This document shows, one piece after another, positions 1-64,000 of a stretch of DNA of 64,000 nt. A model generated the notes under the pieces. The model did not search any database, was not told where the DNA came from, and saw nothing but the letters and a program-made list of their open reading frames with translations. This DNA is from Macrostomum lignano (lineage: Eukaryota), in NCBI GenBank assembly GCA_002269645.1, contig NIVC01002838.1, positions 72,315-136,314 on the forward strand, in the 5' to 3' direction. Every line of letters begins with the position of its first letter. Positions within the stretch are counted from its first letter, which is position 1. A program made the position numbers and the translations under genes.

Positions 1-199
1 AAACAATAAGCAAAGATCACGAGTGGCGTATTTTGCTTATTGTTTACCTCTAGTACCGTATGTATAATCTCCCATTGTTACTTATGGTTTATCATACTAA
101 CAACGCTTCAGTCAAAGATTGATTGTTTAACGATTGTCTCACTCATATTGAATATTGTCGACAATTATGTCCAAAGCCACTAACTCGTCCCTTCGCCAG

Positions 200-483
200 T
201 CCGGGCAATTTAATCATCAGAAACCATTAGACAACTCTCTAATCATAGTCTCGGTCGAAGATGCTTCTGAAGCTGTTCAGTCCAAGGACTGGGGGGTCGC
301 CACACACACCCTCAATTACCCCAGTTAAACGCTGGTACCCATTTTACAGCTGGGTAAACTGAAGCAATGCAGAGTTAAGTGTCTTGCTCAAGGACACAAA
401 TTGTTCCAGGGGGGATCCGGAATCGAACCCCCGATCTTCCAGTCGTGAGTCCAACGCTCTGACCGCTGCAGGGCTGCAATCCC
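200..483 (-). mobile_element. tRNA-derived SINE with CORE-like central domain
   Basis: Minus strand reads GGGATTGCAGCC...AGAGCGTTGGACT...GGTTCGATTCC (tRNA-like head, perfect Pol III B box), then GTGTCCTTGAGCAAGACACTTAAC...CAGTTTACCCAGCTGTAAAATGGG, which closely resembles the CORE/MIR core. The 3' boundary is uncertain. Confidence 0.65.
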
Positions 484-1183
484 ACTGTGGCCTTAAGAAT
501 TATCAAATAATTCGATTATTTGATTTCCGTTGTTCTTTCCATCCAGGATGATAAAACGCCGTCGAATGACACATGTACCATTTTAACAAATGCCAGTTGG
601 ACAAACGTCAGCCATTTTTTAAACAACCTTTCTAAACTATCCTTATATTCTCGCTGGATATATGGGTTTAAAAAACTCACAATGTCTCTGTCTCTATCTA
701 TGGCATAAGCTGATGCTACAATGATCATTTTCTTTTAAGCTCGCACTACCATAGCTATAGCTGATGTTCTTAATCGCACACACAAATTATCTAGATTTAC
801 ACAGATTTGATTGCCAAATGTCCAACGAGTGGACTAGTTATACAGGACAGTTTATTGATGAAAAATAATATAATCAAACTTTTGCATTAAGTTTAATTTA
901 TTCCGCAAAATACTACTTAAAGTAAAAAGTCATTGCGTCTCTATTTATTCAAAAAAATCAATAAAATATTAATCGTTTTTTTCTACATGATTGTCGGCTT
1001 GAAAGCGACAAAAAAAATGAAAGTTGCATGTTCAGAATGATTTTTCAAATAGTAGCAGTAGAATAACTGGACTTTTGAATACGACCAGGTAATCATTGAA
1101 TAATATTGAGGTAAAGGTTTCTAGAAAGTGCTTTTTCGATACATATCGGCAATTGTTTTCATTATATTCTGGTTTAGTTATAA

Positions 1184-1375
1184 CTAAGCAGAGACGGTGC
1201 TGCGGCTGCTGAGCACGGTGACAATCTGCTCAAGTGGAATGTTGCCGTCCTCATCAGGTTCGAGCAGCTGGACCAGCTCCTCCACTTCGCTGGGGTCCAT
1301 TCTGTCGCCCAGACTCACCATGATGTAGCGGAGCTTGTCAACGTGTAGCTTGCCAGTGTCCTGCTCATCGAATAC
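1184..1375 (-). CDS. Calmodulin-like gene, terminal exon (EF3-EF4)
   Basis: Acceptor CCGCAG|GTATTC; 64 codons [10 protein letters not shown]...TVSA*; missed by the ORF track because it has no start Met. Confidence 0.85.
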   Translation of the reverse strand, partial: VFDEQDTGKLHVDKLRYIMVSLGDRMDPSEVEELVQLLEPDEDGNIPLEQIVTVLSSRSTVSA

Positions 1376-3958
1376 CTGCGGGTGACGGTTATGGGTGTTA
1401 GTTATAGACGTTAGATATGGGTGTTAGATATGTGTGTTAGATATGGATGTTAGATATGTGTTTTTATAATGGGTGTTAGATATGTGTGTTAGATATGGCT
1501 TTTACATAACAATGTTAGATATGGGTGCTAAATATGTGTGTTAGATGTAGGTTATGGATATATTCATGTATGTGTTAGATATGGATGTTAAGTATGGGTG
1601 TTACATATGAGTGTTAGAATGGGTGCTAGATATGTATGTTAGATATGAATTTTAGATATATGGGTGTTAGATTCAAGTGTTAGATATGGGTATTTTATAT
1701 GAGTGTTATATGTAGGTGTTACATATGGGTGTTATATATAAACGTTAGATTTGTTTTTTAGATACATGTGTGTATGAGTGTTAGATATGGGTTTTGGATA
1801 TGGGTGTTAGATATGGGTGTTAGATACAGGTGTTAGATATGCATGCTAGATATGTGTTGTTAGAAATGCACATATTTGTGTTGATAATATTCTCATAATT
1901 TGACTGTTAGACATGGAATGTTAAATTTGTTAATTTATTTATCTGTACCTAGGGTTGTACCTAGTTATACTTTCTAATAATCCATAAATCAATAAGCCAT
2001 CAAGCATTAGTCCCTCTCAGCCTTGTCAATATCTCAATTCCCCGCTGTCACAGCAGTGCAAGAGTCCCAATGCAATTAAAAACAGTTGACGGACCAATAA
2101 TTCCTGGAGTAATAATGGACTTTCCGCACTCACTTCTTTAACTACATGTATAGTTGATATTGTTATTGGTCCTTCTCTAGCAACCATTAGTTTTATAACT
2201 CCGTTCGAGTACCTCAATCAAAACTTACTGAGCAATTAGGAGTTAATTGAAGCTTAAAAGATAAGCCGGTTTCATTATTCTGATGGCCTCTTGCACGAAA
2301 TTCGAAATTCAAGTCTTTCCTGCCTCTCAAAGTGAGTCTTAGAAATTCCAGAGTTACTTGAAGTAGTCCACTGCGGCAAATGATACGAATTATCTAACAG
2401 GGAAATCTCCGTGTCTAAGACTCTAAGAGGTCTGCTTCGGTGTCTAACTCATTTTGAATTTCTAACAGGTGAATTGTAACTGCCTAACAGGTGAACTCTG
2501 TGAGCGTTTAACAGGTGAAGTCATCCTGAGTGTCTAACAGGTGACTCATCCTGAGTGTCTGACAAGTGACGCAACCTGAGTGTCTAACAGGTGACTCATT
2601 CTGAGTGTCTAACAGGTGACTCATCCTGAGTGTCTAACAGGTGACTCATCCTGAGTGTCTAACAGGTGACTCATTCTGAGTGTCTAACAGGTGACGCAAC
2701 CTGAGTGTCTAACAGGTGACTCATTCTGAGTGTCTAACAAGTGACTCATTCTGAGTGTCTAACAGGTGACTCATCCTGAGTGTCTAACAGGTGACTCATT
2801 CTGAGTGTCTAACAAGTGACTCATTCTGAGTGTCTAACAAGTGACGCAACCAGGGTGTCTAACAGGTGACTCATCCTGAGTGTCTAACAGGTGACTCATT
2901 CTGAGTGTCTAACAGGTGACTCATCCTGAGTGTCTAACAGGTGACTCATCCTGAGTGTCTAACAGGTGACTCATTCTGAGTGTCTAACAGGTGACGCAAC
3001 CTGAGTGTCTAACAGGTGACTCATCCTGAGTGTCTAACAGGTGACTCATCCTGAGTGTCTAACAGGTGACTCATCCTGAGTGTCTAACAGGTGACTCATT
3101 CTGAGTGTCTAACAGGTGACTTATCCTGAGTGTCTGACAGGTGACTCATTCTGAGTGTCTGACAGGTGACTCATCCTGAGTGTCTAACAAGTGACTCATC
3201 CTGAGTGTCTAACAGGTGACTCATCCTGAGTGTCTAACAGGTGACTCATTCTGAGTGTCTAACAGGTGACTTATCCTGAGTGTCTGACAGGTGACTCATT
3301 CTGAGTGTCTGACAGGTGACTCATCCTGAGTGTCTAACAAGTGACTCATTCTGAGTGTCTAGCGCGTCACTACCAGCCGCTCACCTTTAGAGCCTCCCGA
3401 ATCTGTGTCCCAGACTCTCCTTCGTTCATCTTCTTCATCATGAGGATGGTGAACTCGGCAAAGTCCAACTCTCCGTTGCCGTCAACGTCCACCTGCCTGA
3501 TGAGGCGCTGCACCTCGTCCTCCGAAGGATTCTGGCCCAGCGACCGCATCACGTCGCCGAGCTCGTTCGCCGAGATGGTGCCGCCCCCGTCGCGGTCGAA
3601 CAGCAGGAAGGCCTCGCGCAGTTCTGCAATTTCATCTTCAGACAGATCGAATTCGGCCTCCGATTTCATGCCTGACTGGGGAAGGTCAATCTCTACAGGT
3701 GGATTATAGTCGGAGTCGCTAATCCCCCAGCAACCGGAGGTTATATAACTGACTTACAGAGCCAATCAGCTTCTGGGCGAGAGAAATAAGGGAAGACAGC
3801 GAACAAAGAGGATATGGGTATGGAGTAGGAGGGGGGTGTTGATACAGATGTACTGCCAACTCAGACTCACGGATCCCAGTTTGCAAACAGACACCACCCA
3901 CAGGCTTCAGGCCTTCTGCCAGTTCTTTCTCGATCGTGTGGAATTTCTCATGCTCCAT
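1184..3958 (-). CDS. Calmodulin-like 4-EF-hand protein (spliced; 158 aa from Met at 3669, ~195 aa if the upstream exon is real)
   Basis: Exons 3871-3958 (tentative), 3385-3692 and 1184-1375 with phase-compatible GT-AG junctions. Translation ...[37 protein letters not shown]...[13 protein letters not shown]...IREALK|VFDEQDTG...LSSRSTVSA* aligns with calmodulin. Confidence 0.9.
1405..1875. repeat. Degenerate ~13-bp minisatellite (GTGTTAGATATGG)
   Basis: Repeated TGTTAGATA core visible directly; intronic. Confidence 0.85.
2400..3362. repeat. 25-bp minisatellite (TGTCTAACAGGTGACTCATCCTGAG)
   Basis: About 34 near-perfect units from ~2520, with a degenerate lead-in from ~2400; intronic. Confidence 0.95.
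3385..3692 (-). CDS. Calmodulin-like gene, EF1-EF2 exon
   Basis: ORF 3370-3669; donor AAG|GTGAGC at 3384; acceptor CTGTAG at 3693. Confidence 0.9.
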
Positions 3959-4094
3959 TCAGCTACTGGTTTCGTGTGTCTCTCATTTCTGTGATGCACT
4001 CTGGCAGTCGTCGCCTGAGTTCACCTCTCCCAGATCCTTATTTATCTACTCTCACTCTGCTCGTGAGGCACGACAGACAGTCTCTCTGTCGACT

Positions 4095-5320
4095 ACTATG
4101 TCTACCTCTCTATCTACCTGTCTTTCTACCTCTTTATCTACCTGTCTGTCTACCTCTCTATCTACCTGTCTTTCGACCTCTCTATCAACCTGTCTGTCTA
4201 CCTATCTATCTACCTGTCTGTCTACCTCTCTATCTACCTGTCTGTCTACCTCTCTATCTACCTGTCTGTCTACCTCTCTATCTACCTGTCTGTCTACCTC
4301 TCTATCTACCTGTCTGTCTACCTCTCTATCTACCTGTCTGTCTACCTATCTATCTACCTGTCTGTCTACCTATCTATCTACCTGTCTGTCTACCTCTCTA
4401 TCTACCTGTCCGTCTACCTCTCTATCTACCTGTCTGTCTACCTATCTATCTACCTGTCTGTCTACCTCTCTATCTACCTGTCTGTCTACCTCTCTATCTA
4501 CCTGTCTGTCAACCTCTCTATCTACCTGTCTGTCTACCTCTCTATCTACCTGTCTGTCTACCTCTCTATCTACCTGTCTGTCTACCTCTCTATCTACCTG
4601 TCTGTCTACCTCTCTATCTACCTGTCTGTCTACCTCTCTATCTACCTGTCTGTCTACCTCTCTATCTACCTGTCTGTCTACCTCTTTATCTACCTGTCTG
4701 TCTACCTCTCTATCTACCTGTCTGTCTACCTATCTATCTACCTGTCTGTTTAATTTTCTATCCACCTGTCTGTCTACCTCTCTATCTACCTGTCTGTCTA
4801 CCTCTCTATCTACCTGTCTGTCTACCTCTCTATCTACCTGTCTGTCTACCTCTCTATCTACCTGTCTGTCTACCTATCTATCTACCTGTCTGTCTACCTC
4901 TTTATCTACCTGTCTGTCTACCTCTTTATCTACCTGTCTGTCTACCTCTCTATCTACCTGTCTGTTTAATTTTCTATCCACCTGTCTGTCTACCTCTCTA
5001 TCAACCTGCCTGTCTACCTATCTATCTACCTGTCTGTCTACCTCTCTATCTACCTGTCTGTCTACCTCTCTATCTACCTGTCTGTCTACCTCTCTATCTA
5101 CCTGCCTTCTACCTCTCTATCTACCTGTCTGTCTACCTCTCTATCTACCTGTCTGTCTACCTCTCTATCTACCTGTCTGTCTACTTCTCTATCTACCTGT
5201 CTTTCGACCTCTCTATCTACCTGTCTTTCGACCTCTCCATCTATCCATCTCTATCTATCTATCTACCCGTCTGTCTATCTCTCTATCTACCAATTTTTGA
5301 CTGCTCTATCTACCTAACTG
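4095..5320. repeat. 24-bp minisatellite (TCTACCTGTCTGTCTACCTCTCTA)
   Basis: Tandem units visible directly; source of the STCL/LPV artefact ORFs. Confidence 0.95.
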
Positions 5321-5954
5321 CCTGACTGTCTACCCTAAAAATTAAGGTGGAAGTCTGGCCGTGCACAGTGCGTGCAGTATCGAAGCAGCATGACAAGTAT
5401 CAAAAAGTTGCAAAACGGAAGCACAGGAAACGAGAGTACACACGGGTAGATGAGGTGTCGAAAAGTCGAAGCTTTTAGCAGAATGACTGTTTTATTGTGT
5501 CGTTTTTATGATTCTTGGTCCTTCCCCCTCTTCTCCCAGAATTTGCATCGCAAGCATCCCCACCACTGCGCCAGTGGCTTCATCTGCAGTTTAATATCCC
5601 GATTTCATATACTTCAGCTCTCTCCCCAGCTTTCTTGTTCCTTCCTTCCTCCCATCCCAACCGGGAGATTTGGTTGGGAAAATTTCTGCTAAATGCAGAT
5701 CCAGCGCGAGGGAACAATGAGAGAATTGAGGAGGCTTGCAGTTTCGTTGGGTCTGGGGGGGGGGAGAATTCAGAGTTCGCCTCATCAGTCCGATAGGACG
5801 CAGGTTGTGACAAATGCTAAGCCTAGAGCAGACCGCACATAGTTCTCCCGCCTTTAATCTGGCTCGATCGATTGAGTAGACTGACGCGTGACTTTGGAGC
5901 ATGAATCTTTTATTTAAAGTAAAAAAATTGCTTAAATATAAAGACTGAGTAGGG

Positions 5955-7270
5955 TGAGTATCAGGTGAGGATTAGGGTGAGGATTAAGTGAAGATTAGGT
6001 GAGGATTAAGGTGATGATTAGGTGAGGATTAGAGTGAGGATTAAGTGAAGATTAGGTGAGGATTAAAGTGAGAATTAGGTGAGGATTAGAGTGAGGATTA
6101 GGTAAAGATTAGTTGAGGATTAAAGTGAGAATTAGGTGAGGATTAAGTGAGGATTAGGTGAGGATTAAGGTGAGGATTAGGGTGAGGATTAAGTGAGGAT
6201 TAGGTGAGGATTAAGGTGAGGATTAGGGTGAGGATTAAGTGAAGATTAGGTGAGGATTAAGGTGATGATTAGGTGAGGATTAGAGTGAGGATTAGGTAAA
6301 GATTAGGTGAGGATTAAAGTGAGGATTAGGTGAGGATTAAGTGAGGATTAGGTGAGGATTAAGGTGAGGATTAGGGTAAGGATTAATTGAGGATTAGGTG
6401 AGGATTAGGTGAGGATTAAGGTGAGGATTAGGTGAGGATTAGGTGAGGATTAGGTGAGGATTAAGATGAGGATTAGGTGAGGATTAGAGTGAGGATTATG
6501 TAAAGATTAGGTGAGGATTAGGTGAGGATTAGGTAAGGATTAAGTGAGGATTAGGTAAAGATTAGGTGAGGATTAGGTGAGGATTAGGTGAGGATTAGAG
6601 TGAGGATTAGGTAAAGATTAGGTGAGGATTAAGGTGAGGATTAGGTGAGGATTAGGTGAGGATTAGGTGAGGATTAAGGTGAGGATTAGGTGAGGATTAG
6701 GTGAGGATTAGAGTGAGGATTATGTAAAGATTAGGTGAGGATTAGGTGAGGATTAGGTAAGGATTAAGTGAGGATTAGGTAAAGATTAGGTGAGGATTAG
6801 GTGAGGATTAGGTGAGGATTAGAGTGAGGATTAGGTAAAGATTAGGTGAGGATTAAGGTGAGGATTAGGTGAGGATTAGGTGAGGATTAGGTGAGGATTA
6901 AGGTGAGGATTAGGTGAGGATTAGGTGAGGATTAATGTGAGGATTAGGGTAAGGATTAGGTGAGGATTAAGATGAGGATTAGGTGAGGATTAGAGTGAGG
7001 ATTAGGTAAAGATTAGGTGAGGATTAGGTGAGGATTAGGTGAGGATTAGAGTGAGGATTAGGTAAAGATTAGGTGAGGATTAGGTGAGGATTAGGTGAGG
7101 ATTAAGATGAGGATTAGGTGAGGATTAGAGTGAGGATTAGGTAAAGATTAGGTGAGGATTAGGGTGAGGATTAGGGTGTGGATTAGGGTGAGGATTAGGG
7201 TGAGGATTAGAGAGGGGATTAGGTGAGGATTAGGGTGAAGATTAGAGAGGGGATTAGGTGAAAACTAGGT
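5955..7270. repeat. 11-12-bp telomere-like minisatellite (GGTGAGGATTA)
   Basis: Tandem GGTGAGGATTA(G/A) units containing TTAGG and occasional TTAGGG. Confidence 0.95.
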
Positions 7271-7531
7271 GAGCTTTAAATTGCTGATTGATTTTTAATG
7301 CTGCCACTCGCACAATCAGCTCAGGACTTGAGTAAAGCTAAAAGCTTAGAGATAGTTCTCCCTCTTTATTAACAGTTTCAAAAGTTTTGTCTGTGGCACT
7401 AATTGAACCCTAATGCGGTTAAAAAGCTGCTGCATAATTTGAGAGGAATGTTAGTTGCTCTGTCAGTCAACAGTTGCTAACCGCTGTCTCAATTGCTTGT
7501 AGGAATCTCAGGTCATCTCGAAGCGACACTA

Positions 7532-10500
7532 ATGGCGTCCTCTCATGTAAGCCGGTAGTTCTTTAGTATTAAAACTGTTATAGTTTCATTCTCATGCTAT
7601 GACGATTCCCTCATAACCCCGTATCCTCTGCAGCCGAAATCCCTAATGACGGTGCAAGTTGGTCAAGCTGGGATACAAATTGGACATGCGGTGTGGGAGC
7701 TGTTCTGTCTGGAGCACAACATATCGGCAGATGGCACCCCGAAACTGCACTGTGGCGATCTCGGCAATGTGGAATCAGTGTTTGTGCCCACACCGAAGGG
7801 GCGCTACTTTCCCAGGAGCCTGTTTGTGGACACAGACCCCGCTTGCGTTGGTGAGAGGAGATGGGGTCTCAGGGTGAGAGTAGATAGGGTCTGAGGGTGA
7901 TGATAGTAGATAGGGTCTGAGGGTGAGAGTAGATAGGGTCTGAGGGTGAGAGTAGATAGGGTCTGAGGGTGAGAGTAGATAGGGTCTGAGGGTGAGAGTA
8001 GATAGGGTCTGAGGGTGAGAGTAGATAGGGTCTGAGCGTGAGAGTAGATAGGGTCTGAGGGTGAGAGTAGATAAGGTCTGAGGGTGAGAGTAGATAGGGT
8101 CTGAGGGTGAGAGTAGATAGGGTCTGAGGGTGAGAGTAGATAAGGTCTGAGCGTGAGAGTAGATAGGTCTGAGGGTGAGAGTAGATACTAGATAGGGTCT
8201 GAGGGTGAGAGTAGATAGGGTCTGAGCGTGAGAGTAGATAGGGTCTGAGGGTGAGAGTAGATAAGGTCTGAGGGTGAGAGTAGATAGGGTCTGAGGGTGA
8301 GAGTAGATAGGGTCTGAGGGTGAGAGTAGATAAGGTCTGAGCGTGAGAGTAGATAGGTCTGAGGGTGAGAGTAGATACTAGATAGGGTCTGAGGGTGAGT
8401 AGATAGGGTCTGAGGGTGAGAGTAGATAGGGTCTGAGGATGAGAGTAGATAGGGTCTGAGGGTGAGAGTACAATGGTTGAGTCCCTGGTAAGAGAAATAG
8501 GCTAAACGGTTCTCCGTAAATCATGAAGCAGGTAAATCCCAGCCAGGAAGTTCATAGCAAACTTTAATCGCAAAAAGTTCACCCGCCCTGAAACCGCCAC
8601 CAGACGAGATGCGCTCAGGACCCTACAAGCAGCTGTTCAGCTCCCGGCAGCTGCTCTCAGACCAGGTGGACGCGGCCAGCAACTACACAACTGGTCGCTA
8701 TGGTTACGCCAAGCGGCTGGTGCCGGACACGCTCGAACGACTGCGCTGGATGACTGAGAAGGCGGACTCGAAGCCGACGCTCTGTCTGGTGCACAGCGCC
8801 TGCGGCGGCACCGGCAGCGGCTTCGCCGTGGCCTGCCTCGCCAGGATGGCCGACGAACTGGGCATCGAGCCGCAGAACATCATCGATCTGTGCGTTGTGC
8901 CCGGCGTCTCCGCTGGCCAGAGCTCCTGCGAGCTGCTCAACACCGCCCTGTACCTGGACGAGTCGCAGGATCTGACCAGGCAGACCGTCTGCGTCTCCAA
9001 CTCGGCGATGTTCCGCCTGTGCAACTCGCAGCTGCAGTCGCAGGGGGCGGCCACCTTCGCACACGCCAACCGCGCCCTGGCAGCCGCCTTCAGCAACCTC
9101 ACCGCCACGGAGCGCCTGCCCGGCTCCAGCGTCGGCCTGTCCGGCATCCTGGACAGCCTGCTGCCGTTCCGTCACCTGCGCTACACCCTGCTAGCCTGCG
9201 CTCCTTTCCTCACCGCCGAGAGCGCTAGGACGGAGCGTCCAACCGCCAAGTCCGCCACCGCGGCCGTGTTGGAGCTGTCCAGCCAGTTCCTCGACGTTGA
9301 CCTCCGTCAGGGTCGCCACGCTGCCGGCTTCCTGTTGTACCGCGGCGACGCCAGTCTGGGCGAGGCGCAGAAGCTGGCGGCGGAGCTGACTTCCCGAGGC
9401 CGAGTGCAGTTCCAGGACTGGGCGCCTACCGGCTTCCGCACCGGCGTTGTGACGCCTCCGCCAGTTGCTCCGCCTGGCAGCGGCTTCGCAGACGTCCCGA
9501 TTTCCGCGACGCTGCTTGCCAGCCACTCTGGCATCTCCGACATCTTCGCCAAGCTGGCCGCGAGTTCTAGGAAGCTGCAAGACCGCGACATGTTCGTGCA
9601 CAACTACGAGGGCGCGATTGTGTCTCTGCTGAACAAAACGGTGGAGGGGAGCAACGCGGGGATGAATTTAGGGGCAGGCGGACCGGGGACCAACACGGAC
9701 TCGGACTCGCAGAAACCGACCAGCCTGGACTCGGCTTCGGCCGATAACAACAGCGTGCGAATGTGGATGAACCCGCCGGCGGCTCAGGCTGCGCTGGCTT
9801 CGGGCGGTGGTCGTGGTGAGCTGCAGAACTACCGGCGCAGGCGACTGACGTCCAGAGAGCCCGGAAGCCACGCCACCCAGAAGCCGCAGCAGCAGCAGCA
9901 AGAACAGCAGCAAGACGAGGAGGAGCCTCAGGTGTCGCGTACCTGCGCACTAAGCGACGTCTTCGGCGTTCGAGTCCGCCTATCATCGGCCATCGACTAC
10001 CTGCAGCGTGTGTCGATCAGCTACGCCGCCGACAGTCAAACCGACGCAGGTGACGCCGCCGATGTCGATGCTGCCGCAGTTGGCGACGACAATGACGTCA
10101 TCGAGGCGACTAACGGCGAGGAGGACGGCAAGGAGGACGAGGAGGAGACGGAGGGCGCCGACGAGAAGGATGGAGAGGAGGGCGAGCAGCGAGTGGATAA
10201 CAAGCTGCACGTGACCATCAATGATGTCGGCGGGATCGGCAGAGATCTGGAAAATGTCGACTCCAATCGGTAAGAGGTCGTGGGCACCCCATGGCGCAAT
10301 GCCTTTCGGCGAAATCGGTCCCGCAACCACCTCTGAGGCCAGATGCATTTACATGTAGCTTCTTACTCTGATACAAAAACACAGGTCCGTTAGCGGCCAG
10401 TCTGCCCAGTCTGACTCAAAGCAACAACAGCAACAAGCGGACGGGAACTCAGTCAGCGCAGAAGAGGAGCCGCAGGTTGAACCATCTCAGCAAAGCGAGC

Positions 10501-10715
10501 AGGCGGATCTCTCAGCCAGCAAAGACCCCAACGATCCTCCGGCGAACAACGCCAACCAGCAGGGCGAGTTGCCTGTCCCAAGCAGTCGTTGGTGTCTCCG
10601 ACGTCGCAGCAAGTCTCGCCGACCAGGCGAAGCCGCCGCCACCGCCGCCGCTGCCGCCGCCGCTGCAGCAGCCGCAGGAAAACACCCGCAATCGCTGAAG
10701 CCGAGAAAATTCTGA
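7532..10715 (+). CDS. Highly divergent alpha-tubulin-like protein, ~742 aa, 4 exons
   Basis: Exons 7532-7546, 7634-7850, 8604-10269, 10385-10715 (2229 nt, phases 0/1/2 consistent). Motifs VQVGQAGIQIG, PRSLFVDTDP, DAASNY, HSACGGTGSG, FQDWAPTGF and the alpha-type S9-S10 loop (VVTPPPVAPPGSG). Confidence 0.88.
7634..7850 (+). CDS. Tubulin-like gene exon 2
   Basis: Acceptor CTGCAG, donor TTG|GTGAGA; PKSLMTVQVGQAG...DTDPACV. Confidence 0.9.
7851..8470. repeat. 23-24-bp minisatellite (GTGAGAGTAGATAGGGTCTGAGG) filling tubulin intron 2
   Basis: The first degenerate unit starts exactly at the splice donor. Confidence 0.95.
8604..10269 (+). CDS. Tubulin-like gene exon 3
   Basis: Acceptor CACCAG; G|AC GAG ATG gives DEMRSGPYKQLF; donor CG|GTAAGA at 10270. 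Confidence 0.9.
10385..10715 (+). CDS. Tubulin-like gene exon 4 (Q/E-rich, basic and poly-Ala tail)
   Basis: Acceptor ACACAG at 10384; open in frame for 110 codons to TGA; GC-rich, exon-like composition. Confidence 0.7.
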
Positions 10716-11019
10716 TGAAGTACCAACGAAGTCTGGGCGGCCAATGACGCGATCACGTCGTGTTGGCGTTTTAAACTAACGAATTGTTAATTTCTGGTCA
10801 AAAAAATTAATGCAAAAACTAATATGACTTTTGTCTAATGGTTTTTAGTTTCGCCCAGACTGACCGAACGCAGCTATATTGCGCTGCCAACAAAGAAAAT
10901 ATATGAACAGCTGATACATTTCTTTGAAAGCGTTTGAGAATTTGAAATAGTTCAATTTTGTTGCTTTAGAAATTTGCCACATTCTTCGCCGTTCAAGTTA
11001 TCATCTCCACTGATCCCAC

Positions 11020-11760
11020 TGCATCTCTGCCCACCTCACCCTATATCTGCTCACATCACTTGACCTCTGCTCACCTCATCTCACCTCTGCTCACCTCACC
11101 TCACCTCTGCCCACCTCACTTCATATCTGCTCACCTCACTTCACATCTGCTCACCTCACTTCACATCTGCTCACCTCACTTCACCTCTGCTCACCTCACT
11201 TCACATCTGCTCACCTCACTTCACATCTGCTCACCTCACTTCACATCTGCTCACCTCACTTCACATCTGCTCACCTCACCTCACCTCTGCCCACCTCACT
11301 TCATATCTGCTCACCTCACTTCATATCTGCTCACCTCACTTCACATCTGCTCACCTCACTTCACATCTGCTCACCTCACTTCACATCTGCTCACCTCACC
11401 TCACCTCTGCTCACCTCACCTCTGCTCACCTCATCTCACCTCTGCTCACCTCACCTCATATCTGCTCACCTCACTTCACATCTGCTCACCTCACCTCACC
11501 TCACCTCATCTCACTTCACATCTGCTCACCTCACTTCACAGCTGCTCACCTCACCTCACCTCACCTCATCTCACCTCTTCTCACCTCACTTCACCTCTGC
11601 TCACCTCACCTCACCTCTTCTCACCTCACCTCTTCTAACCTCACCTCACATCTTCCCACCTCACTTCAGACTTGCTCACCTTGCCTCTCTACTCGCATCT
11701 ACTAACCTCGCTTCACATCTTTACTCACATCTCTACTCTGTGCTCATCTCACATAGTCTC
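11020..11760. repeat. 20-bp minisatellite (TCTGCTCACCTCACTTCACA)
   Basis: Tandem units visible directly. Confidence 0.9.
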
Positions 11761-12319
11761 TATTTTATCTTACTATTTATCTCACTATTTATCTCCCTGA
11801 CAGGGTTGCAGCTCATTAAACCAAGTTAACCATATCCAAGTTAGAAGTTTAACAATGCTCTTAATTAACGATAACTCATAAGAAACCAAATATATAAAGT
11901 TTATATTTATATTTTTATTCAGCTCTCGTCAATAAATAAAAACAACGAAAAAAGGAAACACGAAAAATCTACGTTAAAAAGTTAATTGAACAGGTATTTA
12001 AGAGGGAACAAGTTTGAGGGCATACACAGTTTAAAATAGCCATATAATAAATTTGGAGGCCCTGAAAAGTTTAATTAGTTCAAAATGTACTTTAATTTAG
12101 TTTTAAACATTTTATTATTTGAAGCATGCCGCATCAGGAGCTGCGTCGATCTCATTTCGAAAAGCAAACAGAGGCAAAGGAAAAAAGACAGTGAGCAAAC
12201 GAAATGTGTCATCATTATTCAAACGGGAACCAACGATTGAATGCAGAGAAAACAAGCTGCATCTTGCATTTGTGACCGAATTGGGGCTGCTTAAGTTTAA
12301 TCGAGCTTAACCGGGAGCC

Positions 12320-12660
12320 AATGTACACTGAGGGGTGGTGGGGCAGGGGTTGAGTGAGGGCCAGTGTACACTGAGTGGTGGTGGGGCAGGGGTCGAGAGA
12401 GACCCAGTGTACACTGAGGAGTGGATGGGCAGGGGTTGAGAGAGAGCCAGTGTACACTGAGGAGTGGATGGGCAGGGGTTGAGAGAGAGCCAGTGTACAC
12501 TGAGGAGTGGATGGACAGGGGTTGAGAGAGAGCCAGTGTACACTGAGGGGTGGATGGGCAGGGGTTGAGAGAGAGCCAGTGTGCACTGAGGGGTGGTAGG
12601 GCAGGGGTTGAGAGGGAAAGAGAGCCAGTGTAAACTTGAGGGATTGGTGGGACAAGGGCT
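12320..12660. repeat. ~43-bp minisatellite (GCCAGTGTACACTGAGGAGTGGATGGGCAGGGGTTGAGAGAGA)
   Basis: About 7 tandem units. Confidence 0.9.
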
Positions 12661-13140
12661 GACGGAGAGCAAGATTGCATAAATTATTCGCTAAACTTAA
12701 CTGACTAAACCACAACAGAGAGAATTGATAAGTCAGAGCAATAAAGCCAAACGTCTCTCAATCAATAACTTGCAACACCTTTAAAGTGTCAGAAGGCGCA
12801 GAAAAGTTAAAGAACAAATAATAAAGTCATTGGTTATTTACTGTAATTAGCGCGCTTACAGAAAAATATTCAATAATAACTTTAGAGAAAAAAGAACCTT
12901 GGAGAGAAATCGCAGCTGTCAAGAGGATTAAGGTTAGGTTGATTTTTACTCGATTAATTCTATATTTTACAAGAAACAGTGCAATAACATGTTGATATTA
13001 GGGGCAACGCAGACAAAGCACAGAACATAGAGACGTCATAATAATAGCCCGCGGTTTCTCAGATTAGAATGAAAAATACAATTCTGTCATACGCTTTGCA
13101 GAAGGTATATTTGAATACAAGCTTCCAGTGAGGCTCTGGC

Positions 13141-13888
13141 TCAGTGCTTGTCCTCTCTGATTGTGTCCAGTTGTCTGGACGAGCCAGGAGCTGTAGGTGG
13201 CTGCTGATTGCTTTGCTCGGCAGCCGCATCAGAGGACTTCTCACCGTCTGCGGCTGTCGACTCAACTGCGGCTGCTCGTTCGGCTTCTTCTGGAGAGTGG
13301 CAAGCAGTAAGTAGTATTGAAAAGTAGTAAAAACGCTAACACCGGCAGAATGAGGTGTGGGAAATGAGGTCAAGAGCAATTAGGCAGTGATTTTTTTATT
13401 TAAACGGTATTTTTAAGCTTACTAATATTAAATATACCATAAAATTTGATGACGTTTGTTATTATTTGTTAATTACCGACTTTCCGGAAAATTTAACACT
13501 TAGAATTACGGTATAATTAACAGAACTGATATTTAATAAAAATTGATATTTTAGTTGCATTATTGACTATATTGACTATTGTTATAATTTCGCAAAGGGT
13601 CACTAAAATAACAAATTAAAATATCCATCGAACCTGTTGGTATAGTCGTACGTAAACTAAACTAAAATTTTATTTAAGCAAAAAATATTTTTTGTTTTGT
13701 AAAGCGAAAATTTTGCTGAGTAACTTGATAAAATTATATTAGCTGGGTAACTGAATTGATAATTATGCATAATTTAAATATCAACTAAATAAGCATTAAC
13801 TCACCGATATCAGCTTTCTCTTTCCACAGGGCCCGATTCGTCTTCAGGTGCTCGTTCCAGGGCCTGTGCAGAACAAAGGCTCCTTCGG
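13141..13888 (-). CDS. PDE1: PDE1 last exons 13805-13888 and 13141-13289
   Basis: PWNEHLKTNRALWKEKA | EEAERAAA...EDKH*. Confidence 0.82.
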
Positions 13889-16800
13889 CTGTGGGTTTTA
13901 AATTATCGGAAGGAAAATCTATTGTAGTCAAATAAAACAATTTTCTGATGCAAAACTTTCAGGTAATAAAACACGTGCTTAAAAGTTTCAAACAACAAAT
14001 CAATAACTTCTTTAGACCTCTTCACTTGCAACCATTACAACGAAAAACATAAAGTGCCGTAAATTACTGGTGCAGAGTAAAACAAAAAATACTTCAATAC
14101 TCCAACGCGTGTGCCAATTAACACTCCTCAGTCGTCTTTTCTTTGCATTACCTTGCCACTTTCTAAGCGGTTTTGTTGCGTTAGCGGCTAAATTGTGAGG
14201 AGAGATGGGCGAGTTTATATAGAAATTTTTATAAACTGATTAAGTCAATTAACTACAATATTTTTATACAATTTCAGTTGAAATATTAAAAGAGAAATAC
14301 CTAAATAAGTACGGAATATACACGTAGCTTTCTTTAGTTAAATCGAGTTAAAGTTCAAGTTAAATTAAGCACAAAATAAGACTTAAGACAGCTTAGAGTA
14401 AAAAAACAGGGCACTTGAGAGGGTAGCTTGAGACGACGAGCAAAATTGCGGGAGTGTGATGGCATGGGTAGTTCCGGTCCACCGACCAATTAGATTCAAG
14501 CTAGGGTTAGGGAGTCCGATGGGTAGTTCCACCGACCAATTAGCTTCAAGCTAAGGGTTAGGGAGTCCGATGGGGTAGTTCCACCGACCAATGAACTTCA
14601 AGCTACATGTAGGGTTAGAAACGGACATGAGCAGTTCCATTTTTCAAGCCATTAGAATTAGAGCTTGGATAAATTAGATGGTTAGCATTGTCAACAAATT
14701 AGATTAACGGGCAAGATTTTTGTTGCATTTATAACACGCTGAATAACTCAGTCGAATCATCCTCATTACCGGAACTCCACATGCCAACTGAAATAAAGTG
14801 GCAGAAAAATCCACACTTGTCACAAGTCACAAAAATGAAAACTATTATGAATGGCAGCGTGGATCTCCAATCTTACCTCCGCCCTCATCGACCGGGTTTC
14901 GAGTCCCGTGCTGTCTCTGCTGTTCGAATAGCGGCATCAGAATCTTTTCGAGCATGTCGCCGAGAACTCCAAAGCTGGGCTCCATGATGAAGTCGATGAA
15001 ACCTGAATCGGATTAGTTAACATGCCAGAGTATGGGCGCATGATCGGAGGGCGTGTTACGTGCCATAGGTAATAAATGTGTATTCCTGAAAACTTACCAA
15101 CTTGTGACTGTGCCACCATGGTGGTGCTCCGGTCGCACAGCGGGGAGCACGGCAGGTCCAGCGCCTTCTCTCGGTCCCCCTGAGTTCATGGCATTGATGA
15201 ATGAAATGATTATAAGATCATTGATAAATTTTCAAGATTGATGAATCGATAAAATTGATGTATTAATAAGATTGATGAAATATTGATGGATTGATAAGAT
15301 TGGTAAGATTGATATATTGATAAGATTGATGAAATCGATAGATTGATAGATTGATAAGATTGATAAAATTAATATATTGATAAAATTGATGAATTGATAA
15401 GGCTGATAATATTAGCAAGATTGATAAGTGATTCATCGATTAAAATTGCAGCTTATAAGACTCTTCGATCGATAAGATAGCTTGATTGACAAGAGAATTG
15501 GTTAATCAGAGGATTACAAACCTGTCTGAAAAATTCCTCCAGCAGCGACATGGTCCATCTTTGGTGCAGGTCGAACCGCTTTCCGGGATGGCTGATGTCG
15601 GCGCAGTGCAGCATAAGGGCCAGCGCCTTCTCCTTGTCGATGCTGACATTGTGTTAGTGAGAGGGAGGGATATATAGGGAGATTGAGATTCTGCCACACA
15701 ATATTCATTCACTCATTTTGATTGAGCAACATAGAATCAAACAAACTTTCCCTTCTATTTTAATTCACGAAAGTTTACACTACTAACTAGCTAGAAGAGT
15801 AGTATAGAGCATGATAGTGGCTATTCGTACGGTTAGTCTTTGAAACCAGAAATTCAGATTAAAAACTATTTTTGAATGTTAAAAATATTTTGCAAAACTA
15901 GGAAAATTTTGGCGTGAAAAACTATAACTTTTAGACTTAAATAATTTCCACAAAAGTTTGTTTTAACCCAACCGTTTTTAAACTAAAGCAATGAAGCTGG
16001 GACCACTTAAACGAATAACCGCTATGAGAAAGCATCTTTTAAAAAAGTTTTTGCGATGTTTTGATAAAACGAAAACTAATTTGCACTTTTATTGAAATTA
16101 ATTTGATTAAAAAATTGAGATTTTATCATTGTTTTGCACTAAATACTAATTGTTAGTCGAAGTAGTAGTAAATTACATTTCAAGTTGATTGGTACAAAAA
16201 AGTACACTCAAAATTTGGATGTAAAAATGTAACAAGAAAAAGGTGAAAGAATGAGGCTAGACTAACTTTTCTCCTATAATAAAATAGAAAAGACCCAGAG
16301 TGTGCTAGTAGGCCCTCAATAAATTAGTAGGATTGATCAGGCTGAGAAGACAGAAAATAATTTACAAGAGTGCAACTAATTTACAGGCTATCTATTAGAG
16401 TTTTTATTCATTGAAATTCTAAAATTTAGTTTACTAATATTTTTTTATTTAATGCATTACTTTGTATATCGATATAAAAAATTCATTTTTTGTTATTTAT
16501 GATTTCTAATTTGCAATTCCGTTTTTTTCGAACGAATTCTGTTTAACAGTAAATTATAGTGAAATTTTGTAAGTGCACAAACGAAAACAAATTAAAATCG
16601 AGCAGCCAATTGATTACTAATGATTAGTTGTACAATATTAGTTAGTGCCATGAGTGTGTAAATTATGATTTATCTATTATAACAAAGCTATAAAAAATTT
16701 CTCAGCTTGCCCGCAAGGGAAGGCGGTGAGAACTGTTCGCCTGGGTCTGGACTCATTGCTGCCATTGCCGAAAAACAGCCACTCTTGGTCTGGCGCCCTA

Positions 16801-19800
16801 AATTTGTTATAACGAAAAAAAACGTAGTAATCCGGAAATTTTATTGGCATGCGAACCCCAATCCACGCAAAATTTAAAAACGTGCAAATCCAATGCATAA
16901 CCGCCATTAGTTTAAGCAAAATCTTTTCAGAGCAGTACTTCTAAAAATAAAACTTGCATTCCAAACAAGCTGTTAGCAATTTTTTGGTTTAAATATACGT
17001 GTATAATACTGTATATAAGTGTTTATACGTACAAACAAATGTGCTAGAAATGTTCTGTTCATTTAACAGTAAAAAATGGAGTGCATTCGGCTAGCGAACA
17101 GTTGTCAGTCATAGTTAGTGGTTCCAATTGGAACAGTCCATGCCGTTGACTAAAAATCAAGACTCTCGTAAAAACAACTGGTTAAAATGTAATTTTTGTC
17201 GATCGATTTAAAACCCGCGTAATTTTTTTCTGTATAAAATATTTATAAATTCAAATAACTGATTATATGAGCTCACATTATACTTCTTGCCAAAAATGAT
17301 ACAATATGACTTAGGGGTCAGGAAAGTCACTAGAGAGGCAGATGAGTAACCTGAGAGTCTGATGAGTCACTGGAGGGTCAAATGACTAACAGATGAGTCA
17401 GCTGCATTTCAAGGGTCAGAAAAGTCATTTGAGGATGGGATAAGGCACTTGAATGTTTTGCTCATTACCGCATAAAATAACTAAACTCTCTCCGATATGC
17501 GCTCGTATACTCGTTTCCAGAAAATGCGGATAAAACCGTAACGGAAACATAAAACCATGCATTAGTCAGCAATAAACAACAAAACAGCTTGGAGCAATCT
17601 TATTCAGACCGTGTTGCGTTGCAGTTGAAGGCTGGCGCAGAGTGAGCTGGTGATGATTCTGGCTGCTGCTGATGAAGCCTTGAGTATTCATAATAATCTG
17701 ACACTTTATACACTTTACACTATGCACTTTATTATTGATAAAATTATCGCTGAAAATACTATCAACAGTTAGAATAAACAATTTATAATTTATAATACAA
17801 ACAAATAAACAATTAGAATAAATTTAATTTACTCACTTTTCCGGCATGCTGAGCAGCTGTTTCATGTTCTTGATCTGCTGGAAGTGCAGGCTCATGTCAG
17901 TGTTCAGCACCATGTCAATGACGAGGGCGCGGAACTCCCTGCGTGCCAAGAGTGAAGACAAGATTTGTCTGAGATGTTCTGGGATGTTAAACAGAACCCT
18001 GATCTGTTAGACAGAACCCTGATCTGTTAGACAGAACCCTATTCTGTTAGACAGAACTCTATAATCTGTTAGACAGAACCCTGATTTTTTAGACAGAACC
18101 CTGATCTGTTAGACAGAACCCTGATTTTTTAGACAGAACCCTGATCTGTTAGACAGAACCCCGATCTGTTAGACAGAACCCTGATCTGTTAGACAGAACC
18201 CTATTCTGTTAGACAGAACTCTATAATCTGTTAGACAGAACCCTGATCTGTTAGACAGAACCCTATTCTGTTAGACAGAACTCTATAATCTGTTAGACAG
18301 AACCCTGATCTGTTAGACAGAACCCTATTCTGTTAGACAGAACTCTATAATCTGTTAGACAGAACCCTGATCTGTTAGACAGAACCCTATTCTGTTAGAC
18401 AGAACTCTATAATCTGTTAGACAGAACCCTGATTTTTTAGACAGAACCCTGATCTGTTAGACAGAACCCCGATCTGTTAGACAGAACCCTGATCTGTTAG
18501 ACAGAACCCTGATCTGTTAGACAGAACCCTAATCTGTTAGACAGAACCCCGATCTGTTAGACAGAACCCTGATCTGTTAGACAGAACCCTAATCTGTTAG
18601 ACAGAACCCTGATCTGTTAGACAGAACCCTGATCTGTTAGACAGAACCCCGATCTGTTAGACAGAACCCCGATCTGTTAGACAGAACCCTGATCTGTTAG
18701 ACAGAACCCTGATCTGTTAGACAGAACCCTGATCTGTTAGACAGAACCCTGATCTGTTAGACAGAACCCTGATCTGTTAGACAGAACCCTGATCTGTTAG
18801 ACAGAACCCTGATCTGTAAGACAGAACCCCGATCTGTTAGACAGAACCCTGATCTGTTAGACATAACAGTATACTGTTAGACAAGATCCCTAATCCGTCA
18901 AACTATAAGTACGCTCGTAGATGAAGCTCAAGCCTTCCAAGCAGCCTCTCACTTGTACTCCTCTCTAGACAGGCCGCTGATGATGTTGAACTCGTCCAGC
19001 TTCATGAGCCTGAAGACGGCGCTGGCGTGGTGATTCTCCAGCACGCCTTTGTCATTGTACAGCAGGGCGAGCTCTGAGGCGGTGTTCACGTGAAAGTTAT
19101 TGGTGGTTCCCGTGTGCTCGTAGTCGTGAATGATGGCGGCGAAAATGGTAGCGAAGATCTCCAGGTCTGTCAGCCAGTTCTGTTGGATCAAAGTGAGTTT
19201 TTGTGGTAATTAATGTCAGATTTTTTAGTTTACAGCGCCACACTAATATATTTATAGGTTTTTAGCGTATGAATAAATGTGACAAGCTGGTTATCAAACT
19301 GATCACAAGGACAAAAAGTTTTCTGCTAAAGATGTTAAACAATAGGTCAATCTGAATGATTTCTTTGTCAAATGAATTTAAGACTGCTGTCCTGATGGTT
19401 GAACAAATTTTCAAATTTTAACAATCAATTATTGTTGGTATAGACTAACGAACGAGAATTTGACGAAAGAGATGAAAGGGGATGACAATAAATTAGAGCA
19501 GATGGCTGTAGATGAGAGGAGAGATCAGAAGGGATGAGATGAGATAAGATAAAAGTAGATGAGAGGAGATGGGGAAGGTGGGGGAGACGAGGGGAGATGA
19601 AAGGAGATGAGGGGAGATTAAAATAAGATAAAAGAAGATGAGAGGAAGAGAAGAGAAAAAGAGATGAGAGAAGAAGACATGAGATGAGATGAGAGGAGAT
19701 GACAGGAGAAGAGATAATGTGAGAGGAGATAAGAGGAGATGAGAGGAGATGAGTGGAGATGACAGGAGGAGATGAGAGGAGATGAGAGGAGATGAGAGGA

Positions 19801-22800
19801 GATGAGTGGAAATAAGAGGAGATGAGGGGAGATGAGAGGAGATGAGTGGAGATGACAGGAGGAGATGAGAGGAAATGAGAGGAGATGAGAGGATATGAGT
19901 GGGGATGAGAGGAGATGAGGGGAGATGAAAGGAGATGAGAGGAGATGAGAGGATATGAGTGGGGATGAGAGGAGATGAGGGGAGATGAAAGGAGATGAGA
20001 GGAGATGAGAGGATATGAGTGGGGATGAGAGGAGATGAGGGGAGATGAAAGGAGATGAGTGGGGATGAGAGGAGATGAGAGGAGATGAGAGGATATGAGT
20101 GGGGATGAGAGGAGATGAGGGGAGATGAAAGGAGATGAGTGGGGATGAGAGGAGATGAGAGGAGATGAGAGGATATGAGTGGGGATGAGAGGAGATGAGG
20201 GGAGATGAAAGGAGATGAGTGGGGATGAGAGGAGATGAGAGGAGATGAGTGGGGATGAGAGGAGATGAGGGGAGATGACAGGAGATGAGTGGAGATGAGA
20301 GGAAATGAGGGGAGATAAGGGGAGATGAGAGGAAATGAGAGGAGATGAGTGGAGATGAGTGGAGATGAGGGGAGATGAGTGGAGATGAGAGGAAATGAGG
20401 GGAGATGAGGGGAGATGAGAGGAGATGAGTGGAGATGAGTGGAGATGAGGGGAGATGAGTGGAGATGAGAGAAGGGAACGCAGAAGATAAAACGCCAGAT
20501 GAAGAGGAGATCCAAGAGAAAAACTGCAGCCCAGAGAGGACGGCCTTCCCAGGAACGCAGCCCGACCCATCCGCATCAGCGAAGTCGGACATGCGATCCG
20601 CCGCTGTTAACAGCTCATCGCAGCTTCTCCAGCCTCCCTCCCGCCTCATCTCCGCTAAAATCTGTGGCGGCGCAGCGCAGCGTGAAGCGAAGCTCCATCA
20701 TCAAAGAGGCTGCGAGCGAAATGCAATCTGCATGAATTTCTCATCAATCTACCTGACACTCTTAAATTGCATTCAGGGTTGCTGGGCTAGCAAAGCCGCT
20801 CATTTTTTGGCGTCAGACCTCCCGGCCCGAATAATGAGTTTTCCGAGTTTCGGATTTTTTGGCTATTAGGCTCTTCTCGAGTTTCTGATTAAGTCTGTTG
20901 ACTCTCGGCTGGAAACTGAAAATTACAGCGGCTAAGCGTTTCGGTGTCCATTTCATCAACTTGCAATTTTCGTAATCTGTCCTTCTTCCAGATTTTCACT
21001 CTTCCATATTGTCACTCTTCCATATTGTCACTCTTCCATATTGTCACTCTTCCATATTGTCACTCTTCCATATTGTCACTCTCCCATATTGTCACAGCTC
21101 CATATTGTCACAGCTCCATATTGTCACTCTCCCATATTGTCACAGCTCCATATTGTCACAGCTCCATATTGTCACAGCTCCATATTGTCACAGCTCCATA
21201 TTGTCACAGCTCCATATTGTCACAGCTCCATATTGTCACAGCTCCATATTGTCACAGCTCCATATTGTCACAGCTCCATATTGTCACAGCTTCATATTGT
21301 CACAGCTCCATATTGTCACAGCTCCATATTGTCACAGCTCCATATTGTCACAGCTCCATATTGTCACAGCTCCATATTGTCACAGCTCCATATTGTCACA
21401 GCTCCATATTGTCACAGCTCCATATTGTCACAGCTCCATATTGTCACAGCTCCATATTGTCACAGCTCCATATTGTCACAGCTCCATATTGTCACAGCTC
21501 CATATTGTCACAGCTCCATATTGTCACAGCTCCATATTGTCACAGCTCCATATTGTCACAGCTCCATATTGTCACTCTTCCATATTGTCCCAGCTCCATA
21601 TTGTCACAGCTCCATATTGTCACAGCTTCATATTGTCACAGCTCCATATTGTCACAGCTCCATATTGTCACAGCTCCATATTGTCACAGCTCCATATTGT
21701 CACAGCTCCATATTGTCACAGCTCCATATTGTCACAGCTCCATATTGTCACAGCTCCATATTGTCACAGCTCCATATTGTCACTCTTCCATATTGTCACA
21801 GCTCCATATTACTCCACAGCATCAACTCACCACCAGCTTGGAGGAGCTCATGATGAAGTGGCAGGTCTGGGCCACATCCGCCCCGTGGACCAGGTTGTGG
21901 TACGGGTTGCTAAACCTGCTGTAGCCTTCCTCGCATTTGGTGAGGAAATTTTCCAACACGTTTGTGTTGATCTGCGGGTTTTATAGATAAATTTGTAGCT
22001 TTTAGAGTGTGAAAGTGGGAAAGAATGATCTTGAAAGAGTGACAAATTGACCATGAGAGAGTGATCTAGTGGCGGAATGACCATGAGAGAGTGACAAAGA
22101 GACGGAATGACCATGAGAGAGTGAGAAAGTGACGGAGTGACCATGAGAGAGTGACAAAGAGACAGAGTGACCATGAGAGAGTGACAAAGTTACGGAGTGA
22201 TGAGAGAGTGACAAAGTGAAGGAGTGACCATGAGAGAGTGACAAAGTGAAGGAGTGACCATGAAAGAGTGACAAAGTGAAGGAGTGACCATGAGAGAGTG
22301 ACAAAGTGAAAGAGTGATCAAGAGAGAGTGACAAAGTTACGGAGTGACCATGAGAGAGTGACAAAGTTACGGAGTGACCATGAGAGAGTGAAAAAGTGAC
22401 GGAGTGACCATGAGAGAGTGACCATGAGAGAGTGACAAAGTTACGGAGTGATGAGAGAGTGACAAAGTGAAGGGGTGACCATGAGAGAGTGACAAAGTGA
22501 AGGAGTGACCATGAAAGAGTGACAAAGTGAAGGAGTGACCATGAGAGAGTGACAAAGTTACGGAGTGACCATGAGAGAGTGACAAAGTTACGGAGTGACC
22601 ATGAGAGAGTGACAAAGTGACGGAGTGACCATGAGAGAGTGACAAAGTGACGGAGTGACCATGAGAGAGTGACAAAGAGACGGAGTGACCATGAGAGAGT
22701 GACAAAGTTACGGAGTGACCATGAGAGTGTGACAAAGTTACGGAGTGACCATGAGAGTGTGACAAAGTGACTGAGTGATGGTTAGAAAGTAAAAAGTAAT

Positions 22801-25800
22801 AAATTCAAGGCTATAAAGAAGGAGGATAACTTTCTTCACAGATTTATCGAGTCAGCTCACCTTGAACTTGTTAATAAGGTCGTATTTATGCAGCAACTCG
22901 AAACCAACAAACTTAAGAGCATGATTGTCCGAGGCCTCATTGAGCTCAAAAATATTGAAGCACCAATCGTCCAAACCGGCCTAAAAAAAGGTAGCGGATG
23001 AAGTAGTGCTAAAAATCATTGTTTTTTTTTAAATTGACATGTTAATGTAGTTAATAATAGACAGCTGTTTTTAGATTGCTGTACCTTCAACAGCACGAGG
23101 ACATTTTGCGGCACGTTGATGTTGCTTGAGCTTGACAGTCTGCGGTAGATTCTGTTAAAGATATTGGTAGATTAAGGAACTGTTCGTGTCGACTAGTATG
23201 TGTAGTAGCTAGACTGGTGAAATCTGGACCACAACGTGTACACTCAAAGATAAGATTTTATCAAAGCATATTTGAGGGGAATAGGGAGGCAAAGAGAGGG
23301 TGAACGAGAGGGAGAGAGACAGGTAGAGAGGTAGACAGAGATGGGGAGAGAGGAAGAGGGAGATGGGGAGGGAGGGAGGGAGACAGAGATGGAGAGAGAG
23401 GGAGGGAGACAGAGATGGAGAGAGAGGGAGACAGAGATGGGGAGGGAGGGAGACAGAGATGGGGAGAGAGGGAGACAGAGATGGGGAGAGAGGGAGACAG
23501 AGATGGGGAGAGAGGGAGACAGAGATGGGGAGAGAGGGAGACAGAGATGGGGAGAGAGGGAGACAGAGATGGGGAGGGAGGGAGACAGAGATGGGGAGAG
23601 AGGGAGACAGAGATGGGGGATGGGGAGAGAGGGAGACAGAGATGGGGAGAGAGGGAGACAGAGATGGGGAGAGAGGGAGACAGAGATGGGGAGAGAGGGA
23701 GACAGAGATGGGGAGAGAGGGAGACAGAGATGGGGAGAGAGGGAGACAGAGATGGGGAGAGGGGGAAACAGAGATGGGGAGAGGGGGAGACAGAGATGGG
23801 GAGAGAAGGAGACAGAGATGGGGAGAGAAGGAGACAGAGATGGGGAGAGGGGGAAACAGAGATGGGGAGAGAGGGAGAAAGATAGAGGGAGAGACGGGAA
23901 AGAGAGAGGGTGAGAAGAAGTGGACTGGGAGGCACCGCAGGCGCACCTCTCAACCATGATGCCGGCCCTGATGGCATTGGCGACGCTGCGGAACTTGGGC
24001 TTCTCCCGGTGCTGCTTGAGCGAAGTCTGAGACCGCGTGAAGGTGCTCGCCAGCCAGTCACGCACCTCGTTGGGCACCTCGCCGGAGGGCACTTCGGGCA
24101 GTTCGTCCTCTTCGTTGCACAGGCGCCTGCATATTTAGCGGTATAAATAATCGATAATTTTACTTCGAAAATTTTAATTACCGCGAAAAAATGAGAAAAA
24201 TTAAACAAAAATTTACAAAAATTATTTACCATTGAGGCAAAAACTACAGATCGATAATTAATTCGTTAACGCGCTACTGAGCGCAAGGCAAGTCAACTAC
24301 CGGTAAGCAAAATTATTTTTGAAATTTTGTTTAAATTTTGTACGTTTTTCAAGTCAAACATTTTAGCGAGTTTTTGTAATTCACAAAGAAACACGCAAAC
24401 AAATAATTAACTCAGATTAGAAAACCAGTTTCAACTGAAGCGATGGGTGAAATAAGGAAAAATGCGTTTTGTTATATGCAGCTCGCTGTGATGGCTGTTT
24501 GAAATTTGAATTCCCGCGCTAAACCCGTTGCCATGGTGATCAGTCTGATCTCCGTATTCTAGTTGCTAAGGCTGGTTAATTAGAAAAAATATCAGCGGCA
24601 CAAATTGTTAATCAGCTACCAAAGACGCGCGGATAAATTAAATATTTTATAGCAAGAGTTTGTGAGGCTTTGGTGATATTTAAACAAAATATTTGTTCAA
24701 GCTACCAGTTAAGAAGTTCAAATTATTGGGATCACAGCTATCGCTTTCTAGTTTCATAGAAAAAAATTACTCTGTCACTGCGGTGACAGCTGCTCCTCGG
24801 CCGCTGGACTCCCTTCGAGTGACAGACAGGCTGCCCTCGGGGCTCAAGTCTGCCGCCGAATTCCGGCCCGTGTCACGTGGCGCCCTTGATGGCGGGCAGG
24901 TGTTTGTTTGGGAAATTTGAAACACTGTGTACTTTGGAAAGCGAAAAAAACTAGATTTTAACTTTATCGTGCTGTGGCAGGTTGCAAGCTGAATCATAGA
25001 ACAAGTACATATTGATGAGCGCGAAACGTCAATATCTTTTAATACATTCACCGAAAGTATGCCATCAATGCGTAACACAAAGTTAGCACGAATGCTAGCC
25101 CCTCTCTTCTCTCCTTTCTTCCCACCTCTCTTATACCCTCCCCGTACCCTCTTATACACCCTCTATTCTACCCTCAACCCTCTCTTCTACCCCCTTCTCT
25201 TCTACCCCCTTCTCTTCTACCCCCTTCTCTTCTACCCCCCTTCTCTTCTACCCCCTTCTCTTCTACCCCCTTCTCTTCTACCCCCTTCTCTTCTACCCCC
25301 CTTCTCTTCTACCCCCTTCTCTTCTACCCCCTTCTCTTCTACCCCCTTCTCTTCTACCCCCTTGCTCTTCTACCCCCTTCTCTTCTACCCCCTTCTCTTC
25401 TACCCCCTTGCTCTTCTAACCCCTTGCTCTTCTACCCCCTTCTCTTCTACCCCCTTCTCTTCTACCCCTTGCTCTTCTACCCCCTTCCCTTCTATCCCCT
25501 TCTCTTCTACCCCCTTCCCTTCTATCCCCTTCTCTTCTACCCCATTCTCTTCTACCCCCTTCTCTTCTACCCCAGTCTCTTCTACCCCCTTGCTCTTCTA
25601 CCCCCTTCTCTTCTACCCCCTTCTCTTCTACCCCCTTCTCTTCTACCCCTTCTCTTCTACCCCCTTATCTTCTACCCCCTTCTCTTCTACCCCCTTCTCT
25701 TCTACCCCCTTCTCTTCTACCCCCTTCTCTTCTACCCCCTGCTCTTCTACCCCCTTCTCTTCTACCCCAGTCTCTTCTACCCCCTTGCTGTTCTACCCCC

Positions 25801-28800
25801 TTCTCTTCTACCCCCTTCTCTTCTACCCCCTGCTCTTCTACCCTCTTCTCTTCTACCCCCTTCTCTTTTATCCCTCTTCTCATCTACCTTCTCGTTTTAT
25901 AAGCATTTTCTTCGACTCTACATTTCTTTCACCCTCTGTGGACCCTCTCTCCAAACACAGCTCCTCCAGCTTTCACAGCATATCGCCAAAAATCTCATAA
26001 CTTATTTTCTAACTAATTAGCTTGGCGGTTCACTTTTTTATAATTAATAATTACTGATGATGATAAAATCGATGACCTCAGCAGCTTCATACCCAGTTGG
26101 AAGTCACATAAAATTACCAGAAAAAGATGCTTTTATAATGCCACATCTGTATGATGCCCATCCCACATTCTTCTGAGACCGAAATTCAATGAATTACTGC
26201 TAGGCTTTGATGCAGGCAACCCTTAGAAACATCCATAATGAAATGAAGGCTGATTTACAGGAGAACCAAGTCAGGGTGCGGGCTGCTGTGCCAAACTAGC
26301 ATGCTAGAGAACTGCTCCACTTACTGACTGGGTATCGATTTAGTGATATACTGCCTGAGCTCATCCTTTTTGCATTGTGTCTGTCTCAGTGTCTCAGTGT
26401 CTCACAGTCTGTCTCGGTGTCTGTCCCAGTGTCTCAGTGTCTCACAGTCTGTCTCAGTGTCTGTCCCAGTGTCTCAGTGTCTCACAGTCTGTCTCGGTGT
26501 CTGTCCCAGTGTATCAGTGTCTCAGTGTCTGTCTCAGTGTCTGTCTCGTGTCTGTCTCGTGTCTGTCCCAGTGTATCAGTGTCTCAGTGTCTGTCTCGGT
26601 GTCTGTCTCGTGTCTGTCTCGTGTCTGTCCCAGTGTATCAGTGTCTCAGTGTCTGTCTTAGTGTCTGTCTCAGTGTCTGTCTCAGTGTCTGTCTCAGTGT
26701 CTGTCTCAGTGTCTGTCTTAGTGTCTGTCCCAGTGTATCAGTGTCTCAGTGTCTGTCTCAGTGTCTGTCTCAGTGTCTGTCTCAGTGTCTGTCTCAGTGT
26801 CTGTCTCAGTGTCTGTCTTAGTGTCTGTCCCAGTGTATCAGTGTCTCAGTGTCTGTCTCAGTGTCTGTCTCAGTGTCTGTCTCAGTGTCTGTCCCAGTGT
26901 CTCAGTGTCTCACAGTCTGTCTCGGTGTCTGTCCCAGTGTATCAGTGTCTCAGTGTCTGTCTCAGTGTCTGTCTCGTGTCTGTCTCGTGTCTGTCCCAGT
27001 GTATCAGTGTCTCAGTGTCTGTCTTAGTGTCTGTCTCAGTGTCTGTCTCAGTGTCTGTCTCAGTGTCTGTCTCAGTGTCTGTCTCAGTGTCTGTCTTAGT
27101 GTCTGTCCCAGTGTATCAGTGTCTCAGTGTCTGTCTCAGTGTCTGTCTCAGTGTCTGTCTCAGTGTCTGTCTTAGTGTCTGTCCCAGTGTATCAGTGTCT
27201 CAGTGTCTGTCTCAGTGTCTGTCTCAGTGTCTGTCTCGTGTCTGTCTCGTGTCTGTCCCAGTGTATCAGTGTCTCAGTGTCTGTCTCGTGTCTGTCTCGT
27301 GTCTGTCTCGTGTCTGTCTCAGTGTCTGTCTCAGTGTCTGTCTCAGTGTCTGTCTTAGTGTCTGTCTCAGTGTATCAGTGTCTCAGTGTCTGTCTCAGTC
27401 TGTCTCAGTGTCTGTCTCAGTGTCTGTCTCAGTGTCTGTCTCAGTGTCTGTCTTAGTGTCTGTCTCAGTGTATCAGTGTCTCAGTGTCTGTCTCAGTCTG
27501 TCTCAGTGTCTGTCTCGTGTCTGTCTCAGTGCCTGTCCCAGTGCCTGTCCCAGTGCCTGTCCCAGTGCCTGTCCCAGTGCCTGTAAATGTCGATATTGTC
27601 GCAACCATACCAGGTAATTCTGTTCAATTATTTATTAAAAAAACAATTAGTAGGCACAGATAATTCCAGTCTCACCTGGTCTCATCAAGGTAGACAGACT
27701 CCAGCACCTGAGCGGCATAAGTCAAATTCTTGATCAGTGCATCTTTTGATATACCGTCGCTTGCAACTAGTTTAGCAATTTTTCTTAGCCTGAAAATTTG
27801 CAGAAACGGAGCTTTGTTATAATCGACTTGCAGAATTAAATTTTAAAATATCAATCAAAAATAACAAATGCTTCGCCAACCCGCCCCAGCCTCATGCTCC
27901 AATCTCCATCTAATTTCCTGTTATGCATGGATTATCATCCTTCCACCATCATACAGACTTTAGAATCCGCCTCAGATTAGCCTTGGAGAGTCACTCTCGC
28001 TAAGATCACTAATAAGGCTGTCAGGCTGACGAGCGGGAGGCTGGGCAGGAAGGCAGGGAGATTAGCGGGATGCAAGCCAGTCTTCAAACTTTCTTAGCTA
28101 CGAAGAATTAATAGTCACTTGGGTTGGGAGCTTGTCAAGGAGTCCCACAGCCAGAACTTGTGGTCTCTCTCACTCACGAACTCACGAACTCACGAACTCA
28201 CGAACTCACGAACTCACGAACTCACAAACTCACGAACTCACGAACTCACAAACTCACTCACGAACTCACGAACTCACGAACTCACGAACTCACGAACTCA
28301 CAAACTCACGAACTCACGAACTCACAAACTCACTCACGAACTCACGAACTCACGAACTCACGAACTCACGAACTCACAAACTCACAAACTCACAAACTCA
28401 CGAACTCACAAACTCACTCACAAACTCACGAACTCACAAACTCACAAACTCACAAACTCACGAACTCACAAACTCACAAACTCACGAACTCACGAACTCA
28501 CTCATGAACTCACAACTCACTAACTCACGAACTCAAGAACTCACAAACTCAAGAACTCACGAACTCACGAACTCACGAACTCACGAACCTATGAACTCAC
28601 TCACAAAGTCACTCATGAACTCACAACTCACTAACTCACTAACTCACTAACTCACTAACTCACTCACGAACTCACAACTCACTAACTCACTAACTCACGA
28701 ACTCACGAACTCACGAACTCACAAACTCACGAACTCACGAACTCACAAACTCACTCACGAACTCACGAACTCACGAACCTATGAACTCACTCACAAAGTC

Positions 28801-30583
28801 ACTCATGAACTCACAACTCACTAACTCACTAACTCACTAACTCACTAACTCACTCACGAACTCGCGAACTCACGAACTCGCGAACTCACGAACTCACTCA
28901 CGAACTCACGAACTCACAAACTCACTCGCGAACTCGCGAACTCACTCACGAACTCGCGAACTCACACTCTCATAAATTTGTGCATTAAAATGAAGTTGTC
29001 TGAAGCCCGCTTGTTAATCCAGGTTTTGCTTCTACTAACTCAGTGTGGTCTCCTTGGTCATACAGGACAGGCCACAGGGGATTGGCACTTTAAAAAAAGC
29101 TCCAGATGCGACTGCCCGGCAGGAGGTCATCAAACTGATCCTCGAGGCCGTCAAACTTGATCCTGATCAGCCGTGTATATAAAGTTAGACCGACAAAATG
29201 GTCACAGGCAGAAAACGAAGGAGTTCGAGAGCTTCCCAGCGGGATAGGGGAGGCTCTTAAACGAGCCGATAGGCAGATCCACTTGACATTTTGTGATAGC
29301 GACTGCCTCGCCTTGATTTGGACTTATTTGATCATCAGTTGAGGTGCAGCCACTTGCTCAATAGTTTATCAATTGGCCCCTGATGAGCCGCTTAACTGGG
29401 CAGCTCTTTACTGCTCTGTCTTTATTCCTGTCTCTCTCCTGTCTGCCTTCCTGTCTCTCACTTCCTGTCTGTCTGACTGTCTGTCTGACTGTCTCTCTCC
29501 TTGTCTGCCTTCCTGTCTCTCACTTCCTGTCTGTCTGACTGTCTCTCTCCTGTCTGCCTTCCTGTCTCTCACTTCCTGTCTGTCTGACTGTCTCTCTCTT
29601 GTCTGCCTTCCTGTCTCTCACTTCCTGTCTGTCTGACTGTCTCTCTCCTTGTCTGCCGTCTGCCTTCCTGTCTCTCACTTCCTGTCTGTCTGACTGTCTG
29701 TCTTTATCTCTGTCTTCATGTCTGTCTTCATGTCTGCCTTCATGTCCGTCTGACTGTCTGTCTGACTGTCTGTCTTTCTGTCTGTCTTTCTGTCTGTCTT
29801 CCTGTCTGTCTTCATGTCTGTCTTTCTGTCTGTCTTCCTGTCTGTCTTCATGTCTGTCTTTCTGTCTGTCTTCCTGTCTGTCTTCCTATCTGACTTCCTG
29901 TCTGTCTTCATGTTCGTCTTCCTGTCTGTCATCATGTCCGTCTTTCTGTCTGTCTTCATGTCTGTCTTCATTTCCGTCTTCCTGTCTGTCATCATGTCCG
30001 TCTTTCTGTCTGTCTTCATGTTCGTCTTCCTGTCTGTCATCATGTCCGTCTTTCTGTCTGTCTTCATTTCCGTCTTCCTGTCTGTCATCATGTCCGTCTT
30101 TCTGTCTGTCTTCATTTCCGTCTTCCTGTCTGTCTCCCTGTCTGTCTGACTGTCTCTCTTCCTGTCTCTCTGTCTCTTTCTCTGCCTCTCCGTTTCTCCT
30201 CGTCTTTGAGTCTCCCCGCCAATCATATTGCTTGACCTTAAAAATATTTTGCAATCAACTTTAATCCACCTATCTGCAGATTGTAAGGCCATAAAAATCC
30301 CAGGATCACACTGTTGGGAATCTGCACTTCAGCTGAAATGCACTCAAGTTTATTTTTCAGCTTGCGGAGAGATGGCACCGTGTATGAATCTAATGGAAAA
30401 AAAATTAAGCCGCAATAAAATAAAAAGTTTGTTGAGCTCACCGAATCGAGCAGGAGTAGCTGGCCTCGGCTTCGCCAGGGGCGGGCATCCTGTCCGGGTC
30501 CAGGTCCGGGTCCGAGCTTATGGCGGCCTCCGCCTGCGGAACACTCGGGTTCAAAGCTCGGTTCGGGCTCGCGAAGTCAGCCT
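13141..30583 (-). CDS. PDE1: Ca2+/calmodulin-dependent 3',5'-cyclic nucleotide phosphodiesterase (PDE1 family), at least 550 aa, 5' end incomplete
   Basis: 13 phase-consistent exons: 30442-30583, 27676-27789, 23947-24126, 23085-23151, 22861-22980, 21831-21971, 18953-19179, 17837-17938, 15522-15642, 15098-15179, 14877-15002, 13805-13888, 13141-13289. PDE1 N-terminal motifs (NLTYAAQVLESVYLDETRRL, EVRDWLASTFTR, KPKFRSVANAIRAGIMVER) and catalytic motifs (PYHNLVHGAD, HDYEHTGTTN, HCADISHP, SQVGFIDF) are intact. Confidence 0.93.
14465..14605. repeat. Short tandem repeat, ~3 x ~50 bp (GGGTAGTTCCACCGACCAAT...TTCAAGCTA)
   Basis: Three imperfect copies. Confidence 0.7.
14877..15642 (-). CDS. PDE1: PDE1 exons 15522-15642, 15098-15179 and 14877-15002
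   Basis: LHCADISHP...EEFFRQ | GDREK...PLCDR...QSQVG | FIDFIMEPSF. Confidence 0.92.
15235..15490. repeat. Degenerate GATTGATAA repeat
   Basis: Visible low-complexity tandem pattern. Confidence 0.75.
17837..17938 (-). CDS. PDE1: PDE1 exon
   Basis: EFRALVIDMVLNTDMSLHFQQIK. Confidence 0.92.
17990..18865. repeat. 20-bp minisatellite (GATCTGTTAGACAGAACCCT)
   Basis: About 43 tandem units filling a PDE1 intron. Confidence 0.95.
18953..19179 (-). CDS. PDE1: PDE1 exon (HD motif)
   Basis: NWLTDLEIFA...IHDYEHTGTTNNFH...LENHHAS. Confidence 0.95.
19500..20470. repeat. 10-bp purine minisatellite (GGAGATGAGA/T/G)
   Basis: Tandem units visible directly. Confidence 0.93.
20995..21815. repeat. 16-bp minisatellite (CCATATTGTCACAGCT)
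   Basis: About 50 units; abuts the PDE1 donor at 21830. Confidence 0.95.
21831..21971 (-). CDS. PDE1: PDE1 exon (HNxxH metal-binding motif)
   Basis: INTNVLENFL...NPYHNLVHGADVAQTCHF. Confidence 0.93.
22040..22780. repeat. 30-bp minisatellite (GAGTGACCATGAGAGAGTGACAAAGTKACG)
   Basis: Tandem units visible directly. Confidence 0.93.
22861..23151 (-). CDS. PDE1: PDE1 exons 23085-23151 and 22861-22980
   Basis: IYRRLSS...LLK | AGLDDWCFNIFEL...LINKFK. Confidence 0.9.
23290..23910. repeat. 22-bp minisatellite (GGAGACAGAGATGGGGAGAGAG)
   Basis: Tandem units visible directly. Confidence 0.93.
23947..24126 (-). CDS. PDE1: PDE1 exon (inhibitory segment and second CaM-binding region)
   Basis: RLCNEEDEL...VRDWLASTFTR...KPKFRSVANAIRAGIMVER. 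Confidence 0.93.
24527..24540 (-). promoter_or_regulatory. Candidate RFX X-box (ATCACCATGGCAAC) inside a PDE1 intron
   Basis: Matches RYYNYY-WW-RRNRAC. An E2F-like TTCCCGCG lies at ~24511 and an X-box half site GTTGCTAAGG at ~24563. Confidence 0.4.
25105..25875. repeat. 15-bp pyrimidine minisatellite (TTCTCTTCTACCCCC)
   Basis: Tandem units visible directly. Confidence 0.93.
26375..27585. repeat. 12-bp minisatellite (GTGTCTGTCTCA) with variants
   Basis: Tandem units visible directly. Confidence 0.93.
27676..27789 (-). CDS. PDE1: PDE1 exon (first CaM-binding region)
   Basis: RLRKIAKLV...LESVYLDETR. Confidence 0.9.
28170..28970. repeat. 8-bp minisatellite (CTCACGAA/CTCACAAA)
   Basis: Tandem units visible directly. 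Confidence 0.93.
29415..30190. repeat. Compound TCTG/TCTGTCTTCATG low-complexity array
   Basis: Tandem 12/24-bp-type units. Confidence 0.85.
30442..30583 (-). CDS. PDE1: PDE1 exon (N-terminal linker)
   Basis: Acceptor CTTCAG, donor CG|GTGAGC; in frame with the next exon. Confidence 0.7.
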
Positions 30584-30607
30584 CTGAAGGTGTGAGGTGT
30601 TGGACTG

Positions 30608-31455
30608 CGTCAGTCAGGCAGTCAGTCAGTCAGTCAGTCAGTCAGTCAGTCAGTCAGTCAGTCAGTCAGTCAGTCAGTCAGGCAGTCAGTCAGTCAGTCA
30701 GTCAGTCAGTCAGGCAGTCAGTCAGTCAGTCAGTCAGTCAGTCAGTCAGTCAGTCAGGCAGTCAGTCAGTCAGTCAGGCAGTCAGTCAGTCAGTCAGTCA
30801 GTCAGTCAGTCAGTCAGTCAGTCAGTCAGTCAGGCAGTCAGGCAGGCAGGCAGTCAGGCAGTCAGTCAGTCAGTCAGTCAGTCAGTCAGTCAGTCAGTCA
30901 GTCAGTCAGGCAGTCAGTCAGTCAGTCAGGCAGGCAGTCAGTCAGTCAGTCAGGCAGGCAGTCAGTCAGTCAGTCAGTCAGTCAGTCAGTCAGTCAGTCA
31001 GTCAGTCAGTCAGTCAGTCAGTCAGTCAGTCAGGCAGTCAGTCAGTCAGTCAGGCAGGCAGTCAGTCAGTCAGTCAGGCAGGCAGTCAGTCAGTCAGTCA
31101 GTCAGTCAGTCAGTCAGTCAGTCAGTCAGTCAGTCAGTCAGTCAGTCAGTCAGTCAGTCAGTCAGTCAGTCAGTCAGTCAGTCAGTCAGTCAGTCAGTCA
31201 GTCAGTCAGTCAGTCAGTCAGTCAGTCAGTCAGTCAGTCAGTCAGTCAGTCAGTCAGTCAGTCAGTCAGTCAGTCAGTCAGTCAGTCAGTCAGTCAGTCA
31301 GTCAGTCAGTCAGTCAGTCAGTCAGTCAGTCAGTCAGTCAGTCAGTCAGTCAGTCAGGCAGTCAGTCAGTCAGTCAGTCAGTCAGTCAGTCAGTCAGTCA
31401 GTCAGTCAGTCAGTCAGTCAGTCAGTCAGTCAGTCAGTCAGTCAGTCAGTCAGTC
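30608..31455. repeat. (CAGT)n tetranucleotide microsatellite, ~850 bp
   Basis: Near-perfect CAGT with CAGG interruptions; starts about 25 bp from a PDE1 acceptor. Confidence 0.97.
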
Positions 31456-31799
31456 GACCTCAGTCTGCACGAAAATACGAATAAAATCTATCCCTAATTC
31501 CTTTAGACCTCACTCAGCTATCCCACATCCCGCAACCCTCCTCATCGCGTTTTTTCAGCTTCATCGGGCGCGGGACGCTTGTCTCCTCAGAGCAAAGTAG
31601 CTGATGCTATCTGAATTATTAGATTTTCTAGCTGAGGAACTTCTCAGTTGGGGGATGCGAGGAAATGAGGGACTATGGATTTCGAATTGTTCCGATGGTG
31701 GGCTGCCCTATGTGCCTGCACTTTTACTGCCCGGGGTAAACAGCTAAGTTTTTGGGAGAACTTGTGGGTCATTTTCTCGGCTATGGTGTCCACGGGTGT

Positions 31800-32360
31800 A
31801 TGTCTTTGTTCTAAAGTGTGTGTCTTTGGTCTAAAGTGTGCCTTTGGTCTAAAGTGTGTCTTCTTGGTGTAAGTTTCTTTAGTCTAAAGTGTGTCTTTGG
31901 TCTAAAGTGTGTTTTTGGTCTAAAGTGTGCCTTTGGTCTAAAGTGTGTCTTCTTGGTGTAAGTTTCTTTAGTCTAAAGTGTGTGTCTTTGGTCTAAAGTG
32001 TGTCTTCTTGGTCTAAAGTGTGTCTTCTTGGTCTAAGTGTGTCTTTAGTCTAAAGTGTGTCTTTGGTCTAAAGTGTGTTTTTGGTCTAAAGTGTGTCTTT
32101 GGTCTAAAGTGTGTCTTTGGTCTAAAGTGTGCTTTTGGTCTAAAGTGTGTCTTATTGGTCTAAAGTATATCTTTAGTCTAAAGTGTGCCTTTGGTCTAAA
32201 GTGTGCCATTTGTCTAAAATGTATGTCTTTGGTCTAAAGTGTGTGTCTTTAGTTTAAAGTGATTCTTTGGTATAAAGTGTGTTTTTGGTCTAAAGTGTGC
32301 ATTTGGTCTAAAGTGTATTTACGCTCTAAAATGTGTCTTTGGCTTAAAGTTTGTCTTTGG
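31800..32360. repeat. 18-bp minisatellite (GGTCTAAAGTGTGTCTTT)
   Basis: Tandem units visible directly. Confidence 0.9.
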
Positions 32361-33019
32361 CCTAATTGTGTCAGTAGTGCATAACGTGCCTTTCGTTTAC
32401 CAAAGTAAGTATCTAATCTAGAAGTGTGTCGAGCGAGGTTAATCAATTGAATTCCAGCAGTTTTGAGCCGAACTCTGACAGGATCAGTGAGATACCGGAG
32501 AGTGCAAACCAAGCAAAAAGCATTGAAAATCGAAAACCTATATTGTTGCCAATGCGGGTCTACTCACATTCTTAAAGCTGACTCGTGATATGCTGATCTC
32601 AAAAAAATCTAGAACATATCCAGTCGAACTTTGAGTTGAGTTATTTTTGTGTGTACTGTTCGATGAATCGAACACTTCTTGCTTGAGTTTGGTGGAGGGT
32701 TTTTCTAGGAAAAATCACATCTCTAGGATGAGGCCGGTGCAGAATCTGTTTTAAGCTACGCCCGTTTCTCGTCACAACCAATACCGAAAGCAAACCAATG
32801 GGAAGCCGTTCAATGGGAGTTTTTTCTGCGACACTTCCTGTTTGACTGATTCATAACAAAAACAAATAATGAAATAGCTAATGAAGAATAAATAGAAATA
32901 ATTAGAACTACAAAATAGTTATTTTGTAGCATACTTAACCCAGAATATTTAAGCGGCAGTGAAGTTCCTTGAAACTCTTATTTAAAAGACAGAATTCCAC
33001 GAAAAAGTTTTTGAAGGAT

Positions 33020-33990
33020 CGCAGACATTCCTGGAAAGGCATTTTTAAAGGGCTTCAGACATTCCTGGAAAGGCATTTTTAAAGGGCTTCAGACATTCCT
33101 GGAAAGGCATTTTTGAAAGGCCGCAGACATTCTTGGAAAGGAATTTTTGAAGGGCCGCAGACATTCCTGGAAATCTTTTATTGAAGGGCCGCAGACATTC
33201 CTGGAAAGGCATTTTTGAAGGGACGCAGACATCCCGGAAAGGCATTTTTGAAGGGACGCAGACATTCCTGGAAAGGCCTTTTTTTGAAGGGACGCAGACA
33301 TTCCTGGAAAGGCATTTTTGAAGGGCCGCAGACATTCCTGGAAAGGCATTTTTGAAGGGCCGCAAACATTCCTGGAAAGGCATTTTTGAAGGGCCGCAGA
33401 CATTCCAGGAAAGGCCTTTTTTGAAGGGCCGCAGACATTCCTGGAAAGGCATTTTTGAAGGGCCGCAGACATTCCTGGAAAGGCATTTTTGAAGGGCCGC
33501 AGACATTCCTGGAAAGCATTTTTGAAGGGCTGCAGACATTCCTGGAAAGGCATTTTTGAAGGGCTGCAGACATTCCTGGAAAGCATTTTTTTGAAGGACT
33601 GCAGACATTCCTGGAAATCTTTTATTGAAGGGCCGCAGACATTCCAGGGAAGGCCTTTTTTGAAGGGACGCAGACATTATTGGAAAGGCATTTTGAAGGG
33701 CCACAGTCATTCTTGGAAAGGCATTTTTGAAGGGCCGCAGACATTTCCTGGAAATCTTTTATTGAAGGGCCGCAGACATTCCTGGAAAGGCATTTTTGAA
33801 GGGCCGCAGACATTCCTGGAAAGGCATTTTTGAAGGGCTGCAGACATTCCTGGAAAGGCCTTTTTTGAAGGGCCGCAGACATTCCTGGAAAGGCATTTTT
33901 GAAGGGCCGCAGACATTCCTGGAAAGGCATTTTTGAAGGGCTGCAGACATTCCTGGAAAGGCCTTTTTTGAAGGGCCGCAGACATTCCTA
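33020..33990. repeat. 34-bp minisatellite (GAAGGGCCGCAGACATTCCTGGAAAGGCATTTTT)
   Basis: About 28 units. Confidence 0.95.
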
Positions 33991-35014
33991 GAGACCAGAA
34001 TATTTTAGCGACTGTATGAAAGTTGTGGATAATCAATGATTTCACAGCCATGAAATTTTTTTAAAAATCTAAAAATTTCAAGGTCACTGAAATTCCCGGA
34101 AGCACCACTGACGTTCCAGAAAAGCACATTTCTACAAAACATTTTGACTGAGCAGATATTGGTTGGATGAAGTATATAAAAAAGCAAAAAAATGCGTCAG
34201 TTAAATTGATAAAAGGGCCATGAATTTTTTCCGTACTGAGCTTATCAACCTCGATGTTAAAGGGGTTGACAGCCGAAAATATATTTAATATTTCTCCGAT
34301 TTTCGGGACAGAAAATCGAAACGTTTGTAGCGATCCCGGTCTGGTTAGCTTCGGGCTGTTTCGAAAAATCGATATTTTTACAAATTGAACATTGAGTTCT
34401 TTACTTATAGTAGACACACACAAATCTAGGACATTGTTATCTAAATTGTTATTTACAAAATTATTTTTTCGATTTATCGATAAAATGGAAACCTTTGCAG
34501 GATAAAATTAATGGCCCTTCAATAAAAAATTAATGATTTTTATCAAACAATTTGACTCTTGAACACATAAAAGCGCATAAAATCGCAAAAGTGCTCACTT
34601 GCCGACTCAACCAGAATTTGAGGTCTGTGACATCTCGCATTCTCATCCATGGCTCAATCAGAAATATCCTTCCTTTGAGCTTGCTGTTTGAGTTTTAACA
34701 GATAGTCAAGACTTTACTTGTCTGTCAAAGATTGCAACCTCTCTGCATAGCAACAAATACAGTGATAAATACATTGGACTGTCTCAACTGCTTGGATCTA
34801 AAGATGCACCAATGGTAGGGCAGGGATCTGCTTGGGCTAGCGATCGGCCAATGGCTGCCTCAGTTGCGTTACATTCGTTCTTCACTTCACTTGCATGTGG
34901 GGATGAAGTGTGCAGAGAGGCGGCGGATGAACCATTCAAAGGTGGAGATGGGGGCGGGGAGGACGGAGAGCAAGGCTGAGGACGAGAAGAGGTGAGACAT
35001 TGCGGAGGAGTAGA

Positions 35015-38000
35015 CGAGAGGGAGATGGCAGGAGGGAGAGGAGAGAGATGGCAGCAGAGAGAGGAGAGAGATGGCAGCAGAGAGAGGAGAGAGATGGCAG
35101 CAGAGAGAGGAGAGAGATGGCAGCAAAGAGAGGAGAGAGATGGCAGCAGAGAGAGGAGAGAGATGGCAGCAGAGAGAGGAGAGAGATGGCAGCAGAGAGA
35201 GGAGAGAGATGGCAGTGAGAGGAGAGAGATGGCAGCAGAGAGAGGAGAGAGATGGCAGCAGAGAGAGGAGAGAGATGGCAGCAGAGAGAGGAGAGAGATG
35301 GCAGCAGAGAGAGGAGAGAGATGGCAGCAGAGAGAGGAGAGAGATGGCAGCAGAGAGAGGTGAGAGATGGCAGCAGAGAGAGGAGAGAGATGGCAGCAGA
35401 GAGAGGAGAGAGATGGCAGTGAGAGGAGAGAGATGGCAGCAGAGAGAGGAGAGAGATGGCAGTGAGAGGTGAGAGATGGCAGCAGAGAGAGGAGAGAGAT
35501 GGCAGCAGAGAGAGGAGAGAGATGGCAGCAGAGAGAGGAGAGAGATGGCAGCAGAGAGAGGAGAGAGATGGCAGCAGAGAGAGGAGAGAGATGGCAGCAG
35601 AGAGAGGAGAGAGATGGCAGTGAGAGGAGAGAGATGGCAGCAGAGAGAGGAGAGAGATGGCAGTGAGAGGTGAGAGATGGCAGCAGAGAGAGGAGAGAGA
35701 TGGCAGCAGAGAGAGGAGAGAGATGGCAGCAGAGAGAGGAGAGAGATGGCAGCAGAGAGAGGAGAGAGATGGCAGCAGAGAGAGGAGAGAGATGGCAGTG
35801 AGAGGTGAGAGATGGCAGCAGAGAGAGGAGAGAGATGGCAGCAGAGAGAGGAGAGAGATGGCAGCAGAGAGAGGAGAGAGATGGCAGCAGAGAGAGGAGA
35901 GAGATGGCAGCAGAGAGAGGAGAGAGATGGCAGCAGAGAGAGGAGAGAGATGGCAGTGAGAGGAGAGAGATGGCAGCAGAGAGAGGAGAGAGATGGCAGT
36001 GAGAGGTGAGAGATGGCAGCAGAGAGAGGAGAGAGATGGCAGTGAGAGGAGAGAGATGGCAGCAGAGAGAGGAGAGAGATGGCAGTGAGAGGTGAGAGAT
36101 GGCAGCAGAGAGAGGAGAGAGATGGCAGCAGAGAGAGGAGAGAGATGGCAGTGAGAGGAGAGAGATGGCAGCAGAGAGGAGAGAGATTGTAGCAGAGAGA
36201 GGAGAGAGATGGCAGCAGAGAGAGGAGAGAGATGGCAGTGAGAGGAGAGAGATGGCAGCAGAGAGAGGAGAGAGATGGCAGCAGAGAGAGGAGAGAGATG
36301 GCAGTGAGAGGTGAGAGATGGCAGCAGAGAGAGGAGAGAGATGGCAGCAGAGAGAGGAGAGAGATGGCAGTGAGAGGAGAGAGATGGCAGCAGAGAGGAG
36401 AGAGATGGCAGCAGAGAGAGGAGAGAGATGGCAGCAGAGAGAGGAGAGAGATGGCAGCAGAGAGAGGAGAGAGATGGCAGCAGAGAGAGGAGAGAGATGG
36501 CAGTGAGAGGTGAGAGATGGCAGCAGAGAGAGGAGAGAGATGGCAGTGAGAGGAGAGAGATGGCAGCAGAGAGAGGAGAGAGATGGCAGCAGAGAGAGGA
36601 GAGAGATGGCAGTGAGAGGAGAGAGATGGCAGCAGAGAGAGGAGAGAGATGGCAGTGAGAGGTGAGAGATGGCAGCAGAGAGAGGAGAGAGATGGCAGCA
36701 GAGAGAGGAGAGAGATGGCAGTGAGAGGTGAGAGATGGCAGCAGAGAGAGGAGAGAGATGGCAGCAGAGAGAGGAGAGAGATGGCAGTGAGAGGAGAGAG
36801 ATGGCAGCAGAGAGGAGAGAGATGGCAGCAGAGAGAGGAGAGAGATGGTAGCAGAGAGAGGAGAGAGATGGCAGCAGAGAGAGGAGAGAGATGGCAGCAG
36901 AGAGAGGAGAGAGATGGCAGCAGAGAGAGGAGAAAGATGGCAGCAGAGAGAGGAGAGAGATGGCAGTGAGAGGAGAGAGATGGCAGCAGAGAGAGGAGAG
37001 AGATTGTAGCAGAGAGAGGAGAGAGATGGCAGCAGAGAGAGGAGAGAGATGGCAGTGAGAGGAGAGAGATGGCAGCAGAGAGAGGAGAGAGATGGCAGTG
37101 AGAGGAGAGAGATGGCAGCAGAGAGAGGAGAGAGATGGCAGTGAGAGGTGAGAGATGGCAGCAGAGAGAGGAGAGAGATGGCAGCAGAGAGAGGAGAGAG
37201 ATGGCAGTGAGAGGAGAGAGATGGCAGCAGAGAGGAGAGAGATGGTAGCAGAGAGAGGAGAGAGATGGCAGCAGAGAGAGGAGAGAGATGGCAGCAGAGA
37301 GAGGAGAGAGATGGCAGCAGAGAGAGGAGAGAGATGGCAGTGAGAGGAGAGAGATGGCAGCAGAGAGGAGAGAGATGGTAGCAGAGAGAGGAGAGAGATG
37401 GCAGCAGAGAGAGGAGAGAGATGGCAGCAGAGAGAGGAGAGAGATGGCAGCAGAGAGAGGAGAGAGATGGCAGCAGAGAGAGGAGAGAGATGGCAGCAGA
37501 GAGAGGAGAGAGATGGCAGCAGAGAGAGGAGAGAGATGGCAGCAGAGAGAGGAGAGAGATGGCAGCAGAGAGAGGAGAGAGATGGCAGCAGAGAGAGGAG
37601 AGAGATGGCAGTGAGAGGTGAGAGATGGCAGCAGAGAGAGGAGAGAGATGGCAGTGAGAGGAGAGAGATGGCAGCAGAGAGAGGAGAGAGATGGCAGCAG
37701 AGAGAGGAGAGAGATGGCAGTGAGAGGAGAGAGATGGCAGCAGAGAGAGGAGAGAGATGGCAGTGAGAGGTGAGAGATGGCAGCAGAGAGAGGAGAGAGA
37801 TGGCAGTGAGAGGAGAGAGATGGCAGCAGAGAGAGGAGAGAGATGGCAGTGAGAGGTGAGAGATGGCAGCAGAGAGAGGAGAGAGATGGCAGCAGAGAGA
37901 GGAGAGAGATGGCAGTGAGAGGAGAGAGATGGCAGCAGAGAGGAGAGAGATTGTAGCAGAGAGAGGAGAGAGATGGCAGCAGAGAGAGGAGAGAGATGGC

Positions 38001-38425
38001 AGCAGAGAGAGGAGAGAGATGGCAGCAGAGAGAGGAGAGAGATGGCAGCAGAGAGAGGAGAGAGATGGCAGCAGAGAGAGGAGAGAGATGGCAGAAGGGA
38101 GAGGAGAGAGATGGCAGCAGAGAGAGGAGAGAGATGGCAGCAGAGAGAGGAGAGAGGTGGCAGAAGGGAGAGGAGAGAGATGGCAGCAGAGAGAGGAGAG
38201 AGATGGCAGAAGGGAGAGGAGAGAGATGGCAGCAGAGAGAGGAGAGAGATGGCAGAAGGGAGAGGAGAGAGATGGCAGCAGAGAGAGGAGAGAGATAGCA
38301 GCAGAGAGAGGAGAGAGATGGCAGCAGAGAGAGGAGAGAGATGGCAGAAGGGAGAGGAGAGAGATGGCAGCAGAGAGAGGAGAGAGATGGCAGCAGAGAG
38401 AGGAGAGAGATGGCAGAGAGAGAAG
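35015..38425. repeat. 23-bp minisatellite (GAGAGATGGCAGCAGAGAGAGGA), ~3.4 kb
   Basis: Largest array in the window; source of the 1200-aa artefact ORFs. Confidence 0.97.
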
Positions 38426-38799
38426 AGATGACAAGAGTTTAGGGGCAGCAATAATGTATAAAACGGATTTTCACTCGGCACAATCCTGCGCACTTTTTCC
38501 CAGCCATCACGAATAAACTTGTAAGCTGAAGAAAATTGATTTTCGTTCAAAGCTGAGCCGGCAATCAGCGAGAATTCATCAAAGCAAGAGGCAAATCAAA
38601 TGGTCAATTCGGAGCCGAATGAAAGATGGGCAAGAGAAAAGGAAAGAAAAAATAAATCTGAATGAATTTTGGCACCGGAGCGGCAGCACCCCAGTCAGCA
38701 GCTCTGGGAGGGTGCTGGGGAACTGGCGGTGCCCTACATTTCACTCCACATTTCATGGATTGCAATGTCTTAAAGCCTTATGTCGAGTGACGCGTGGAG

Positions 38800-39565
38800 A
38801 GAAAGGGGGGCGAAGAGAGGGCGGAGGGCGGAGAGAGGGCGGATATGGGTGGAGGATTTCCGGAGAAAGGGGCGGAGAGAGGGGGCGGCGGAGAGAGGGG
38901 CGGAGAGAGGACGGAGAGAGGGGCGGGGAGAGGGCGGAGAGAGGGGCGGAGAGAGGGCGGAGGAAGAGGGCGGAGAGAGGGTCGGAGAGAGATGGGTGGA
39001 GAGAGAGGCGGAGAGAGGGGCGGAAAGAGGGGCGGAAAGAGGGGCGGAAAGAGGGGCGGAGAGAGGGGCGGAGAGAGAGGCGGAAAGAGGGGCGAAGAGA
39101 GGGGCGGAGAGGGGGGCGGAGAGAGGGGCGGAGAGAGATGGGCGGAGAGAGGGGCGGAGAAAGGGGCCGAGAGAGGGGCGGAGAGAGAAGCGGAGAGAGA
39201 TGGGCGGAGAGAGAGGCGGAGAGAGGGGCGGAGAGAGGGGCGGAGAGGGGGGCGGAGAGAGGGGCGGAGAGAGATGGGCGGAGAGAGGGGCGGAGAAAGG
39301 GGCCGAGAGAGGGGCGGAGAGAGAAGCGGAGAGAGATGGGCGGAGAGAGAGGCGGAGAGAGGGGCGGAGAGAGAGTCGGAGAGAGGGGCGGAAAGAGGGG
39401 CGGAGAGAGGGGCGGAGAGAGGGGGCGGCGGAGAGAGAGGCGGAGTGAGGGGCGGAGAGAGGGGCGGAGAGAGGGGCGGAGAGAGGGGCGGAGAGAGAAG
39501 CGGAGAGAGGGGCGGAGAGAGGGGCGGAGAGAGGGGGTGGAGAGAGGGGGCAGCGGAGAGAGAGG
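38800..39565. repeat. 12-bp G-rich minisatellite (GAGAGGGGCGGA)
   Basis: Tandem units visible directly. Confidence 0.93.
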
Positions 39566-39852
39566 CGGCTATAGCAGATAAAGGGATGCGAATAGCACTG
39601 GAGCAGGCATAAACAGGATTGAGTTTGGTACGCGGCAGCGCATTCCGGAGGTATAAAAACGGGCAGGTAAAAAGCCCGCCTAATCAACAGGCACTGAATG
39701 CTTTCTGTTCTAGCAAGCAGACAGCGGATTAAAAGACAGAAAATTATTTTTTCCATGCTAAATGCGCTCCCATGCAATTGACAGCCTCGTGGAGAGCTAT
39801 AAGCGTCGCATTTGATGAAACACAAACCCCGGAGCGCGAAAGGATGAGCTGG

Positions 39853-39877
39853 AGAGAGAAAGAGAGAGAGAGAGAGA

Positions 39878-39925
<48 letters not shown>
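39853..39925. repeat. (GA)n microsatellite
   Basis: Directly visible. Confidence 0.9.
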
Positions 39926-39927
<2 letters not shown>

Positions 39928-40524
39928 CAGACAGACAGCGTTTGAATTTGCGCCATAAGCGAGGCATCAATTGACAATTTGAGCAATTTTGAGTTGCTAC
40001 GCCAGAGAGTGCATCTGCACTTCCGCTCTTTAGGGAATTCGAGCTGCTCAGCTCAGTACGACGGGATGTTTCGAGTGAATGGCACAGGAAATTTTAAAAA
40101 AAGCCTGGCTTGCTTTAAAACGTCAGCTAGCATTGCTGGGTGGTGGAGGCGGCTTTGTTTTTTTGCACGGAGCGATTTCATGAAGTTGAGAAAGAAGCTG
40201 ATGATGGGAAGCCATGCGCCCGGCCCCCAGACTCTCTATTGTTCTGCCAGTTGCATTCAAAAAAATTTTTCTGATCCCTGCATTCTCGCTTTTATGATGG
40301 ACCGATGGGTGAAAATGGGGATGTTTGTCGGGAGCACAGAACTGAAGGCAAACTTTTAGTAGCATGATGATGGGATGATGGAGAATGGTTGGGTTGAGAG
40401 AGGAGCGAAGTTCCAACTAAAGTTGAGTACAGTAAAGTAGAGAGTATCTTAGTAAGAAATGTAAAAAAAGATTTAGATTACAGTAGAGTAGACTTCAGTA
40501 GAGTAGAGTGGTGTAAAGTAGAGC

Positions 40525-41770
40525 AGAGGGCAGTAGAGTAGAGAGTAGAGGGCAGTAGACTAAAGAGTAGAGGGCAGTAGACTAGAGAGTAGAGGGCAGT
40601 AGACTAGAGAGTAGAGGGCAGTAGACTAGAGAGTAGAGGGCAGTAGAGAGTAGAGGGCAGTAGAGTAGAGAGTAGAGGGCTGTAGAGAGTAGAGGGCAGT
40701 AGAGAGTAGAGGGCAGTAGAGAGTAGAGGGCAGTAGAGTAGAGAGTAGAGGGCAGTAGACTAGAGAGTAGAGGGCAGTAGAGAGTAGAGGGCAGTAGAGT
40801 AGAGAGTAGAGGGCAGTAGAGAGTAGAGGGCAGTGGAGAGTAGAGGGCAGTAGACTAGAGAGTAGAGGGCAGTAGACTAGAGAGTAGAGGGCAGTAGAGA
40901 GTAGAGGGCAGTAGAGTAGAGAGAAGAGGGCAGTAGACTAGAGAGTAGAGGGCAGTAGACTAGAGAGTAGAGGGCAGTAGACTAGAGAGTAGAGGGCAGT
41001 AGACTAGAGAGTAGAGGGCAGTAGAGAGTAGAGGGCAGTAGAGAGTAGAGGGCAGTAGACTAGAGAGTAGAGGGCAGTAGACTAGAGAGTAGAGGGCAGT
41101 AGAGAGTAGAGGGCAGTAGAGAGTAGAGGGCAGTAGACAGTAGACTAGAGTAGAGGGCAGTAGAGTAAAGAGTAGAGGGCAGTAGACTAGAGAGAAGAGG
41201 GCAGTAGACTAGAGAGTAGAGGGCAGTAGACTAGAGAGTAGAGGGCAGTAGACTAGAGAGTAGAGGGCAGTAGACTAGAGAGTAGAGGGCAGTAGAGAGT
41301 AGAGGGCAGTAGACTAGAGAGTAGAGGGCAGTAGACTAGAGAGTAGAGGGCAGTAGAGTAAAGAGTAGAGGGCAGTAGACTAGAGAGAAGAGGGCAGTAG
41401 ACTAGAGAGTAGAGGGCAGTAGACTAGAGAGTAGAGGGCAGTAGACTAGAGAGTAGAGGGCAGTAGACTAGAGAGTAGAGGGCAGTAGAGAGTAGAGGGC
41501 AGTAGACTAGAGAGTAGAGGGCAGTAGACTAGAGAGTAGAGGGCAGTAGAGAGTAGAGGGCAGTAGACTAGAGAGTAGAGGGCAGTAGACTAGAGAGTAG
41601 AAGGCAGTAGAGTAGAGAGTAGAGGGCAGTAGACTAGAGAGAAGAGGGCAGTAGACTAGAGAGTAGAGGGCAGTAGAGTAGAGAGTAGAGGGCAGTAAAC
41701 TAGAGAGAAGAGGGCAGTAGACTAGAGAGTAGAGGGCTGTAGAGAGTAGAGGACAGTAGAGAGTAGAATA
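40525..41770. repeat. 22-bp minisatellite (AGTAGAGGGCAGTAGACTAGAG)
   Basis: Tandem units with 17-bp deletion variants. Confidence 0.95.
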
Positions 41771-42349
41771 GAGGGTAGCCGTGGGCAGGAGTCAACAGCA
41801 GATTTCAGTCAGTCAGTGGGCATTTTCATCACAGTTCCAGTTGAAGGTCAAAGTGAGCCTGACAGAGTGCTTCAGTGCACTGTTGTCATCAGTAGTTGCA
41901 AATGCGCAGAGCGCAGGCCAAGTTTAAACAGAAACGAATTTGTGATAAACGGAGGGAGGTTTTTGTTTAGCTGAAACCCTTGCCAAGTTATACCGAGAAT
42001 ACTTAAGCGAAGGTTATTTTCCATTTAGCCGGTAGCTGGAACAGTTGTGTATTAGAATTTATTCTTTATTTTATAGCAGGATATGAGGAAGACCCTGCAC
42101 TGCAGTTTCGCGAAGCCAAGCGTATGAAGGAAGTCCCGCCTTTGTCAGATGGCGGCTGGTAAATTTGTTTTGTAAAATAGGGAAATTATCTAGTAGAAGG
42201 GATTAATCCTGTGATTGGACCACGCCCTTGCTTAATCCTGGATCTCCGTAGAGAAGATTTTTATTAACTGATTACAAATCGGGAGTTACTCCAGCCGATA
42301 GCGCAAAAAAAGTTTAGATTTTATAATATCCAGACACTCGTAGATAGAA

Positions 42350-43080
42350 GGCCGTCTGGGTATCTAGAAGAGTGTCTGAGTATCTCCAAGGGTTTCTGGG
42401 TATCTAGAAAACCGTCTGGGTATATAGAGAAGTGTCTATTATCTATAATTATGTCTAGGTATCTAGAAGAGTGTCTGGGTATATAGATGAGTTTCTGGGT
42501 ATCTAGATGAGTGTCTGGGTATCTAGATGAGTCTCTGGGTATCTAGAATGGTATCTTGCTATCAAAATGATACCTATAAATCTAGAAGGGTCTATAGGTA
42601 TTTAGAAAAGTGTCTGGGTATCTAGACGAGTGTCTGGGTATCTAGACGAGTGTCTGGGTATCTAGACGAGTTTTTGGGTATCAAGAGGAGTCTCTGGGTA
42701 TCCACAAGGGTATCTGGATATTTAGTAAGGTTGGTGGGTATTTAAAAAGGTTTATGGGTACCCAGGAGGGTGTGCGGTTATCCAGAAGTCTGTCTGGGTA
42801 GCTAAAAATGTGTCTGGGTATTTAGAGGAATGTTTGGGATCTGGGTATCCAGAAGGGTGTCTATGTGTCTAGAAGGGTGTCCAGAAGGGTGTTTGGGTAT
42901 CCAGAAGGGTGTGTGTCTGGGTATCCAGAAGGGTGTCTGGGTATCCAGAAGGGTGTCTGGGTATCCAGAAGGGTGTCTGGGTATCCAGAATGGTGTCTGG
43001 GTATCCAGAAGGGTGTCTGGGTATCCAGAAGGGTGTCTGGGTATCCAGTAGGGTGTCTGGATGTCTAGAAGGGTGTCTGA
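42350..43080. repeat. 20-bp minisatellite (GGGTATCCAGAAGGGTGTCT), degenerate on the left
   Basis: Tandem units visible directly. Confidence 0.88.
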
Positions 43081-43155
43081 GGCCCTTGAAATGAGATTAG
43101 AAGCATCTGTAACAGCACCAGTGATTTCATACGAGGCAATCAATGCTGCATTTAC

Positions 43156-43380
43156 CTTCGCCAACTATTCGACTCGTGCCGTTCATTGGGGCAGCGGCGG
43201 CTCCACCCGCCGAGATGCCGGCCACTCGGGGCAGGTTGATTTGCTTCTTGGCCTCCCGGCCTGGCGTGAGCTGTCTCGGCGCTGGCTGCACCTGCAGGAT
43301 CCGAGCTGCCTGACCGGGCGATGCGGCTGCCCCGGCGCTGCGCTGTTGTGCGGGTGGGCGATTGGATGAGCGATTGACAG
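43156..43380 (-). CDS. Candidate upstream exon of PDE1 (75 codons, low complexity)
   Basis: GC-rich open frame bounded by CACCAG and GAAG|GTAAAT; its phase-1 end is compatible with the phase-1 start of exon 30583; no homology evidence. Confidence 0.4.
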
Positions 43381-43509
43381 CTGGTGAACTTATCATAGTA
43401 GGGGGCTGGTTAGCTTAGTAGTTGTGGGCGAGCGCGGGAATGAGGAGTGGCGCTTTTGTGACTCCGGCGCCACACTGACACACCTGAATTCGCGTCAGAA
43501 CGACAGCTG

Positions 43510-44340
43510 ATGTGGCGCCACAATGCCATGAAAGGTTGGCACCACAGTGACATAAAAGATTGGCGCCACAGTGACATACAGGAGTTGGCGCCACAATGCC
43601 ATGAAAGATTGGCGCCACAATGACATAAAAGATTGGCGCCACAGTGACATACAGGAGTTGGCGCCACAATGCCATGAAAGATTGGCGCCACAATGATATA
43701 AAAGATAGGTGCCACAATGCCATGAAAGATTGGCGCCACAATGATATAAAAGATAGGTGCCACAATGCCATGAAAGATTGGCGCCACAGTGACACACAGG
43801 ATTTGGCGCCACAGTGACACGACACACAGGAGTTAGCGCCACAATGACATAAAAGATTGGCGCCACAGTGACATACAGGAGTTGGCGCCACAATGCCATG
43901 AAATATTGGCGCCACAATGATATAAAAGATAGGCGCCACAATGCCATGAAAGATTGGCGCCACAGTGACACGACACACAGGAGTTAGCGCCACAATGACA
44001 TAAAAGATTGGCGCCACAATGATATAAAAGAGTGGCGCCACAATTCCACTTAAGATTGGCGCCAGAGTGACACACAGGAGTTGGCGCCACAATGTCATGA
44101 AAGAGTGGCGCCACAATGCCATGAAAGATTGGCGCCACAGTGACACACAGGATGTGGCGCCACAATGCCATGAAAGATTGGCGCCACAGTGACACACAGG
44201 AGTTGGCGCCACAGTGACACACAGGAGTTGGCGCCACAATGACATTAAAGATCGGCGCCACAATGCCATGAGAGATTGGCGTCACAATGACATTAAAGAT
44301 TGGCGCCACAGTGACATCTGATGTGGCGCCACAATGACAC
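43510..44340. repeat. 24-bp minisatellite (TGGCGCCACAATGCCATGAAAGAT and variants)
   Basis: Tandem units with a GGCGCC core. Confidence 0.93.
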
Positions 44341-44751
44341 TTAAGACGCGCTATTTTTCCTGCTTTCTAATTTCTAGTAACTATCTGTATAAATATGAGT
44401 ACTCAAGAGGCCGCAGCTGAAGCCTCGCGGATGCAGGAGTGCAGGATTTCAGCAAGGAGATTTGGGAAATGGTGGGGGGAAGCAGGAAAAATGAAGAGCA
44501 GGAAATTAGTAGCGCTACGCTACTAGGGGAAGAGGAAGCCTTTGTAAAACTGAAAGGCATTGTGTAGCAGCACGCCCGGGTTTCGTATTATAATTAATAA
44601 GGCTCGGAGGCTCAAGCTCAGACAGTGAAAGAGAAACCAACTCATAACTCTCAGTTCTGTCACCACAGCGGCGTTAGATATGTACAATATTGAAGAGGAT
44701 CCTTTCTGCGTGTGCATCAGGCTTTCACCTGCTTGACTGAGTCAATATCTT

Positions 44752-45108
44752 TTTCAATGCTTTTGAATTCACCTGGTGCCACTATAAGGACCTTCGTCGG
44801 GCGCCACTATAAGGACCTTCGTCTGGCGCCACTATAAGGACCTTCATCTGGCGCCACTATAAGGACCTTCGTCTGGCGCCACTATAAGGACCTTCGTCTG
44901 GCGCCACTATAAGGACCTTCGTCTGGCGCCACTATAAGGACCTTCACCTGGTGCCACTATAAGAACCATCGTCTGGCGCCACTATAAGGACCTTCGTCTG
45001 GCGCCACTATAAGGACCTTCACCTGGTGCCACTATAAGAACCATCGTCTGGCGCCACTATAAGGACCTTCGTCTGGCGCCACTATAAGGACCTTCGTCTG
45101 GCGCCACT
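44752..45108. repeat. 25-bp minisatellite (GGCGCCACTATAAGGACCTTCGTCT)
   Basis: About 14 units. Confidence 0.93.
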
Positions 45109-45889
45109 CAAGAATCTTAAAAATCCAAGCTACCTAATAAGAAATTTTGGTGCTACTAAAAGTAAAATTACATGAATTTTCTGTTTACAAACCCATCAAC
45201 AAGATGTGCTTTTATATAACAAAAATAGTTGTACAATACAAGATGCTGTGTATTATTTTTAAAGCGAGAACTTACCAGTTAGATGAATTATTTACTTCTG
45301 ACCTACTGGGCAACAGGCAAAATGCTGTATAAGTTCTTTCTCGATATTATTTCTTCTAACGTTTTAATCTGTCGTGCAGAATTGAAGAGCAACTGATTTT
45401 TGCATAAGGTAGTGTCGTCACTCGCTCCAAACCTCAAACTCATGCACCCCAGCTGTTGGCGGTGAGTAACTTTACAAACCTACACAAGTCGTTACCAGCT
45501 TAAGAGCTGTGGTCGGGGTCTGTCACACACACTGACGACCAATCGGGTTGCAGTACAGAGTGTAGGCTTAAATACTTTAACAGAATTTCTTTTGCGTAGG
45601 GTGTTTGTTGAGCTACTATAATAAGTTCTGCACACACAGACAGGCATGCACTGAGAGGGAATTGGAATATATTGATTTGCATTGGTTGGAATCGTACATT
45701 AGCCAACGAGACAGAACTCTGACTGACTGACTGCTCAGTCCCAAAACAGCCACTTGGAAATGGTCAAAATCAATGTACGTTGATTAAATTGTAGAAAAGC
45801 ACAAACTATTAGGGTGGGAGTTCAAAATCTACTTTAAATCGGTGTTTTTTATGGACTGTCTTCAGCGCATTACCTCGTAGGGACACAAG

Positions 45890-47055
45890 ATTGGCGCTCT
45901 ATGATCAATAAGACTGACGCTCTATGATCAATAAGACTGGCGCTCTATGATCAATAAGATTGGCGCTCTATGATCAATAAGACTGGCGCTCTATGATCAA
46001 TAAGACTGGCGCTCTATGATCAATAAGACTGGTGCTCTATGATCAATAAGACTGGCGCTCTATAATCAATAAGACTGGCGCTCTATGATCAATAAGACTG
46101 GCGCTCTATAATCAATAAGACTGGCGCTCTATGATCAATAAGACTGGTGCTCTATGATCAATAAGACTGGCGCTCTATGATCAATGAGATTTGCGCTCTA
46201 TGATCAATAGGATTGGCGCTCTATGATCAATAAGATTGGCGTCCCATGATCAATAAGATTGGCGCTCTATGATCAATAAGACTGGCGCTCTATGATCAAT
46301 AGGATTGGCGCTCTATGATCAATGAGATTGGTGCTCTATGATCAATAAGATTGGCTCTCTATGATCAATAAGATTGGAGCTTTATGATCAATAAGATTGG
46401 CGCTCTATGTTCAAAAAGATTAACGCTCTATAATCAATACGATTGGCGCCCAACGATCAATAAGACTGGTGCTCTATGATCAATAAGATTGGCGCTCTAT
46501 GATCAATAGGATTGGCGCTCTATGATCAATAAGATTGGTGCTCTATGATCAATAAGATTGGCTCTCTATGATCAATAAGATTGGAGCTTTATGATCAATA
46601 AGATTGGCGCTCTATGTTCAAAAAGATTAACGCTCTATAATCAATACGATTGGCGCCCAACGATCAATAAGACTGGTGCTCTATGATCAATAAGATTGGC
46701 GCTCTATGATCAATAAGATTGGCGCTCTATGATCAATAAGATTGGCGCTCTATGATCAATAAGATTGGCGCTCTATGATCAATAAGATTGGCGTCCCATG
46801 ATCAATAAGATTGGCGCTCTATGATCAATAAGACTGGCGCTCTATGATCAATAAGACTGGCGCTCTATGATAAATAAAATTGGCGCTCTATGATCAATAA
46901 GATTGGCGCTCTATGATCAATAAGATTGATGCTCTATGGTCAATAAGATTGGAGCTTTATGATCAATAAGATTGGCGCTCTATGATCAATAAGATTGGCG
47001 CTCTATGATCAATCGGATTGGCGCTCTATGATCAATAAGATTGGCGCTCTATGAT
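45890..47055. repeat. 23-bp minisatellite (TGGCGCTCTATGATCAATAAGAT)
   Basis: About 50 units. Confidence 0.95.
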
Positions 47056-47469
47056 CATTAAGATTGTGACCCCGTTCTGAGGAAACCATTTGTAACTGCA
47101 TGGGTTGAGAGTAAATTTTGAGAGCAAGTCTTTCGAAAATTTACACAGCAACAAGAGCAAGCACGTGTTTGAACAAAAAGCAATCTTCCATGGGTGCCTG
47201 AACTCCTCTTCGATTGCTCCTGCAGGTCCTGTGCCATTTGATCTCCCTACTCTGAGGATTCCGCGAGCCACTCCTTTGATCTGTCGCTACTTGTTGCTGA
47301 GCGGTTATTAAAAATAATGAAAACGCGCTGCTCAAGCCACGAAAGCGAAGTACTTTTTGAGCTGAATTCACTGCAGTTCAGTTTACTCACTTGGGGCGTT
47401 GCTCAAACCACTGCTTTTACTAAGAATACTCAGCATGAAACTGGCTGAGTACATTTGCTTATGAGCATG

Positions 47470-47553
47470 GCTGTCTGCCTGCCTGTCTGTCTGTATGTCT
47501 GTCTGTCTGTCTGTCTGTCTGTCTTTCTGTCTTTCTGTCTGTCTGTCTGTCTT

Positions 47554-47596
<43 letters not shown>

Positions 47597-47597
47597 T

Positions 47598-47644
<47 letters not shown>

Positions 47645-47665
47645 TTCTGTCTGTCTGTCTGTCTT

Positions 47666-47712
<47 letters not shown>

Positions 47713-47713
47713 T

Positions 47714-47744
<31 letters not shown>

Positions 47745-47867
47745 TTCTGTCTTTCTGTCTGTCTGTCTGTCTTTCTGTCTGTCTGTCTGTCTGTCTGTCT
47801 GCCTGTCTTTCTGTCTTTCTGTCTGTCTGTCTGTCTTTCTGTCTGTCTGCCTGTCTGTCTGTCTGCC

Positions 47868-47944
<77 letters not shown>

Positions 47945-47947
47945 TAG

Positions 47948-47984
<37 letters not shown>

Positions 47985-48029
47985 GTCTGTCTGTCTGTCT
48001 GTCTGTCTTAGTGTCTGTCTGTCTGTCTT

Positions 48030-48090
<61 letters not shown>
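47470..48090. repeat. (TGTC)n microsatellite
   Basis: Directly visible. Confidence 0.95.
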
Positions 48091-48091
<1 letters not shown>

Positions 48092-48409
48092 GTATTGCTG
48101 CATTGACAACCGAAATTAATGCCCGAGAGCCATCAGTCATGGGGACTCACATCAGTCAAAGGCAGGCTTGGCACCCCATTGCTGTTCCCCGGCTGCTCAG
48201 TTGATGATGAGGCTCGGTAGACGCAGCTTCCAAGACGGATGGCCTCGCCTGAGGTGATAAAATTGGACCAGAGAGTCTGTGGCGAGTGTGTGCTGTCACA
48301 CCTGCCTTACCCCCACCTACCTCACTAGCTACAAAGAATGTACCTGCTTTACTAACGTCAAGGTCTACTTTTCTGTCTTTACATCTACCAAGTCTGCACC
48401 GCTTGGATG

Positions 48410-48800
48410 CTGCTCTGTCTACCTCACCAGCTAGTCTGCCAACCTCAGTAGCTCCCCTGCCTACCTTACTAGAGCACCCCTGTCTACCTCACTAGAGCTC
48501 CCGTGTCTACCTCAGTAGCTCCCCTGTCTACCTCACTAGCTCCCGTGTCTACCTCACTAGCTCCCGTGTCTACCTCACTACCTCCCGTGTCTACCTCACT
48601 AGCTCCCCTGTCTACCTCACTAGCTCCGCTCCCGTGTCTACCTCACTAGCTCCCATGTCTACCTCACTAGCTCCCCTGTCTACCTCACTACCTCCCGTGT
48701 CTACCTGACTAGCTCCCTGTCTACCTCACTAGCTCCCTGTCTACCTCACTAGCTCCCTGTCTACCTCACTAGCTCCTGTGTCTATCTCATAGCTCCCGTG
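48410..48800. repeat. 21-bp minisatellite (CTACCTCACTAGCTCCCCTGT)
   Basis: Tandem units visible directly. Confidence 0.88.
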
Positions 48801-49578
48801 TCCATTTACTAAAACCGAACAACTGAACATCCCGATGAACTTTTCCGCATAAGCCAGCCCAGCCAGACTTACCCAATCGGTTCCGTTTATCTCTGTAGGC
48901 AATTCTAATGCTATTAAAGTCTCGCCGACCCTGGTACAGGTCCATATCTACAAATACCAATAATAACTCGCGGCTAACAAAAGTAACTATATTATTCTCT
49001 GTTAACTCTCCGTGTGGGAAAGTTTGCCAATGAAAGGAAAAAATTACTTGTCTATACAGCGCCGAAAGCAAATGTTCTCAAACTATTAAAGTCAGCTTGA
49101 AGCAAACATTGCAGCAAAAAAGAAATCTGCACGCCCCCCTACTCCCCCAGTTTTTCAATTCTGTTTCTACCCAGCAAAGTGCATTCGAGCCGAGCCAACG
49201 AGAGCCAAGCAACCGCCGAGGCAGCAAAGAAACTGCAAAGCAAAAAAATGAGAAGAAAAAAACGATTAAGTTTTTGCCAACTCTCACCCCCCTCTCTCGC
49301 TGTGCGCAGGTCACGCGGGGTGAGGGCTAGCGGCGCTGTGCAGTACTGCTCAAACTGAATTCCTACACAGCTCACTCAACCATATTTATTGTTCAACTGT
49401 GTACATCATTCCTCTGACAATATTTCTTTGCACAAGAAGCCAAGGCTGACAAATGGTCAACTCAAAATTCATTTCTTATCTCTGCTGTTAGCGGGCCCCA
49501 CCCCGTTAGCCAAGCAACCGGTCTGTCAGTTTGCCAAGCTGCACTGTGCGACCCACTGTGCAATTGCAGGGCTTTATA

Positions 49579-50574
49579 CGAGGGGTGTCCAAAAAGTAGT
49601 GATACTTTTAACCGTAGCTCTCGTTCTGTAGCTTCCTGTGATTTAAAATTTTATGAACTGATAGCGGAAAATCTCTTCTACAGACTGCTTTTTGAATTTT
49701 TAAAATTGATACCAGAGAACAAAAGTTATACCCACAAAAGTAACAGTACCTGTACCATAGAGTTACACAAATTATAGGCTGAGCTTCACGAGATCCATGC
49801 CGAGTAAGCTTCGATGAATTGTTGATTTCGGCTTGTCCAACCTGTCAGCGATCTCTCTAATGGTCATTCGGGAGTCCTCGTCAAGAAGATTCAGAATGGA
49901 GTCCGCCAGTACATCAGGTCGATGAACGTATGGCCGCCCCGTCCAATGCTGATCTGCCAAGTCAATCCTTCCCTCGCTGAACTGCTCCATCCATCGATAA
50001 ACTGTCATTTTGCTGACCGCAGAGGATCCGTGCGCAGAGCAAAGTTTTGCGTGAATTTCTGAGGCACCATGGCCAGCGCCCCAAAGAGTGAAGATAGTAC
50101 TTTGCTGAGCAACAACTGAGTGCACATTCATGTGTGTTGTCGAGTATGGGCAATGAAATCATGAACGAATCGCAAAATGCAAGCGATCCTCTGTTTGCAA
50201 GTAAAGTAATGCATTTAATGCTTTATTTTTCTGCGCCTGATCCCGCGTCCATAGACAAATTTCAGTCAGTCACAGTGAGCATCATTTTGCAATTGGGGTT
50301 TGGTATTGCTTAAACAAGACATTTATCGATGCCTTCTTAATGAATGAGTGCAGAAGTCAACTATTATAAATTTCGATATAATTTGTGTAACTCTATGGTA
50401 CAGGTACTGTTACTTTCGTGGGTATAACTTTTGTTCTCTAGTATCAATTTTAAAAATTCAAAAAGCAGTCTGTAGAAGAGATTTTCCGCTATCAGTTCAT
50501 AAAATTTTAAATCACAGGAAGCTACAGAACGAGAGCTACGGTTAAAAGTATCACTACTTTTTGGACACCCCTCG
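49579..50574 (-). mobile_element. Non-autonomous mariner/Tc1-family DNA transposon, 996 bp, 198-bp TIRs, TA target duplication
   Basis: TA|CGAGGGGTGTCCAAAAAG at 49577 and CTTTTTGGACACCCCTCG|TA at 50576; 49579-49776 is the reverse complement of 50377-50574 with 2 mismatches seen; internal truncated transposase. Confidence 0.92.
49772..50131 (-). pseudogene. Truncated mariner transposase (N-terminal HTH DNA-binding domains only, 119 aa)
   Basis: GASEIHAKLCSAHGSSAVSKMTVYRWMEQF...TGRP...LLDEDSRMTIREIADRL...STIHR; ends before the WVPH linker and the DD34D domain. Confidence 0.85.
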
Positions 50575-50754
50575 TAGTTTCTGTTTGCTTGGGCAATGAT
50601 TTGAGCAGTCCAATTGTGTGGCTACTCTGTGCTCAGCAAGGTGTCACGCTTAAGATGGTGTTAAAGCGGGTGGGAGGCTGGTTGGTCAGAAACTGAGAAC
50701 AGATTTTTTCCGTCGCGAGGGGCGACACGGAAGCAAAAAAGAATGAACTGATGA

Positions 50755-50813
50755 AAGAAAAGATAGATAGATAGATAGATGAATAGATGGATAGATAGAT
50801 AGATGGATAGATG

Positions 50814-50884
<71 letters not shown>

Positions 50885-50906
50885 GAATAGATAAATAGAT
50901 AGATAC

Positions 50907-50966
<60 letters not shown>

Positions 50967-50977
50967 ATGGATAGATG

Positions 50978-51014
<37 letters not shown>

Positions 51015-51015
51015 G

Positions 51016-51069
<54 letters not shown>

Positions 51070-51081
51070 AATGGATAGATG

Positions 51082-51141
<60 letters not shown>

Positions 51142-51185
51142 GATAGATACATAGATAGATAGATAGATAGATAGATAGTAGATAG
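50755..51185. repeat. (ATAG)n microsatellite
   Basis: Directly visible; a short second tract lies at ~51310-51360. Confidence 0.95.
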
Positions 51186-51794
51186 CGAGAAAGAGCGAGC
51201 GAAGCGAGCTCTTTCGAGCTTGCTTGCCGCAGCCAATCAAGCTGAATGCACGCACACAAGATCACCGGTCACAAGATTATCACAAGATTAAGACGCACAC
51301 AAGATTATCCGATAGATAGATAGATAGATGGATAGATAGATAGATGGATAGATAGATAGATTGATAGGTAAATACACAGATAGATCCTTAAGCAGTGGAT
51401 CTTATCAGTTAATTTAATTTCATTACAAACGTAATAAACTTACAGTAATTAGCTAGGCGTTGCTTTGATTCACTGATCCGATGTGCTTTAAATTATTTAG
51501 CAGAAATCTAAATTTTGTTAAATTAGTTTGACACAGTGCTGCAGTTTATTTTTTAAAACTTCTATAGGAAAAGTGAATGCCCGTTTTAAGCCAAATAAAT
51601 ATTTAATCCGATCTTGGTTACTGTCTTGCGGTTTCCAACGAGGTCAGTTGCGGGTTCTGAATTTGTATTTTCTGAGTTCACGAGACTAAAGGCGTCAAAG
51701 TTAAGTAGAATGAGTCGTTGGGTTCTGTTCAGACTGAGATGGTGAAAGGCAGACAAGAAACTTAATGCTAAACAGGATTGGCTGTTAAACAAAG

Positions 51795-53785
51795 AAATCT
51801 GTTAGACAGGGGAATCTGTTAGACAGGGGGAATCTGTTAGACAGAGGGGAATCTTTTAGACAGGTGGAATCTGTTAGACAGGGGAATCTGTTAGACAGGG
51901 GAATCTGTTAGACAGGGGCAATCTGTTAGACAGGGCAATCTGTTAGACAGGGCAATCTGTTAGACAGGGGGAATCTGTTAGACAATGGAAATCTGTTAGA
52001 CAGGGGAATCTGTTAGACAGGGGAATCTGTTAGACAGGGGAATCTGTTAGACAGGGGGGAATCTGTTAGACAGAGGAATTTGTTAGACAGAGGGGAATCT
52101 GTTAGACAGGGGGAATTTGTTAGACAGGGGAATCTGTTAGACAGGGGAATCTGTTAGACAGGGGAATCTGTTAGACAGGGGAATCTGTTAGACAGGGGAA
52201 TTTGTTAGACAGAGGGGAGTTTGTTAGACAGAGGGGAATTTGTTAGACAGAGGGGAATCTGTTAGACAGGGGGAATTTGTTAGACAGGGGAATCTGTTAG
52301 ACAGGGGAATCTGTTAGACAGGGGAATCTGTTAGACAGGGGAATCTTTTAGACAGGTGGAATCTGTTAGACAGGGGAATCTGTTAGACAGGGCAATCTGT
52401 TAGACAGGGGAATCTGTTAGACAGGGGAATTTGTTAGACAGAGGGGAATTCGATAGACAGAGGGGAATTTGTTAGACAGAGGGGAATCTGTTAGACAGGG
52501 GGGAATTTGTTAGACAGAGGGGAATCTGTTAGACAATGGAAATCTGTAGGGGAATCTGTTAGACAGAGGGGAATTTGTTAGACAGGGGGAATCTGTTAGA
52601 CAGGGGAATCTGTTAGACAGGGGAATCTGTTAGACAGGGGGGAATCTGTTAGACAGGGGGAATTTGTTAGACAGGGGAATCTGTTAGACAGGGGAATCTG
52701 TTAGACAGGGGAATCTGTTAGACAGGGGAATTTGTTAGACAGAGGGGAATTTGTTAGACAGAGGGGAATTTGTTAGACAGAGGGGAATCTGTTAGACAGG
52801 GGAATCTGTTAGACAGGGGAATCTGTTAGACAGGGGAATTTGTTAGACAGGGGGAATCTGTTAGACAGGGGGGAATCTTTTAGACAGGTGGAATCTGTTA
52901 GACAGGGCAATCTGTTAGACAGGGCAATCTGTTAGACAGGGCAATCTGTTAGACAGGGCAATCTGTTAGACAGGGGGAATCTGTTAGACAATGGAAATCT
53001 GTTAGACAGGGGAATCTGTTAGACAGGGGGGAATCTGTTAGACAGGGGGGAATCTGTTAGACAGAGGAATTTGTTAGACAGAGGGGAATCTGTTAGACAG
53101 GGGGAATTTGTTAGACAGGGGAATCTGTTAGACAGGGGAATCTGTTAGACAGATGGGAATTTGTTAGACAGAGGGGAATTTGTTAGACAGAGGGGAATCT
53201 GTTAGACAGGGGGGAATTTGTTAGACAATGGAAATCTGTTAGACAAGGGGGAAACTGTTAGACACGGGGGAATCTGTTAGACAATGGAAATCTGTTAGAC
53301 AGGGGAATCTGTTAGACAGAGGGGAATCTGTTAGACAGGGGAATCTGTTAGACAGGGGAATCTGTTAGACAGAGGGGAATCTGTTAGACAGAGGGGAATC
53401 TGTTAGACAGGGGGAATCTGTTAGACAATAGAAATCTGTTAGACAGAGGGGAATCTGTTAGACAGGGGGAATCTGTTAGACAATAGAAATCTGTTAGACA
53501 GGGGAATCTGTTAGACAGAGGGGAATCTGTTAGACAGGGGAATCTGTTAGACAGGGGGAATCTGTTAGACAATAGAAATCTGTTAGACAGGGGAATCTGT
53601 TAGACAGAGGGGAATCTGTTAGACAGGGGAATCTGTTAGACAGGGGAATCTGTTAGACAGAGGGGAATCTGTTAGACAGAGGGGAATCTGTTAGACAGAG
53701 GGGAATCTGTTAGACAGGGGAATCTGTTAGACAGAGGGGAATCTGTTAGACAGAGGGGAATCTGTTAGACAGAGGGGAATCTGTT
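51795..53785. repeat. 17-19-bp minisatellite (AATCTGTTAGACAGGGG), ~2 kb
   Basis: Over 100 tandem units. Confidence 0.97.
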
Positions 53786-54133
53786 GGAAAAGACACTGTA
53801 ACAGGTTAGCCAAGAGGACAAAGGCCAAACAAAATGAATAAAAGTACAAATTAGGGGAGACATCTTAACGCACACAAGTTTGCAAAAACTAAAAATTATA
53901 TTTTTCACGTGTAAATATCTCTACTTATATATACTAATGATACTGCTACTAAGTAGAAAAAGTAGGCCCTACTTCGAAAACTGAACTGAAAATAAAAATA
54001 GGTTTTGATAATGATATTGAGCAATTCTGCAGGCTCTTGCAGTGCAGTCCTCTCTGCGTTCACTGAGTTCAATAAAAAACAAATTTAGTACGCAGGTGTC
54101 AGTTCAGTTGCTTCCGTGATCCTGAAAGTTAAA

Positions 54134-57100
54134 TTAGGAATTTTTAGTCGAGTAGCACCGAGCGATGTGCTCTTGCATGCACTCGATCACGGAGTCCGGG
54201 ATCACCAAGCAGAAGCTCTCCTTCGGAAGTTTAGCCAGACGAACTTTCGCCACGGCAATGCAAGTAGCGGCTCGGCCTTCGTCCAGTACGAGAGCTCGTT
54301 CGCCGAAAAACTCGTTCTGATGCATCCGCTTCACCTGTTTGGAGTCGATCAGGACGTCAACTTCGCCGTCCATGATAAAGTACATTGCATCACCCGGATC
54401 GCCCTGTAATGCAAGCGTGTTTGGAGTGATTGGGTCAGTCCACGCGTTCTCTGGGATAGCTGCTAAGGGGCGCCAGCTACAGAGGGGGGCGCCAGCTACA
54501 GAGGGGGCGCCAGCTACAGAGGGGGGCGCCAGCTACAGAGGGGGCGCCAGCTACAGAGGGGCGCCACAGAGGGGCGTCAGCTACAGAGAAGGGGCGCCAG
54601 CTACAGAGGGGGCGCCAGCTACAGAGGGGGCGCCAGCTACAGAGGGGGGCGCCAGCTACAGAGGGGGCGCCAGCTACAGAGGGGCGCCACAGAGGGGCGT
54701 CAGCTACAGAGAAGGGGCGCCAGCTACAGAGGGGGCGCCAGCTACAGAGGGGGCGCCAGCTACAGAGGGAGCGCCACAGAGGGGCGCCAGCTACAGAGAA
54801 GGGGCGCCAGGCGCCAGCTACAGAGGGGGCGCCAGCTACAGAGAAGGGGCGCCACAGAGGGGCGTCAGCTACAGAGGGGCGCCACAGAGGGGCGTCAGCT
54901 ACAGAGAAGGGGCGCCAGCTACAGAGAAGGGGCGCCAGCTACATATAAATGTTCACCAATTTGCAGTTAGGAAAACAATGATTAAAAAAACTCTCTCACC
55001 TGACGACAAATGACATCCCCCGAATGCAGAGTGATCACTTCAATCGCGTCAATCAATCGATTGGTAAGAGAAGGAGACAAATTGTCTCTAAACAGCGGGA
55101 TGGCTTTTATCACCTGTTCAAATCGCTCAGCATTGACGATGGCGCGTTGTTTGCGCAGCCAGCCGTTTCGAAGGGCGTCCAGCACCCACAGGGAGCCGCT
55201 GGACTGCGCCACAATGTTAGCAGCCCTGGGAGCGTGGTTTATTAACGCCAGCTCGCCTGCGGGGTGACGGATTGGGAGCTGAAGATTAGCCGGCGGTTTC
55301 TTAGAAATCACAGTTTCAGACTGTGTGACATTTCAGTGTCAGATTTGTGACATTTCAGTGTCAGACTGTGTGGCATTTCAGTGTCAGACTGTCGAAGAGA
55401 TAAAAACTTTCTAAGCAAACGATCAGCCGTTAAGGTTTCTTGTTTTAGAGAAAAAATGCAATTGAAAGTTAATTAACAAACTAGCTAGTCAGTAGGTAAG
55501 TAAGTAAGTAACTAACAAACTGACTAACTAACTAACTACCTAACTAACTAACTAACTACCTAACTGATCAACTACCTAACTAACTAACTAACTAACTACC
55601 TAACTGACTAACTACCTAACTAACTAACTACCTAACTACCTAACTGACTATCTACCTATCTAACTAACTACCTAACTACCTAACTGACTATCTACCTATC
55701 TAACTAACTACCTAACTACCTAACTGATCAACTACCTAACTAACTAACTACCTAACTGACTAACTACCTAACTAACTAACTACCTAACTACCTAACTGAC
55801 TATCTACCTATCTAACTAACTACCTAACTACCTAACTGACTAACTACCTAAATAACTAAATAAATAACTAACTAACTAACTTAGTAAATAACTAACTAAC
55901 CAACTAGCGGAATAACTAACTAACTACTGAACTAACTAACTACCTACCTTACTAACTAACTAACGAACTGAATAACTAACTAACTATTTAGCTAACTGCC
56001 GAACTAACTAACTACCTAACTAACTAAATAACGAACTAACTGACTGAATAACTATCTAACTACCTAACCAACTAACTTAGTAAATAACTAACTAATTAAC
56101 CAACCAAATAACAAACTAACTAACATGCACTCTCACCAAAGTAGCCATCCCCGTCATAGCTGCGCACAGTGATCTGCTGCCCATTACTAGCGGGCACCGT
56201 GCACTTAAACTGGCCAGTGTTCACCACATAAAAGGCGTCCCCAGGTCCGCCAAATTCAATCACGACATCGCCTGGTTCAACTTTGCGGTTGTACATGTAG
56301 CTGGCGACCAACTGCAGGCTCATGGGGGATGGTGGTGGATGAAAATGGTATTGTGCAAAAGCTGGTTGGCTAATGTTAAGTGGTATCATATAGACAAATC
56401 ATAAATTTTTGTCAACAAAGCTTAGCAAAGCAGTAGTCTAGCTCTTAGGCCTTAGCAGTAGGCCTAGTCTCGATTCCAAATGCAGTCATCCCATTAACTT
56501 TGGGGCTAAACTGGAATCTCAGCTTGAGTCTGCTTGTGAAATTGCCACAGTACATGCCTAACGATAAGTAAAGTTAGGGCCGCTGTACACTACCGTGCGA
56601 GTGTGTGCCTGTGCGTATGACTGCGTACGTATCTGCGCGCTTGTGTGCCTGCTGAATGGGCAGTAATGCCTCTCGCCGGTTGTGTGACAATGTCGCTTAA
56701 AGTGCGCCAGGGTGCACACACACCCTCACCTGCAGTTCTTCAACGTCGTATCCTTCAAACAGCACCACAGTTCGAATATTCCGAACAATCTTATCAATAT
56801 CATCAGCCGATTTCGTGAAATCTTTGCCAGTGTCAGCAAAGTCGCTCTCCTTCAATTCCTCCATGTCCACGGCTGAGATGACACTCCTGCGGGTGGTTCG
56901 AATCTCGTAAGGCGTCTCCGTGGACGGTGGAGGCAGTGTCGGGTCGCATTCGTCGATGACAAACTGCGGACAGGAGCTCTCGGCTTCGGACGGAGGCTGC
57001 TCTGCGCTGTTATAGTTGAACAATGGGCTATCGATGACGTCATCGTCAGAGGAATCGCTTTGATTGGCTGGTTGTGCTATGTCCACAGTCTGATTGTGAG

Positions 57101-57134
57101 ACACAACTGGAGCTGATGGGACAGAAGCTTGCAT
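54134..57134 (-). CDS. cAMP-dependent protein kinase regulatory subunit-like protein (368 aa, two CNB domains, no evident D/D domain)
   Basis: Exons 56730-57134, 56137-56311, 55000-55256, 54134-54403 (1107 nt, phases 0/1/0). Inhibitor-like site RRSVISA; phosphate-binding cassettes FGELALINHAPRAANI and FGERALVLDEGRAATC. Confidence 0.88.
54468..54940. repeat. 18-20-bp minisatellite (GGCGCCAGCTACAGAGGG) in PKA-R-like intron 3
   Basis: Tandem units visible directly. Confidence 0.93.
55495..56125. repeat. (CTAA)n-derived compound microsatellite in PKA-R-like intron 2
   Basis: AACT/ACCT tandem pattern starting next to the donor at 56136. Confidence 0.92.
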
Positions 57135-57479
57135 TGTTAAATATTTAATTCACTAATAACACTAAGAGTCGATATATAGATTCAATGCAGTATTAATCGC
57201 AATAGAAATTAGAAGTCAAACTTCAATGCAATGCATGTTTAACTGATTCCGACCATAGACTACGAATGCGGTTTGAATCATGGAGTTCTAAAAAACGACT
57301 TGAGTTGAGGTCAAACAGAATTGTGAACCTTGGCGCTGGAAATAGACAAACGATATTCAAGGTCTTGTCATTTTCAAATATATAACGCAAAGGGAACAAA
57401 AGTTTACTGAAGATATGTTACATGAAAACGATAAAAGCTTTGTTAATTGCACACTTCGGCGACAAAATTGTCTAACGCG

Positions 57480-57555
57480 TCACACCCGTATCTAACTGGT
57501 CTCACACCCAAATCTAACAGGTCTCACACCCGTATCTAACAGGTCTCACACCCGC
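57480..57555. repeat. 3 x 22-bp repeat (TCTAACAGGTCTCACACCCGTA)
   Basis: Three imperfect copies. Confidence 0.75.
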
Positions 57556-58170
57556 TGGAATTAAGGCTTCTGGAATCGTGTCTGCTGGAGTCGTGTCTGC
57601 TGGAATCGGGGCTGCTGGAATCGGGGCTGCTGGAATCAAGTCTGCTGGAATCGGGGCTGCTGGAATCAAGGCTGCTGGAATCCTCGAGGCTGCTGGAATC
57701 GAGGCTGCTGGAATCGGGGCTGCTGGAATCGAGGCTGCTGGAATCGGAGCTGCTGGAATCGAGCCTGCTGGAATCGGGGCTGCTGGAATCCTCGAGGCTT
57801 CGGGAATCAAGGCTGCTGGAATCGTTTCTGCTGGAATCAAGGCTGCTGGAATCCTCGAGGCTGCTGGAATCGAGGCTGCTGGAATCGGGGCTGCTGGAAT
57901 CGAGGCTGCTGGAATCGGAGCTGCTGGAATCGAGGCTGCTGGAATCGGGGCTGCTGGAATCCTCGAGGCTTCGGGAATCAAGGCTGCTGGAATCGTGTCT
58001 GCTGAAATCAAGTCTGCTGGAATCGTTTCTGCTGGAATCAAGGCTGCTGGAATCGTGTCTGCTGGAACCAAGGCTGCTGGAATCGTGTCTGCTGGAATCA
58101 AGGCTGCTGGAATCGTGTCTGCTGGAATCGAGGCTTCTGGAATCGGGGCTGATAGAAACGAGGCTTATGG
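57556..58170. repeat. 15/18-bp minisatellite (GCTGCTGGAATCGAG)
   Basis: Tandem units; open reading frames on both strands. Confidence 0.92.
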
Positions 58171-59249
58171 AATCTGATTGTTACTTGGTTTTGTCTAGCT
58201 GTTTATATACTAAAAGTTTGTACATGCATGCTGGATGCTTTTCATGTCGTATTATGAGCATCCAGCCACGGCTCAGGTAGTTACCGAATACCACCTTTAT
58301 ACTGGTGGTGCTGTCAATATACTCGTACAATAAAGTATTTTGCGGTTTAACGTACTTTCGTCTCCGTGAGACTGGTAAATGCATTTTTGACAGAGTAAAT
58401 TTATGTTGTACAATTAAATCGGGTTATTTACATGCCTAGGTGAGTCACTACATCCTGCTGGGGGGAGGGGGTGGATGGTCAAGGAGACGCAACATGCAGT
58501 ACTTCAATGAGTCCTTCTCTCCTGCTTTCTGTGTGACCTCTGATGCCAAAAGTATGACTATCTCTCTGAAGAAGCGCTATAATTGCTTGACCTCAGTCAG
58601 AGACCTTGAGTCAGAGAGGGAACAGTGAGACACAGAGAGACATCGAATGACAGAAAGAGAAAGAAAAACAGGGAGAAGGCGGAAAAAAAAACATACGGGC
58701 ACACACCCACACACATACAAGTTCCCTTGGGGCGTTGAATGCCCTCAACGGCTATTGGAAGGTTAAAAGAAAATAGCTATCAACAATGCCTTCTGAGAGA
58801 TCTGCAAGGACAGATTAGAATGCTTCCGCTGTGGAGAAAATGACTCGAGCCACAAGAGCCTCGTTTCCTTTCTCTCTTTCCTCCCTATGTTCTTTCTTTT
58901 TGGAGCTACAGGGTTGCCCTTAATCTATTGATTTTTCATTACTTATCCATGTGCCAACCCCCTCACAGAAAAGCTGTTTACGAACTCTGGAAACCACCTG
59001 GCTTCTCCGCCCGCGTGGGTGGCGAGCTTGTGTCCACCGGAGGGGCATAAAGCACCCGCGGGAAATGGAGGCCGGCAACTTTCTTCTGAAGCATTTCTGC
59101 CGATCCGCGGGATCCGGACTAAACTCAAACTGATCCAGAAGCCCTCTCGTCAAACAACTTTATTCGGCTTCTTTGCTGCATGCTCGAATTACGTGAAGGC
59201 TCGTGTAGAAAATTGCATCGCCACTTTTTCCCACTTATCTCTCCTAAAT

Positions 59250-59395
59250 CTCACTCTCTCTCCCACTCATCTCTCGGCCTAAATCTCACTTTCTCTCTCA
59301 CTCATCTCTCGGCCTAAATCTCACTTTCTCTCTCACTCATCTCTCGGCCTAAATCTCACTTTCTCTCTCACTCATCTATCGGCCTAAATCTCACT
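59250..59395. repeat. ~4 x 35-bp repeat (CTCTCTCACTCATCTCTCGGCCTAAATCTCACTTT)
   Basis: Directly visible. Confidence 0.85.
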
Positions 59396-59420
59396 GTGGG
59401 AGCCCCCACATGAAAAAAAA

Positions 59421-61368
59421 ACATTTACCATAGACAAAAACCGTTTCAACAGAATTCACGAGGATTTTTACCACAGACGAAAGCAATCCTGCACGCCGAA
59501 TAAAATAAGAATAAGAATGGCTGGAGTTAGTTACGTAGTGATAAGAGTGTTTGTTATTTAGAAAATTGAAATCAACCATGGCCACTCTGAGTGACAAAAA
59601 TTTGGTTGGTCCATTGATAGACCTGCGCTACGTGTCTGTGTGTGGAGTTAGTAAAGAGGAGATGGTTCTAGCTGGTACGACTAGCAAGCTAGAGACAGAT
59701 GCCGACAAACTGACAGCTTTGGTAGCAGATGTCAACTTCGATGATGAGCTGGCCAAGCTGATATCTGCGGATCCCGAATCGCTGGCTACGCTCGACGAAC
59801 TGGATCATCTCGTGAACCAATTGGAACGAGACAATGAGTGCCGAATAAGTGTTTCCAAGCAGAAGGCTATTATCAAGCGTCTTACCGACTGGCTTGAGAG
59901 CTGCAATGTGCATCTTGACTTCAAGAACGTCTCTGTTGAAGAACTCGCACGCTGGATTCGATACTTCTATGCTTCGAAGCGTAAACCCGATGGAGTATTT
60001 TATTCTCCTAACACCATTGTCGGGTTGCGCGCTGCTTTGTATCGCTACTTTATGAAGTTGCGCGGACTAAATATTATTGCCGAGCCAGCCTTTCACGCTG
60101 CAAACTTGATGGTAAAGCATGTGTGTAATGCGTACCTAAAATCAGGAGGACGAATTCGACACTACGATGCGATTGAATCCGAAGATCTGATGAAGTTGGC
60201 CAGCTATTTTGACCGAAGCACACCAGCCCGTCTGCAGGAGGAGGTGTATTTCAATATTATATTCTATTACGGCAATCGTGGCCGTGAATGGTTGCGTGGC
60301 CTGACTGCGAATTCGTTCAGCAAGACGGTCCTTGCCAACGGCATGACGGCGATCAAGCTACAAAGCAGCACTTCCAAGAATGTGAAGGGATCAGTGGATA
60401 TTCGCGACTGTGATGACAACAAGGAGGCTCTTATGGTTGCTAAGCCAGGATCAAAATGCTGCCCTGTTGCGGCCTTCAAAATGTATCTATCGAAAATTGT
60501 TGCAGTTCCCGACTGGAACGGCACCGATTTTTTTGTTCGGCCGAACCAACAGGTTGGACCAAACGGAATCTGGTACACCAAGCAAGCTGTTGGTATCAAC
60601 ACATTAGGGCCGCTGATGAAGACAATATCTGCAAAGGCAAATCTTTCGAAGCCGTACACAGGTCACTGTGTAAGAGCGACCGTTGTTACGGAACTTCACG
60701 AGGCTGGATACGCCGTAGAAACCATCGCTAAAGTGACGGGTAACAAGGTAAGCTGAAAACCGTTACAATGTGTGTACAAAACGTAGCAAAGCTTGCACAT
60801 TGTATCTGATAGAATTATTCTTACGTTTATGCGAAAATTTCAGTCCAGTACATCCGTCGAACGGTATATTCGACGTGGAAAGCGAAGAGACACTATAATG
60901 ACGGGCATGAGTGAACAATTGAGTATTGCTCTTGACGGAACTGGCTCTTCGGAGCGGCATTCGGAGTGCGGCGCAGTCTAAAGTGCTGTTAACAAGTGAG
61001 CCGACTACGTCGGCGTCAACAAAGAAGATGAGGATCATCGCTGATGGGGATTCCAACGTGGTGCAGTTCGTTTTCGAGTAGATAAGGATCGAAATTGATC
61101 TACGAGCTATTGTTCTTGGAAAGGAAACTATGTCTGTTTGAGTGTTCCATTGCTTTAATACGTTAATGTTGTTACTCATTTTTGTCAATATTTCTCATTT
61201 TGTGTCACTTGTTTGTTCTTATTGAAATACAATTCAGTCTATTACCGTACAGGAATGAAAATGCATTCCTGCACTGTAAGCATTAACATTTTAAATGAAG
61301 ATTTACCATGGACGAAAGCATTTCCGCACGCATAAATGCATTCCTGCACGTAGAATCAAACAAGAATA
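59421..61368 (+). mobile_element. Putative Crypton-like element bounded by imperfect direct repeats
   Basis: Left 59463-59512 TTACCACAGACGAAAGCA-ATCCTGCACGCCGAATAAAATAAGAAT versus right 61300-61367 TTACCATGGACGAAAGCA-[20 nt]-TTCCTGCACGTAGAATCAAACAAGAAT; true termini not proven. Confidence 0.55.
59578..60981 (+). CDS. Crypton/DUF3504-type tyrosine recombinase, 435 aa, one 96-bp intron
   Basis: Exon 1 59578-60747, intron 60748-60843 (AAG|GTAAGC...TTTCAG), exon 2 60844-60981. Motifs YSPNTI, YGNRGRE, CPV, YTGHCVRAT, VTGNK|SSTSVERY. Confidence 0.88.
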
Positions 61369-62180
61369 CGGGCTATTCGCCGCATTTCTTATTACTTGGC
61401 AGAGAGGCAGTTTTGCCCATAGACAGCGAACTTAGAGAGCCAAATCGATATGCTAATTATCCGACTTATGTTGCCGAGCATGCAGAGAGATTAGAGAGTG
61501 CTAGAAAATTAGTAAAAGAAAAATTTGAGAAAGTGCATGACAAGAGACAGATAGACGCCGAGAATCAGAGAAAACCAAATGTTATTGAAGTAGGAAGTTT
61601 AGTGCTAATTAATAATCCACAGCTTAACATTGATGAGTCTAATAAGTTTCATAGGAAGAAGAGAGCAGCTTTTAGAGTGCTTAAGCAAATTTCAGAAGTA
61701 GTTTTTTAAGATTCAGAAAGAAGATGGCAAATTAGTAGGTAATAAGTTATTAGTGCATAGGGATAACATGGCGCCCGTGCCAAATTCAGTGAAAGAGCCA
61801 ATAGATAAGGGAAGCCAGGAGAGCGCTGAGATAGTAGAAGTTACAAATAAGGGAGGCCAGAAGAAAGCTAAGCATTTAAATAGAAAAAAATCAGCAAGAG
61901 GTAGGACAATCAAGAAAGGAAAGCCATACCAGAAAAAATAGATTAGAGAAGCCAATTATCGAATTAGAATCTGAAGAAGAAAGCTCGGATGAAGAATACC
62001 CGAATTGGTTCTGCAAAATTCGTGAAAATGAACAATCGGTACATGAGAATGAATCAGAGCTAGAAGCCGAGACAGAAGCTGAGATAGAAAATAATATGCA
62101 ACATGAGAGCCTAGCGGAAGAAGAGATGGAGAGGTCAGAGAGAGAGAGAGGGAGGAGAAGTGGCACCGGCATACACCACT
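61368..62180 (+). mobile_element. Decayed Ty3/Gypsy pol 3' end (integrase C-terminus plus acidic tail)
   Basis: TGYSPHFLLLGREAVLPID...ERLESARKLVKE...EVGSLVLI...F.VLKQIS; stops and frameshifts downstream. Confidence 0.8.
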
Positions 62181-62641
62181 AAACCACCCTTGCCACAGGC
62201 AATTGCACCAACACGAGTGTCAGCATCAGCAGTACCACGACACCGAGTTGAGGCAGTCGCCGGAAGCGCTCAACTGGAGCTGCCCGCCGCACCAGAGTAC
62301 CGGAGGACGGCGCAGCAGGTTCAGCAGCACCCCCAGATGGAATTAGGTGCGAATTTCTCGGCCATCTTGAACTCCATCCCGAGGCAGCGCCACGATTACT
62401 ACAAATATTTGATCGGGCAGTTAAAAGGCTATCTATATCGTGTGGCCTTGCTTCGCCTAGATGGCAGGGGATTCATGCCTCAGGCTGCCGAGCCAAAGGA
62501 GGTCATCAAAACGCTGCGGCGAGAATTCACCTTTGAGCAAAGTGTAGTGACTGGCTGCTAACTGGCTATTCAGCAGCATTCACTAGCTTTCCTTAAGAGT
62601 TGCTGTGGTCCGCTGCACAGTAGCTCAGTCCACCTGATCGA

Positions 62642-64000
62642 GTGAGAGAGAGATACCCTGTGCTGGGCCTAAGTGTGTACTGCCCGATGACTCATCGCCT
62701 GAGCAGGCGTGTGGCAGCCACACTCAATGTCTTCCCACTCGCGCTGCGAGGCGTACCCGTACGATACAGTAGAGGATTTAATTTTAGGGATGACTCAGGA
62801 GATGAGGAAGAAGATCCATTTGCAGGACTCAACAACCTCGGACGCGACACCAACCCGGACATGATCCGCATGATGCTGCAGGCCATGCAACGTCAGCTTG
62901 ATCTACAGCCTAAGAAGCAGGTCAAGATGAAGAGCTATACGCCATCGCAGGACATCCGCGTTTGGTTAAAGGCTTTCGACCTACGATGCGAAGCAGAAGA
63001 TCTACAGGATGAAAACGATAAGAAGGCCCAATTGCTGGCGAATTTAGACTTAAATTCAGCCTACGCCGCGGTACTTCGCATGAGGCTGCCCGACCGCATC
63101 AGCTATCAACAGCTTCAGCAACGACTAATAGAGAGATTTTCACGACTCTCTGGACCAGACGAATATCGAGAAGAACTCAGAGGCCGCAGCCAGCGCAAGA
63201 ACGAATCAACGGAAGATTACGCAGATGCTCTGCAGGAGCTAGGAGAGCAAGCCTTCCCTTGGCTTGAGCCTCGCCATCTAGAGCAAGAACTGATTGACCA
63301 GTTCCTGCGCGGGATTCGCACGTCATCAGACTGCCGCGAGAAACTTTTCTGGATCCGACCTACGACACTAGCAAAGCCTTGCGAGCACTGAAAAGGATGG
63401 AACTAGTCAAAGACCTGGCTCATCGTTCGAAAGAGCCCCCGGTCAGAATGTTGGACGGGGAGGGACAAGCCTCAAAGGAGCCCAACAACAGCGCCCTTTC
63501 GAAGTTGGAAAAAGTCGTTGAGCAGCAGCAGCATCTACTTAACACGTTGGCATAGCAGGCCACAGCCAATCAAGTGATCGGTCAAGCGAACCGACCGCCG
63601 CACTACACGTGCTATGAGTGTCATCAAGAAGGACACAAGGCGAGAGATTGTCCGTATAGACGCCAATCAACTCAGCAGTTTACGGGAAACGCCGGCCGGA
63701 GGACGTAAACGGCAACGCCCCCCGAGCTCCAGCCCAGGCTATGCAGCCGACACCGAACACGCCCGGAAGAGTATGGCCCCGCAGCCGCGGCAGCTGACTC
63801 GTTCGAGTCGTCAGTAAACGAGGAAACGTTGGATGGAGGTTTCGTGGACGCCTCCTTTGTAAATACTGTCCATGCGCGTGACGCCGATCCATTTATTACA
63901 GGACGAGTGGCTCGACGAGAGGTCGCCTTTCTGCTAGACAGCGGAAGCAGAAGAAACTTCCTCGGAGCGTCCACTTGGGCCGCTATCAGGCGTCGTTTAC
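62642..64000 (+). mobile_element. Decayed Ty3/Gypsy gag (CCHC knuckle) and aspartic protease, running off the window end
   Basis: Retrotransposon-gag-like RSQRKNESTEDYADALQEL...DQFLRGI; frameshift near 63375; TAG at ~63553; CYECHQEGHKARDC at 63610-63651; FLLDSGSRRNF at ~63928-63960. Confidence 0.85.

Follow-up and report, generated by a model that had tools for sequence, protein, structure and literature searches.

The window analysed here, 64,000 nucleotides of Macrostomum lignano DNA, is identical to its host contig NIVC01002838.1 in assembly Mlig_3_7 and carries a tubulin-like gene on the + strand. We rebuilt this gene from the sequence as four exons separated by GT..AG introns, with a 2229-nt coding sequence that translates to 742 aa (MASSHPKSL...KPRKF*). 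The product is identical to GenBank PAA54932.1, that is, BOX15_Mlig033756g2 of M. lignano, which databases so far list only as a "hypothetical protein". The four-exon gene proposed in an initial annotation of this DNA was thereby recovered. Its features are as follows.

7532..7546, + strand: exon 1, encoding MASSH; the start codon stands in place of the canonical MREC N-terminus
7547..7633, + strand: intron 1, 87 nt, GT..AG, phase 0; 85/87 identical to homeolog g3
7634..7850, + strand: exon 2, aa 6-78 (first base of codon 78)
7661-7672, + strand: T1 GQAG, in exon 2
7826-7840, + strand: T2 VDTDP, in exon 2
within exon 2, + strand: H1-S2 loop, shortened and without K40
7851..8603, + strand: intron 2, 753 nt, phase 1, within the codon aligned to alpha-tubulin D76
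7850-8470: 23-nt minisatellite, filling nearly all of intron 2
8604..10269, + strand: exon 3, aa 78-633, a single continuous ORF with the remaining tubulin body and most of the tail
8801..8821, + strand: T4 signature CGGTGSG (aa 144-150), by alignment
8924..8941, + strand: T5/H5 SCELLN replacing near-invariant VVEPYN (P184L, Y185L), by alignment
within 8996..9070, + strand: SNSA replacing DNEA (N206 equivalent retained; D205 and E207 gone), by alignment
within 8996..9070, + strand: one-residue insertion in the H6-H7 loop, by alignment
within 8996..9070, + strand: FAHAN (Y224F; N228 equivalent retained), by alignment
9119..9184, + strand: degenerate T7 loop/H8, PGS-SVGLSGILDSLLPFRHLRY, with D251G, catalytic E254G, N258S and a one-residue deletion
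9446..9499, + strand: alpha-type long S9-S10 loop, by alignment
9614..9937, + strand: 108-aa Q/S/G/A-rich insertion (aa 415-522) after FVHNYEG, in place of GEGMEEGEF
9938..10018, + strand: candidate amphipathic helix, aa 523-549, RTCALSDVFGVRVRLSSAIDYLQRVSI, a possible H12 equivalent of low AF2 confidence
10019..10586, + strand: acidic Q-rich segment, aa 550-700, net charge -32, split by intron 3
10270..10384, + strand: intron 3, 115 nt, phase 2
10385..10715, + strand: exon 4, aa 633-742 and stop
10419-10439, + strand: polyQ tract, 5 Q longer in homeolog g3
10587..10712, + strand: basic poly-Ala C-terminal end, aa 701-742, net charge +10

Mlig033756 is one of two paralogous M. lignano genes, the other being Mlig018576, and each occurs in 3-4 homeologous copies, among which intron 2 of Mlig033756 varies in length (753, 563 and 476 nt). 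Other long ORFs of the window, such as 34784-38434, were rejected as genes, being read-throughs of minisatellite arrays.

Pfam detected both the Tubulin domain (PF00091, E = 1.5e-32, aa 9-218) and the Tubulin_C domain (PF03953, E = 1.7e-15, aa 269-395), and among the PDB sequence matches listed 60/60 were alpha-tubulins (E values 8e-71 to 2e-65), scores that place the protein among tubulins far beyond chance. The tubulin body comprises residues 1-414, most of which have AF2 pLDDT values above 90, and Foldseek matched the model best to alpha-tubulin chains (TM 0.85-0.88); the 414-aa body is thus predicted with high confidence to retain the tubulin fold. A phylogeny had been suggested as a check and was run by neighbour joining (NJ) on alpha, beta and gamma sequences, where the alpha clade, separated from beta and gamma at 100% bootstrap, took in the Mlig033756 family. 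Tree distances from the family were 1.33-1.5 to alpha, 1.85-1.95 to beta and 2.2 to gamma, and the most distant sequence was human TUBG1 (identical to PDB 7qj0_U), so that a grouping with gamma-tubulin fails. Among the 150 listed phmmer matches, as far as these were classified, the top non-self proteins were alpha-like, at 230 bits, and recognisable betas stood at ~150-165 bits. The S9-S10 loop (aa 359-376), which had been called alpha-specific, does have the canonical alpha length, the aligned beta-tubulins carrying a deletion that makes them 8 residues shorter, and the intron within the codon for alpha D76 likewise argues for descent from a normal alpha gene. These alignments indicate that Mlig033756 arose from an alpha-tubulin gene, and the first description of it as an extremely divergent alpha-tubulin derivative is apt. 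Identity to an animal alpha is 32% over 411 aligned positions, which is not the high conservation of a canonical alpha-tubulin: 22 other sampled alphas average 50-95% identity to the same protein per structural segment, with most segments at or above 60%.

The nucleotide pocket is largely kept. GQAG lies at aa 15-18 and GGTGSG at aa 145-150, the first G of canonical GGGTGSG having become C, and N210 and N233 are the equivalents of N206 and N228; all four had been noted as retained. A residue audit found 14/19 nucleotide-contact residues kept (Q11, A12, D69, D98, A99, A100, S140, G143, G144, T145, G146, E183, N206 and N228), two changed conservatively (E71D, Y224F) and three lost (N101S, S178G, T179Q). 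Nucleotide binding could be weakened by these three losses together with the alteration of the almost invariant VEPYN. Losses in the protein as a whole extend to D205S, E207S, P184L, Y185L, D251G, E254G, N258S, W407N and K40C. Here and below, the helix, loop and interface to which each residue belongs are those we take from 1JFF-era knowledge of tubulin structure. The D251 and E254 of the catalytic T7/H8 region in canonical alpha are both replaced by G, and in the paralog positions 251 and 254 are each occupied by N. The N-terminus reads MASSHPKSLMTV, in which PKSL, after five additional residues, occupies the MREC position, in agreement with the loss of MREC first reported. MREC is the TTC5 tubulin autoregulation tag (PMC10403363).

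At 742 aa the product exceeds a 451-aa alpha-tubulin by 291 aa, close to the excess of about 290 aa estimated at the outset. The ~330 extra residues past the body consist of the 108-aa insertion, the candidate H12-like helix, the 150-aa acidic stretch and the basic/poly-Ala end; in place of the canonical H11'-H12 junction and short acidic tail, W407 is N, the junction has become the insertion and the acidic region has grown to 150 aa. AF2 predicts residues 432-541 to be disordered (pLDDT <50) and draws a helix over 388-429, of which 415-431 form the lower-confidence end (pLDDT 62-72). An H12 profile HMM gave no significant match in the tails of either paralog, and the two tails, aligned locally with each other, scored less than the mean of shuffled sequences. 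A MAFFT placement of canonical GEGMEE/H12 on the acidic stretch was considered spurious. Only the AF2 model of Mlig018576 supports a docked H12-like helix: residues 490-509 are helical (pLDDT 91-93) after a 28-residue G/S-rich linker (462-489; 465-487 with pLDDT <50), and this model aligns with alpha-tubulin over 459-464 columns at TM 0.92-0.94.

The extreme C-terminus requires a correction. At ~10683-10685 the window has a CCC homopolymer where both homeologs have CCCC, and this 1-nt difference shifts the frame, turning the last 8 codons into QSLKPRKF*; the other homeologs end ...AIAEAEKILMKYQRSLGGQ (...GKHPAIAEAEKILMKYQRSLGGQ) and are 753-758 aa long. It may reflect an error in the PacBio assembly, or else a frameshift peculiar to this copy. 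The reported loss of the EEY/F terminus therefore stands, there being no terminal Y/F in the ancestral frame either, but the KPRKF end is specific to the g2 copy.

We ran an exhaustive phmmer search of 1.84 billion protein representatives with homeolog P0001, which is 98% identical to the window protein, as query. Mlig018576 (410 bits) was the sole relative closer than ordinary alphas. Two other proteins that scored above single ordinary alphas (~230 bits), P0127 and P0128, are fused or duplicated alpha-tubulin models. An Opisthorchis viverrini protein of 904 aa (439 bits) was rejected as a relative, being a fused tandem of two ordinary alpha-tubulins. An unmasked word-index search missed the 45%-identical paralog because canonical tubulins filled the candidates; a family-specific word search, with canonical 5-mers masked by X, matched two M. 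lignano clusters only. These searches uphold the proposal of a lineage-specific tubulin, in that only M. lignano sequences are nearer than ordinary alpha-tubulins, with the addition that Mlig033756 is not unique within its genome. Mlig018576 (BOX15_Mlig018576g1-g4; P0126/P0273/P0275) is 45-46% identical to it in the body and forms with it a clade inside alpha that has 100% NJ support. The paralog shares all of the family substitutions (TDP, xCELxN, xNSA, ATFAH, ACAPF, DVDLRQG and RGRVQF), the extra residue in the H6-H7 loop and the loss of D251, E254 and W407. It also has the same D76-equivalent intron, plus an extra intron near aa 310. Its G/S-rich insertion past H11' is only ~28 aa, against 108 aa in Mlig033756, and its tail, although also long (599-790 aa models), has a Ser/Pro/basic composition where that of Mlig033756 is acidic, and the two are not significantly similar.

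Trematodes and cestodes account for many of the divergent, long alpha-like matches (531-1102 aa), and Mlig033756 might be the Macrostomum member of a flatworm-wide clade of such proteins (Paragonimus, Dicrocoelium, Opisthorchis, Mesocestoides, Taenia), an assignment that we doubt. The proteins concerned, Paragonimus KAF6771345/KAF5401648, Dicrocoelium CAH8658580, P. westermani KAF8569058, O. felineus TGZ72184 and M. corti VDD81484, all uncharacterised, together with A7M6D9 (534 aa) of Dugesia ryukyuensis, are alpha-derived, 28-32% identical to Mlig033756 and long at the C-terminus. The NJ tree sets the M. lignano family beside them (58% and 42% bootstrap), but this support is weak and all of the branches are long, which makes long-branch attraction likely. 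In raw score Mlig033756 is closer to canonical alpha (~230 bits) than to these proteins (~180-197 bits). Most of them, and most of the neodermatan ones, keep VEPYN, DNEA, the glutamate at the E254 position, a further 11-residue stretch and GEGMEE with H12, and their extensions begin past a normal H12; none has any of the substitutions that mark the Mlig family. The possibility, raised at the outset, that the gene belongs to a known long tubulin class is thus not borne out, the 58% link being weak. A literature search for divergent flatworm tubulins returned nothing relevant.

We next consider whether the gene is functional. Extreme divergence, the disappearance of several near-invariant tubulin motifs, the frameshift near the C-terminus of the g2 copy and the dissimilar tails of the two paralogs might all be expected of a decaying duplicate, pseudogene or annotation artefact in a recently duplicated genome. 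Comparison of g2 with g3 found 17 synonymous and 3 non-synonymous differences in the body (omega 0.06, Fisher p=3e-8) and 9 and 6 in the tail (omega 0.20, p=0.003); non-coding divergence between the homeologous loci is ~1-3%, below the dS of 0.05 used as neutral standard, so constraint may be overstated by these values, especially for the tail. In the last 19 codons, 3/3 differences between g1 and g3 are synonymous in the AIAEAEKILMKYQRSLGGQ frame. Every splice site and the 554-codon exon are intact in three homeologs, and fold and motifs alike persist in a paralog of 45% identity. A gene fusion artefact is ruled out by exon 3, which holds both the body and most of the tail. The GenBank annotation of Mlig_3_7 was built from RNA-seq transcript assemblies only (PMC5730564), and Mlig033756, as an RNA-seq-derived model, is transcribed. 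We conclude from the coding comparisons that Mlig033756 is under purifying selection; the initial annotation had envisaged neutral evolution together with a lack of transcription as grounds for setting the gene aside, and neither was found. Decay or artefact is therefore already largely refuted and is the least probable reading by far. Full-text searches and the supplements of PMC5816591, PMC7336406, PMC5730564, PMC12896417 and PMC5946080 yielded no expression data for Mlig033756, nor any on its localisation, partner or biochemistry. These searches offered no support for the sperm or ciliary accessory role first suggested.

Conservation between the two paralogs is uneven. Identity is 77% in H1/T1, 77% in T2, 69% in T4, 80% in H6 and 70% in H7, but only 25% in T7, 12% in H8, 7% in H10 and 21% in H11. 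Identity to alpha is 10% in T5 and 35% in H11-H11'. A non-canonical role, as first suggested, is plausible on these alignments, since conservation is lacking, even from one paralog to the other, at the T7/H8 catalytic residues and over much of the longitudinal and outer surfaces. With both longitudinal faces diverged, and not the minus-end face alone, pairing with beta-tubulin is uncertain.

Mlig033756 could instead be a specialised alpha isotype that dimerises with beta and co-polymerises in ordinary lattices, for example in one cell type, with the tail as a built-in MAP or extended E-hook. The alpha-type fold, the alpha-length S9-S10 loop and the largely intact GTP pocket would suit this, as would the conservation within the family of the H2-S3 loop (72%) and H10-S9 loop (FxDWAPxxF, 78%), a strongly acidic stretch that looks like an enlarged tubulin C-terminal tail, and an intron position that points to a normal alpha ancestor. 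We nevertheless regard it as unlikely. Its 32% identity to alpha is far under that of the functionally studied alpha isotypes known to us, Drosophila alphaTub67C and mammalian TUBAL3 being 67-75% identical to alpha. T7, H8, H10, H3, the M-loop and H11 are only 7-38% identical between the paralogs, which is unexpected for proteins sharing a canonical lattice, and W407/GEGMEEGEF and a recognisable H12 are absent. Catalytic E254 and D251 are gone in both paralogs; E254A human tubulin does not hydrolyse GTP and forms hyperstable microtubules without dynamics, and the mutation is lethal in yeast (PMC7018511).

The relaxed T7/H8 and H10 within the family could also reflect a non-polymerising tubulin-fold protein whose minus-end face no longer binds tubulin, acting as a gamma-like cap, nucleator or scaffold on non-tubulin partners. 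Human gamma-tubulin has the same G and S at the E254 and N258 positions, and H8 (GILDSLLP) resembles gamma GLIASLIP. Only a few residues make up this likeness, which may be fortuitous; the paralog carries N at both of those positions, the family lies firmly in alpha at a distance of 2.2 from gamma, and no partner emerged from the literature and supplement search. We consider such a role improbable, more so than that of an alpha isotype.

The evidence as a whole is, in our view, probably best explained by a functional, lineage-restricted alpha-tubulin offshoot, which we propose to be a GTP-bound, non-catalytic alpha-like subunit. Judged from its residues, Mlig033756 would hold GTP in a structural role, in the manner of alpha-tubulin at the N-site, and would be unable to serve as GTPase-activating subunit for the tubulin beneath. 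Were it to pair with beta-tubulin or with its own paralog, the resulting contact would not support hydrolysis, and Mlig033756 would act by capping, stabilising or building static assemblies that lack the dynamics of ordinary microtubules. It would also display a very large acidic, E-hook-like brush. Since MREC is lacking, its mRNA should escape TTC5-mediated tubulin autoregulation. A bolder version, to which we give rather less credence than to the isotype reading, holds that Mlig033756 and Mlig018576 make up a new tubulin class confined to Macrostomum, whose distance from alpha would equal that of beta and whose rank would be comparable to that of ciliate theta, iota and kappa. Such a class would have given up GTPase activation and would build static, non-dynamic structures, perhaps by the two paralogs pairing with each other or with beta, for instance in the aflagellate, bristle-bearing sperm of Macrostomum, with H12 displaced by a disordered insertion and a giant acidic tail in place of the tubulin-code tail.

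Alpha-tubulin is among the most conserved of eukaryotic proteins, and it is rare for natural variants under purifying selection to do without the catalytic glutamate, the MREC autoregulation tag and a canonical H11'-H12/tail. They reveal which features of tubulin are dispensable outside a dynamic lattice, and they raise the question of whether a naturally E254-less alpha-like tubulin forms static arrays, caps ends or has a non-microtubule job. Several long alpha-like tubulins, all uncharacterised, occur in flatworms at large. Because RNAi, in situ hybridisation and transgenesis are available in M. lignano, the function of this orphan tubulin is directly testable.

Among known systems, engineered alpha-tubulins E254A/E254D (PMC7018511, PMC8764682; PDB 7sj9, an E254-mutant tubulin that was among the Foldseek matches of the Mlig033756 model) similarly lack the catalytic glutamate by which alpha triggers GTP hydrolysis in the adjacent beta; they are otherwise wild-type and form normal hyperstable lattices, whereas Mlig033756 has many further interface changes. 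Canonical alpha-tubulin (TUBA; PDB 6e88_A, 5nqt_A, 1jff_A) has in common with Mlig033756 the GTPase and Tubulin_C domains, GQAG, GGTGSG, N206, N228, E183, D69, D98, the long S9-S10 loop, an intron in the D76-aligned codon and an acidic segment past the body, but it has ~37 residues past the body compared with ~330. Ciliates possess taxon-restricted, highly divergent alpha and beta offshoots without canonical tails, such as the alpha-like and beta-like tubulins of Tetrahymena and theta, iota and kappa of Paramecium. These appear to represent the same phenomenon as Mlig033756, arisen independently in an unrelated lineage.

Mlig033756 is a four-exon gene on the plus strand, reconstructed by reading window positions 7000-11500 and joining the open frames; all of its introns are GT..AG:

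7532-7546, plus strand, exon 1
7634-7850, plus strand, exon 2
8604-10269, plus strand, exon 3 (1666 nt)
10385-10715, plus strand, exon 4

The 2229-nt coding sequence specifies 742 aa, from MASSHPKSL to KPRKF*, and its product is identical to GenBank PAA54932.1 (BOX15_Mlig033756g2, "hypothetical protein"); the locus is already public, but solely as an uncharacterised hypothetical protein. The window sequence agrees base for base with contig NIVC01002838.1 in assembly Mlig_3_7 of the free-living flatworm Macrostomum lignano. Two more copies are present in this assembly, g1 (NIVC01000144.1) and g3 (NIVC01000038.1). Like the window copy (g2), both have an ASC (amiloride-sensitive channel) gene on the upstream side and, downstream, a PDEase gene on the opposite strand. 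Since these neighbours are kept at all three loci, we conclude that the copies are homeologs or duplicates of one locus in a partly duplicated genome. The ASC gene lies just outside the window. The downstream neighbour (minus strand, window ~13141 to at least 20715, from positions 15610-23184 of locus L003) encodes a cyclic-nucleotide phosphodiesterase with PF08499 (PDEase_I_N) and PF00233 (PDEase_I). A 401-aa ORF at 59551-60756 (plus strand) contains a DUF3504 domain (E 2.3e-07), which is typical of transposon-derived genes.

The initial annotation had named a neutrally evolving and untranscribed gene as an alternative, and this was tested by comparing g2 with g3. The body (residues 1-414, the tubulin part) differed by 17 synonymous and 3 non-synonymous changes (dN/dS 0.06, Fisher p=3e-8), and the tail (the ~330 residues that follow) by 9 and 6 (dN/dS 0.20, p=0.003). 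Splice sites and the long open exon are intact in all three copies; a 5-Q run, in frame, is the sole indel. Non-coding sequence of the g2 and g3 loci is ~1-3% different, somewhat below dS=0.05, and the strength of constraint, on the tail above all, may therefore be overstated. GenBank gene models of Mlig_3_7 come entirely from RNA-seq-based transcript assemblies (PMC5730564), so Mlig033756 and its junctions are transcript-supported. We found no expression pattern for the gene in the M. lignano literature and supplementary data searched. Judged on these comparisons, Mlig033756 is alive and not decaying. The polyQ in the tail (window 10419-10439) is 5 residues long in g1 and g2 and 10 residues long at the genomic g3 locus (L001); the annotated g3 protein (P0121) has 5 Q, a conflict between the genome and the transcript-based model.

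The KPRKF terminus had been read correctly in the window copy but is peculiar to it: around 10683-10685 the window has CCC, whereas g1 and g3 have CCCC. With the fourth C, the frame extends to ...GKHPAIAEAEKILMKYQRSLGGQ (753-758 aa), and the last codons read AIAEAEKILMKYQRSLGGQ in the homeologs instead of QSLKPRKF*. Over the last 19 codons, g1 and g3 differ at three nucleotides, every one of them synonymous in the GKHPAIAEAEKILMKYQRSLGGQ frame; the CCCC frame is therefore ancestral and selected. Either a homopolymer error in the PacBio-based assembly or a recent frameshift confined to this copy accounts for the window CCC.

Intron 2 carries a 23-nt minisatellite, GGTGAGAGTAGATAGGGTCTGAG (window 7850-8470, ~26 copies), which begins precisely at the 5' splice site; every unit thus bears a GGTGAG donor-like motif, and the intron contains ~26 potential cryptic donors. 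Intron 2 measures 753, 563 and 476 nt across the three homeologs, apparently owing to minisatellite copy number. Strand-biased minisatellite arrays crowd the window:

5000-5291, minisatellite array
5953-7273, minisatellite array
11026-11681, minisatellite array
12315-12614, minisatellite array
33008-33989, minisatellite array
35018-38428, minisatellite array
38861-39549, minisatellite array
40520-41743, minisatellite array

Repeat units among these arrays include:

Immediately upstream of the gene, 11-mer GGTGAGGATTA, 116 copies
Immediately downstream of the gene, 20-mer, 33 copies
35-38 kb, 23-mer, 153 copies

These arrays cause the extreme GC/AT skews and very long spurious ORFs of the window. 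One such ORF (34784-38434, 1216 aa) gave no Pfam hit and was rejected as a gene.

The window protein matched Pfam Tubulin (1.5e-32) and Tubulin_C (1.7e-15), and all 60 of the matches listed in a PDB sequence search were alpha-tubulins (E ~1e-70, query residues 8-414). An AlphaFold2 model of the 98%-identical homeolog had pLDDT mostly >90 at residues 4-400 and <50 across most of the tail, and Foldseek against the PDB returned alpha-tubulin chains (TM 0.85-0.88, target-normalised). An exhaustive phmmer search of 1.84 billion 50%-identity representatives with the homeolog query gave alpha-like proteins as best non-self matches (230 bits), with recognisable beta-tubulins at ~150-165 bits, lower matches being partly classified. 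The phylogenetic check proposed initially was run as a neighbour-joining tree (404 columns, 200 bootstraps) that covered human gamma-tubulin (identical to PDB 7qj0_U), 5 beta-tubulins and a diverse set of 23 alpha-tubulins. In this alpha, beta and gamma set, Mlig033756 fell among the alpha-like sequences, which separated from beta plus gamma at 100% bootstrap. Phase-1 intron 2 splits the codon aligned to alpha-tubulin D76, the site of a conserved animal alpha-tubulin intron, and a second M. lignano gene, Mlig018576, has an intron at the same place. From the Pfam and PDB matches, the fold, the tree and the D76 intron we conclude that Mlig033756 is an alpha-tubulin descendant that arose by ordinary gene duplication. 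The features first cited for this assignment were also recovered: GQAG (aa 15-18), GGTGSG (aa 145-150), the N206 and N228 equivalents (N210 and N233), an S9-S10 loop of alpha length, the absence of both MREC and EEY, and an excess over normal alpha-tubulin, put at ~290 aa, of 291 residues.

Only three proteins in the phmmer search exceeded single ordinary alpha-tubulins (~230 bits). Two were fused or duplicated alpha-tubulin models and were rejected as relatives; the third, P0126 (410 bits, 45% identity to the query), is M. lignano Mlig018576 (g1-g4, models of 599-790 aa). A search by family-specific words likewise returned just two clusters, Mlig033756 and Mlig018576, which are sister groups in the neighbour-joining tree (100% support). 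Both share the derived states TDP, xCELxN, xNSA, ATFAH, ACAPF, DVDLRQG and RGRVQF, an extra H6-H7 loop residue, an insertion after H11' and loss of D251, E254 and W407. The original proposal of a lineage-specific, non-canonical alpha-tubulin derivative is supported: in these searches only M. lignano sequences were closer to the protein than ordinary alpha-tubulins are.

The tail falls into four segments:

Residues 415-522, Q/S/G/A-rich insertion (432-541 predicted disordered)
Residues 523-549, amphipathic helix candidate, RTCALSDVFGVRVRLSSAIDYLQRVSI
Residues 550-700, D/E/Q-rich acidic stretch, net charge -32
Residues 701-742, basic and poly-Ala C-terminal end, net charge +10

An annotation fusion was ruled out because the single exon 3 encodes the body together with most of the tail. 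In this protein the helix candidate is a putative displaced H12 of low confidence: an H12 profile gave no significant match to the tail, and AlphaFold2 confidence was low at the helix. In the paralog the picture is clearer. There a 28-residue G/S-rich linker (465-487 at pLDDT <50) precedes a helix, IVGLLKEASDHLEGLAQVYS, that is modelled at pLDDT 91-93 without any homolog aligned to it; the whole model matches alpha-tubulin over 459-464 columns (TM 0.92-0.94). The model indicates that the paralog has a docked H12 following an insertion in the H11'-H12 loop. The two tails showed no significant similarity to each other. At the Mlig018576 loci L004 and L005 (NIVC01002544.1, NIVC01004532.1; gene at 8001-12020), alternative models give 599, 641 and 790 aa. 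The longest, from UniProt, has an additional downstream exon (L004 12404-12769); the sequence SELDEALDYESVGSS in the product of this exon is similar to LEKDYEEVG, the canonical H12 end, though not significantly (E ~0.2-0.8).

The protein is 32% identical to an animal alpha-tubulin across 411 positions. Among the nucleotide-contact positions known from tubulin structures, Q11, A12, D69, D98, A99, A100, S140, G143, G144, T145, G146, E183, N206 and N228 are kept, E71D and Y224F are conservative changes, and N101S, S178G and T179Q are losses. Other lost motifs are near-invariant across the compared alpha-, beta- and gamma-tubulins: canonical VVEPYN is SCELLN, DNEA is SNSA, and the T7/H8 stretch reads GS-SVGLSGILDSLLPFRHLRY, without D251, catalytic E254 and N258. 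Compared with alpha-tubulin, the shortened H1-S2 loop has C at the K40 position, N replaces W407, and the GEGMEEGEF junction is absent. H8 (window 9143-9166) has G and S at the E254 and N258 positions, as in human gamma-tubulin, and its GILDSLLP resembles gamma-tubulin GLIASLIP; the paralog lacks these residues, and the likeness may be chance.

Element-wise identity between the paralogs was centred on nucleotide-binding elements: 77% in H1/T1, 77% in T2, 69% in T4, 80% in H6, 70% in H7 and 78% in the H10-S9 loop, against 25% in T7, 12% in H8, 7% in H10, 21% in H11 and 30-38% in H3, H4, H9 and the M-loop. In alpha-tubulin, the weakly conserved elements are the face that meets the next dimer's beta subunit and activates its GTPase, plus much of the lateral and outer surface. 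This pattern fits selection for the tubulin fold and nucleotide holding, and does not fit selection for taking alpha-tubulin's canonical place in a dynamic lattice.

Human tubulin carrying E254A is unable to hydrolyse GTP and its microtubules are hyperstable; in yeast the mutation is lethal (PMC7018511). If Mlig033756 met beta-tubulin or its paralog through the T7/H8 face, we infer that the contact would probably be hydrolysis-dead, and that the protein would act as a cap or stabiliser or form static assemblies. The tail would form a very large projecting acidic brush, like an exaggerated E-hook without a tyrosination site. TTC5 recognises MREC on nascent alpha-tubulin (PMC10403363); because the protein lacks MREC, its mRNA would lie outside tubulin autoregulation. 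The plus-face elements T5 and H11' have diverged as well, so pairing even with beta-tubulin is uncertain. The sperm of Macrostomum lack flagella and have cortical microtubules and bristles, which makes a putative sperm role attractive.

Uncharacterised divergent alpha-like tubulins of 531-1102 aa occur in trematodes, cestodes and a planarian (P0156, P0277, P0170, P0163, P0249, P0189, P0179 and P0099): Paragonimus (807-1102 aa), Dicrocoelium (~1080 aa), P. westermani (647 aa), O. felineus (629 aa), M. corti (624 aa), T. asiatica (531 aa) and Dugesia (534 aa). Two such genes of O. felineus carry consecutive locus tags (CRM22_002246 and CRM22_002247), and the whole looks like an unexplored flatworm expansion. 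In the neighbour-joining tree the M. lignano family clustered with a subset of these proteins at 58% and 42% support, a grouping that is unproven and possibly reflects long-branch attraction. Most of these other flatworm proteins keep VEPYN, DNEA, the glutamate at the E254 position, an 11-residue stretch (letters not shown) and a normal GEGMEE-H12. The best description of Mlig033756 is a highly derived, taxon-restricted tubulin, unusual in lacking the catalytic glutamate and at the same time having a giant tail and an interruption in the H11'-H12 region.

Follow-up and report, generated by a model that had tools for sequence, protein, structure and literature searches.

A palindrome in the 3' motif array of a decayed Crypton from Macrostomum lignano, a candidate binding site for its tyrosine recombinase

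Results

A Crypton-type tyrosine recombinase gene

The window, i.e., the whole 64-kb stretch of DNA that was analysed, carries a gene for a tyrosine recombinase of the Crypton type at 59578–60747 and 60844–60981 (Pfam DUF3504 and Phage_integrase). Exon 1 (59578–60747, plus strand) runs from the ATG to a GT splice donor and was delimited by its open reading frame, a check of the splice sites, Pfam and homology to M. lignano proteins. It is followed by an intron at 60748–60843 on the same strand (GTAAGC...TTTCAG), which occupies the same position as the intron of M. lignano locus L001; splicing restores the sequence ...VTGNK, continued by SSTSVERYIRRG, which is alignable with the homologues. Exon 2 (60844–60981, plus strand) contains the catalytic tyrosine within the motif ERY and ends with an in-frame TAA. 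The spliced product of 435 amino acids matched DUF3504 above the cutoff of 29.7 bits (2.6e-07, 31.3 bits), and its residues 346–401 matched Phage_integrase just below the gathering score of 27.1 bits (1.7e-05, 25.1 bits). Its closest relatives are from M. lignano, with 68% (P0001) and 55% identity; P0001 is an intact protein of 506 amino acids. Residues R236, H363, R366 and Y398 are invariant in the homologue alignment, and the R...HxxR...Y residues also align with those of Tn1549 Int and XerA from the PDB; the match of the HxxR...GH...Y region to Tn1549 Int supports the residue assignment. The second catalytic histidine, part of a GHK motif in 8/8 homologues, is replaced by Asn389 in the window copy.

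The TAA of exon 2 precedes a conserved C-terminal tail, KKMRIIADGDSNVVQFVFE and its stop codon (61020–61081, plus strand), whose homologues form the ends of P0001 and P0002 and which aligns with L001 as DNA. Because this tail belongs to an open reading frame (60926–61081) that differs in frame from exon 2, the window copy appears to contain a frameshift. This is more likely than a second intron bringing the tail into frame, for which inspection by eye revealed no donor/acceptor pair in suitable phase ahead of the stop at 60979. The recombinase of the window copy is probably impaired. It represents the only long open reading frame in 59400–61370, and the unit of about 2 kb contains no reverse transcriptase and no DDE transposase. 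By these sequence features, the element is a decayed Crypton copy of the DUF3504/CryptonA type with a tyrosine recombinase as its sole protein, its signs of decay being the lack of a recognisable 5' end, the exchange of the catalytic histidine for asparagine and the out-of-frame tail.

Ends and surroundings of the element

The element was compared with two families of related M. lignano elements, families 1 and 2. A recognisable Crypton leader starts at 59393–59426 on the plus strand (GTGGGAGCCCCCACAT...), with GCCCCCACAT in common with the leader of family 2, and positions 59424–59559 are collinear with positions 70–214 of the family-1 leader. The leader is preceded by a 35-bp tandem repeat. 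What is missing is the 5' terminal part of the relatives, consisting of a terminal A motif (see below) and a conserved hairpin: the hairpin had no match anywhere in the window with up to three or up to five mismatches, and a BLAST comparison of the relatives' 5' ends with the whole window gave no match. A segment at 59172–59233, upstream of the tandem repeat, was considered as a 5' end and rejected, its alignment score of 29 not being significant against a null of 22 ± 4 (maximum 34). Within the leader, the segment CCGAATAAAATAAGAATA (59496–59513, plus strand) resembles the 3' terminus of the element; 59480–59513 and 61335–61368 are 82% identical over 34 nt, and 59482–59512 is 93.5% identical to the last 31 nt of family 2. 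Reading 59467–59513 as the 3' end of another Crypton located upstream was rejected because of its collinearity with the family-1 leader.

The 3' terminus TAGAATCAAACAAGAATA (61351–61368, plus strand) was assigned by homology as the crossover end of the element and shares 15 of 18 positions with CAGAATCAAATAAGAATG, the terminus of family 2, for which three different flanks define the end. It is followed at 61369–61709 (plus strand) by the C-terminal part of an integrase from a decayed LTR-retrotransposon Pol, which is not part of the Crypton; a HMMER search of 1.8 billion proteins with this flank yielded 393 matches, the best of them 53% identical to a Pol of 1358 amino acids. The homology to the retrotransposon integrase begins at about 61356–61361 according to HMMER, and the boundary between element and target is blurred over 61356–61368. 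Assigning 61308–61368 to the retrotransposon because of an integrase-like frame (MDESISARINAF...) was rejected, as at the DNA level the stretch shows clear homology to the 3' ends of both M. lignano families and most integrase alignments begin only at residue 19–20. No uninterrupted copy of the flanking retrotransposon that could serve as an empty site was found by a word-indexed protein search or by tblastn and blastn searches of the window and of every locus retrieved, and the exhaustive HMMER search, which placed the integrase start, yielded no DNA for it. The window holds no second copy of the element, whose own family has been seen once. The window copy is a damaged relic inside a dead retrotransposon.

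A palindrome built from a recurrent motif

The palindrome that the initial annotation had described downstream of a metazoan tyrosine recombinase gene was recovered exactly at 61242–61279 as TTACCGTACAGGAATG-AAAATG-CATTCCTGCACTGTAA, with 16-nt arms complementary in 14 of 16 positions and a 6-nt spacer. Its placement also proved right, since it starts 161 nt beyond the conserved C-terminal tail of the recombinase gene; it lies 89 nt internal to the inferred 3' end. A scan of the whole window for 16-nt arms pairing in 14 or more positions, separated by a spacer of 4–10 nt, returned this site as the only one of its class. The binomial chance expectation for such inverted repeats is about 0.1 per 64 kb, which makes the palindrome unusual, though its rarity alone is not overwhelming evidence. 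Folded as single-stranded DNA, it has an energy of −8.5 kcal/mol (z = −4.0 vs. shuffles).

The arms are inverted copies of a motif of 11–12 nt, (C)ATTCCTGCACG, hereafter motif A, with an inverted copy at 61245–61256 (CCGTACAGGAAT) and a direct copy at 61264–61275 (CATTCCTGCACT). Parsed by this conserved motif, the palindrome consists of the 11-nt arms CGTACAGGAAT and ATTCCTGCACT around an 8-nt spacer, GAAAATGC, and AATG, the crossover microhomology described below, is present within the spacer. The proposed Cre/Flp-type geometry is therefore given, with two inverted 11-nt arms around 8 nt in the window and 6 nt in family 1. Each window arm differs from the motif consensus by one change, which fits decay and function equally.

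The arm motif had further been equated with that of the flanking direct repeats, and this was confirmed. Four copies of ATTCCTGCACG with at most one mismatch are present in the whole window, all of them in the element (59485 (+), 61246 (−), 61265 (+) and 61340 (+)), compared to 0.57 expected from shuffles, none of which reached four in 100 trials. A fifth, weaker copy, CATTTCCGCACG, is located at 61319–61330. Motif A occurs in direct orientation near both ends in the window element as well as in both M. lignano families. Family-1 elements contain six exact copies each, and apart from the two arms the element repeats the motif at least five times, with copies located upstream of the gene and at the very tip of the 5' end. 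The last copy, CATTCCTGCACG (61339–61350, plus strand), is exact and agrees in 12/12 positions with family 1 and in 11/12 with family 2. The three direct 3' copies follow each other with start-to-start distances of 55 and 20 nt in the window, 54 and 30 nt in family 1 and 55 and 31 nt in family 2. Motif A thus keeps its positions and a spacing of 54–55 nt in three lineages, mostly in direct orientation and away from the point of exchange, as expected of accessory sites.

A second motif, ACCATAGAC (motif B), often precedes motif A. Its first leader copy at 59427–59435 (plus strand) has counterparts in both L001 and L002, in the leader as well as in the 3' region. A leader unit at 59470–59495 (plus strand), consisting of the B variant ACCACAGAC, 5 nt and the A motif CAATCCTGCACG, forms a direct repeat with a 3' unit at 61305–61330 (plus strand), consisting of the B variant ACCATGGAC, 5 nt and the A variant CATTTCCGCACG. 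The two repeats are 83% identical over 30 nt, and the leader unit is homologous to L001 4901–4926 and L002 4969–4994.

Conservation of the palindrome in related elements

A homologous palindrome occurs at the same place in six family-1 loci representing five independent insertions (L001, L004, L005, L006, L013 and L014). It has perfect 15-nt arms and folds as DNA with −16 kcal/mol (z = −9.8), and its motif parse, CGTGCAGGAAT-GAAGTC-ATTCCTGCACG (11 + 6 + 11), gives a spacer 2 nt shorter than that of the window (11 + 8 + 11). The more distant family 2 has only the right arm, and no equivalent was found in the still more distant relatives L003 and L009–L012. Between window and family 1, the left arm agrees in 10/13 and the right arm in 11/12 positions, and the other 3' repeats agree in 8/9 (B) and in 10/12 and 12/12 positions (A), compared to 80/222 (36%) in the remaining 3' non-coding columns. 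Conservation of arms and spacer length, which the initial annotation had named as a check, therefore does not hold across the related elements: the arms are kept in family 1 only, whereas family 2 retains one arm, and the spacer differs in length (8 vs. 6 nt) and sequence. The agreement among the family-1 copies cannot demonstrate constraint because they are too much alike (about 99%). Family 2 seems as recent as family 1, with three near-identical copies and intact open reading frames. Because this recent-looking family lacks the inverted arm, the inverted pair is dispensable for transposition in this clade. We also scanned for the exact pattern GTGCAGGAAT-N2-12-ATTCCTGCAC and obtained 101 public metagenome loci, none of which encodes a relative of the recombinase according to tblastn; they are therefore unrelated hairpins and uninformative on spacer conservation.

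Junctions of related elements with the chromosome

Eight independent M. lignano insertions from the two families and one paralogous empty site place the junctions at the tips of the elements; this evidence concerns relatives whose proteins are 55–68% identical to that of the window, and not the family of the window copy itself. In family 1, about 99% identity extends up to ...GGTCAAACGACAATG at one tip and from TAATATTCCTGCACG at the other, with five different flank pairs. In family 2, the shared sequence ends with ...AATCAAATAAGAATG on one side and begins with TTAGGATTCTTGAACG on the other, and there are three flank pairs. The 3' tips end with ...(G)ACAATG or ...AAGAATG. All eight left flanks end with A-W/C-T-G (ACAATG, ACATTG, GCACTG, TGAATG, GGATTG, AGATTG, GCAATG and AGAATG), and a comparison of the 6 nt before the 5' end with the 3' terminal hexamer gave 30 matches in 48 positions, with A..TG shared in all eight insertions. 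The paralogous empty site in L001 contains GACAATG (7/7). Each of the six family-1 loci retains an uninterrupted palindrome about 100 nt internal to the 3' tip, free of junctions and truncation points. Its proposed role as the crossover site was consequently not borne out for integration, as all eight related insertions join at the tips. In both families, the joined ends show the layout [..AATG]-4 or 5 nt-[ATTCCTGCACG] and resemble a weaker palindrome, with 6–7 matches of 12 in the left arm and 9–11 of 11 in the right.

Discussion

The palindrome of the window copy is probably a recombinase-binding site within a 3' subterminal array, judging from its motif composition and position. We slightly favour a specific form of this reading, in which it would act as an accessory palindromic docking site in the 3' array of a Crypton, with the exchange with the chromosome taking place at the tip. 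The palindrome would then represent the first A motif of the array plus one extra inverted copy, and if the recombinase binds motif A, as we infer, the inverted pair would present two facing docking sites to it. It may thereby help to load or hold the recombinase at the 3' end in an accessory or architectural role. Motif A could alternatively be recognised by a host factor or serve transcription. Strand exchange with the chromosome would occur at the tip, about 90 nt beyond the palindrome, where the 3' end (...AAAC-GACAATG or ...AAAT-AAGAATG in M. lignano, ...AAAC-AAGAATA in the window) would recombine with an A-W-T-G target. Tip-target recombination of this kind is part of the Goodwin model for Cryptons.

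Among the other explanations, it appears unlikely that the palindrome is a true loxP/FRT-like core, cleaved by the recombinase for strand exchange, which serves not integration, but the resolution of circle multimers or recombination between copies; this would be a weaker version of the role suggested in the initial annotation. Its geometry fits, with 11-nt inverted arms and spacers of 8 nt (window) or 6 nt (family 1), no other inverted pair of A motifs in standard family-1 copies is tightly spaced, the joined ends of families 1 and 2 show a similar layout, and the window spacer includes AATG. This is countered by its intact and internal state in the six family-1 loci without any junction inside, by its absence from family 2, L003 and L009–L012, and by the different length and sequence of the spacer in the two families possessing it. 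Moreover, the perfect 15-nt arms of family 1 leave just 2 nt unpaired, suggesting that hairpin or dimer-binding symmetry has been selected rather than a defined overlap region.

We regard it as rather unlikely that the inverted arm is a neutral accident, i.e., a functionless local inverted duplication of an A motif in the common ancestor of family 1 and the window family. Its dispensability in family 2, the two mismatches in the window arms and the close similarity of the family-1 copies (about 99%), which cannot demonstrate constraint, all agree with such an origin, but the left arm agrees in 10/13 positions between lineages otherwise 36% identical in 3' non-coding columns, and the arms have stayed close together in both. 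A role in transcription or RNA is improbable, whether by a hairpin that marks the end of the recombinase mRNA at its poly(A) site or just behind it, or by blocking read-through into the terminal repeats: AATAAA directly precedes the site in families 1 and 2 (...CTAAAAATAAATTGTTAAATCGTGCAGG and ...CTAAAAATAAAGTGCAATCC) and the hairpin is strongly stable, but family 2 has this signal without the hairpin, no canonical AATAAA occurs in the 40 nt before the window palindrome, and the arm motif recurs elsewhere in the element, even upstream of the gene.

A more far-reaching view, which we consider speculative and rather doubtful, is that this clade uses modular sites so far undescribed for Cryptons, comprising a perfect palindromic core, two-motif end arrays and a large 5' palindrome which, in the full-length copies, includes the joined ends in inverted form, and that the palindrome at the 3' end serves as a second functional recombination site. 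If this were true, the intact M. lignano recombinase and a site of 32–38 bp would form a compact animal-derived pair comparable to Cre/lox, and the site architecture would connect Cryptons to the origin of DIRS-type elements with their internal complementary region. Movement of a Crypton has been observed only in Chlamydomonas according to the available text of PMC9977147; for animal Cryptons, the available text of PMC3212892 describes site requirements as unknown or absent. The mechanism is directly testable because M. lignano offers near-identical intact copies together with candidate sites (joined-ends core, A, B and palindrome). If a short defined site is indeed its substrate, the recombinase would be a small, site-specific enzyme derived from an animal. 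The locus in the window would not itself supply the new recombination tool envisaged in the initial annotation, its recombinase being damaged.

Comparison with known systems

The cores of loxP, FRT and rox consist of inverted binding arms of 11–13 bp around an asymmetric spacer of 6–8 bp, and the full FRT site has a third arm in direct repeat, which is reminiscent of the A motifs downstream of the window palindrome. There, exchange takes place within the site itself, whereas integration of the flatworm elements involves exchange about 90 nt away from the palindrome. The flatworm spacer also varies in length between sister families, and the active-looking family 2 lacks the inverted arm. Tn916/Tn1549 and lambda-type attP sites feature imperfect circle-junction arms, tolerance of mismatches at the crossover and direct arm sites away from the core. 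The flatworm gene differs from these in being eukaryotic, containing an intron and having no accompanying excisionase gene, and a separate arm-binding domain is hypothetical for its product. The best match of the recombinase by sequence to a solved structure is Tn1549 Int (6emz, E = 2e-4), and the Goodwin model likens Cryptons to prokaryotic transposons with tyrosine recombinases.

Full-length relatives mirror the joined 5' start and 3' end internally, similar to the internal complementary region of DIRS1. The mirrored segment is located at 4877–4907 in L001 and at 4892–4908 in L002, where it is the exact 17-nt reverse complement of the last 17 nt; no internal segment complementary to the joined termini was found in the window copy. 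The direct repeat unit B-N5-A shared by leader and 3' region recalls the split direct repeats of Ngaro and PAT elements. Unlike these, the flatworm elements have no reverse transcriptase, and their mirrored segment lies within a large DNA palindrome.

The closest correspondence is to Cryptons of the CryptonA (DUF3504) type (Goodwin, Butler & Poulter 2003; Kojima & Jurka 2011, PMC3212892; Glomhopper paper, PMC13465315), which like the window element are about 2 kb long and encode only a tyrosine recombinase with DUF3504/QRICH1-like and Phage_integrase domains. Cryptons share with the flatworm elements the absence of terminal inverted repeats and LTRs, and, as in the flatworm relatives, a short target-like sequence at the element end that recurs at the opposite junction. 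The active CryptonF-1_cRei of Chlamydomonas ends with CACCG and targets CAYCG in the available text of PMC9977147, so that a 5-nt end matches the target, comparable to the flatworm ends ...CAATG or ...GAATG and the A-W/C-T-G of 8/8 left flanks. As described there, it belongs to Crypton group F and has been seen moving, whereas recent activity of the flatworm elements is deduced from near-identical copies; the same portion of that source does not mention an internal palindrome. Terminal repeats were not found by Kojima & Jurka (PMC3212892) in animal Cryptons. Compared to these, the window element and its M. lignano relatives carry subterminal arrays of two motifs, and one flatworm lineage has an internal palindrome in addition. 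The full-length relatives further differ from the described Cryptons by a large 5' palindrome holding an inverted copy of the joined ends.

The recombinase gene and its 3′ palindrome

The recombinase ORF at 59551–60756 continues across an intron (GTAAGC...TTTCAG, 60748–60843) into exon 2 at 60844–60981, with the stop codon at 60979–60981. The spliced product of 435 aa matched Pfam DUF3504 (2.6e-07, above cutoff) and Phage_integrase (1.7e-05; at 25.1 bits slightly below the gathering score of 27.1). Its closest relatives are the M. lignano homologues P0001 (68% identity) and P0002 (55%), followed at ~35% by unnamed proteins on ~2-kb metagenome or read-archive contigs. Among solved structures, a profile of these proteins found matches in Tn1549 Int and XerA, over the HxxR...GH...Y region, and in human QRICH1. 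Kojima and Jurka (PMC3212892) describe CryptonA as DUF3504 proteins with catalytic residues present and without reverse transcriptase. The recombinase is thus metazoan, as claimed by the initial annotation, and belongs to a known transposon class, the element adding a new member to the CryptonA group.

The palindrome downstream of this gene, TTACCGTACAGGAATG-AAAATG-CATTCCTGCACTGTAA (61242–61279), occurs once in the window and was read back as initially described, with 16-nt arms complementary at 14/16 positions around a 6-nt spacer. It was the sole return of a scan of all 64 kb (16-nt arms, at least 14 pairs, spacer of 4–10 nt), the chance expectation being ~0.1 per window by our binomial estimate. 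As single-stranded DNA, it folds with −8.5 kcal/mol (z = −4.0). The arms were also correctly said to carry the motif of the flanking direct repeats: at up to one mismatch, the window has four copies of ATTCCTGCACG, always inside 59485–61350, whereas shuffles gave an expectation of 0.57 and reached four copies in 0/100 cases.

Decay and surroundings of the window copy

The window copy is damaged in three ways. The second catalytic His, part of GHK in 8/8 aligned homologues, is replaced by Asn389 (GNK); the strongly conserved C-terminal tail KKMRIIADGDSNVVQFVFE (61020–61081) lies in a frame differing from that of exon 2, and we found no intron that would restore it; and the 5′ end is lost. The leader is collinear with that of the P0001 elements (family 1) from position 70 on only, and the 5′ terminal motif and hairpin common to the relatives are absent throughout the window. 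With this damage, the locus does not offer the new recombination tool that had been envisaged. The stretch at 59172–59233 was considered as the missing 5′ end and rejected, its resemblance not exceeding its null. Upstream of the truncated leader and adjoining it is a 35-bp tandem repeat (59243–59395; unit CCTAAATCTCACTTTCTCTCTCACTCATCTCTCGG, 4.4 copies, 97% matches). A 73%-identical array is present in the M. lignano locus L002 at 2784–2910 (minus strand), where it precedes the Crypton by 1.9 kb, and the array may be a dispersed satellite or a piece of another repeat family.

At the 3′ side, 61351–61368 (TAGAATCAAACAAGAATA) matches the terminus of the P0002 elements (family 2) at 15/18 positions. 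The ORF from 61302 onward encodes the C-terminus of an integrase from an LTR retrotransposon (393 matches, the best with 53% identity to a 1358-aa Pol), and most of these alignments begin at query residue 19–20, corresponding to 61356–61361. The two homologies overlap at ~61356–61368, as would be expected after a crossover if the target resembled the end of the element itself. The flanking retrotransposon is also decayed: a stop interrupts it at 61707, beyond which the frame carries on elsewhere, and the integrase C-terminus has stops and frame changes, LLVHRDNMAPVP resuming in another frame at 61753–61941. Its remains occupy 61356–61950 and 62642–63708, the latter containing a gag ORF (62642–63391, Pfam Retrotrans_gag) and a CCHC zinc-knuckle ORF. 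The order of pol end, ~700 nt and gag is suggestive of a tandem pair of elements or of a shared LTR. Elsewhere in the window are a 15-bp tandem repeat GCTGGAATCGAGGCT of ~41 copies (57554–58174), which is open on both strands and yields repetitive ORFs of 195–199 aa (IPAA... / AGI...), a 22-bp repeat (57480–57554) and a long ORF (8609–10270) in which Pfam recognises the GTPase domain (7.5e-13) and the C-terminal domain (1e-15) of tubulin. Further long ORFs of the window include several that are low-complexity or repetitive and have no family match.

Element ends and target sites in two M. lignano families

Family 1 comprises the P0001 locus and members of its 90% cluster (L001, L004/L005, L006, L013, L014), and family 2 the P0002 cluster (L002, L007, L008), all from assembly GCA_002269645.1. 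Within each family, the copies are ~98–100% identical across ~2.0 kb and lose similarity abruptly at either side, which delimits family 1 as |TAATATTCCTGCACGAAAACGAG to ...CATTCCTGCACGCTGTGGTCAAACGACAATG| and family 2 as |TTAGGATTCTTGAACGCTAACGAG to ...CAATCCTGCACGCAGAATCAAATAAGAATG|. Differing flanks identify five independent insertions of family 1 and three of family 2. The 6 nt preceding the 5′ end are ACAATG, ACATTG, GCACTG, TGAATG and GGATTG in family 1, which ends with ACAATG at its 3′ side, and AGATTG, GCAATG and AGAATG in family 2, which ends with AGAATG; the left flanks thus follow A-N-T-G in 8/8 insertions, N being chiefly A or T. An inverted duplicate of the L001 flanks (4640–4782 and 6859–6920), with no element in it, is present 400 nt off, at 7270–7520. 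This paralogous empty site (...TTAAAAACAGACAATGGAAAC...) includes GACAATG (7/7); relative to its prediction, the filled left junction lacks 4 nt, perhaps because of a later indel. In L013 (~2326, ~4358), the left-junction bases AAATTGAATG recur in the right flank after 10 nt, as do GATTG in L014 (~2340, ~4359) after 7 nt; either local repeats in the target or an offset duplication might account for this.

A short terminal sequence matching the target is the Crypton pattern: Goodwin proposed such a match at one Crypton terminus (PMC13465315), and the report on the active Chlamydomonas CryptonF-1 (PMC9977147) likewise gives ends of CACCG with a target of CAYCG.

The palindrome in relatives and its possible role

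All six family-1 loci contain a palindrome at the homologous place, ATCGTGCAGGAATGA-AG-TCATTCCTGCACGAT, with perfect 15-nt arms and a hairpin of −16 kcal/mol (z = −9.8). It is intact in every copy and stops 101 nt short of the 3′ tip, so it cannot be where these copies opened to join the chromosome, and the proposal of a cognate crossover site fails for integration. Use as a true exchange site for another purpose, e.g., resolving circle multimers, seems unlikely to us. Both arms are conserved in family 1, whereas family 2 has the right arm only (...AAAAATAAAGTG-CAATCCTGCACG-TAAG) and no hairpin on folding, and no small palindrome of this sort was seen in the distant relatives L003 and L009–L012, where both ends repeat motifs of their own. 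Between the conserved 11-nt motif copies, the spacer measures 8 nt in the window (GAAAATGC) and, in family 1, only 6 nt (GAAGTC). Either length falls inside the range of 6–8 nt cited for tyrosine recombinases, but the spacer is not conserved. The initial interpretation is supported in part, a role of the palindrome as a binding site being plausible.

Each family-1 element carries six copies of motif A, (C)ATTCCTGCACG. One lies 4 nt in from the 5′ tip; another is in the leader, where motif B (ACCATAGAC) and 5 nt precede it; two occupy the palindrome; one follows a second B in the 3′ region; and the last is 19 nt short of the 3′ tip. Spacing between the three direct 3′ copies is 54/30 nt for family 1, 55/31 for family 2 and 55/20 for the window copy. 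When the 3′ non-coding regions were aligned three ways, window and family 1 were identical at 10/13 positions of the left and 11/12 of the right palindrome arm, 8/9 of motif B, 10/12 of the second and 12/12 of the last A, vs. 80/222 (36%) in all remaining columns. This difference argues for selection on the motifs, inverted arm included; a neutral inverted duplication appears rather improbable. Motif A is a candidate site for protein binding, the recombinase being the simplest candidate for the protein. A hairpin at the transcript 3′ end is quite doubtful: families 1 and 2 both have an AATAAA immediately upstream, but the hairpin is missing from family 2, and the arms copy a motif also used elsewhere.

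As the most likely mechanism, favoured with modest confidence, we propose that the palindrome is an accessory two-fold recombinase-binding site, in which an inverted copy has been added to the first A motif of the array at the 3′ end. It would help to assemble the recombinase there, with strand exchange occurring at the element tip.

One family-1 copy (L004/L005, 2497–2894) has a leader of 399 nt instead of 113 nt. Its long 5′ palindrome is near-perfect, and it has seven additional A-type motifs in both orientations. Among these motifs is CGTGCAGGAAAAT-CATTGAT-ATATTCCTGCACG, with 13-nt inverted arms and a 7-nt spacer holding the reverse of the crossover motif. Some unrelated metagenome contigs (L021, L049 and others) carry a hairpin of ATTCCTGCACG together with 5–6 copies within one mismatch of it; none encodes a recombinase relative, and the copies may be repeat families of other organisms.

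Mirrored joined ends and comparison with known elements

The crossover region formed by joining the ends of family 1 would read ...CATTCCTGCACG-CTGTGGTCAAAC-GACAATG-TAAT-ATTCCTGCACG..., and the joined ends of family 2 have the same layout, with 23 nt between two A motifs in both. L001 contains a 5′ inverted repeat (4787–4823 vs. 4852–4888; 37-nt arms, 84% complementary, centre CACGAGTGCGCGAAGCGCACGAG), directly followed by an inverted 19-nt copy of the 3′ terminus (4889–4907 vs. 6840–6858, 89%); in L002, the corresponding 17 nt are the exact reverse complement of the element's last 17 nt. Full-length relatives hold the mirror image of their own joined ends, and the junction of a circle would form one arm of a palindrome with ~56 nt per arm. 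The centre, CGAGTGCGCG(A/T)AGCGCACGAG, has its own hairpin GTGCGC-N3-GCGCAC (L001 4824–4851, L002 4826–4852, L003 239–265). It is barely changed in the similar 5′ palindrome of L003, although the recombinases share only 35% identity. The window lacks this palindrome and its centre. In the distant relatives L009–L012 (~2-kb metagenome or read-archive contigs), which also have a palindrome at the 5′ end, inverted repeats tie the 3′ end to the leader (L009 1860–1925; 5′/3′ ends of L010–L012), e.g., CGTGGATTAATGATATAA vs. TTATATCATGAATCCACG in L010. Three contigs of one distant element part ways just after ...GATATAA.

The mirrored joined ends resemble the internal complementary region of DIRS elements (described in PMC13465315), but unlike DIRS, the flatworm Crypton relatives have no reverse transcriptase. 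For animal Cryptons, Kojima and Jurka reported no terminal repeats (PMC3212892), and repeats of fungal DUF3504 elements are variable or poorly conserved according to the 2026 Glomhopper paper (PMC13465315). A literature search for Macrostomum together with Crypton returned only a review on genome architecture and speciation, with a single mention of Crypton. In light of these reports, the new details are the arrays of motifs, the palindrome and the mirrored junction. They fit the known logic of tyrosine recombinases, in which a core is combined with accessory sites, and do not point to a system of a new kind.
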